Below, one piece after another: positions 1 through 33,645 of a stretch of 33,645 nt of DNA. The stretch is from Dongiaceae bacterium (lineage in GTDB: Bacteria; Pseudomonadota; Alphaproteobacteria; Dongiales; Dongiaceae). The notes below the pieces were generated by a model. The model ran no database searches, was not told where the DNA came from, and was given only the letters and a program-made list of their open reading frames with translations. The DNA lies in contig DASYRS010000318.1 of NCBI GenBank assembly GCA_036004205.1, positions 1 to 33,645 on the forward strand. Direction: 5' to 3'. The position numbers were made by a program, and so were the translations under genes. Numbering within the stretch: the first letter of the stretch is position 1; each line of letters begins with the position of its first letter.

Positions 1-1197
1 GCGTCGCAGATCGAGCGCCCGGTAGGAGTTCCATTCGGTCAGGAACACAACCGCGTCGGCGCCGGTCATCGCCTCATACGGATCGGCGCAGTAGGAGACG
101 TCCGGCATCAGCTTCCTGGCTTCGGCCATGCCCTCCGGATCGTGCGCCTTCACTTCGGCGCCGGCTTTGATCAGGGCCGGCGCGATCGCAAGGCTGGGCG
201 CTTCGCGCATATCGTCGGTATTGGGCTTGAAGGTGAGGCCGAGCAGCGCCACCACCTTGCCCGCCGGCGCGCCGTCGAGCGCCGCGACGATGCGCTCCGC
301 CATCTTCAGCTTGCGCGCCTCGTTGTAGTCCGCGGTCGCCTCGATCAGGCCGATCGGCGCGTTCGCCTGGCGCGCGATCTCGACCAGCGCGCGCGTATCC
401 TTCGGGAAGCAGGAGCCGCCATAGCCCGGGCCCGGATGCAGGAACTTCTGGCCGATGCGCCCATCGAGGCCGACGCCGCGCGCGACGTCGTGAACGTCCG
501 CGCCCACCTTCTCGCACAAATCGGCGATCTGGTTGATGAAGGAGATCTTCATCGCGAGGAACCCGTTGGCGGCGTATTTGATCAGCTCCGCCGTTTCGAG
601 GCCCGTGAACAGGATCGGCGTTTCGATGAGGTACAGCGGCCGATAGAGCTCACGCATCTTTTCGCGTCCGCGCTCGGTCTCGGCGCCGATCACCACGCGA
701 TTCGGCCGCATGAAATCGTCGATCGCCGAGCCTTCGCGCAGAAATTCCGGATTGGAGACGACGTCGAAATCGGCTTTCGGGTTGGTGGCGCGGATGATCT
801 CCGCCACCTCGCGCCCGGTTCCGACAGGGACGGTCGATTTGGTCACCACCACGGTATAGCCGCGCATCGCATGCGCGATCTGCTTTGCCGCCTCGCGCAC
901 ATAGGTGAGGTCCGCGTAGCCATCGCCGCGCCGGCTGGGCGTGCCGACCGCGATGAACACCAGGTCGGCATCGGCGACCGTCGCCGAGAGATCCTTTTCG
1001 AACCTGAGGCTTCCGGCCGCGGCGTTGCGCGCCACCAGGGCGTCCAGCCCAGGCTCGTAGATCGGAATTTCGTTGCGCCGCAGGCGCCCGATCTTCAGCT
1101 CGTCCTGATCGATGCAGGTGACGTGATGGCCGAACTCGGAGAAGCAGGCGCCCGATACCAGGCCGACATAGCCGGCGCCGATCATTGCGATTTTCAT
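1..1197 (-). CDS. ugd: UDP-glucose 6-dehydrogenase (3' end runs off the window)
   Basis: Not in the ORF track because it has no stop inside the window. Minus-strand translation from the ATG at 1197 gives MKIAMIGAGYVGLVSGACFSEFG (Rossmann motif), later SNPEFLREG, ELIKYAANGFLAMKISFIN and GYGGSCFPKD. Adjacent to galU. Confidence 0.95.
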   Translation of the reverse strand, partial: MKIAMIGAGYVGLVSGACFSEFGHHVTCIDQDELKIGRLRRNEIPIYEPGLDALVARNAAAGSLRFEKDLSATVADADLVFIAVGTPSRRGDGYADLTYVREAAKQIAHAMRGYTVVVTKSTVPVGTGREVAEIIRATNPKADFDVVSNPEFLREGSAIDDFMRPNRVVIGAETERGREKMRELYRPLYLIETPILFTGLETAELIKYAANGFLAMKISFINQIADLCEKVGADVHDVARGVGLDGRIGQKFLHPGPGYGGSCFPKDTRALVEIARQANAPIGLIEATADYNEARKLKMAERIVAALDGAPAGKVVALLGLTFKPNTDDMREAPSLAIAPALIKAGAEVKAHDPEGMAEARKLMPDVSYCADPYEAMTGADAVVFLTEWNSYRALDLRR

Positions 1198-1222
1198 GGC
1201 GGCCTACTCCCCCTGACGTCTT

Positions 1223-2107
1223 TCAGTGCTTCAAGTCTTGCGCGAAGGCGAGCACGGCCTCCCGTACCTTGCGCCCGATCTTGGGGTGACTGAGGGCATA
1301 GGCGATGTTGGCTTCGATGAAGCCGGCCTTGTCGCCGCAGTCGAAGCGCTTGCCCTCGAACCGGTAGCCGTGGAACCGGCCGCGCCCGCACATCTGCGCC
1401 ATCGCGTCGGTGAGCTGGATCTCGCCCCCAGCGCCCGGCGTTTGCTGGTCGAGATGGCCGAACACGTCGGGCTGCAGGATGTAGCGTCCGATGATCGACA
1501 GGGTGGAGGGGGCTTGCTCGGGTTTCGGCTTCTCCACCAGGCCAAGAGCCTCCACCAGCCGTCCGCTCTCCTTGCCGGTCTTGAGGATGCCGTAGCGGTC
1601 GGTGTGGGCCTTCGGCACGTCCATCACCGCCACCACGTTGCCGCCGACCTCGTTGTAGACCTCCACCATCTGCTTCAGGCATGGCACGCTCGACTGGACC
1701 AGATCGTCCGCCAGCAGCACAGCAAAGGGTTCGCTGCCCACCAGGTTGCGCGCGCACCACACCGCATGGCCAAGACCCCGTGCCTCCTGCTGGCGGATAT
1801 AGGCAACCTCGCCCGGGTTTGGCACCAGGTTGTTGATCAGCGCAAGCTCGGCGTCCTTCTTGCGCTCCTTCAGCGTGTCCTGCAGCTCGTAGGAATAGTC
1901 GAAGTGATCCTCGATCGCGCTCTTGCCCCGCCCGGTCACGAAGATCAGTTCCTCGATGCCGGCCGCGCGCGCTTCCTCCACCGCGTACTGGATCAGCGGC
2001 TTGTCCACCACGGGCAGCATTTCCTTCGGCATCGCCTTGGTCGCGGGCAAGAACCGCGTTCCCAACCCGCCGACCGGAAATATCGCCTTACGCAAAGGCT
2101 TGCGCAT
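1223..2107 (-). CDS. galU: UTP--glucose-1-phosphate uridylyltransferase
   Basis: KAIFPVGGLGTRFLPATKAMPKEMLPVVDKPLIQY, GLGHAV, LVEKP and GEIQLTDA motifs. Confidence 0.96.
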   Translation of the reverse strand: MRKPLRKAIFPVGGLGTRFLPATKAMPKEMLPVVDKPLIQYAVEEARAAGIEELIFVTGRGKSAIEDHFDYSYELQDTLKERKKDAELALINNLVPNPGEVAYIRQQEARGLGHAVWCARNLVGSEPFAVLLADDLVQSSVPCLKQMVEVYNEVGGNVVAVMDVPKAHTDRYGILKTGKESGRLVEALGLVEKPKPEQAPSTLSIIGRYILQPDVFGHLDQQTPGAGGEIQLTDAMAQMCGRGRFHGYRFEGKRFDCGDKAGFIEANIAYALSHPKIGRKVREAVLAFAQDLKH

Positions 2108-2251
2108 TCGTCAGTCCTCTTTGCTGGGTGTCACTCGCCTGACCGATGATGGCGCAGGTTGTGCCATAGCAGCCATCGACCGGCAACCCGCCGGCCCCGC
2201 GATAGTTCCGCCGTAATCTGATATATCATTGAAATAACTGAGTTTATTTGC

Positions 2252-3079
2252 CTAGGCGGCGCGCGCGTCCTTGAGGCCGAGGGCGGCCACCAACTCGCGC
2301 ACCTCCTGTCGGGCGGCGACGTGGGAGATGCGCCAGGTGACGCCGGCATCCTTGCGGCTGAGGTCGAGCAGGGTGAGGCCGCGCGGGAACAGCTCGCGGA
2401 AGATCACGCGCTCGGTAAAGCCGGGCGCGATGCGGAAGCCGATGCGCCGGGACAGCTGCTCGAGCAGCCGGCCGATATCGCGCTTGTTCTTGGCATCGAG
2501 GCTGCTGAGCCGGTTGCGCATCACGATCCAGTCGATCGGGCGGCCGCGATTGATGGCGCGCTGTTTGCGCTGGTCCCACACCATTTCGCTATAGACGCTG
2601 GGCTTCAGGATCTTCTCGCCGTCACGATCAATGCGACCGAGCAGATCGAGATCGAGGAAGCTGTCGTTCAGCGGCGTGATCAGCGTGTCGGCCAAAGTAT
2701 GGGCCAGCCGCGACAGCGAGGTATCGGAGCCCGGCGTGTCGATGACAATGAAATCGCAATCCTGAAGCTCCCCCAGTGCGCCGCTCAGACGGTCGGCTTC
2801 GTCGTCGCGCCCCGCGATCGCGCTGTCCGCCGCCGACCGCTCGACCGGGACGTGACGCGACAGCGGTAGCGGGACCAGCATCTGCGCCGCCGTCGCCTTG
2901 CGGTTCTCGATATAGCGGGTGAAAGAGCCCTGGCGCGCGTCGCAATCGATCGAGCCGACCATGTGGCCGTCATGCAGCAGCGCAACGACCAGATGCATGG
3001 CGGTGGTCGACTTGCCCGACCCGCCCTTTTCGTTGCCCAGCACGATGATATGCGGCTTGCCCGTGCGTTGCAGCGTCAC
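2252..3079 (-). CDS. mipZ: Division plane positioning ATPase MipZ
   Basis: HIIVLGNEKGGSGKSTTAMH deviant Walker A, IDTPG, ADTLITPLNDSFLDLD, DWIVMRNRL and ERVIFRELFPRGLTLLD. Start placed at GTG 3079, which overlaps the upstream TGA (GTGA). Confidence 0.88.
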   Translation of the reverse strand: MTLQRTGKPHIIVLGNEKGGSGKSTTAMHLVVALLHDGHMVGSIDCDARQGSFTRYIENRKATAAQMLVPLPLSRHVPVERSAADSAIAGRDDEADRLSGALGELQDCDFIVIDTPGSDTSLSRLAHTLADTLITPLNDSFLDLDLLGRIDRDGEKILKPSVYSEMVWDQRKQRAINRGRPIDWIVMRNRLSSLDAKNKRDIGRLLEQLSRRIGFRIAPGFTERVIFRELFPRGLTLLDLSRKDAGVTWRISHVAARQEVRELVAALGLKDARAA

Positions 3080-5176
3080 GCCCGCGACTCGGCTGCCTTG
3101 CCAATCCATACCGCAGTGTCATGAAACACCGCACCGCCGTTTGGCAAGCCCGCGTCGTCGCTGGTCAGGGTGTTGATGCCGTTGCCGCCCACGAAGGCAG
3201 CATTGGGCCAGATCGACTCGACCACCACGACCCCCGCCAGCAGGCCGTCGAACGGCTTCACGTGGAGAAAGACCCGGCCCCGGTCATTGCCGATTTCCGC
3301 CAGGTCGCCCTCGGCCAGCCCGAGTCGCGCGGCATCGGCCGGGTGGAGCAGCAAGGTCGGCCTCCCTTCCCGCTTTTTCGATCCCGGCGTCTCGGTGAAG
3401 GTGGAATTGAGGAAGGAGCGGGCCGGGGCAGTCACCATCCGGAACGGCCGCTCCGGCGTCGGCGCATCGAACACCGGCGCCATGTCCGGCAAGGCCGGCA
3501 GCCGCGCGTGATCCTTTCCGATCTTGGCCCAGTCGGCCTTGAAGTGGAATTTCTTGTCGGGATGGCCGAAGCCGTTCTGGAAATGCGCCGTGTCGAAATC
3601 GAGCGCGCATTCCTGCCAGTGCTTCTGGTGGATCTCGTCCGGTCCCGGCCAGCCGGAACGCTTCAGAGTCTCCGCGATGATCTCCCACTCGGTCATGCCA
3701 AAGGCCGGATGCTGGCAACCCAGGCGCCTGGCGAGCTCGCAGATCACGTAGTGGTTGGTGCGCGCTTCGGCGTAGGGCTCGACCACCTTGCGCGTCACCT
3801 GCAGGAAGGTGTGGCCGCTGCCGTAGTAGATATCGTTATGCTCCAGGAACGTGGTGGCCGGCAGCACGATGTCCGCCATCGCCGCCGTCTCGGTCATGAA
3901 TTGCTCGTGCACGCAGGTGAACAGGTCAGAACGTGAGAAGCCCTGCCGCACCAGGTTGGTGTTGGGGCAGACCATCATCGGATTGGTGTTCTGCACGATC
4001 AACGCCATGACCGGCGGGCCATCGCCCAGATCGCGCTTGTCGCCGGTCAGGACTGCGCCCAGGCGCGATTGATCCAGCTCGCGCACGTTGCGGTCCAGCA
4101 GCTCCTTGCCGACGATCATCGAATTGTCGATGTGATAGAGCGAGCGATTGAAATAGAGCGCGCCGCCGCCTTTGTGCGCCCAGGCGCCCGTGATCGTCGG
4201 CAGGCACGTGACGGCATGCAGCGACACCGCGCCGTTGCGGGCGCGCGCGAAGCCGAAGCCGACGCGGATATAGGCGCGCTTGGTCCTGCCATAGAGCCGT
4301 GCGAACTCGCGGATGGTCTCGGCCGGGACGCCGGTCACGCCCGCCGCCCATTCCGGCGTCCGGTCCCGCACATGCGCCTCGAGCGCGGCGGGATCGTCGG
4401 CATGGCGCGCCATGTAGTCTCGGTCGGCGTAGCCTTCCGCGAACAGCACGTGCATCATGCCCAGCACCAAGGCCGCGTCGGTGCCGGGCCGGAGCATGAT
4501 GTGCTGGTCGGCAACTTCCGCCGTCGGATTGCGGTAGGGGTCGACCGAGACGAACTTGGCGCCGCGCTCTTTCCGGGCGCGCGCCACATGGGTCATGACA
4601 TTGACCTGGGTCGACACCGGATTGGTGCCCCAGGCGATGATGAGGTCGCTGTCCGCGATCTCGCGCGCATCGACGCCGCGCATGATTCCGACGCCGGCCA
4701 TCCAGCCGGAATCGGACAGCGCGACGCATATCGTGCTTTTCTGCTGCGAGTATTTCTTCTCGTGGCGCAGGCGATGGATGCCGTCGCGCTGCACCAGTCC
4801 CATCGTGCCGGCGTAGTAGTACGGCCAGACCGATTCCGCGCCCCATTGCTGCTCGGCCCTGATGAACCGCTCGGCGGTTTCATCGAGCGCCTGCTCCCAT
4901 GAGATCGGCGCGAAGGCGGCAAGGCCGACGCCCTTGTCGCCGACACGCTTCATCGGCCGTGCCAGCCGGTCCGGATGATGCTGCCGCTCGGCGTAGCGCG
5001 CGACCTTGGCGCAGATCACCCCCCGCGGTGTACGGGTTGGCCTTCGCGCCATGCACGCGGCCGATGCGCGTCGGGCTGAGGCGCTCGACCTCCAGCGCGC
5101 AGGTGGAGGGGCAATCGTGCGGACAGGCGCTGTGCACGATGTCCGGCTTGACGTTGGGGACGGCGTCCAAGGGCAT
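3076..5176 (-). pseudogene. Molybdopterin-dependent oxidoreductase (bis-MGD family, N-terminal 4Fe-4S), frameshifted at 5019-5024; possibly a sequencing error
   Basis: The N-terminus MPLD...ACPHDCPSTCALEV...NPYTAG is in ORF 4880..5212. The continuation GVICAKVARYAER...STIC...WGTNP...HPADAARLG is in ORF 3076..5052. Removing one G from the G6 run joins them into a 699-aa protein. Confidence 0.85.
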
Positions 5177-5289
5177 GAAAATGTCGATGCCGCACTTGGC
5201 GGCGCGCTCCAAAATACCTAGAGTGCCGCGACTTTACCCGCCGGAGCCCGGCATTTCCAGGGCCCCGACGGCTCATTCGGGGATGTATC

Positions 5290-6174
5290 GTGACAAGTTT
5301 GGCGGCTACGGGCCAGCTTCAGTTCAAGCCCAAGTTGGGCGTGTTCTACATCATGGCTGCCATTGCCGTCCTTGGCAGCACCGATGCCATCGTCAAATGG
5401 TCGACCACCAACATCGATCCGATCCAGATCGGATTCTCCCGCTTTGTCGTCTCGCTGATCATGGTGCTCTGGCTGGTCGGCCGGTCGCAACCCGGCTTCG
5501 CGGCGCTGCGCACCAAGCGCCCGCTGGAGCATGCCGCGCGCGCTTTCTGTGCCGCGGTCGAGCTGACGGCCTTCTATTTCGCGATCAGCCTCATCCCGTT
5601 GCCGACGGCGATGAGCATCGTCGCGACATCTCCCATCTTCGGCACGCTGCTCGGCGTGGTGTTCCTGCGCGAGCGGTTGCGGCTCGGCGGATGGATCGCC
5701 GTCTTTACGGGCTTCGCAGGCATGTTGCTGGTGGTACAACCGGAAGAAGGCGTCAACAGCTTCTATGGCACGATCGCCGTCCTCACCTCGGTCTTTCTCT
5801 GGTGCTTCGCGCAACTGTTCGCGCGGCGCCTCAGCACGACGGAGAGCAACCTTTCCATCCTGTTCTATTACGCGACCGGCGGGGTCATCATCCTCGGCCT
5901 CGCCACGCCGTTCGTGTGGGTCAATCCGACGCCGGTCGAATGGGCGGCAATCCTGGCGGTGGGGATCTTCGGCTGCATCGGGCAGTATTTCCTGATCCTC
6001 GCGCTGCGCTATGCGCCGATGTCGCTGCTGGCGCCGTTCGAGTATAGCGCGCTCGTCTGGGCCAGCCTCTATGGCTACATCTTCTGGCGCGACGTGCTGG
6101 GGCCGATCGCCATTGTCGGCGTCGTCATCATCGTCGCGGCCTGCCTCTACATCACGCGCACCATGGAGCATTGA
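5290..6174 (+). CDS. DMT/EamA family transporter
   Basis: About 10 hydrophobic helices in two repeats; FLRERL and [13 protein letters not shown] motifs. Confidence 0.9.
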
Positions 6175-7304
6175 TGGCGAGCGATGTGATCGACCGGGCG
6201 GAGGTCGATTGCGTCGTCGTCGGCGCAGGTGTCATCGGCCTCGCCTGCGCGCGGCGGATCGCGCAAACCGGCCGCGAAGTCCTGATCCTGGAATCCGAAA
6301 GCGACATCGGATCGGGCGTTTCGGCGCGCAACAGCGAGGTCATCCATGCCGGCATCTATTATCCGACCGGCAGCCTGAAAGCGCGGCTGTGCGTCGCCGG
6401 CCGGGAACGGCTTTACGCCTATTGCGCGGAGCATGGTGTCACCGCGCGCCAGGTCGGCAAGCTGGTGGTTGCAACCGCGCCCGAACAGGTACCGGCCTTG
6501 CACACGCTGATGGGCCAGGCGCGCGCCAACAACGTCGACGATCTGGCGCTGCTCGGTGCGGACCAGGCGCGTGCGTTGGAACCGCAGCTCTCCTGCGTCG
6601 CCGCCTTTCATTCGCCTTCGACCGGCATCGTCGACACGCACGGATTGATGCTGAGCCTGTTGGGCGAAGCGGAAGCACACGGCGCCACCCTGGCGCGCCG
6701 CGCGCCGGTGGAACGCGGATGGATCGAGGACGATGGGCGGATCACGCTGGCGGTCGTCGGCGCCGAACCAATGCAGGTGACGGCGCGCCAGTTTGTCAAC
6801 GCGGCCGGCCTTGGGGCGCAAGCCATCGCGCGCAGCTTTGAAGCCTATCCGGCCGATCGCATCCCCCCGCTCCACTATGCCAAGGGCAACTATTTCAGCC
6901 TGGCCGGCCGATCGCCCTTCTCGCGCCTGATCTATCCGATGCCGGAAGCTGCGGGCCTCGGCGTGCACCTCACGCTCGACCTGGCGGGGCAGGCCCGCTT
7001 CGGCCCGGACGTCGAATGGGTGGATGGCCTCGACTACGATGTCGACCCACGGCGTGGCGATGCCTTCTACGCCGCGATCCGCAGCTATTGGCCGAGCTTG
7101 CGCGACGGCGCGCTGCAGCCGGCCTATGCCGGCATCCGGCCCAAGATCCAGGCCGCGGGCATGCCGGCCGCGGACTTCCGTATCGACGGGCCGGAGCTGC
7201 ACGGCCTCCCCGGCCAGGTCCACCTCTATGGCATCGAGTCCCCCGGCCTGACCTCGTGTCTCGCCATCGCCGATGAGGTCGCCGGTCGACTCGATCTTGG
7301 ATAA
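6174..7304 (+). CDS. FAD-dependent oxidoreductase, L-2-hydroxyglutarate dehydrogenase (LhgO/L2HGDH)-like
   Basis: [51 protein letters not shown] and GIESPGLTS. The ATG at 6174 overlaps the DMT stop. Confidence 0.88.
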
Positions 7305-7452
7305 ATCGACCGGGAGCGGCCGCAGCTTTTTAATCATTCAAATAACTGCCCGTGATGACGCAGCGCAGCGACTCGCGACGGCAACGCACTTGAGTCTCGA
7401 CAAAATATGCGGCGTGCGATGCAGCAATTTGCGGGCCGTTGCGCATTCGTTT

Positions 7453-7482
7453 GAGTAACGCCGGCTCCGGCGTTACTCTTTT
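7453..7482 (+). terminator. Perfect 12-bp inverted repeat plus T4; terminator, attenuator or operator upstream of the permease
   Basis: GAGTAACGCCGG-CT-CCGGCGTTACTC-TTTT, ending about 65 nt before the ATG at 7547. Confidence 0.55.
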
Positions 7483-7546
7483 CCGTCTCATCATCGGCAG
7501 GAGATCACGCACACCCGACACGTCCAAAAATGGAGGGGGAACCATC

Positions 7547-9049
7547 ATGGCACAGCAGACTGGCCCGTCCGGCGTCAGCTATGAAAAGGTTGGCACCGAA
7601 TATTTCGAGAAGCGAAGCCTGCGCCGGCACGCCCGCGCATGGTCACTCTGGGCGCTGGGGGTGGGCGCCGTCATCTCGGGGGACTTCTTCGGCTGGAACT
7701 ATGGCCTCGCCACCGGCGGCTTCGGTGGCCTCTTCATCGCCACCGTCATCGTCAGCGTCATGTATATCGGCCTCTGCTATTGCTTGGCCGAGATGTCGCC
7801 CGCTTTGCCCCATACTGGCGGCGCCTATTCCTTCGCCCGCACCGCCATGGGGCCCTGGGGCGGATTCCTCACCGGCCTCGGCGAGAACATGGAATACGTC
7901 ATCACGCCGGGCGTCATCATCATTTCGGTCGGCGCCTATCTGCAGACGATCTTCAGCACGCCGCCCGAATGGCAGTGGGTCTGGTGGGTCATCGTCTTCG
8001 TCGTGTTCGTCGGCCTCAATGTCTGGGGCGTTGAGCTGTCGTTCAAGTTCACCGTGGTGATCACGTTCATCGCCATGGCGATTCTGATCTTCTTCTTCCT
8101 CGCCGCATTGTCGGCCTTCGACTTCAACACCCTCGCGCTCAACATCGGAATCGGACCAGATGGTGCGGCGGTCGAGTTGCCGGAGGGCGGCGGACCGTTC
8201 AATCCGTTCGGGATCGACGGCATCTTGAAGTCGCTGCCTTTCGCGATCTGGTTCCTGCTCGCCATCGAGCAGCTTCCGCTCGCGGCCGAGGAGAGCCATG
8301 ACCCCAAGAAGGACATGCCGAAGGGCCTGCTCTGGGGCATCGCGACGCTCGTTGTGCTCGGGTTCCTGACGCTCATCTTCAACGCCGCGGTGCCGCCCGG
8401 CGCTTTCAAGCTCGGCAGCTCCGCGCAGCCGCTGCTCGACGGCCTCATCGGCATCTTCGGCGAAGGCCTGGGCACCAAGCTGCTGGCGCTGCTGGCGGTC
8501 GCGGGCCTCATCGCCAGCTTCCACACCATCATCTACGCCTATGGCCGCAACATCTACTCGCTGAGCCGGGCGGGCTACTTCCCGCGCTGGATGTCGATCA
8601 CCCACGGCGCGCGCAAGACGCCGCACGTCGCGCTCATCCTCGGCGGCGTCGTGGGCCTCGTGCTGGCTCTGTTCATGAACTACGTGTTCGGAACCGCCTC
8701 CTATGTCGGCGCCGCCCTGCTCAACATGGCGGTGTTCGGCGCGGTGATCTCGTACACCATGCAGGGGTTGTCGTACTACATCCTGAAGCGCGACTTCCCG
8801 ACCATCGAGCGGCCCTATGTCAGCCCGCTTGGCAACCTCGGCGCCTTTGCGTGCATGGCCATAGCGCTGCTGACGCTGATCTACATGTTCCTGAACGAAG
8901 CCTACCGGCCGGGCTTATGGGGAGCGCTCATCTGGTATGGCCTCGGCGTGCTCTACTTTGCCTTCGCCGGCCGGCATAAGCTGGTGCTTTCGCCCGAGGA
9001 GCAGTTCGCCATGACCCACCGCAAGGCGGCGACTGGTGCCAAGGCTTAG
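7547..9049 (+). CDS. APC-superfamily amino acid/amine permease, ethanolamine permease (Eat)-like
   Basis: LWALGVGAVISGDFFGWNYGL, AEMSPALPHTGGAYSFAR, IWFLLAIEQLPLAAEE and GLIASFH; purine-rich RBS GGAGGGGGA before ATG 7547; about 12 TM segments. Confidence 0.85.
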   Translation: MAQQTGPSGVSYEKVGTEYFEKRSLRRHARAWSLWALGVGAVISGDFFGWNYGLATGGFGGLFIATVIVSVMYIGLCYCLAEMSPALPHTGGAYSFARTAMGPWGGFLTGLGENMEYVITPGVIIISVGAYLQTIFSTPPEWQWVWWVIVFVVFVGLNVWGVELSFKFTVVITFIAMAILIFFFLAALSAFDFNTLALNIGIGPDGAAVELPEGGGPFNPFGIDGILKSLPFAIWFLLAIEQLPLAAEESHDPKKDMPKGLLWGIATLVVLGFLTLIFNAAVPPGAFKLGSSAQPLLDGLIGIFGEGLGTKLLALLAVAGLIASFHTIIYAYGRNIYSLSRAGYFPRWMSITHGARKTPHVALILGGVVGLVLALFMNYVFGTASYVGAALLNMAVFGAVISYTMQGLSYYILKRDFPTIERPYVSPLGNLGAFACMAIALLTLIYMFLNEAYRPGLWGALIWYGLGVLYFAFAGRHKLVLSPEEQFAMTHRKAATGAKA

Positions 9050-9070
9050 TCATCTTGTCCGATATCGGAT

Positions 9071-9100
9071 GCGGCGGCGCACCGGCGCCGCCGCTTTTTT
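9071..9100 (+). terminator. Rho-independent terminator
   Basis: GCGGCGGCGC-ACCG-GCGCCGCCGC-TTTTTT just after the permease stop. Confidence 0.85.
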
Positions 9101-9148
9101 GACCGCTTTTTGGAATTCGTCCAACAAACGGGCAGTCCCCGGGACGGC

Positions 9149-9177
9149 TTTACAAGCAAATAGCGCCTGACCATACT
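9149..9177 (+). promoter_or_regulatory. Putative sigma70 promoter of the second permease
   Basis: TTTACA-17 nt-CATACT. Confidence 0.55.
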
Positions 9178-9377
9178 CCCGCCACGCGGCGTCTGAGGCA
9201 TGGACGGTCGCGGTCGGAGTCGCAGTTCTCGCGACGAAGGGGGGTTCGGGCCGCTCAGGCGCGACGGACAGCTTCAACGGCAAATAGAACTTGGCAGGTC
9301 AGCCAAACAGCCGGCCACGATCGAACAATCGATCCTGGTGTCGTTCGACTGCGAGACAGAAAAAGAGGGGAGCTTAC

Positions 9378-11084
9378 ATGGCAGACCAACAACATCACGA
9401 AGCTGACGTGAAGCAGCTTCATTCGATGGGATATTCGCAGGAACTGTCCCGACGCATGGGACTGTTCCAGAATTTCGCTATCTCATTCTCGATCATCTGC
9501 ATCCTGGCAGGCGGTATCACCGCGTTTCCGCTCTCCTTGAGCGGCGCCGGCGGTGCCTCGCTCGGCATCGGCTGGCCGCTGGCCACGGTCTTCGCCCTGC
9601 TGGTTGCCTGCGCGCTTGGCCAGATTGCCTCGGCTTATCCTACCGCCGGCGGCATCTATCACTGGGCTTCGATGCTCGGAAACAAGACCTATGGCTGGAT
9701 CGCGGCATGGCTGAACTTGTTCGGCCTGCTGTTTGTCGTCTCGTCGGTGAATTTCGGCGTGTTCCTGCTGTTCCGCGACCTGTTCCTGGCCGACGCGCTC
9801 GGCATGGATGTCAGCGGCTGGGTCACCGCCGCCCCGTTCGATCACGGCTGGTGGGTGCAAACTATCGTTATCAGTATCGTCACGATCGCCCAGGCGCTCA
9901 TCAACCACTTCGGCATAAAGCTGACGACGAAGCTGACCGATATCGCCGGCTACATCATCTTCGCAGGAAGCGTCGTCCTGATCATCGCGTTGCTGGTGAA
10001 TGCGCCCAGCTTTGAGATCAGCCGCCTATTCACGTTCAAGGACTACACCGGCGACGCCGGCGGCGGCGTCTGGGCGCCCCCGGCAAGCGACCGTTGGTTG
10101 GCGAGTTTCATGCCGGTCGTCGGTGTCGCTTTCTACCTGGCGCTGCTACAAGGCGTCTATACGATCACCGGCTTCGATGCTTCGGGCCATACCTCCGAAG
10201 AGACCCGCGGCGCCGCGACGGAAGTTCCGAAAGGCATGATCCATTCCGTGTTCTGGTCGGGTGTCTTCGGCTACGTCATGGTTTGCGCCTTCGTGCTGGT
10301 GCTGCCCTCCGTCGACGAGGGTGCCGCCAAGGGCTGGGGCTCGTTCACTTTCGTCATCGATCAGATCCATCCGACCTTCTTGAAGAACGTGCTGATCGTG
10401 ACGATTGTCGTTTCGAACTTCCTCTGCGCACTCGCCGGTCTCACTTCCACCTCGCGCATGCTTTACGCCTTCTCGCGCGACGGCGGTATCCCGTGGTTCT
10501 CCAAATCGCTGCGGCAGGTCAGCAAGGCACATCGTGTACCGGCGCATGCGATCTGGGTCAGTGCCGTTCTGGCGATTGTCGCCACGCTCTATGGCGACGC
10601 TTTTGTGGTGCTGTCGACTGGTTGCGCCGTCTTCCTCTATGTCTCCTACGTGATGCCGATCGCAGGTGGCTTCATCGCCGAAGGGAAGTCGTGGACCAAG
10701 AAGGGCCCCTTCAATCTCGGAGGTCTGTCGAAGCTAGTTGCCTTGGCGGCAATCATAGGATGCGTCCTCCTGATCGTTGTCGGCGTGCAGCCGCCCAACG
10801 AGAGAGTCGGCTATCTGCTGGTTCTCGGCGTGCTCGTCTTGCTGACGATCTGGTATCCAAAGGTGCCGGGCGTGGTGTTCGCGTTGATCACCACCGCGAT
10901 CATCTACTGGCTGTTCGCGCCATCCATCGTCTGGCTGGTGATCTTCGCGGTCATTCTGCTGGCTCTGGGGTGGTTCGTAGACGAGCGCGCCCGCTTCCAG
11001 GGCCCGCCGCTGACCGAAGAGGCGGTGAAGGCTCGCCAAGCCGAAATTGCCCGCGAGGAAGCGGCCATGGGCGGCGCCGGCTAA
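9378..11084 (+). CDS. APC-superfamily permease (GABA/amine/polyamine type)
   Basis: LHSMGYSQELSRRMGLFQNFAISFSIICIL, SAYPTAGGIYHW, GFDASGHTSEET and SRMLYAFSRDGG; RBS GAGGGGAG. Confidence 0.9.
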   Translation: MADQQHHEADVKQLHSMGYSQELSRRMGLFQNFAISFSIICILAGGITAFPLSLSGAGGASLGIGWPLATVFALLVACALGQIASAYPTAGGIYHWASMLGNKTYGWIAAWLNLFGLLFVVSSVNFGVFLLFRDLFLADALGMDVSGWVTAAPFDHGWWVQTIVISIVTIAQALINHFGIKLTTKLTDIAGYIIFAGSVVLIIALLVNAPSFEISRLFTFKDYTGDAGGGVWAPPASDRWLASFMPVVGVAFYLALLQGVYTITGFDASGHTSEETRGAATEVPKGMIHSVFWSGVFGYVMVCAFVLVLPSVDEGAAKGWGSFTFVIDQIHPTFLKNVLIVTIVVSNFLCALAGLTSTSRMLYAFSRDGGIPWFSKSLRQVSKAHRVPAHAIWVSAVLAIVATLYGDAFVVLSTGCAVFLYVSYVMPIAGGFIAEGKSWTKKGPFNLGGLSKLVALAAIIGCVLLIVVGVQPPNERVGYLLVLGVLVLLTIWYPKVPGVVFALITTAIIYWLFAPSIVWLVIFAVILLALGWFVDERARFQGPPLTEEAVKARQAEIAREEAAMGGAG

Positions 11085-11113
11085 CAACCGGTTCTTATTA
11101 CGAGATAACTGGG

Positions 11114-11144
11114 GGGGCCGCTCTTCGTAGCGGCCCCTTTTTTT
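11114..11144 (+). terminator. Rho-independent terminator
   Basis: GGGGCCGCT-CTTCGT-AGCGGCCCC-T7. Confidence 0.88.
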
Positions 11145-11159
11145 GCGACCTTTTGCGGC

Positions 11160-11188
11160 TTGACGGCACTATTGGGCCGACACAGACT
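11160..11188 (+). promoter_or_regulatory. Putative sigma70 promoter driving the riboswitch leader
   Basis: TTGACG-17 nt-CAGACT, about 20 nt before aptamer 1. Confidence 0.55.
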
Positions 11189-11204
11189 TGCCCCCTGTTT
11201 CGCC

Positions 11205-11430
11205 GCTGTCGGGAGAGACCGCGCCCCCAAATGGCAGTCTACAAGGGGGATCGCGGCGCCGAAGGAGCAACCGCCCCCGGAACCTCTCAGGCAAAAGGAC
11301 CGATCGCGGCCGAATACTCTGGAAAGCGGGCATGGCGGCGGTAAAGCCGCCGTGCCTCACCGACGGAGTAAGCCGGCCCACCCGAGTTCGGGGGTCGGTG
11401 AATCTCTCAGGTCCAATGGACAGAGGGGGG
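11205..11430 (+). ncRNA. Tandem glycine riboswitch (two aptamers)
   Basis: Aptamer 1: GGAGAGA...CGCCGAAGGAGCAA...CTCTCAGGCAAAAGGAC. Aptamer 2: CTCTGGAAAG...CACCGACGGAGTAA...AATCTCTCAGG...GACAGAG. These are the conserved blocks of the glycine (gcvT) riboswitch. Confidence 0.93.
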
Positions 11431-11486
11431 ACCAACCTTCCGCTCAACACGGGAGGACGGACCACACGTCACCGGGGGGAAGCTTG

Positions 11487-12584
11487 ATGGCCGGAGAAGA
11501 AGATCATCGCGCGTGGCGGGCCCCCTCTGTGGCGGAGACCTTGCGCGCCCCTGCTTCGCCCTTTGCCCTCGATCCCGAGCGACGCGCCGCCCTCAGCCTG
11601 GTTCTGATGAACGGTTTTGCGCTGGGCGATCTGGCGCGCCTGCTCGACGTCTTCACCTCCGCCAACGAATTGTCGCAGCGCCGCGCCTTCGGGTGGGAGG
11701 TCGTGGCGATTTCCGGCCGTTCGGTCGCCAGCTCCGCCGGCATCCCCGTCGCGGCCGACGGCGACGTGACGGAACTGCGCCCGCTGTCCACGGTGATTGT
11801 CTTCAGCGATGCCGATGCGTCGGGCGACGATTGCGCCGGCCTCGCCGCCTGGCTCAGCGCGCACCCGGCCTCGATCCAGCGCCTCGGCGGCATCGGCGGT
11901 GGGTGTTCCGTCCTCGGGCGCATTTCCGCCATGCCGAAGGAACGCGCTCGTGGAGCGGCTCAGCGCAAGGAGATGTTCTGGCGCAAGGACGATTTCTTCG
12001 GCTGCCGCGGCGGCTGCGCGACCTCGGATTTCGCGCTCGCCAATGTCGAGGCGCTGCTGGGTTCCGCCGTCGCCCAGCAGGTCATGATGCGCCTGGCGCG
12101 CCAGCGCGTGCGCAAGAAGATCGAGCCAGCCGCCGACCAGCAGCAATCGATCGAGACCCAGGTCGCGCCGCCGATCAAGCGCGCCGTCGCGCTGATGCGC
12201 AACACGGTGTCGGATCCCGTCCCCCTGCCGAAGATCGCGGCGGAAGCCGGCATACACCTGCGGCACTTGGAGCGGCTGTTCCACCGCCATCTCGGCGTCA
12301 GCCCGCGCGGCTACTATCAGCGCCTCCGCCTGGCGCGTGCGCGCGATCTCGTCCAGGGCACCATGTTGGGGCTGGCGCGGGTGGCGGAAGCGGTGGGTTT
12401 CGACTCGCTTTCGCATTTCTCGAAATGCTATATGGACGCCCACGGAGTGAGGCCGAGCGAGGACCGCCAGCGTCACTTCACCACGCCCGGCGACATGCCG
12501 GGTGACGGCCTCACGGGGGACGCGCCAACACTCACCGAACCACCGACCAAACGCCCATCCGGCGCGCGTCGCCACGCCGCCTAG
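11487..12584 (+). CDS. GlxA/GbdR-family AraC transcriptional regulator with a degenerate DJ-1/PfpI-like domain
   Basis: N-terminal LVLMNGF...ANELSQRRAFGWEVVAISGRSVASSAG; C-terminal AraC HTH RHLERLFHRHLGVSPRGYY...VGFDSLSHFSKCY. Start moved to ATG 11487 because the ORF-track extension lies over the riboswitch. Confidence 0.85.
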   Translation: MAGEEDHRAWRAPSVAETLRAPASPFALDPERRAALSLVLMNGFALGDLARLLDVFTSANELSQRRAFGWEVVAISGRSVASSAGIPVAADGDVTELRPLSTVIVFSDADASGDDCAGLAAWLSAHPASIQRLGGIGGGCSVLGRISAMPKERARGAAQRKEMFWRKDDFFGCRGGCATSDFALANVEALLGSAVAQQVMMRLARQRVRKKIEPAADQQQSIETQVAPPIKRAVALMRNTVSDPVPLPKIAAEAGIHLRHLERLFHRHLGVSPRGYYQRLRLARARDLVQGTMLGLARVAEAVGFDSLSHFSKCYMDAHGVRPSEDRQRHFTTPGDMPGDGLTGDAPTLTEPPTKRPSGARRHAA

Positions 12585-12631
12585 AGTCCAATCACGATAT
12601 AAATCAAGACGACAAAACGGGGGATTACGTC

Positions 12632-14005
12632 ATGCCTTTGAAGCCGGAGCAGGTGAAGAGCGTCGCTCACGCCAAGAAGATCGTTGAGGAACGCGGCCTC
12701 ACCCACGTCAAGGTCGGGGTGTTCGACGGCGATGCCATCCTGCGCGGCAAATACATGTCGAAGGCGAAGTTCCTTTCCGCGCTCGATGGCGGCTTCGGAT
12801 TCTGCGACGTTGTGCTGGGCTGGGACAGCAACGACCAATTGTTCGACAACGTGAAATACACCGGCTGGCACACCGCCTATCCCGATGCGTGGGTGCGGGT
12901 GATCCCGGAGACCTGCCGCGAGATTCCGTTCGAGGATGGGATGCTGTTCTTCCTCGCCGAGTTCGTGAACAAGGCGGAAGAGATATGCCCGCGCGGCGTG
13001 CTGCGCCGCGTGCTCGATCGGGCCGCGAAGATGGGCTATGAGGCCTATTCCTCGGCCGAGTACGAGTTTTTCATGTTCGACGAAACGCCGGAGAGCGTGC
13101 GCGAGAAGGGCTTCCGCAACCTGACGCCGATGACGCCCGGCTATTTCGGTTATTCGATGCTGCGCGGCTCGGTCTGGGCCGAGCTCTATCACGAGATCCT
13201 CGATACCTGCGAAAAGATGCGCATGCCGATCGAGGGCCTGCACACCGAGACCGGCCCCGGCGTCCTTGAAGCGGCCCTCGCCTTCGACAAGGCGTTGGAG
13301 AGCGCCGACCGCGCCGCCTTGTTCAAGACCTTCACGAAAGTGCTGGCGCAGCGCCGCGGCCTGATGGCGACCTTCATGGCGAAGTGGTCGAACAACTGGC
13401 CCGGCCAGAGCGGCCACATCCATGTCAGCCTGAAAGGCAAGGACGGCAAGTCGGTCTTCTACGATGCCAAGAAGCCGCACTGCATGAGCGACAAGCAGCG
13501 CTGGTTCGTCGGCGGCCAGCAGGCCCTGATGCCGGAGCTGCTCGGCATGGTGAGCTGCACGGTCAACTCCTATTCGCGCCTGATCCCCGGCTTCTGGGCG
13601 CCGACCAACGCGACCTGGGGCGTCGAGAACCGCACCTGTGCCCTGCGCGTCATTCCGGGATCGGAAAAATCGCAGCGCGTCGAATATCGCATCGCCGCCG
13701 CCGACATGAACCCCTACCTCGCCATGTCGGTCGCGATCGGCTCAGGCCTCTACGGCATCGAGAACAAGATCGAGCCGATGCCGCCCATCGTCGGCAACTC
13801 CTACGACATGAAGCACCCGGCGAAGCTCGACCTGCCCCGCACTTTGTGGGAAGCGGCCCAGTGCTTGCGCAAGTCGAAGGCGGCGGCAGACCTGTTCGGC
13901 GAAGCCTTCGTCGAGCACTGGGCTTCGACCCGCGACTGGGAGGAGCGCGAGTTCCGCAAGCACATCACCGACTGGGAACTGCAGCGTTATTTCGAGATCA
14001 TCTGA
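12632..14005 (+). CDS. Glutamine synthetase-like gamma-glutamylamide synthetase
   Basis: EYEFF, HTETGPGVLE, SGHIHVS, NSYSRL, ENRTCALR and RVEYR...NPY. The flap motif is GFWAP rather than the GYEAP of true GS. Confidence 0.9.
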   Translation: MPLKPEQVKSVAHAKKIVEERGLTHVKVGVFDGDAILRGKYMSKAKFLSALDGGFGFCDVVLGWDSNDQLFDNVKYTGWHTAYPDAWVRVIPETCREIPFEDGMLFFLAEFVNKAEEICPRGVLRRVLDRAAKMGYEAYSSAEYEFFMFDETPESVREKGFRNLTPMTPGYFGYSMLRGSVWAELYHEILDTCEKMRMPIEGLHTETGPGVLEAALAFDKALESADRAALFKTFTKVLAQRRGLMATFMAKWSNNWPGQSGHIHVSLKGKDGKSVFYDAKKPHCMSDKQRWFVGGQQALMPELLGMVSCTVNSYSRLIPGFWAPTNATWGVENRTCALRVIPGSEKSQRVEYRIAAADMNPYLAMSVAIGSGLYGIENKIEPMPPIVGNSYDMKHPAKLDLPRTLWEAAQCLRKSKAAADLFGEAFVEHWASTRDWEEREFRKHITDWELQRYFEII

Positions 14006-14020
14006 CGGACGACGGACATC

Positions 14021-15409
14021 ATGGCCTCCATCCAGAAAACCATCACCCCGATCGACAACAGCGTCTATGTCGAGCGGCCCTATGCAACGCCGGCGGAGAT
14101 CGCGGCCACCCTGAAAGCGGCCGCCGAGGCGCAGCGCAAGTGGAAGTCGACGCCAATCGCCGAGCGCGCGAAGATCCTCGGCAAGGCGATCGATATCTTC
14201 CTGACGCACAAGGACCAGCACGCCGAGCAGATCACGCGCCAGATGGGCCGCCCGATCGCGCAAAGCCCGGGCGAGATGCGCGGCTTCGAGGAGCGCGCGC
14301 GCTACATGATCCAGGTCGCGGGCGAAGCCCTCGCCGACATCGAGGCCACGGACAAGCCCGGCTTCGTGCGCTTCATCCGCCGCGAACCGCTGGGCGTCGT
14401 CTTCATCGTGGCGCCGTGGAACTATCCGTACCTGACCTCGGTCAACGGCGTGGTGCCTGCGCTGATGGCGGGCAACGCCGTGGTCTTGAAGCACTCCGCC
14501 CAGACGCCGCTGTGCGCCGAAGGCTTTCAGCAGGCGTTCGATGCAGCCGGCCTGCCCAAGGGCCTGTTCCAGCATCTGGTGCTGACGCATGACGACACGG
14601 CCAAGGTGATCGCGGCGCCCGAAGTCGCCTACTGCAACTTCACCGGCTCGGTCGCCGGCGGGCATGCCGTGCAGCAAGCCGCGCTCGGCAAGTTCATGGG
14701 CCTTGGCCTGGAGCTGGGCGGCAAGGACCCGGCTTATGTGCGCGCCGACGCCAATCTGGATCACGCGGTCGAGAACCTGGTCGATGGCGCGATGTTCAAT
14801 TCTGGTCAGTGCTGCTGTGCGATCGAGCGCATCTACGTGCACGAAAAGCTGTTCGACAAGTTTGTGGACGGCTTTGTGGATCTCACAAAAAAATACAAGC
14901 TCGGCAATCCGCTCGACACCAATACCAACCTCGGACCCATGGTGCGCACCTCCGCCGCCGAGTTCGTGCGCGGCCAGATCGCCGATGCGGTGAAGCGCGG
15001 CGCCAAGGCGCTGATCGATCCCAAGAGCTTCGCGGCCGACAAGCCCGGCACCCCGTACCTGGCACCGCAGGTGCTGGTGAATGTCGATCATGCCATGGGC
15101 GTGATGTCGGAGGAGAGCTTCGGCCCCGTCATCGGCATCATGAAAGTGAAGTCGGATGACGAGGCGGTCCGCTTGATGAACGATAGCAAATACGGCCTCA
15201 CCTGCGCGCTCTGGACCTCGGACACGGACGAAGCGGAGAAGATCGGCGACCGGCTCGAAACCGGAACGGTCTACATGAATCGCTGCGATTATCTGGATCC
15301 GGCCCTGGCCTGGGTCGGCGTCAAGGATTCGGGGCGCGGCGCCACTTTGAGCCGAGTCGGCTACGAGATGCTGACAAGGCCCAAGTCGTTCCACCTCAGG
15401 AAGATTTAG
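14021..15409 (+). CDS. Aldehyde dehydrogenase family protein
   Basis: APWNYP, FTGSVAGG, LELGGKDP, FNSGQCCCAIER and EESFGPV. Confidence 0.95.
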   Translation: MASIQKTITPIDNSVYVERPYATPAEIAATLKAAAEAQRKWKSTPIAERAKILGKAIDIFLTHKDQHAEQITRQMGRPIAQSPGEMRGFEERARYMIQVAGEALADIEATDKPGFVRFIRREPLGVVFIVAPWNYPYLTSVNGVVPALMAGNAVVLKHSAQTPLCAEGFQQAFDAAGLPKGLFQHLVLTHDDTAKVIAAPEVAYCNFTGSVAGGHAVQQAALGKFMGLGLELGGKDPAYVRADANLDHAVENLVDGAMFNSGQCCCAIERIYVHEKLFDKFVDGFVDLTKKYKLGNPLDTNTNLGPMVRTSAAEFVRGQIADAVKRGAKALIDPKSFAADKPGTPYLAPQVLVNVDHAMGVMSEESFGPVIGIMKVKSDDEAVRLMNDSKYGLTCALWTSDTDEAEKIGDRLETGTVYMNRCDYLDPALAWVGVKDSGRGATLSRVGYEMLTRPKSFHLRKI

Positions 15410-15469
15410 AGCCGCAGGCCCATTCCCCGCCCCTGGACAGACCCTCAAACCCCTGCAAATCTGCCGGTC

Positions 15470-16831
15470 GTGAGGGACTCCATCGCAAATAGCAGGGTGG
15501 TTATTATCGGCGGCGGGGTGGTCGGTTGCGCCATTTTCCGGCGCCTGGCCATGGCCGGGTTGGAGCCCATTCTGCTGGAGGCGGCGTCCGACATCCTGGA
15601 CGGCGCCAGCAAGGGCAACAGCGCCCTGCTCCACACCGGGTTCGACGCACCGGAGAACAGCATCGAGCTCTCCTGCATCCAGGCGGGCTATCGCGAGTAT
15701 CTGGCGATCAGGGGCCACCTCAACCTGCCGCTGGTGGAAAGCGGCGCGCTGGTGGTGGCGTGGGACGAAGAACAGCTCGCCAAATTGCCGGTGATCGTCG
15801 AGAAGGCGCACCGCAACGGCGTCGCCGCCGCGGTGCAGATCGACCGCAACGAACTGCGCAAGCGCGAGCCGTTCCTGAGCGCCCGCGGCCTCGGCGCGGT
15901 CCATGTTCCGGGCGAGCACATTATCGATCCCTGGTCCGCGCCGCTTGCCTACGCGCATCAGGGGCTGGCGCATAACGGGCGCATCCTCCGGCGCTGCCGC
16001 GTCACCGGCGGCGAATTCGATGGCTGGCGCTGGAATTTGCAGACCACGCTGGGCGAAGTCACGGCCGGCGTGGTCATCAACGCCGCCGGCAATTACGGCG
16101 ATCTGGTGGAAGCCATCAATCAGGAAAGCCCCTTCACCATCACGCCGCGCAAGGGCCAGTTCGTCGTGTTCGACAAGCCGGCGGTCAAGCTGCTGCACGC
16201 CATCATCCTGCCGGTGCCGACCGACCGCACCAAGGGCATCGTCGCCTGCCGCACGGTGTTCGGCAATCTGCTGGTGGGCCCGACAGCGGAGGATCAGCAG
16301 GACCGCGCGTGCGCCGAGGTTGACCATGCGACCTTGGAGCAGCTGATCGCCAAGGGCGTGGAGATGATCCCCGGCCTTGCGCGTCATTCCGTCAACGCGA
16401 TCTATGCCGGCCTGCGCCCCGCGACCCAGTTCAAGGATTATCAGATCGCGGTCAATCGCCAGCGCCGCTGGATCACCGCCGCCGGCATCCGTTCGACCGG
16501 CCTCACCTCCGCGCTCGGCATCGCCCAGATGGTCGGCCGGGGTTTCGCCGAGACCTTTGGCGGCATGCGCGAAGAGGAGCCGATCTGGACGCCGGTCCCC
16601 AATCTCGCGGAGGACCGGCCGCGCCAATATCTGACGCCGGCCGGCGGCGACATCGTGTGCCATTGCGAGTGGGTGACCCGGGGCGAGATCGAAGCCGCCC
16701 TCGGTGGCCCGTTGCCGGCCGGCGACCTCGGTGGCCTCAAGCGGCGCACGCGCTGCATGATGGGACGCTGCCAGGGCTTCTATTGCAGCGCCCAGGTCAT
16801 GGCGCTGGCGGAAGGCCGGCTGCAGCCATGA
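15470..16831 (+). CDS. FAD-dependent oxidoreductase, GlpA/glycerol-3-phosphate dehydrogenase-like, with a C-terminal BFD-like [2Fe-2S] domain
   Basis: IIGGGVVG, ASKGNSALLHTGFD, TKGI, VGPTAED, YAGLRPA and GIRSTGLTS; C-terminal CHCE...RRTRCMMGRCQGFYC. The GTG start is uncertain. Confidence 0.85.
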   Translation: MRDSIANSRVVIIGGGVVGCAIFRRLAMAGLEPILLEAASDILDGASKGNSALLHTGFDAPENSIELSCIQAGYREYLAIRGHLNLPLVESGALVVAWDEEQLAKLPVIVEKAHRNGVAAAVQIDRNELRKREPFLSARGLGAVHVPGEHIIDPWSAPLAYAHQGLAHNGRILRRCRVTGGEFDGWRWNLQTTLGEVTAGVVINAAGNYGDLVEAINQESPFTITPRKGQFVVFDKPAVKLLHAIILPVPTDRTKGIVACRTVFGNLLVGPTAEDQQDRACAEVDHATLEQLIAKGVEMIPGLARHSVNAIYAGLRPATQFKDYQIAVNRQRRWITAAGIRSTGLTSALGIAQMVGRGFAETFGGMREEEPIWTPVPNLAEDRPRQYLTPAGGDIVCHCEWVTRGEIEAALGGPLPAGDLGGLKRRTRCMMGRCQGFYCSAQVMALAEGRLQP

Positions 16832-18048
16832 CGAACACGAGCGATGTTCTGATCCTGGGTGGCGGGCCGGCGGGCCTCTCCTGCGCGCGTGCCCTGCGCG
16901 CCGTTGGTGTCCACAATGCGGTGGTGCTGGAGCGCGAGAGCGCGCTGGGCGGCATCCCGCGCCATTGCGGCCACCTCGGGTTCGGCTTGCGGGAGTTCGG
17001 CAAGGTCTATAGCGGCTCCGATTATGCCAAGCGCCTGGCCGACGAAGCGGTGGGCGCGGATCTGCGGTCCCGCATGACGGTCTTGAAGCTGGAGCCGGGC
17101 GGGCTGGTGCGCGCGACCGGTCCCAACGGCGCGGAGGATTTCCAGGCCAAGGCGGTGGTCCTGGCGTTCGGCGCGCGTGAAACGCCGCGCAGCGAGCGCC
17201 TCATCTCCGGCGGGCGGCCGTTCGGCGTGATGAATACCGGCGCCTTGCAGCAATTCGTCTATCTCCACGGCAAGTGCCCGTTCGAGCGGCCGGTCGTGAT
17301 AGGCAGCGAGCTGGTGGCGTTCTCCACGCTTCTGACCCTGCGCCATGTCGGCATCAAACCATTGGCCATCGTCGAGGAAAATGAGCGCATCACCGCGCAC
17401 CAGCCGGGCAAGTGGGTGGCGCGGCTGGGCTTCGGCGTCCCGGTGCTGACCGGCACCCGACTCATCCGGATCATCGGCCGGCAGAAGGTGACCGCGGTCG
17501 AGCTCGATCGCGGCTTCGGGCCGGAGCGCATGGAATGCGACGGCGTCATCCTGACCGGCCGGTTCCGCCCGGAGACCGCTTTGATCGCGCCCAGCCATGT
17601 CGAGATCGATCCCGGCACCGGCGGTCCGTCGATCGATGCCTACTTCCGCTGCTCCGATCATCACTATTTCGCCGCCGGCAACGTGCTGCGCGGCATCGAG
17701 ACGGCGGGACAATGCTGGCGCGAAGGCAAGGCGGTGGCGGAGATGGTGATGGCGCGGCTGGAAAACCGCCTGCCGCTGCGCCAGCCCGATGCCCGCGTCA
17801 CGCTGCGGGGACCGCTCACCTATGTCTATCCGCAGCGCATCTATCGCGACGCGCCCACCACGCATCCTCTGCTGTTCAAGGCGCGGGTGGCGCATGAAGT
17901 GCGCGGCCGGCTATCGGTCGTCGTCGATGGCAGCGTGGTATGGTCGCGCCGCATCTCCGCTTTGCCGGAGCGCCGCATCGCCTGGAAGCTGCCCTACCGG
18001 GACATGAGAAACTGCCAGCAGATCTCGGTGGAACTGGATGCCGCCTGA
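16828..18048 (+). CDS. NAD(P)/FAD-dependent oxidoreductase (pyridine nucleotide-disulphide oxidoreductase fold)
   Basis: DVLILGGGPAGL, LGGIPRHCGHLGFG, GARETPR and FAAGNVL; ATGA overlap with the upstream gene. Confidence 0.85.
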   Translation: MTNTSDVLILGGGPAGLSCARALRAVGVHNAVVLERESALGGIPRHCGHLGFGLREFGKVYSGSDYAKRLADEAVGADLRSRMTVLKLEPGGLVRATGPNGAEDFQAKAVVLAFGARETPRSERLISGGRPFGVMNTGALQQFVYLHGKCPFERPVVIGSELVAFSTLLTLRHVGIKPLAIVEENERITAHQPGKWVARLGFGVPVLTGTRLIRIIGRQKVTAVELDRGFGPERMECDGVILTGRFRPETALIAPSHVEIDPGTGGPSIDAYFRCSDHHYFAAGNVLRGIETAGQCWREGKAVAEMVMARLENRLPLRQPDARVTLRGPLTYVYPQRIYRDAPTTHPLLFKARVAHEVRGRLSVVVDGSVVWSRRISALPERRIAWKLPYRDMRNCQQISVELDAA

Positions 18049-19474
18049 GACCTCCGTCATCGCCATCGACCAGGGCACCACGGGCAGCAAGGTGCACCGG
18101 TTGCGCGGCGACGGCAGATTCGAGACCATCGCCGGCTTCGAGCATCGCCAGATCTATCCGCGGCCGGGCTGGGTCGAGCACGATCCGGAAGAGCTCGCGA
18201 GCCATGTCGAGGCCGCGCTCGACCGCGCCGGCGACGCCGCCGCCATCGGCATCGCGAACCAGGGCGAGACGGTCATCGCCTGGGACGCCGAGACCAAGCG
18301 GCCGATCCACAACGCCATCGTATGGCAGGACGCGCGCACCGCCGACGTCACCGAGCGGATGAAGGCGGACGGCGCCGAGGAGCTGACGCTCGGCATCGCC
18401 GGCCTGCCGCTCGATCCCTATTTCTCCGCCGCCAAGCTGCGCTGGCTGCTCGACAACGTGCCGGAAGCGAAGACGCTGCGCAGCGCAGGCCGCCTGCGTC
18501 TCGGTACCAGCGATTCCTTCTTCCTCGATCGCCTGACCGGCCGCTTTGCGACCGACGTCACCACCGCGTCGCGCACCAGCCTGATGAATCTCGAAACGTT
18601 GCAGTGGGATCAGCGCCTGGCCGACCTGTTCGGCGTGCCGATCGAATGCTTGCCGGAGATTCGCCCGACCGCCGGCCTGTTCGCCGAGGCGCGCGGCATC
18701 CCGGTGACCGCGAGCCTGGTAGACCAGCAGGCCGCCTTGTTCGGCCACGGCTGCCGGCGCAAGGGCGATGCCAAGATCACCTTCGGTACCGGCGCCTTTG
18801 CGCTGGCGGTCGCGGGCGCGGCCGCGCCGCGCGATGCCGAGAGCGGCCTCGAAGCCACCATCGCGTGGAAGATCGGCGATGCGCCCTCAGCCTACGCGCT
18901 GCAGGGCGGACTCTACAACGCGGCATCCGCGGTGAATTGGGCGCGCAGCCTCGGCCTGTTCGCCGATTACGCTGAGATCGATGATTTCGCCGGCGAATCG
19001 GCGATCGCGCGCGGCCTCGTGTTCGTGCCGGCGCTGAGCGGCCTCTCCTGCCCCTATTGGGACCGGCGCGCCGCCGGCCTGTGGCTCGGCATGGGGCTGG
19101 AGACGACCAGGGCCGACATGATGCAAGCCCTGCTCGAAGGCGTGGCGTTGCTGGCGGAAAAGGTGACGGCGGCGATCGACAAGCTCTCCCCCCTCGCCCC
19201 CGTGCTCTCCATCGATGGCGGCCTCACGCGCAACCGGTATTTCACACGCTTCCTGGCCGATGCCATGAACAAGCGCGTGCGCGTGCCCTCGAGCGCGGAG
19301 CTGACTGGCCTCGGCGCCGCGCAGCTCGCCATGATCGGCGCGGGCCTTGCCGACCTCGACACCTTGCCGCCGGCACCGCCGCCGAAGGCGGAGATCGCGC
19401 CAACCGCGCCGCTGTCCGCCGACCTGCACGCCAACTTCGGCGAAGCGGTGGCGCGCAGCAGGAACTGGCGATAG
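18038..19474 (+). CDS. FGGY-family carbohydrate kinase, glycerol-kinase-like
   Basis: IDQGTTGS, PGWVEHDP, NQGET, WQDART, YFSAAK, TASRT, DQQAALFG, KITFGTG and IDGG. Confidence 0.9.
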   Translation: MPPETSVIAIDQGTTGSKVHRLRGDGRFETIAGFEHRQIYPRPGWVEHDPEELASHVEAALDRAGDAAAIGIANQGETVIAWDAETKRPIHNAIVWQDARTADVTERMKADGAEELTLGIAGLPLDPYFSAAKLRWLLDNVPEAKTLRSAGRLRLGTSDSFFLDRLTGRFATDVTTASRTSLMNLETLQWDQRLADLFGVPIECLPEIRPTAGLFAEARGIPVTASLVDQQAALFGHGCRRKGDAKITFGTGAFALAVAGAAAPRDAESGLEATIAWKIGDAPSAYALQGGLYNAASAVNWARSLGLFADYAEIDDFAGESAIARGLVFVPALSGLSCPYWDRRAAGLWLGMGLETTRADMMQALLEGVALLAEKVTAAIDKLSPLAPVLSIDGGLTRNRYFTRFLADAMNKRVRVPSSAELTGLGAAQLAMIGAGLADLDTLPPAPPPKAEIAPTAPLSADLHANFGEAVARSRNWR

Positions 19475-19541
19475 TTCCGGCTCTTGCCTGCAACCGCAGG
19501 TGATATATTCTGTGCATCGAAATTCGCGGGTAGGGGGCGCG

Positions 19542-20537
19542 ATGATTTCGAGCAATCTGACGAGGACGATCTCGGCCGGCCTGGCGATGCTCTTGCTGTC
19601 CGGCTGCGGTTCACCCGGCTATCGGGAGCCCACTCCTCCCGGACCCCGCACCGGCCAGCTCTACTGCAAGGATCCGGACAACGGCATCATCTACAGCCCG
19701 CAGGCCGGCCAGTGCGACGCCGGCGATGTCGCCAGCAATGCAGAAGCGTTTGAAACCTACCAGGCAGAGGCCGGCAACCAGACCGCGTCGGCGGCGGAGC
19801 CCGCGCCCCCGACACCGGAGCCTGCGGCAGCGGCCGCGCCCCAGCCAGCACCCACACCGCCGCAATCGTCGTCGCCTGCACCGCAGCCAAGCGCGCAGAC
19901 CGCCGCGCAAGACAAGCCGGAACTCGAGCTCCTTGGCATAGGCACGTCCTTTTTCGTCTCCTCCGACGGATATCTGCTGACCAATCATCACGTCATCGAT
20001 GGCTGCGAGCAGATGCTGATCATGACAGCCGATGGCGACTATCCGGCACGCGTTGTCGACAGCAACCAGGAGATCGATCTCGCTATTCTGAAGGTGAAGA
20101 AGTCCGGCATGCCGTTCGCCGCTTTCGCCGCGTGGCTGCCGGAACCGGGCGATACCGCATATGCCGTCGGCTATCCGCTCCTCGGCGAATTGAGAGGGAT
20201 CAAGATTACCGACGGCATCGTATCCGGCCTGACTGGCATCGGTGGCGACGATACGCGGCTGCAGCTAAGCGTGCCGCTGCAGCATGGCAATTCCGGCGGG
20301 CCGGTCTTGGACGAAACCGGCCTCGTGATCGGCGTGGTGAGCGAAAAGATCGTCGCCGAAGACGTCGAGGGCGTATCGTTTGCCATCGTCCCCGAAGTGG
20401 CCGGCGCCTTCCTGGCGCACAATCACGTCAAACCCACGATCCGGCGATCGGACGTCGAGCGCAAGGCACGCGACATCATGCGCGATGCCAGCCGCTACAC
20501 CTGGCCGGCGCTTTGTTTCGCGCGGCCACCCGCCTGA
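19542..20537 (+). CDS. Lipoprotein trypsin-like (S1) serine protease without a PDZ domain
   Basis: Lipobox LLSG-C; Pro/Ala-rich linker; triad motifs TNHHV, DLAIL and GNSGGP. Confidence 0.85.
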   Translation: MISSNLTRTISAGLAMLLLSGCGSPGYREPTPPGPRTGQLYCKDPDNGIIYSPQAGQCDAGDVASNAEAFETYQAEAGNQTASAAEPAPPTPEPAAAAAPQPAPTPPQSSSPAPQPSAQTAAQDKPELELLGIGTSFFVSSDGYLLTNHHVIDGCEQMLIMTADGDYPARVVDSNQEIDLAILKVKKSGMPFAAFAAWLPEPGDTAYAVGYPLLGELRGIKITDGIVSGLTGIGGDDTRLQLSVPLQHGNSGGPVLDETGLVIGVVSEKIVAEDVEGVSFAIVPEVAGAFLAHNHVKPTIRRSDVERKARDIMRDASRYTWPALCFARPPA

Positions 20538-20601
20538 CCGGAAGAAGCCGCGAAATTGCCATGTTCGGCTGCCACGTCTTCCCAGGTCCTTGGGGGAAGA
20601 T

Positions 20602-21183
20602 GTGCGCCGCCTTCTGTTCGCCGTCATTCTTTGTCTGTTCGCCACGCCGCCCGCCGTCGCCGACGCAAAATCCGCGCTGGCTTTGGTCGCCGCCGCACGC
20701 GCACAGGTCGGCGTCACGCTGATCTATGATCCCAGCTATCGCCAGATCGCCTATCCGATGGGCGACGTGCCGCCGGAGCGCGGCGTGTGCAGCGACGTCG
20801 TGATCCGCGCCTTCCGCGCGATCGGGATCGATCTGCAGCAGGAACTGCACCGCGACATGAAGCGGCACTTCGCCGCGTACCCGAAGAGCTGGGGCCTCTC
20901 GGCGCCCGATCCGAACATCGACCATCGCCGCGTGCCGAACCTTGCGACCTGGTTCACACGCCAAGGCTACGCCGTCGCCGTCAGCGGCCATCCCGCCGAC
21001 TACCGCCCGGGCGATATCGTGGCGTGGGCTCTGGGCAGCGGCCAGCCGCATATCGGCATCGTCTCCGACCGCCGCTCCAGCGATGGCGCGCGCCCGCTGG
21101 TCATCCACAATATCGGCTGGGGCGCCAGGGAAGAGGATGCCCTGTTCGAATACCGGATAACCGGGCATTTCCGCGCCTTCTAG
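20602..21183 (+). CDS. DUF1287 (YijF-like) exported protein
   Basis: Signal peptide; YDPSY..IAYPMGDVP.ERGVCSDVVIRA, DPNIDHRRVPNL, PGDIV, PHIGIV and HNIG. GTG start after GGGGGAAG. Confidence 0.85.
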   Translation: MRRLLFAVILCLFATPPAVADAKSALALVAAARAQVGVTLIYDPSYRQIAYPMGDVPPERGVCSDVVIRAFRAIGIDLQQELHRDMKRHFAAYPKSWGLSAPDPNIDHRRVPNLATWFTRQGYAVAVSGHPADYRPGDIVAWALGSGQPHIGIVSDRRSSDGARPLVIHNIGWGAREEDALFEYRITGHFRAF

Positions 21184-21270
21184 GCGGATTTTCAGCCCCT
21201 TCCCTGCCGCCCGGAACTGGCTAGAATGCCGCCACTCCGGCCTTAAGGCTAAACCCAAGGACCTTCAGAA

Positions 21271-22452
21271 ATGACCACCGACGCCGCCGCGCTTCGCGGC
21301 AATTGGAACTACCCGACCTCGGTCAAGTTCGGCTGCGGCCGCATCAAGGAGCTGGCCGATCATTGCAAGGCGCTGGGCATGAAGCGCCCGCTGCTGATCA
21401 CAGATCCCGGTCTCGCAAATCTGCCGATGATCAAGGACGCGATCGCACGCAACAACGCGGCGGGCGTGCCGACCGGCCTTTTCAGTAACGTGCAGGGCAA
21501 CCCCACCGGCAAGAATGTCGAGGACGGCATCGCGGCCTACAAGGCCGGCGGCCATGACGGCGTGATCGCGTTCGGCGGCGGCTCGGCGCTCGATGCGGCC
21601 AAGGCGGTCGCGCTGATGATCGGGCAGAAGCGGCCGATCTGGGATTACGAGGATATCGGCGATTGGTGGACCCGGGTCGATCCCAACGGCATCGCTACCA
21701 TCATCGCGGTGCCGACCACGTCGGGCACTGGCTCGGAAGTCGGCCGCGCCTCAGTCATCACCGACCAGGACAATCACGTGAAGAAGATCATCTTCCATCC
21801 GAAGATGCTGCCCTCCATCGTGATCGACGATCCGGAGCTAACCGTCGGCCTGCCGGCGCACATCACCGCCGCGACCGGCATGGATGCGCTCTCCCATTGC
21901 CTCGAAGCCTATTGCGCGCCGGGCTTCCATCCGCTGGCGGACGGCATCGCGCTTGAAGGCATGCGCCTCATCAAGGACGCGCTGCCGACAGCGGTGAAGG
22001 ACGGCAAGAACCTGGTCGCGCGCTCCAACATGATGGCGGCGGCCAGCATGGGCGCGACGGCGTTCCAGAAGGGCCTCGGCGGCATGCACGCCATCAGCCA
22101 CCCGCTGGGCGCGCTCTACAACACCCACCACGGCCTCACCAACGCGGTCGTGATGCCCTATGTGCTGGACTATAACCGCGCTGCGATCGACGAGAAGCTG
22201 ACGCGCCTCGCCGCCTTCCTGCGCCTGCCGAACCCGTCCTTCAAGGCGGTGCTGGATTGGGTGCTGGCGCTGCGCAAGGAGATCGGCATCCCGCACACGC
22301 TGAAGGAGATCGGCGTCGATGACAAGCAGGTCGACAAGGTGGCCGAGATGGCCGCCGCCGACCCCAGCGCCGGCGGCAACCCGATCCAGGTCGGCGCCAA
22401 GGAACTGCGCGTGATGTTCGTCAACGGCCTCGAAGGCAAGCTGGCGGCGTGA
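21271..22452 (+). CDS. Iron-containing alcohol dehydrogenase
   Basis: GGGSALD, PTTSGTGSE, and metal-ligand motifs DALSH, HAISH and HHG. Confidence 0.94.
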   Translation: MTTDAAALRGNWNYPTSVKFGCGRIKELADHCKALGMKRPLLITDPGLANLPMIKDAIARNNAAGVPTGLFSNVQGNPTGKNVEDGIAAYKAGGHDGVIAFGGGSALDAAKAVALMIGQKRPIWDYEDIGDWWTRVDPNGIATIIAVPTTSGTGSEVGRASVITDQDNHVKKIIFHPKMLPSIVIDDPELTVGLPAHITAATGMDALSHCLEAYCAPGFHPLADGIALEGMRLIKDALPTAVKDGKNLVARSNMMAAASMGATAFQKGLGGMHAISHPLGALYNTHHGLTNAVVMPYVLDYNRAAIDEKLTRLAAFLRLPNPSFKAVLDWVLALRKEIGIPHTLKEIGVDDKQVDKVAEMAAADPSAGGNPIQVGAKELRVMFVNGLEGKLAA

Positions 22453-22474
22453 CGCCCCCACACCCGAAACGTCG

Positions 22475-22503
22475 AAGGGCCGGCAGCGATGCCGGCCCTT
22501 TTT
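22475..22503 (+). terminator. Rho-independent terminator
   Basis: AAGGGCCGGCA-GCGA-TGCCGGCCCTT-TTT. Confidence 0.85.
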
Positions 22504-23033
22504 CATAACCGTCTTGCCTGCTCGAAATAGAAGCGGTTGTCGAACCGCCGCTCCGCGCGCAGATCGAGGCCCCAGATGCTGCGCTCCGCGGCTGTCAGAT
22601 CGCCGAAATAGACATGGATCGCCGCCGAGCGCGCGCTGCCCATATTGACGACGGAATGAATCACGTCGTCCGGCAAGGCGGCGACACAGGGGGCCGCGTG
22701 GTCATGCCGCGCGACCTGCACCAGCGCCTTGCCGTCGCGCCGGTACGAGAAGCTCGTCTCCAACCCCTGATAAAGGCCGATCATCGCCGGCATGCGGTGC
22801 TCATGCGGCGGGTAGTGAATGCGCGGCGACAGTGTGATGTGATAGACGGTCAGCGCCGGAGACGACACCAGCAGCATCTCATCGTCTTCGTGCTCGATCC
22901 ACTTGCCAGGACGCGTGTGCAGCGCTTTCACGGTCGTGTCGAGCAACGTCCGCATCGCGCGCTCGGGCGAAGCACTCGCGAGCGCCTCGTGCGCGGCCGG
23001 AAGAAAAGTCTCGACTGTCGGCTCCAGCGTCAT
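22503..23033 (-). CDS. Cupin, cysteine/thiol dioxygenase-like
   Basis: PPHEH...GLYQGLE and DVIHSV.N...AIHVY give a 3-His cupin pattern. Confidence 0.7.
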   Translation of the reverse strand: MTLEPTVETFLPAAHEALASASPERAMRTLLDTTVKALHTRPGKWIEHEDDEMLLVSSPALTVYHITLSPRIHYPPHEHRMPAMIGLYQGLETSFSYRRDGKALVQVARHDHAAPCVAALPDDVIHSVVNMGSARSAAIHVYFGDLTAAERSIWGLDLRAERRFDNRFYFEQARRL

Positions 23034-23089
23034 GCGCAACGCTATCCGAAATAGGCCAATGCCGGCAATAGGCCGGCTTCACCTTGTCT

Positions 23090-23815
23090 TCAGTATTGGC
23101 CCACGACGATCGGTTCCTCCTGCACGATCTGCTTCAGCCGCTCGCGCCAGGCCGCCAGATGCGCCTCGCGCTGCTCCTCCGTCGCTTGCGCCGGGCCATG
23201 CACGATTTGCGGCCTCAGTACGTCGTAGCCGACGAATTGCAGCATGCCGCGCTGGATCGGCCGCAGGATGCCGTTGATGTCGCCGTTGAACCCGTCCGGC
23301 TGGTACGCCGCCTCGCCGCTGCCGCCGGTGGTCAGCGAGAGCAGCGCGCGCCGGCCGCGATAGAGACCCTTGTCGTAGAATCGGCCACGGCCGTAGACGC
23401 GGTTGAAGGCGAACACCTTGTCCACCCAGCCTTTCAGGATTCCCGGCAGTCCGAACCACCACAGCGGAAATTGCCAGATCATGAGATCGGCGGCCTCCAT
23501 CTTGGCGATCTCCGCCTCCACGTCCGGTGCGAAGCCGTGGCTTTCGGTGGCGAGGTCCTCCTCCGCCTGCTGCTTGAAGTAGTCGGGATTCTTGACGGTC
23601 GCGAAGTTGCGGCGGTCGGAGACCGGATCGAACCCCATGCGATAGAGATCGGAGAATGCAACATCGTGACCAAGGCCTCGCAGTGTCTCCACCGCCACGT
23701 CCGCCATTGCTCCGCTGAAGCTGTGCCGTTCGGGATGGGCCAGAATGACGAAGACCTTGAGCGCCGCGTGGCCTTTGTCGGCAATTGGGGCGTCCTGGCG
23801 GCTGATCGTATCCAT
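23090..23815 (-). CDS. NAD(P)H:quinone oxidoreductase (flavodoxin-2/NQO family)
   Basis: ILAHPERHSF, DLYRMGFDP, QFPLWWFGLPGILKGWVDKVF and LSLTTGG. Confidence 0.92.
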   Translation of the reverse strand: MDTISRQDAPIADKGHAALKVFVILAHPERHSFSGAMADVAVETLRGLGHDVAFSDLYRMGFDPVSDRRNFATVKNPDYFKQQAEEDLATESHGFAPDVEAEIAKMEAADLMIWQFPLWWFGLPGILKGWVDKVFAFNRVYGRGRFYDKGLYRGRRALLSLTTGGSGEAAYQPDGFNGDINGILRPIQRGMLQFVGYDVLRPQIVHGPAQATEEQREAHLAAWRERLKQIVQEEPIVVGQY

Positions 23816-23895
23816 TCCTTGTCATCCTCGTGGGTGGCGTCCTGCTGCCCTATGATGTATGTATCTGCTAACATGAATTAAATTGAAATCGTTTC

Positions 23896-24819
23896 ATGAG
23901 AGATATTAGCGACATCGAACTCCGCCGGCTCGACTTGACGCTTCTGATGGTGCTGGACGGCGCGCTCCGGCACCGCAAGCTCACGACCGTCGCCCAACAG
24001 CTCGGCCTGACGCAGCCGGCGATCAGCCATGCTTTGACCCGGCTGCGCGACATCCTCGGCGATCCCTTGTTCGTGCGCCGCGCCAATGGCGTCCAGCCGA
24101 CGCCGCGGGCGCTCGCCCTGGCACAGCCGGTGGGGCGGGCGCTCGCGACCCTGCGCGAGGCGCTGCAGCAGGGCCGTTGCTTCGACCCGAGCTGCGCCAC
24201 CCGCGAGTTCCGTATTGCGGCCCTGGACTACGCCATCGCCTTGCTGGTGCCAGACTTCCTGGCGCGGTTCAGCAGCATCGCGCCAGGCTGCCGACTGGCC
24301 TTCCGCTCCATGGGCTACGAGGCGGGGCGCGAGGCGCTGGCCAACGGAGCCATCGATCTCATCCTCGGCATTCCGGCGCCCAGCGGGCCGTTCCTGCAGC
24401 GCACGCTGCTGGCGGAGGATTTCGTGGTGCTGGCGCGCCCTCACCATCCGACTATCGGACGCAAGCTGGACCTCGCGCGCTATCTAAAGTGCGGACATCT
24501 GTTGGTCTCGGCCGCGGGCGACGCGCGCGGAACGGTCGACTTCGCCCTGGCAAAGATCGGCAAGGAGCGCCGCGTCGTCGCCGCGGTGCCGCAATTCCTC
24601 GCCGGCTTTGCGGCTGTTGCAGGCTCCGACATGATCACGACCGCGCCACGCCGGCTCGCCAAACGTCACGCCGCCGCCTTTGGCCTCAAGCAGTTCGAGG
24701 TGCCATTCCCACTGCCTGGTTTTGAGGTCGCGACGTTGCGTCACGAGAACACGGCACAGGATGCCGGCCTCAACTGGCTGGAAGGCGAGCTGGCGCAGGC
24801 GCTGGCGAAGCTTCGCTAG
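23896..24819 (+). CDS. LysR-family transcriptional regulator
   Basis: LDLTLL...VAQQLGLTQPAISHALTRLRDILGDPLFVR; divergent from the quinone reductase across an AT-rich spacer. Confidence 0.95.
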   Translation: MRDISDIELRRLDLTLLMVLDGALRHRKLTTVAQQLGLTQPAISHALTRLRDILGDPLFVRRANGVQPTPRALALAQPVGRALATLREALQQGRCFDPSCATREFRIAALDYAIALLVPDFLARFSSIAPGCRLAFRSMGYEAGREALANGAIDLILGIPAPSGPFLQRTLLAEDFVVLARPHHPTIGRKLDLARYLKCGHLLVSAAGDARGTVDFALAKIGKERRVVAAVPQFLAGFAAVAGSDMITTAPRRLAKRHAAAFGLKQFEVPFPLPGFEVATLRHENTAQDAGLNWLEGELAQALAKLR

Positions 24820-25574
24820 AACCAGTATTTGCCGGCATAGATCGCCGTTGCCGCCGCGCCGAACGTGATGATGCCGATGCGCACGCCACGCGGCGGCAGC
24901 ACGCGGATGAGATAACCGCCGGCATAGCCGCCGCCGATCGAGCCGGCCATCAGCACCACCATCGCCGGCCATACCACCGCGCCCTGCCAGACATAGACCC
25001 AGACCGACGAGAGGCTGACCCCGGTGATGAGGATGTTCTTGAGCACGTTGGTGCTCCTGAGGTCGGTCAAGCCGCCGATCGAGAGGATGGCAAGGTTGAT
25101 GACGCCGAGCGCCGCGCCGAAATAGCCGCCATAGATCGAGGAGAGGAAGATCGGGAACGCCACGCGCGCCATGTGCAGGCCACCGTCGCCGCCGCTGGGC
25201 AAATGCCGCTGAACCCATGGCCCCATCGCGAACAGCAGGGTAGCCCCGCCGATCAAGGCCGGCACCAGCAGGATCAAGAGATCGGCCGGCGTCTCCAGCA
25301 TCAGGAACGCGCCGATCGCGCCGCCGATCACGTTGATCGCGAACAGCCAGCTCAAGGAGCGGCCCCAGCTTGGCCGGCGCCGCCAATCCGCCACCGCGGC
25401 CATGAAATTGCTGAGCGACAGGCCGACCGCGTTGGTGGCGTTGGCCGCGACCGGCGGCAAGCCCATCGCGAGCAGCGTCGGAAAGGTGATGAGCGAGGCG
25501 CCACCCGCAATCGCCGCCGCGACCCCGCCGCCGAACCCCGCGGCGAACAGCAAGGCTGCGTGTGCGATCTCCAT
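24816..25574 (-). CDS. Sulfite exporter TauE/SafE family protein
   Basis: AIAGGASLITFP.LLAMGLPPVAANATN, YGGYFGAALG and NVLKN. Confidence 0.88.
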   Translation of the reverse strand: MEIAHAALLFAAGFGGGVAAAIAGGASLITFPTLLAMGLPPVAANATNAVGLSLSNFMAAVADWRRRPSWGRSLSWLFAINVIGGAIGAFLMLETPADLLILLVPALIGGATLLFAMGPWVQRHLPSGGDGGLHMARVAFPIFLSSIYGGYFGAALGVINLAILSIGGLTDLRSTNVLKNILITGVSLSSVWVYVWQGAVVWPAMVVLMAGSIGGGYAGGYLIRVLPPRGVRIGIITFGAAATAIYAGKYWF

Positions 25575-25642
25575 CTGGCCGCGCTCCCGGAAAAGTCCCG
25601 CCGGACAGCGGGACTCGAAACGACTTCCGGGAGACTACAGAG

Positions 25643-25882
25643 CTATCGCTCCGCGACCAAGCTGCAAGAGTTCGCGCGGGTGCAGTAGAACAGCGCACCT
25701 GTCTGCGTATTCAGTTTCCACACCGCCGGGCCGGGGCCGGCGGAGATATGCCATCTGCCGGGCCCGCCATCGTCCATCATCGTCGCATGCAAATCCGCGG
25801 CAACGACGCCGGCGGCAATGGTGCTCAACAGAAATAGGGTTCCAAGAAATATAGCCGTGGCTTTCGGCAAGACCGCCTCCAT
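25643..25882 (-). CDS. Small exported hypothetical protein (79 aa)
   Basis: RBS GAGGG 7 nt before the ATG, hydrophobic signal-like N-terminus, WKLNTQTGALFYC...C; fills the gap between two genes. Confidence 0.6.
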   Translation of the reverse strand: MEAVLPKATAIFLGTLFLLSTIAAGVVAADLHATMMDDGGPGRWHISAGPGPAVWKLNTQTGALFYCTRANSCSLVAER

Positions 25883-25942
25883 CGATTACCCTCGGCTATA
25901 TGAATGGATCGGTGGGCTGCCGCAGTGAAGCTCTTCACACCG

Positions 25943-28342
25943 TCAGCCGCGGCGCAGACCCGCAATTGCCGCCTCGACGATGGCGGCGGCGTCGATCCGG
26001 TATTTCCGGTAAAGATCGGGAATGGTTCCGGTCTGGCCGAAATGCTCGACACCCAGCGCCTGGACCCGGTGGCCGTGAACGCCGCCCATCCAGGACAACG
26101 TGGTTGGATGGCCGTCGAGCACGGTGACGATCCGCGCATCGCGCGCCAGCGGCGCCAGCAAGCGGTCGATATGCGAGGCCTCTTCGCCGCGCCCATGCTG
26201 CTGCGCGGTCTGCGCCGCCTTCCAGCCTGCATTCAACCGGTCCGCCGAGGTGACCGCCAGCAGCCCCGCGCCGGGATAGTATCGCAGCAGTTCGCCCATC
26301 GCCGTCGCCGCTTCCGGCGCCACCGCGCCGGTGAAGGCGATGGCAAGCCCGGCTCCTTCGGCCGGCGGGCGCATCCAATAGCCACCCTGGATGATTCCGT
26401 CGCGCAAGCCAGGCGACATCGGGCGCAGCACCTGGTCGATGGTGCGGGTCGACAGGCGCAGATAGACCGAGCCGCCGTCGCGCTCATGCAGCCAGGCGTC
26501 GCCCTTGTCGGTCTTGGGCGCGCGCTGAATGTATTCCAGCGCCCATTCCAGGATAACCGCGAGCTCGTCGACATAAGACGGCTCGAAGCTGGCGATGCCG
26601 TCCTGCGCCATGCCGATCAGCGGCGTGCCGATCGATTGATGCGCGCCGCCTTCCGGCGCCAGCGTGATGCCGGACGGCGTCGCCACCAGGATGAAGCGCG
26701 CGTCCTGATAGCAGGCGTAGTTCAGCGCATCCAGCCCGCGCGCGATGAAGGGATCGTAGAGCGTGCCGATCGGCAGCAGCCGCTCGCCGAAAACGCTGTG
26801 GCTGAGACCCATCGCCGCCAGCATCAGGAACAAATTGTTCTCCGCGATGCCGAGCTCGATATGCTGACCGGCGGGTCCCTTGCCCCAGCGCTGTGCCGAC
26901 ATCAGCTTGCGCGCCTGGAACACGTCCTCCTGCGCCTGCATCGCGAACACGCCGCGCCGGTTGACCCAGGGGCCGAGATTGGTGGAGACGGTGACGTCCG
27001 GCGAGGTCGTGACGATGCGCTCCGCCAGCTTGCCGCCGGCCCGCGCGATCTCCGCCAGGATCTGGCCAAAGCCCTGTTGCGTCGACATCGCGCCCTTGAT
27101 CGGCGGCAGCGGGAGCGCGCCGACGTCGACGCGCTCAGCCTCAAAGCGCCGGCGCCCCTTGGCATTGAACGGCGTCTCCGCCAGCAGCGCCTCGAACTCG
27201 TGCTCCACGCGGTTGAGCCCGGCGCTCTTGGACCATTCCTGTCCGTCGAGGATGTTGTTCGCCGCCTTGAAGCCCTTCATCTGCTCGGGACTCATCAGGC
27301 CGGCGTGATTGTCCTTGTGCCCGGCCAGCGGCAGGCCGCGGCCCTTGATGGTGTAGCAGATGAAACAGACCGGCTGATCGGTGCTGCTGGCTTCGGAGAA
27401 CGCCTCCAGCAGGCTCTCCAGGCAATGGCCGCCGAGATCGGTCATGGTGGCGGCCAAGGTCTCGTCATCCATCGAGCCGATCAGCGCGCGCGCATCCTTG
27501 TCCGACACATCCTCCGCCAGTTGCGCGCGCCATCCGGCGGCGCCCTGAAACGTCAGCGCCGAATAGAGGCCATTGTCGCATGCATCGATCCAGTCGAGGA
27601 TCGCCTGCCCGGCCGGCTTGCCGCGCAACGCCTGCAGCCGCTTGCCGTATTTCACGGTGACGACGCGCCAGCCCATGTTCTCGAACACGGTGGTCAACTT
27701 GCCGGTCAGCGGCGCAGAGATCACCGCATCCAGGCTCTGCCGGTTATAGTCGATCACCCACCAGGTGTTGCGCAGATCGTGCTTCCAGCCCTCGATCAGC
27801 GCTTCGTAGATGTTGCCCTCGTCCAGCTCCGCATCGCCGACCAGCGCGACCATGCGCCCTTCGGGCCAGTGCCGGCCCCAGCCATGGGCGCGGATGTAGT
27901 CTTGCACCAGGCTGGCGAACGAGGTCATGGCGACGCCGAGCCCGACCGAGCCGGTGGAGAAATCCACGTCGTCGACGTCCTTGGTGCGCGACGGATACGA
28001 TTGCGCGCCGCCGAAGCCGCGGAACTCCTTCAGCTTGTCGAGGCTCTGGTTACCCAGCAGGTACTGGATAGCATGGAACACCGGCGAGGCGTGCGGCTTC
28101 ACCGCCACCCGGTCCTGCGGGCGCAGGATCGCGAAATAGAGCGCGGTCATGATGCTGACCAGCGACGCCGAGGAGGCCTGATGCCCGCCGACCTTCAGCC
28201 CGTCGTCGTTGTCGCGCTCGTGATTGGCGTTGTGGATGATCTGGGTCGACAGCCATAGCACCTTGCGCTCGAAATCGCGCAGCACATCGATCGGAAAGGT
28301 CCGCGCGCCAATTGCCGCCGGCGCGTTCGCCGCCTGTGTCAT
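25943..28342 (-). CDS. AceE-like ThDP-dependent 2-oxoacid dehydrogenase E1 (MdeB-like)
   Basis: KVGGHQASSAS, FSTGSVGLG, GDAELDEG...YN, ELGIAENN and EGGAHQS; directly downstream of the methionine gamma-lyase-like gene. Confidence 0.85.
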   Translation of the reverse strand: MTQAANAPAAIGARTFPIDVLRDFERKVLWLSTQIIHNANHERDNDDGLKVGGHQASSASLVSIMTALYFAILRPQDRVAVKPHASPVFHAIQYLLGNQSLDKLKEFRGFGGAQSYPSRTKDVDDVDFSTGSVGLGVAMTSFASLVQDYIRAHGWGRHWPEGRMVALVGDAELDEGNIYEALIEGWKHDLRNTWWVIDYNRQSLDAVISAPLTGKLTTVFENMGWRVVTVKYGKRLQALRGKPAGQAILDWIDACDNGLYSALTFQGAAGWRAQLAEDVSDKDARALIGSMDDETLAATMTDLGGHCLESLLEAFSEASSTDQPVCFICYTIKGRGLPLAGHKDNHAGLMSPEQMKGFKAANNILDGQEWSKSAGLNRVEHEFEALLAETPFNAKGRRRFEAERVDVGALPLPPIKGAMSTQQGFGQILAEIARAGGKLAERIVTTSPDVTVSTNLGPWVNRRGVFAMQAQEDVFQARKLMSAQRWGKGPAGQHIELGIAENNLFLMLAAMGLSHSVFGERLLPIGTLYDPFIARGLDALNYACYQDARFILVATPSGITLAPEGGAHQSIGTPLIGMAQDGIASFEPSYVDELAVILEWALEYIQRAPKTDKGDAWLHERDGGSVYLRLSTRTIDQVLRPMSPGLRDGIIQGGYWMRPPAEGAGLAIAFTGAVAPEAATAMGELLRYYPGAGLLAVTSADRLNAGWKAAQTAQQHGRGEEASHIDRLLAPLARDARIVTVLDGHPTTLSWMGGVHGHRVQALGVEHFGQTGTIPDLYRKYRIDAAAIVEAAIAGLRRG

Positions 28343-28369
28343 GGAGATGTTCCCCGCCCCCGTTTGCGT

Positions 28370-29653
28370 CTAGGCCGCCTTCATCGCCTCTTCGATGTCG
28401 GCGAGCAGGTCACCTGGGTCCTCGACGCCGATCGAAAGGCGGATGGTGCCTTCGGTGATGCCGAGCGCCTTGCGTTCTTCTGCCTTGATGCCGGAATGGG
28501 TGGTGGAAGCCGGATGACAGATCAGCGATTCGGTCCCGCCCAGGCTGACCGCCAGCTTGATGAGCTGGATCTTATTGAGGATCCGGAACGCGACCTCGCG
28601 CCCGCCCTTGACGTTGAAGGCGAAGGTCGAGCCCGCGCTGGTGCATTGCTTGGCCATGATCTCCGCCTCGCGCGTGCCCGGCTTGATGAAGCCGAGATAG
28701 TTGACACTCTCGACCATCGGATGCTCGCGCAGCCGTTCGGCGATGATGCGCGCGCTTTCGTTGGCGCGCTGCATGCGCAGGCTCAAGGTTTCCAGCGACC
28801 GGCTGATCAGCCAGGCGCTGTGGGGATCGAGTTGCGTGCCGAGGAGCCCGCGCAGCTTGCGCACGATGAACATGAGATCGCTGCGTCCCGCGACCGCGCC
28901 CGCCACCAGGTCGCTGTGGCCCGCCAGATACTTGGTCACCGAATAGGCCACCAGATCGGCGCCATGCAGGATCGGCTTCTGGTAGATCGGGCCGAGGAAG
29001 GTGTTGTCGACCATCAGCACCGGCTTGTGCCCCGTGCGCAGCCCATGCTGCAGGCATTGCCCTCCCACCAGGCTGATATCGATCAGCGTGTTGGTCGGAT
29101 TGGCTGGGGTTTCGACCAGCACCATGCCGAGCTGGCCATGGCGCGCCGCTTCGTTCATCGCGGCCGTGATGCCATCGACGCTCATGCCGTCCGTCATCGG
29201 GACGACCGTGATGCCGAAATCCGGAAAGAAGGTGGAGAACAGCGAGGAGGTGCCGCCATAGATCGGCTTGCTCATCACCATCGACATGCCGGGGCGCAGG
29301 AACGCCATGGCCGCGGTGGTGATCGCCGACATGCCGCTGGAAAAGACGCAGGCATCGTCCGCTTCCTCGAGGATCGAGATGCGGTCCTCGAGCACTTCGA
29401 GGTTCGGATTGTTGAAGCGCGAATAGACCAGCCCGGAAGTTTCTTCGGCGTTGAGCTTCACGCGCCCCGCCGTCACGTCGAAGAAGTGCGCGCCTTCCTC
29501 CGCCGAGCGGAAGGCGAAGGTGGAACTCATGAACAGCGGCGGCTTGACCGCGCCCTCGGAGAGCTTCGGATCGTAGCCGTAGCTCATCATCAAGGTGTCG
29601 GGGCTCAGCTTGTGCGTGCCCACGAAGCGCTTGTGATAGGACTGCTGTTTCAT
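28370..29653 (-). CDS. Methionine gamma-lyase-like PLP enzyme (Cys/Met metabolism family; MdeA-like)
   Basis: YSRFNNPN, SSGMSAI, ETPANPT, DNTF, SVTKYLAGHSD (PLP lysine), AVSLGGTESL and IRLSIGVE. Confidence 0.85.
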   Translation of the reverse strand: MKQQSYHKRFVGTHKLSPDTLMMSYGYDPKLSEGAVKPPLFMSSTFAFRSAEEGAHFFDVTAGRVKLNAEETSGLVYSRFNNPNLEVLEDRISILEEADDACVFSSGMSAITTAAMAFLRPGMSMVMSKPIYGGTSSLFSTFFPDFGITVVPMTDGMSVDGITAAMNEAARHGQLGMVLVETPANPTNTLIDISLVGGQCLQHGLRTGHKPVLMVDNTFLGPIYQKPILHGADLVAYSVTKYLAGHSDLVAGAVAGRSDLMFIVRKLRGLLGTQLDPHSAWLISRSLETLSLRMQRANESARIIAERLREHPMVESVNYLGFIKPGTREAEIMAKQCTSAGSTFAFNVKGGREVAFRILNKIQLIKLAVSLGGTESLICHPASTTHSGIKAEERKALGITEGTIRLSIGVEDPGDLLADIEEAMKAA

Positions 29654-29742
29654 GGCGGTCTCCCGAGACTCGATGGGGTCGATCGAGGTTAACCACGTTA
29701 CGCTGCGGCTTGCGCAAAGATGCGCCTAATTCCACCCTAGAA

Positions 29743-29772
29743 TTGACATTCCTGGCAAAATCCACCAAAAAT
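29743..29772 (+). promoter_or_regulatory. Possible sigma70 promoter for the Lrp gene (leaderless transcript?)
   Basis: Perfect TTGACA, then a weak AAAAAT 18 nt later, 7 nt before GTG 29780; no SD visible. Confidence 0.35.
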
Positions 29773-29779
29773 ACGTGCC

Positions 29780-30286
29780 GTGACGCAAAATACTGCCAAT
29801 CCGGATCTGGACGCCCTGGACCTCAAGATCCTTGCGGCGTTGCAGGGAAATTGCCGCCTCACTCTAGCAGAGTTGTCGGAGCATGTCGGCCTCTCCCAGT
29901 CGCCGTGCCTCCGGCGATGGCGCCGGCTGGAGGAGGAGGGCTACATCACCGGCTACACCGCGCAGGTGGACGCACGCAAGCTCGGGCGCAAGATGATGGC
30001 GTTCGTCGAGATCAAGCTCGCGATCCACAGCGACGAAGCGATCGAGCTGTTCGAGCGCGTAATCGCCCAGGCACCACAGGTGCAGGAATGCTTCCTGATG
30101 ACCGGCCAGCGCGATTATTTCCTGCGCGTGCTGGTGGACGACCTCGACGCCTATGACGAATTCGTCAAGACCGTCCTGCGCTCGGTCGGCAACATCAGCT
30201 CGATGGAGACGTCGTTCGCGCTGCGCGAGGTGGAGATGCGCAAGCGTCTGCTCGAGCCGCATCCCTCCCGGCGCGTCAAGCAATGA
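29780..30286 (+). CDS. Lrp/AsnC family regulator (MdeR-like)
   Basis: LDALDLKILAALQ.NCRL..AELSEHVGLSQSPCLRR.RRLEEEGYI and ECFLMTGQRDY; divergent from the lyase. Confidence 0.93.
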   Translation: MTQNTANPDLDALDLKILAALQGNCRLTLAELSEHVGLSQSPCLRRWRRLEEEGYITGYTAQVDARKLGRKMMAFVEIKLAIHSDEAIELFERVIAQAPQVQECFLMTGQRDYFLRVLVDDLDAYDEFVKTVLRSVGNISSMETSFALREVEMRKRLLEPHPSRRVKQ

Positions 30287-30954
30287 AGAAAGCGCGCGAG
30301 CCGGCCCTGACGCGAGCCATGATCGCGGCGCGCTTTCCGCAGCTCGTAAAAGACGACCCCGGCGCTCACAAGCTGAAGACCCCGGAAGAGCTTGCCGCGG
30401 CGCTCGATCGCATCCTGCTCGAGCATGATGAAGGCGATCTTTGGGTATTCGGCTATGGCTCGCTGATGTGGAAGCCCGAACTGGATTTCGTCGAGAGCCG
30501 CCCTGCGCTGCTCAACGGCTGGCACCGGCGTTTCTGCCTCTGGCTCTGGCGCTATCGCGGCTCGCGTCACCATCCGGGGCTGATGCTGGCGCTCGACCGT
30601 GGCGGGGCATGCCGGGGCGTCGCCTACCGCATCGCGGCGCCCGGCGTGCGCGACAAGGTGACGGCGGTCTGGAAACGGGAGATGACCGGCAACGGCTATG
30701 TCCCGCGCTGGGTCAAGCTCACCACGATGCAGGGGCTGGTCCGCGGCCTGGTGTTCGTCGCCAATCGGGACAGCGAACGCTATGCGGGCCGCATCACGGA
30801 CGAGATCGTCGCCGACCACATCGCGCAGGCCTGCGGAGAGGGCGGCACCAGCGCGGAATACCTGCTGGAAACAGTGCTGCGATGCGAGGAACTCGGCATC
30901 CACGACCGTTTCCTGTGGCGGCTGCAGGAACTGGTCGCGGAACGGATGCGCTAG
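30283..30954 (+). CDS. chaC: ChaC-like gamma-glutamylcyclotransferase
   Basis: LWVFGYGSLMWKP, RG...PGLMLALD.GG.C.G, WKREM and G.SAEYL; ATGA overlap with the Lrp gene. Confidence 0.85.
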   Translation: MKKAREPALTRAMIAARFPQLVKDDPGAHKLKTPEELAAALDRILLEHDEGDLWVFGYGSLMWKPELDFVESRPALLNGWHRRFCLWLWRYRGSRHHPGLMLALDRGGACRGVAYRIAAPGVRDKVTAVWKREMTGNGYVPRWVKLTTMQGLVRGLVFVANRDSERYAGRITDEIVADHIAQACGEGGTSAEYLLETVLRCEELGIHDRFLWRLQELVAERMR

Positions 30955-31003
30955 AGCGGGGAAAGGCGCTAGGATGCGGCGACCTCATTCCTTCAGGTGA
31001 TCT

Positions 31004-31621
31004 TTGGACCTCATCCTCTACGGCAACCGCGAATCCGGCCATTCATACAAGGTCAGGCTGATGCTGGCCTTGACCCAGACCCCGCACGAATACCGGCCGG
31101 TCGACCTCTCGGCGGCGCGCGACCAGCGCCCGGCGGAGTTCCGTGCCGTGAGCAAGTTCGGCGAGGTGCCGGTGCTGGTGGATCGCGCCCAGGCTTACGT
31201 GCAATCCGATGCGATCCTGCTGCACCTGGCGCAGCGCACGGCCAAGTTCTACGGCCGCGATGCGGTCGACCATGACCAGGTGCGCGAGTGGCTGTTCTGG
31301 GAAGCGAACCGGATCGGTATTTCAGTCCCCAATCTGCGTTATGCCCTGCGCTTCGTGCCGGAGACCAAGCCGGAGGTGCTGGATTGGCTGCGCGCCCGCG
31401 CGCTCGCCGACCTCGACCGCCTGAACAGCGAATTCGCGGAGCGTAAGTTCCTGCTGGGCGATATCCCGACCGTGGCGGACGTCGCGTGCTGCGGCTACCT
31501 GTTCTGGGCGGATCAGGCGGGACTCGACCTCACGCGCTGGCCGCACGTCCAGCGCTGGCTCGGCGACATCAGCGCCCTGCCCGGCTGGAAGCATCCGTAC
31601 GATCTGATGGAGCCGGCTTAG
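31004..31621 (+). CDS. Glutathione S-transferase family protein
   Basis: LYG..ESGHSYKV, FGEVPVL, QSDAIL and FLLGD.PTVADV; TTG start. Confidence 0.9.
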   Translation: MDLILYGNRESGHSYKVRLMLALTQTPHEYRPVDLSAARDQRPAEFRAVSKFGEVPVLVDRAQAYVQSDAILLHLAQRTAKFYGRDAVDHDQVREWLFWEANRIGISVPNLRYALRFVPETKPEVLDWLRARALADLDRLNSEFAERKFLLGDIPTVADVACCGYLFWADQAGLDLTRWPHVQRWLGDISALPGWKHPYDLMEPA

Positions 31622-32106
31622 AGAAACCGTTCGGCCCGTGCCTGGTCCGCGATCAGACAGAGTTCGCGCCGGCCGAACCAGCGATAGCGATTCTGCGCGA
31701 TCCAATCGTAGAGCTGGTCGAGCGGTTGTGCCGGCAGGACCGAGAAGACCGCCAGCCACGGCCAGGGCCAGCGCAGATACTGCACCATGCTGAGGAAGCC
31801 GGTGGACTTGTGCAGGATGACCGCGTTCTCGACCAGATAGAAGCTGTCGAAGCTCTGCGCCGGCAGGCGGTTGCGCTTCAGGAATTCCTGGCCCAGCGGC
31901 GATTGCGCCGCCAGGAACTTCAGCCGCTCCTTGGCGTCGTGCTTCAGCGCGAACTTCACCCAGCCATGGCAGAGATTGCAGGCCCCGTCATAGACCATGA
32001 CCGGTGCCCCGCGCGACAGGCCGGTCAGCGTGGGATCGAAGCCGGCCAGCCCGTCCCTGCGCTTGCGCTTCGGCTTCTCGCGCGCCATCGGCGTATCCTC
32101 GTTCAT
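31618..32106 (-). CDS. DCC-family thiol-disulfide oxidoreductase
   Basis: YDGACNLC (DxxCxxC), LKFLAAQS and YDWIAQNRYRWFGR...C. The start could be 32088. Confidence 0.88.
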   Translation of the reverse strand: MNEDTPMAREKPKRKRRDGLAGFDPTLTGLSRGAPVMVYDGACNLCHGWVKFALKHDAKERLKFLAAQSPLGQEFLKRNRLPAQSFDSFYLVENAVILHKSTGFLSMVQYLRWPWPWLAVFSVLPAQPLDQLYDWIAQNRYRWFGRRELCLIADQARAERFL

Positions 32107-32771
32107 CCGCGCGCCGCCCTGGCGCGGAAGCCGCGCGGCCGCATCCGCTGCGCAACGCGGAACGGATTGGGGAAGCGGCTGGTGACGGCGCTGACCTTGC
32201 CCAGCAACTTCGGCACCTGCATCACCTCGTCGATCCGGCGGTCAAGAAAAGTCCAGCTGTCGGCCGAGTCCACAGATTTGTCGTTGAGCCAATAGAGCAC
32301 GGTGGTCGAGTAGACGCCGGCTAACAGCGCGCGCTTGGTATAGAAATTGAAATCGGTCGCGGTGTCGCCCGCGCCGTACCACATCGCATCCACTGTGCGA
32401 TAGAGCAGGCGCAGCGCCAGCGCCGCATTATGCGGCATGGCAAGGAAGCTGCAGGCCGATTTGATCGCCTCGCGATGCCGCATGTTGCGTTGCAGCCGCG
32501 TCTTGACCGCGAAGGCGATGCGGTCGCGCACCCGCATCTCCGCGACGTTGGCGCGCGCCATCGCCTCCAGCATCTGGCGGTCCTCGGCTTCGTGGTAGAA
32601 CGCGAGCAATTCAGCCATGCCGCCCGGAAAGGCGTTGAGCGCGCGGTCCGCCGGAATGCCGGCATCGTTCGCGCCGGCATCGAACGCCTTCTGCGACCAG
32701 CCATCGAAGGCGGCGTGCGAGAGCGTCGCTTCCAACAGCGCCACACGATCAGCCTCGCGGTCATAGGTCAT
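32103..32771 (-). CDS. COQ9 family protein
   Basis: FDGWS, FPGG, DAMWYGAGDTATDFNFYTKR and TFLDRRI..VM; the usual rpsU-divergent context. Confidence 0.88.
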   Translation of the reverse strand: MTYDREADRVALLEATLSHAAFDGWSQKAFDAGANDAGIPADRALNAFPGGMAELLAFYHEAEDRQMLEAMARANVAEMRVRDRIAFAVKTRLQRNMRHREAIKSACSFLAMPHNAALALRLLYRTVDAMWYGAGDTATDFNFYTKRALLAGVYSTTVLYWLNDKSVDSADSWTFLDRRIDEVMQVPKLLGKVSAVTSRFPNPFRVAQRMRPRGFRARAARG

Positions 32772-32775
32772 CGCC

Positions 32776-33327
32776 CTAATCCTCTTCCACGTGCTGCCCG
32801 TCGCCGAACCGGCGCAGCTCTTCTACAAACGCCAGCGCCGACATATCGGTCATGCGCATCGGATAGAGAATGCCATCCAGGTGGTCGCATTCATGCTGCA
32901 CCACGCGCGCATGATAGCCCCGGGCCTCCCGCTCGAACATGCGGCCATGCAGGTCAAGCGCGCGGTAGCGGATATGGGTCCAGCGCGGCACCGGTCCGGC
33001 GAGGCCAGGGACCGAAAGGCACGCCTCCACCCCCGCCACCTTCTCCTCCGACAGGGGCTCGATCTCGGGGTTGATGAGAACGGTGAGGGGGATGTCCTCC
33101 GCCGGCTCGCCGGAAGCCGCCCGCCGGTCGCCCGGGACACAGAAGATCACGACTCGTTTCGAGGCATGGACCTGGGGGGCGGCGAGGCCAATCCCGCCCA
33201 CGTCCTCCAAGGTCTCCGCCATGTCGCGCACAAGCTGTTGAATCTCTTGGGATTTCGGGTCCGCGACCGGCTCGGCTCGAGCCTTCAGGACCGGGTGCCC
33301 CATGCGCGCGATTTTCAGGATCGCCAT
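32776..33327 (-). CDS. def: Peptide deformylase
   Basis: GIGLAAPQ, EACLSV and QHECDHLDG. Confidence 0.93.
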   Translation of the reverse strand: MAILKIARMGHPVLKARAEPVADPKSQEIQQLVRDMAETLEDVGGIGLAAPQVHASKRVVIFCVPGDRRAASGEPAEDIPLTVLINPEIEPLSEEKVAGVEACLSVPGLAGPVPRWTHIRYRALDLHGRMFEREARGYHARVVQHECDHLDGILYPMRMTDMSALAFVEELRRFGDGQHVEED

Positions 33328-33529
33328 CTCGCGATTTCTCCCTTTCCCTTTGAAATATGGGGCAGAATCAGCTCCACCGAAAGCCCCGTGAGGCCTTCAC
33401 AACATGACGAGCCTGTGCTACACACCGCGCCAATCAACGGGCGGCTGATCGTCGCCCGATGTTTTTTTGCGGTTTCAACCCGGCCGGTGGATGGATCGGC
33501 CGACGACAGAGATAGGAGCTGAGTCAACC

Positions 33530-33645
33530 GTGCAAGTCCTCGTCCGTGACAACAATGTCGACCAGGCCCTGCGCGCGCTGAAGAAGAAGATGCAGCGCGA
33601 GGGTATTTTCCGCGAAATGAAGATGCGCCGGAACTACGAGAAGCC
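33530..33645 (+). CDS. rpsU: 30S ribosomal protein S21 (3' end runs off the window)
   Basis: GTG 33530 after AGGAG translates to [38 protein letters not shown]. Confidence 0.95.

Follow-up and report, generated by a model that had tools for sequence, protein, structure and literature searches.

The window examined here is a stretch of 33,645 nucleotides from an alphaproteobacterium of the Dongiaceae, a family of soil bacteria (contig DASYRS010000318.1). All the parts that the earlier note had read from its letters (a terminator, a promoter, two glycine aptamers, a regulator, a gap of 47 nt between the regulator and a ligase, that ligase and an aldehyde dehydrogenase) are present, and the locus is organized as follows:

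7547..9049, + strand: ethanolamine-permease-like APC transporter (TIGR00908, 373.2 bits for a cut-off of 381.75), with an ATG and an SD near 7547; a separate upstream unit
9378..11084, + strand: second APC amino acid/amine permease, driven by a promoter at 9149-9177 that is its own (TTTACA-17-CATACT)
11111..11146, + strand: intrinsic terminator of the permease (hairpin 11111-11140 plus a T run), kept in most same-genus loci
11160..11188, + strand: predicted sigma-70-type promoter (-35 TTGACG at 11160, 17 nt, -10 CAGACT at 11183-11188)
11200..11312, + strand: glycine aptamer 1 (RF00504, 62.5 bits), core invariant, polyC tract (P3b) at 11274-11278
11313..11433, + strand: glycine aptamer 2 (RF00504, 41.9 bits), polyG tract at 11426-11430, the predicted P5 pseudoknot partner
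11429..11463, + strand: conserved constant hairpin of the expression platform, which holds the CCTTCC/GGGAGG helix
11472..11482, + strand: ribosome-binding site CCGGGGGGAAG, the complement of 11274-11280 (C-tract of aptamer 1 plus the next two G's)
11487..12584, + strand: GATR/GlxA-type AraC regulator with a divergent sensor domain (ATG start; GbdR model E 3e-41, below cut-off; HTH_18)
12632..14005, + strand: GS-like gamma-glutamyl-amine ligase, likely an ethanolamine gamma-glutamylase from its sequence and neighbourhood
14021..15409, + strand: aldehyde dehydrogenase (ALDH), likely for gamma-glutamyl-aminoacetaldehyde, found 3' of the ligase in 78/80 loci
15470..19474, + strand: glycerol-3-phosphate oxidase-like gene, FAD oxidoreductase and glycerol-kinase-like gene, probably with their own promoter
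21271..22452, + strand: iron-containing alcohol dehydrogenase (Fe-ADH), likely for gamma-glutamylethanolamide, adjoining the ALDH gene in most distant loci and here probably with its own promoter

Both aptamers score above the RF00504 gathering score of 32 bits, which is the covariance-model threshold, so that they belong to the Rfam family; this is the check that the earlier note had asked for, and the search gave no other match in the window. They lie in tandem in the 5' leader, on the same strand as the downstream gene and behind a promoter that we infer from its conservation. The core of aptamer 1 is that of the gcvT leaders, with the binding-pocket motifs intact. In aptamer 2, a C replaces the A of the GAAGG motif, in the window as in many operon leaders, and this variant is also found in three gcvT leaders. 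The operon leader is similar, and alike in architecture, to the one that precedes gcvT in the same genomes; gcvT itself was not found in the host assembly, which is 73% complete. This confirms a real tandem riboswitch of the glycine class in an unusual gene context. Glycine riboswitches usually stand before genes for glycine breakdown or transport, and what we describe is a known riboswitch class in a context that is apparently unreported so far. The published context table of tandem glycine riboswitches has 50 'AraC' entries, none of them as the first downstream gene, and 0 entries for 'GlnA' and 'DctQ' (PMC7161355).

The terminator hairpin that precedes the leader is stable (-22.2 kcal/mol, z -3.3), none of 200 shuffles being equally so; a simple terminator scanner does not list it. 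The promoter-like element at 11160..11188 was not picked up by a strict promoter scan, and its spacing is kept, with small variations, in 21/21 same-genus leaders as well as in 8/8 sister-genus leaders. As in the earlier note, no clear terminator was seen between the riboswitch and the enzymes: from the riboswitch to the end of the ALDH gene, the scan of the + strand gave a single hairpin, of 5 bp and within the AraC ORF (11782), and there is no U-tract terminator 3' of aptamer 2. A separate constitutive promoter between riboswitch and ligase had been named as what would uncouple the two. In the loci amenable to automatic placement (6/11 same-genus, 4/6 sister-genus), the ligase has no consensus promoter ahead of it, and a promoter-like TTGCCG-N17/18-TAANNT does occur between riboswitch and ligase in 10 of the 11 AraC-less loci of the sister genus. 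The leader, the AraC gene, the ligase and the ALDH thus probably form one transcription unit in the genus of the host. Separate promoters appear to serve the Fe-ADH and the glycerol genes, so that the switch would cover only part of the pathway.

How the leader could act on the first ORF was examined by folding and by comparison of leaders. The earlier note had let the CCTTCC of the leader pair either with GGGAGG or with the ribosome-binding region: the former pairing holds, with a probability of 0.86-0.99, while the latter does not exceed 0.05, which rules out CCTTCC as an anti-SD. The helix is probably a constant hairpin, conserved 30 nt 5' of the start codon, and not the switch; two-sided changes are seen at 4 of its 13 consensus pairs among 17 leaders. 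The 5' P1 strand of aptamer 2 was also rejected as an anti-SD, its pairing probability being about 0 in same-genus leaders. Of the translational or Rho-dependent control proposed earlier, the general idea, that is, Rho or the ribosome-binding site acting in the leader, remains plausible once this anti-SD is set aside.

A better candidate is the C-tract of aptamer 1, whose duplex with the SD is predicted at -17.3 kcal/mol, versus -12.0 kcal/mol with the P5 G-tract. It is the best aptamer-1 partner of the SD in 21/21 same-genus leaders, and CCGGGG stands upstream of just 18 of the 808 long ORFs that have an SD in this genome. The polyC (P3b)/polyG signature was found in 38/38 matched operon leaders (40 were given) and in 27/27 gcvT leaders. 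Forcing the P1 of aptamer 2 made the SD more accessible in 17/19 and 8/9 AraC-headed leaders, in a test whose positive control failed, the gcvT leaders giving an ON-type shift in only 3/11, 2/3 and 4/10 cases. Moreover, the strength of the SD:aptamer-1 duplex does not exceed what shuffled aptamers give (43% of 500 reach its energy), and this duplex dominates the ensemble for only 4 of 12 choices of transcript ends; SD contexts differ in the sister genera, and cognate and non-cognate duplexes compared across lineages showed no specificity. As the C-tract is invariant, covariation cannot test its pairing.

The ligase is not a true glutamine synthetase: it scores 232.9 bits against TIGR00653 (GlnA), for a cut-off of 429.15, and has a W in the GF-x-AP motif where the genome's own GlnA, separately encoded on contig C131, has an E. 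This Glu of the GF-E-AP flap motif is what we take to be the mark of true GlnA. The second-best PDB match of the ligase is Csal_0679, but a distant one (E 9e-57), and by sequence the ligase is in a sister clade of this protein rather than a close orthologue. In 42 of the 80 ligase loci there is an EtoX-type gene, whose product is closely homologous to Csal_0678, a TRAP protein that binds ethanolamine. These binding proteins match PDB 4UAB, which is Csal_0678 in complex with ethanolamine (PMC12410723), with E-values of 1e-149 and 4e-168. The window has no EtoX; in some relatives, the EtoX-type TRAP system takes the slot of the second APC permease. The GS-like ligase, ALDH and ADH are clustered with an ethanolamine transporter, and the gene order, transporter-ligase-ALDH-ADH, is that of the operon for ethanolamine in Phaeobacter MED193 (PMC10132767). 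Gamma-glutamylation of ethanolamine, which ends in glycine (PMC6529630, PMC9397018), is most likely the route that these enzymes form. The earlier note had missed this likely substrate. Ethanolamine would be imported and glutamylated by the ligase, then Fe-ADH and ALDH would oxidise the product to gamma-glutamylglycine, from which an unlinked enzyme would release glycine by hydrolysis. No gamma-glutamylglycine amidohydrolase was found in the window, nor any FGase match within 6 kb of the 80 ligase loci; five unassigned FGase genes lie elsewhere in the host genome, unlinked to the cluster. The neighbouring genes at 15470..19474 are likely the glycerol half of phospholipid breakdown.

The AraC regulator gives no match to PF01965, and its N-domain keeps a DJ-1/GATase-1-like fold (best matched by 3GRA, E 6e-11). 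None of the 58 members of its clade shows the Cys elbow or the His-Trp motif, which 57 and 61 of 62 other hits have; by these counts, it has lost the Cys and His-Trp sensor motifs of its family. It is nevertheless under purifying selection, with 80-117 synonymous versus 14-28 amino-acid-changing codons in 7 comparisons, and the HTH is conserved although overall identity is about 38%. Of 83 Dongiales genomes, 19 have a member of the clade, always at this locus and, in 18 of the 19, with the riboswitch. In a metagenome scan that returned 80 loci, 14 belonged to the clade or close to it, and the other 66, distant AraC hits, were dropped. Inspection of the upstream regions, with GGTCGC-type half-sites sought, gave no operator specific to AraC-bearing loci: GTCGC elements stand 5' of the permease, and they are present too in loci without this AraC.

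Of 62 Dongiales genomes, 27 have the riboswitch 5' of the ligase, while in 52 other alphaproteobacteria it was never near this gene. The locus is also present in the cultured species Dongia deserti and Dongia soli. The link of riboswitch and operon is conserved across four Dongiaceae genera, and all riboswitch loci fall in one clade of the ligase tree (support 100). Three layouts exist, with the riboswitch before the AraC gene, directly before the ligase without AraC (10 genomes and one cut by a contig end), or before a TRAP transporter as first gene (genome G019). These gene-order intermediates are still visible: the regulator present, the regulator lost with the ribosome-binding site retained, and the transporter first. 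The riboswitch therefore tracks the ligase operon and not the regulator, which is not the constant target of the switch; one genome (G009) has the AraC gene without the riboswitch. On a single origin of the operon leaders, the trees do not agree: in the leader tree, that of G019 joins gcvT leaders from its own genus (support 100) and the deep nodes are weak (47-77), while the ligase tree has the single clade given above.

In the reading that we favor, to which we give a probability of about 0.55, the tandem riboswitch heads AraC, ligase and ALDH as a likely ON switch, and the pathway for ethanolamine gamma-glutamylation would be expressed more strongly in response to glycine, with which it is predicted to end. 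It is because ethanolamine is the likely substrate that glycine would make sense as the signal. Without glycine, the C-tract of aptamer 1 would pair with the ribosome-binding site and the first ORF would stay untranslated, so that the ligase and ALDH downstream would be lowered by polarity. With glycine bound, the C-tract and the G-tract after aptamer 2 would form the P5 pseudoknot and free the ribosome-binding site. The AraC protein would be a conserved passenger, its level set by the riboswitch. As gcvT stands under a near-identical leader in the same genomes, glycine would switch on the pathway that makes it together with the one that uses it up. The direction of the switch could be disputed. 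Feedback would be logical for a glycine-producing route, OFF switches are known before transporters and the riboswitch of G019 precedes one, and the folding test of the ON direction was not validated by its gcvT control. Repression by the end product nevertheless seems improbable to us, for the polyC/polyG signature present here is typical of ON switches and was seen in none of the OFF symporter switches (PMC7161355), the aptamer that does not vary is the first, as it is in the ON switches of gcv (PMC6944388), and the leader architecture is that of the gcvT leaders. Least probable of all is a change of ligand, for instance to ethanolamine or a pathway intermediate, which the unusual gene context and the C of the aptamer-2 motif might suggest: in its core, aptamer 1 agrees with the gcvT leaders, three of which show the same aptamer-2 variant.

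It could also be that the switch sets the amount of AraC only and does not act directly on the ligase and ALDH, and that AraC activates or represses the genes for transporters and enzymes. The confinement of the AraC clade to this locus, its near-constant association with the riboswitch, its purifying selection and conserved HTH, and the ligase's own SD after an A-rich gap all speak for such an RNA-to-protein cascade, of the kind put forward in the earlier note. We consider it rather unlikely, since the riboswitch stands before the ligase or transporter without such an AraC in 11 genomes, G009 shows the converse, and no operator specific to AraC-bearing loci was seen. Equally doubtful is its extension, in which AraC, without small-molecule sensing of its own, would be a ligand-blind regulator whose amount is set by the glycine that the RNA reads, and which would relay this to genes for ethanolamine and glycerol uptake and catabolism. 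Finally, the switch may act as described on a route for another amino alcohol or amine, such as an aminopropanediol. The linked glycerol-kinase-like and G3P-oxidase-like genes, the scores of the FGGY kinase and oxidase below family cut-offs, the distance of the ligase from Csal_0679 and the other neighbourhoods of its relatives at 54-56% identity would fit this. We hold it to be improbable as well, given the EtoX homologues at about half of the ligase loci, the ethanolamine-permease-like gene of the window, and the fact that phosphatidylethanolamine breakdown yields both glycerol and ethanolamine (PMC9397018); a glycine sensor also suits a substrate that yields glycine.

If the favored reading holds, the glycine riboswitch regulon would gain a gene class, a glycine-making catabolic route which copies of one RNA would link to the glycine cleavage system, and this lineage would have recruited a riboswitch to a pathway that is under protein regulators in other bacteria. 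The riboswitch would also bring independent, circumstantial support to the idea that a widespread GS-like clade yields glycine. The motif-less GATR clade, for its part, offers a natural comparison for GATR ligand binding, an open question according to bioRxiv 2021.11.02.466972.

Three known systems can be compared with this locus. The ON-type tandem glycine riboswitch of gcvT/gcvP (RF00504; PMC7161355, PMC6944388) has in common with it the two aptamers, the invariant aptamer-1 core, the polyC/polyG signature and a hairpin followed by the SD. The difference lies downstream, where AraC, a GS-like ligase, ALDH or a TRAP transporter is found here, in a pathway that would produce glycine whereas the gcv pathway consumes it. 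The GATR regulators GbdR, CdhR, CahR, ArgR and SouR (PMC5806209, bioRxiv 2021.11.02.466972) share with the AraC of the window a DJ-1-like N-terminal fold, an AraC HTH and a place beside amine catabolic genes; they are, however, free-standing and ligand-activated, while this one sits behind a riboswitch and has neither the Cys-elbow and His-Trp motifs nor a PF01965 match. Lastly, the ethanolamine gamma-glutamylation systems of Chromohalobacter salexigens (Csal_0678/0679), MED193 (etoVWX) and Streptomyces coelicolor (GlnA4) share with the Dongiaceae cluster a GS-like ligase, an ALDH, an Fe-ADH and a transporter, and many of the loci hold an EtoX homologue. The published clusters include an amidohydrolase and are controlled by proteins (in MED193 there is an RpiR gene, in Streptomyces EpuRI), whereas the Dongiaceae cluster has no linked amidohydrolase, a ligase of a sister clade, added glycerol genes and a riboswitch.

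All the parts that an earlier note had claimed for this DNA were found in the window: the terminator, the candidate promoter, the two glycine aptamers, the AraC regulator, the 47-nt gap, the ligase and the ALDH. They are arranged as follows, in the order of the forward strand:

5' of the terminator: two APC permeases, one scoring just below the ethanolamine permease cut-off
5' of the riboswitch: strong terminator hairpin
upstream of the riboswitch: promoter-like element TTGACG-17-CAGACT
11200-11312: aptamer 1 (RF00504, 62.5 bits)
11313-11433: aptamer 2 (RF00504, 41.9 bits)
11487-12584: AraC open reading frame, 3' of the riboswitch
12632-14005: GS-like ligase, 47 nt after AraC
14021-15409: ALDH
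3' of the ALDH: G3P-oxidase-like, oxidoreductase and glycerol-kinase-like genes
from 21271: Fe-ADH, beyond the glycerol genes

Both aptamers exceed the threshold of 32 of RF00504, the Rfam glycine riboswitch against which the note had proposed to check them; they are the only Rfam matches in the window, and this tandem is the sole glycine riboswitch found in the 73%-complete assembly, whose nearest relatives with a name belong to Dongiaceae. With a pattern script, the spacing of the promoter-like element was recovered in 21/21 same-genus leaders, in 8/8 leaders of the sister genus and in 6/11 AraC-less leaders. In same-genus loci, the G3P-oxidase-like gene starts with a GTG, and some 10 nt upstream of it is a conserved TGGACA-17-AAATCT (window 15433-15470), which suggests that this gene forms a separate, nearly leaderless transcript. 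The left of the window (2252-7304) holds a gene for a MipZ ATPase and, as a flank conserved across the genus, genes for a molybdopterin oxidoreductase, an EamA transporter and an L-2-hydroxyglutarate-oxidase-like protein. For the APC permease, the 200-nt leader (9178-9377) is free of Rfam matches. In same-genus loci it contains, 3' of the permease promoter, a conserved inverted repeat, GTCGC-N7-GCGAC, and a conserved G-rich motif; it may act as an operator for a repressor or as an RNA element. Other genera carry GCGAC-N6-GTCGC in place of the repeat.

We searched 83 Dongiales genomes for the ligase (62 matches), for RF00504 and for the AraC clade; the association of riboswitch and ligase was tallied by hand from coordinates and checked on fetched regions. 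Among the RF00504 matches listed, which leave out 70 low-scoring ones, the riboswitch shares a contig with the ligase and lies 5' of it in at least 27 of the 62 genomes. AraC stands between them in 16 (11 in the window's genus and 5 in its sister genus), the riboswitch directly precedes the ligase in 10 genomes of a third genus, g16, which lack this AraC altogether, and in one genome (G019) it precedes an etoVWX-ligase-ALDH-ADH operon. Neither AraC nor, among the same matches, the riboswitch occurs in 11 g16 genomes, and G009 has AraC without the riboswitch. Contig ends cut three further loci (G011, G094, G097), two truncated ligase matches were left unscored (G010, G091), and the tallies include one unpublished genome (G100), with no riboswitch at its ligase. 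Outside Dongiales, no riboswitch was found near the ligase in 52 alphaproteobacterial genomes (ligase identity of at least 55%, drawn from 401 sampled alphaproteobacteria; a few of these ligases are near contig ends), 49 of which carry one elsewhere.

In the ligase tree, every riboswitch locus falls in one clade (support 100), and g16 is sister to the AraC-containing sister genus (support 85), which suggests that AraC was lost in g16; the g16 leaders retain an SD-like element that no start codon follows, consistent with such a loss. In the leader tree, whose deep nodes are weakly resolved, the G019 leader groups with the gcvT leaders of its own genus (support 100). Since the two trees place G019 differently, one recruitment of the riboswitch is not favoured over two. 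Of the 24 second riboswitch loci examined in these genomes, 22 lie before gcvT and two run into a contig edge; the window's genus has four additional gcvT-type leaders. In G001 there are two gcvT genes (L283, L284), and a separate tandem glycine riboswitch accompanies each of them. In one relative (L056 1977-2700; L032 6012-6650), a second promoter and riboswitch with an internally deleted AraC, its N-terminus fused to a decaying HTH, lie 5' of the permease; this copy is a local duplication.

The ligase and the ALDH would follow the switch through polarity, which is itself inferred. The earlier note had pointed to a separate promoter before the ligase as what would uncouple them: there is no consensus promoter in the 6 same-genus and 4 sister-genus loci that could be placed, in favour of coupling, but 10/11 g16 loci carry TTGCCG-N17/18-TAANNT between riboswitch and ligase, an element that could be promoter-like or, alternatively, a hairpin. 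About 100 nt before the ligase, the AraC-less loci L268-L278 have an SD-like element that lacks a start codon, then a C-rich, G-poor stretch, which is a possible Rho loading site, and a promoter-like element.

The assembly contains 8 GS-family genes. One of them is the ligase, which is by its sequence other than GlnA, because it scores 232.9 bits against the GlnA model (cut-off 429) and carries Trp in the GF-x-AP motif, at the position taken by Glu in the GlnA of the same genome. Among PDB sequences, its second-best match, a distant one (E 9e-57), is Csal_0679 of Chromohalobacter salexigens. The gene neighbourhood is more telling than this match for an ethanolamine route. Of 456 related loci, the best 80 were considered: an ALDH follows the ligase in 78 of them, and a TRAP binding protein lies within 6 kb in 42; this protein matches PDB 4UAB at E 1e-149, which is Csal_0678 complexed with ethanolamine (PMC12410723). 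In Phaeobacter MED193, an operon induced by phosphorylethanolamine runs etoVWX, ligase, ALDH, ADH (PMC10132767), and glycine and glutamate are the proposed end products (PMC6529630, PMC9397018). Phosphatidylethanolamine breakdown also yields glycerol (PMC9397018), which would explain the glycerol genes of the cluster. Against this reading, no amidohydrolase was found in the cluster, the ethanolamine-binding EtoX is absent from the window, and weaker relatives of the ligase have different neighbours. The pathway is probably the already known gamma-glutamylation of ethanolamine. In a named relative (L059 1243-4246), the operon for the EtoX-type TRAP system has the opposite orientation to the ligase operon and so diverges from the riboswitch promoter. 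In several genera (L071, L073, L069, L267), the cluster is repeatedly flanked, upstream of the transporter, by a LysR gene and by a divergently oriented gene for an HpaB-like flavin monooxygenase, accompanied in some by RidA-family or DUF1028 genes.

The AraC clade is narrow: 58 proteins precede a sharp drop to ordinary GlxA matches, and it is present in 19/83 Dongiales genomes at E 1e-136 or better, the next match being at 6e-70. The protein is under purifying selection and keeps its DJ-1 fold and HTH, while the Cys-elbow and His-Trp motifs, present in 57/62 and 61/62 of the other matches, are missing in 58/58 clade members. Certain residues of the N-domain are invariant and peculiar to the clade, so the protein might recognise a new ligand or serve only for dimerisation. 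The search for a target site of this AraC found none. An RNA-to-protein cascade through a ligand-blind AraC is possible, though in our view unlikely.

We consider the switch to be ON, with a probability of about 0.8, by analogy with the published polyC/polyG signature. According to PMC7161355, >99% of the switches for glycine dehydrogenase and 66% of those for aminomethyltransferase have this pseudoknot, as against none of the OFF symporter switches. The signature is present in 38/38 matched operon leaders (40 given) and in 27/27 gcvT leaders, both tracts being one base shorter in genus g7. The CCTTCC helix, from which the earlier note had suggested translational or Rho-dependent control, instead looks like a constant hairpin, in which relatives show two-sided changes. 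The SD of the window is complementary to the aptamer-1 C-tract, and this pairing is stronger than that of the C-tract with the P5 G-tract, which leads to a simple model in which SD and G-tract would compete for the C-tract. The C-tract is the best aptamer-1 partner of the SD in 21/21 same-genus leaders, and few other starts are preceded by CCGGGG (18/808). On the other side, shuffled aptamers pair with the SD equally well in 43% of trials, the SD:C-tract pairing dominates in 4/12 choices of transcript ends, SD contexts differ in sister genera, and the gcvT leaders used as controls fail the SD accessibility test. For these reasons the exact pairing is rated below the ON direction, at even odds.

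As for known systems, aptamer 1 is the invariant aptamer of the tandem, as it is in gcv-type switches (PMC6944388). In the context table of PMC7161355 (supplement 3, by term search, 4 of 5 supplements being searchable), AraC is the first gene in 0 of 50 occurrences, and GlnA and DctQ have 0 occurrences. In the passages and table rows covered (all rows but one), the RegPrecise survey (PMC3766115) names grd, gcv, glyA, transporter and serine genes downstream of glycine riboswitches. Among the papers listed in the open literature, that is, outside subscription papers, on glycine riboswitches with ethanolamine, AraC/alphaproteobacteria or transcriptional regulators, none was on this arrangement. 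The riboswitch class is a known one, in a context that is real, conserved, lineage-specific and apparently unreported so far. Other riboswitch classes are known to precede transcription factors.
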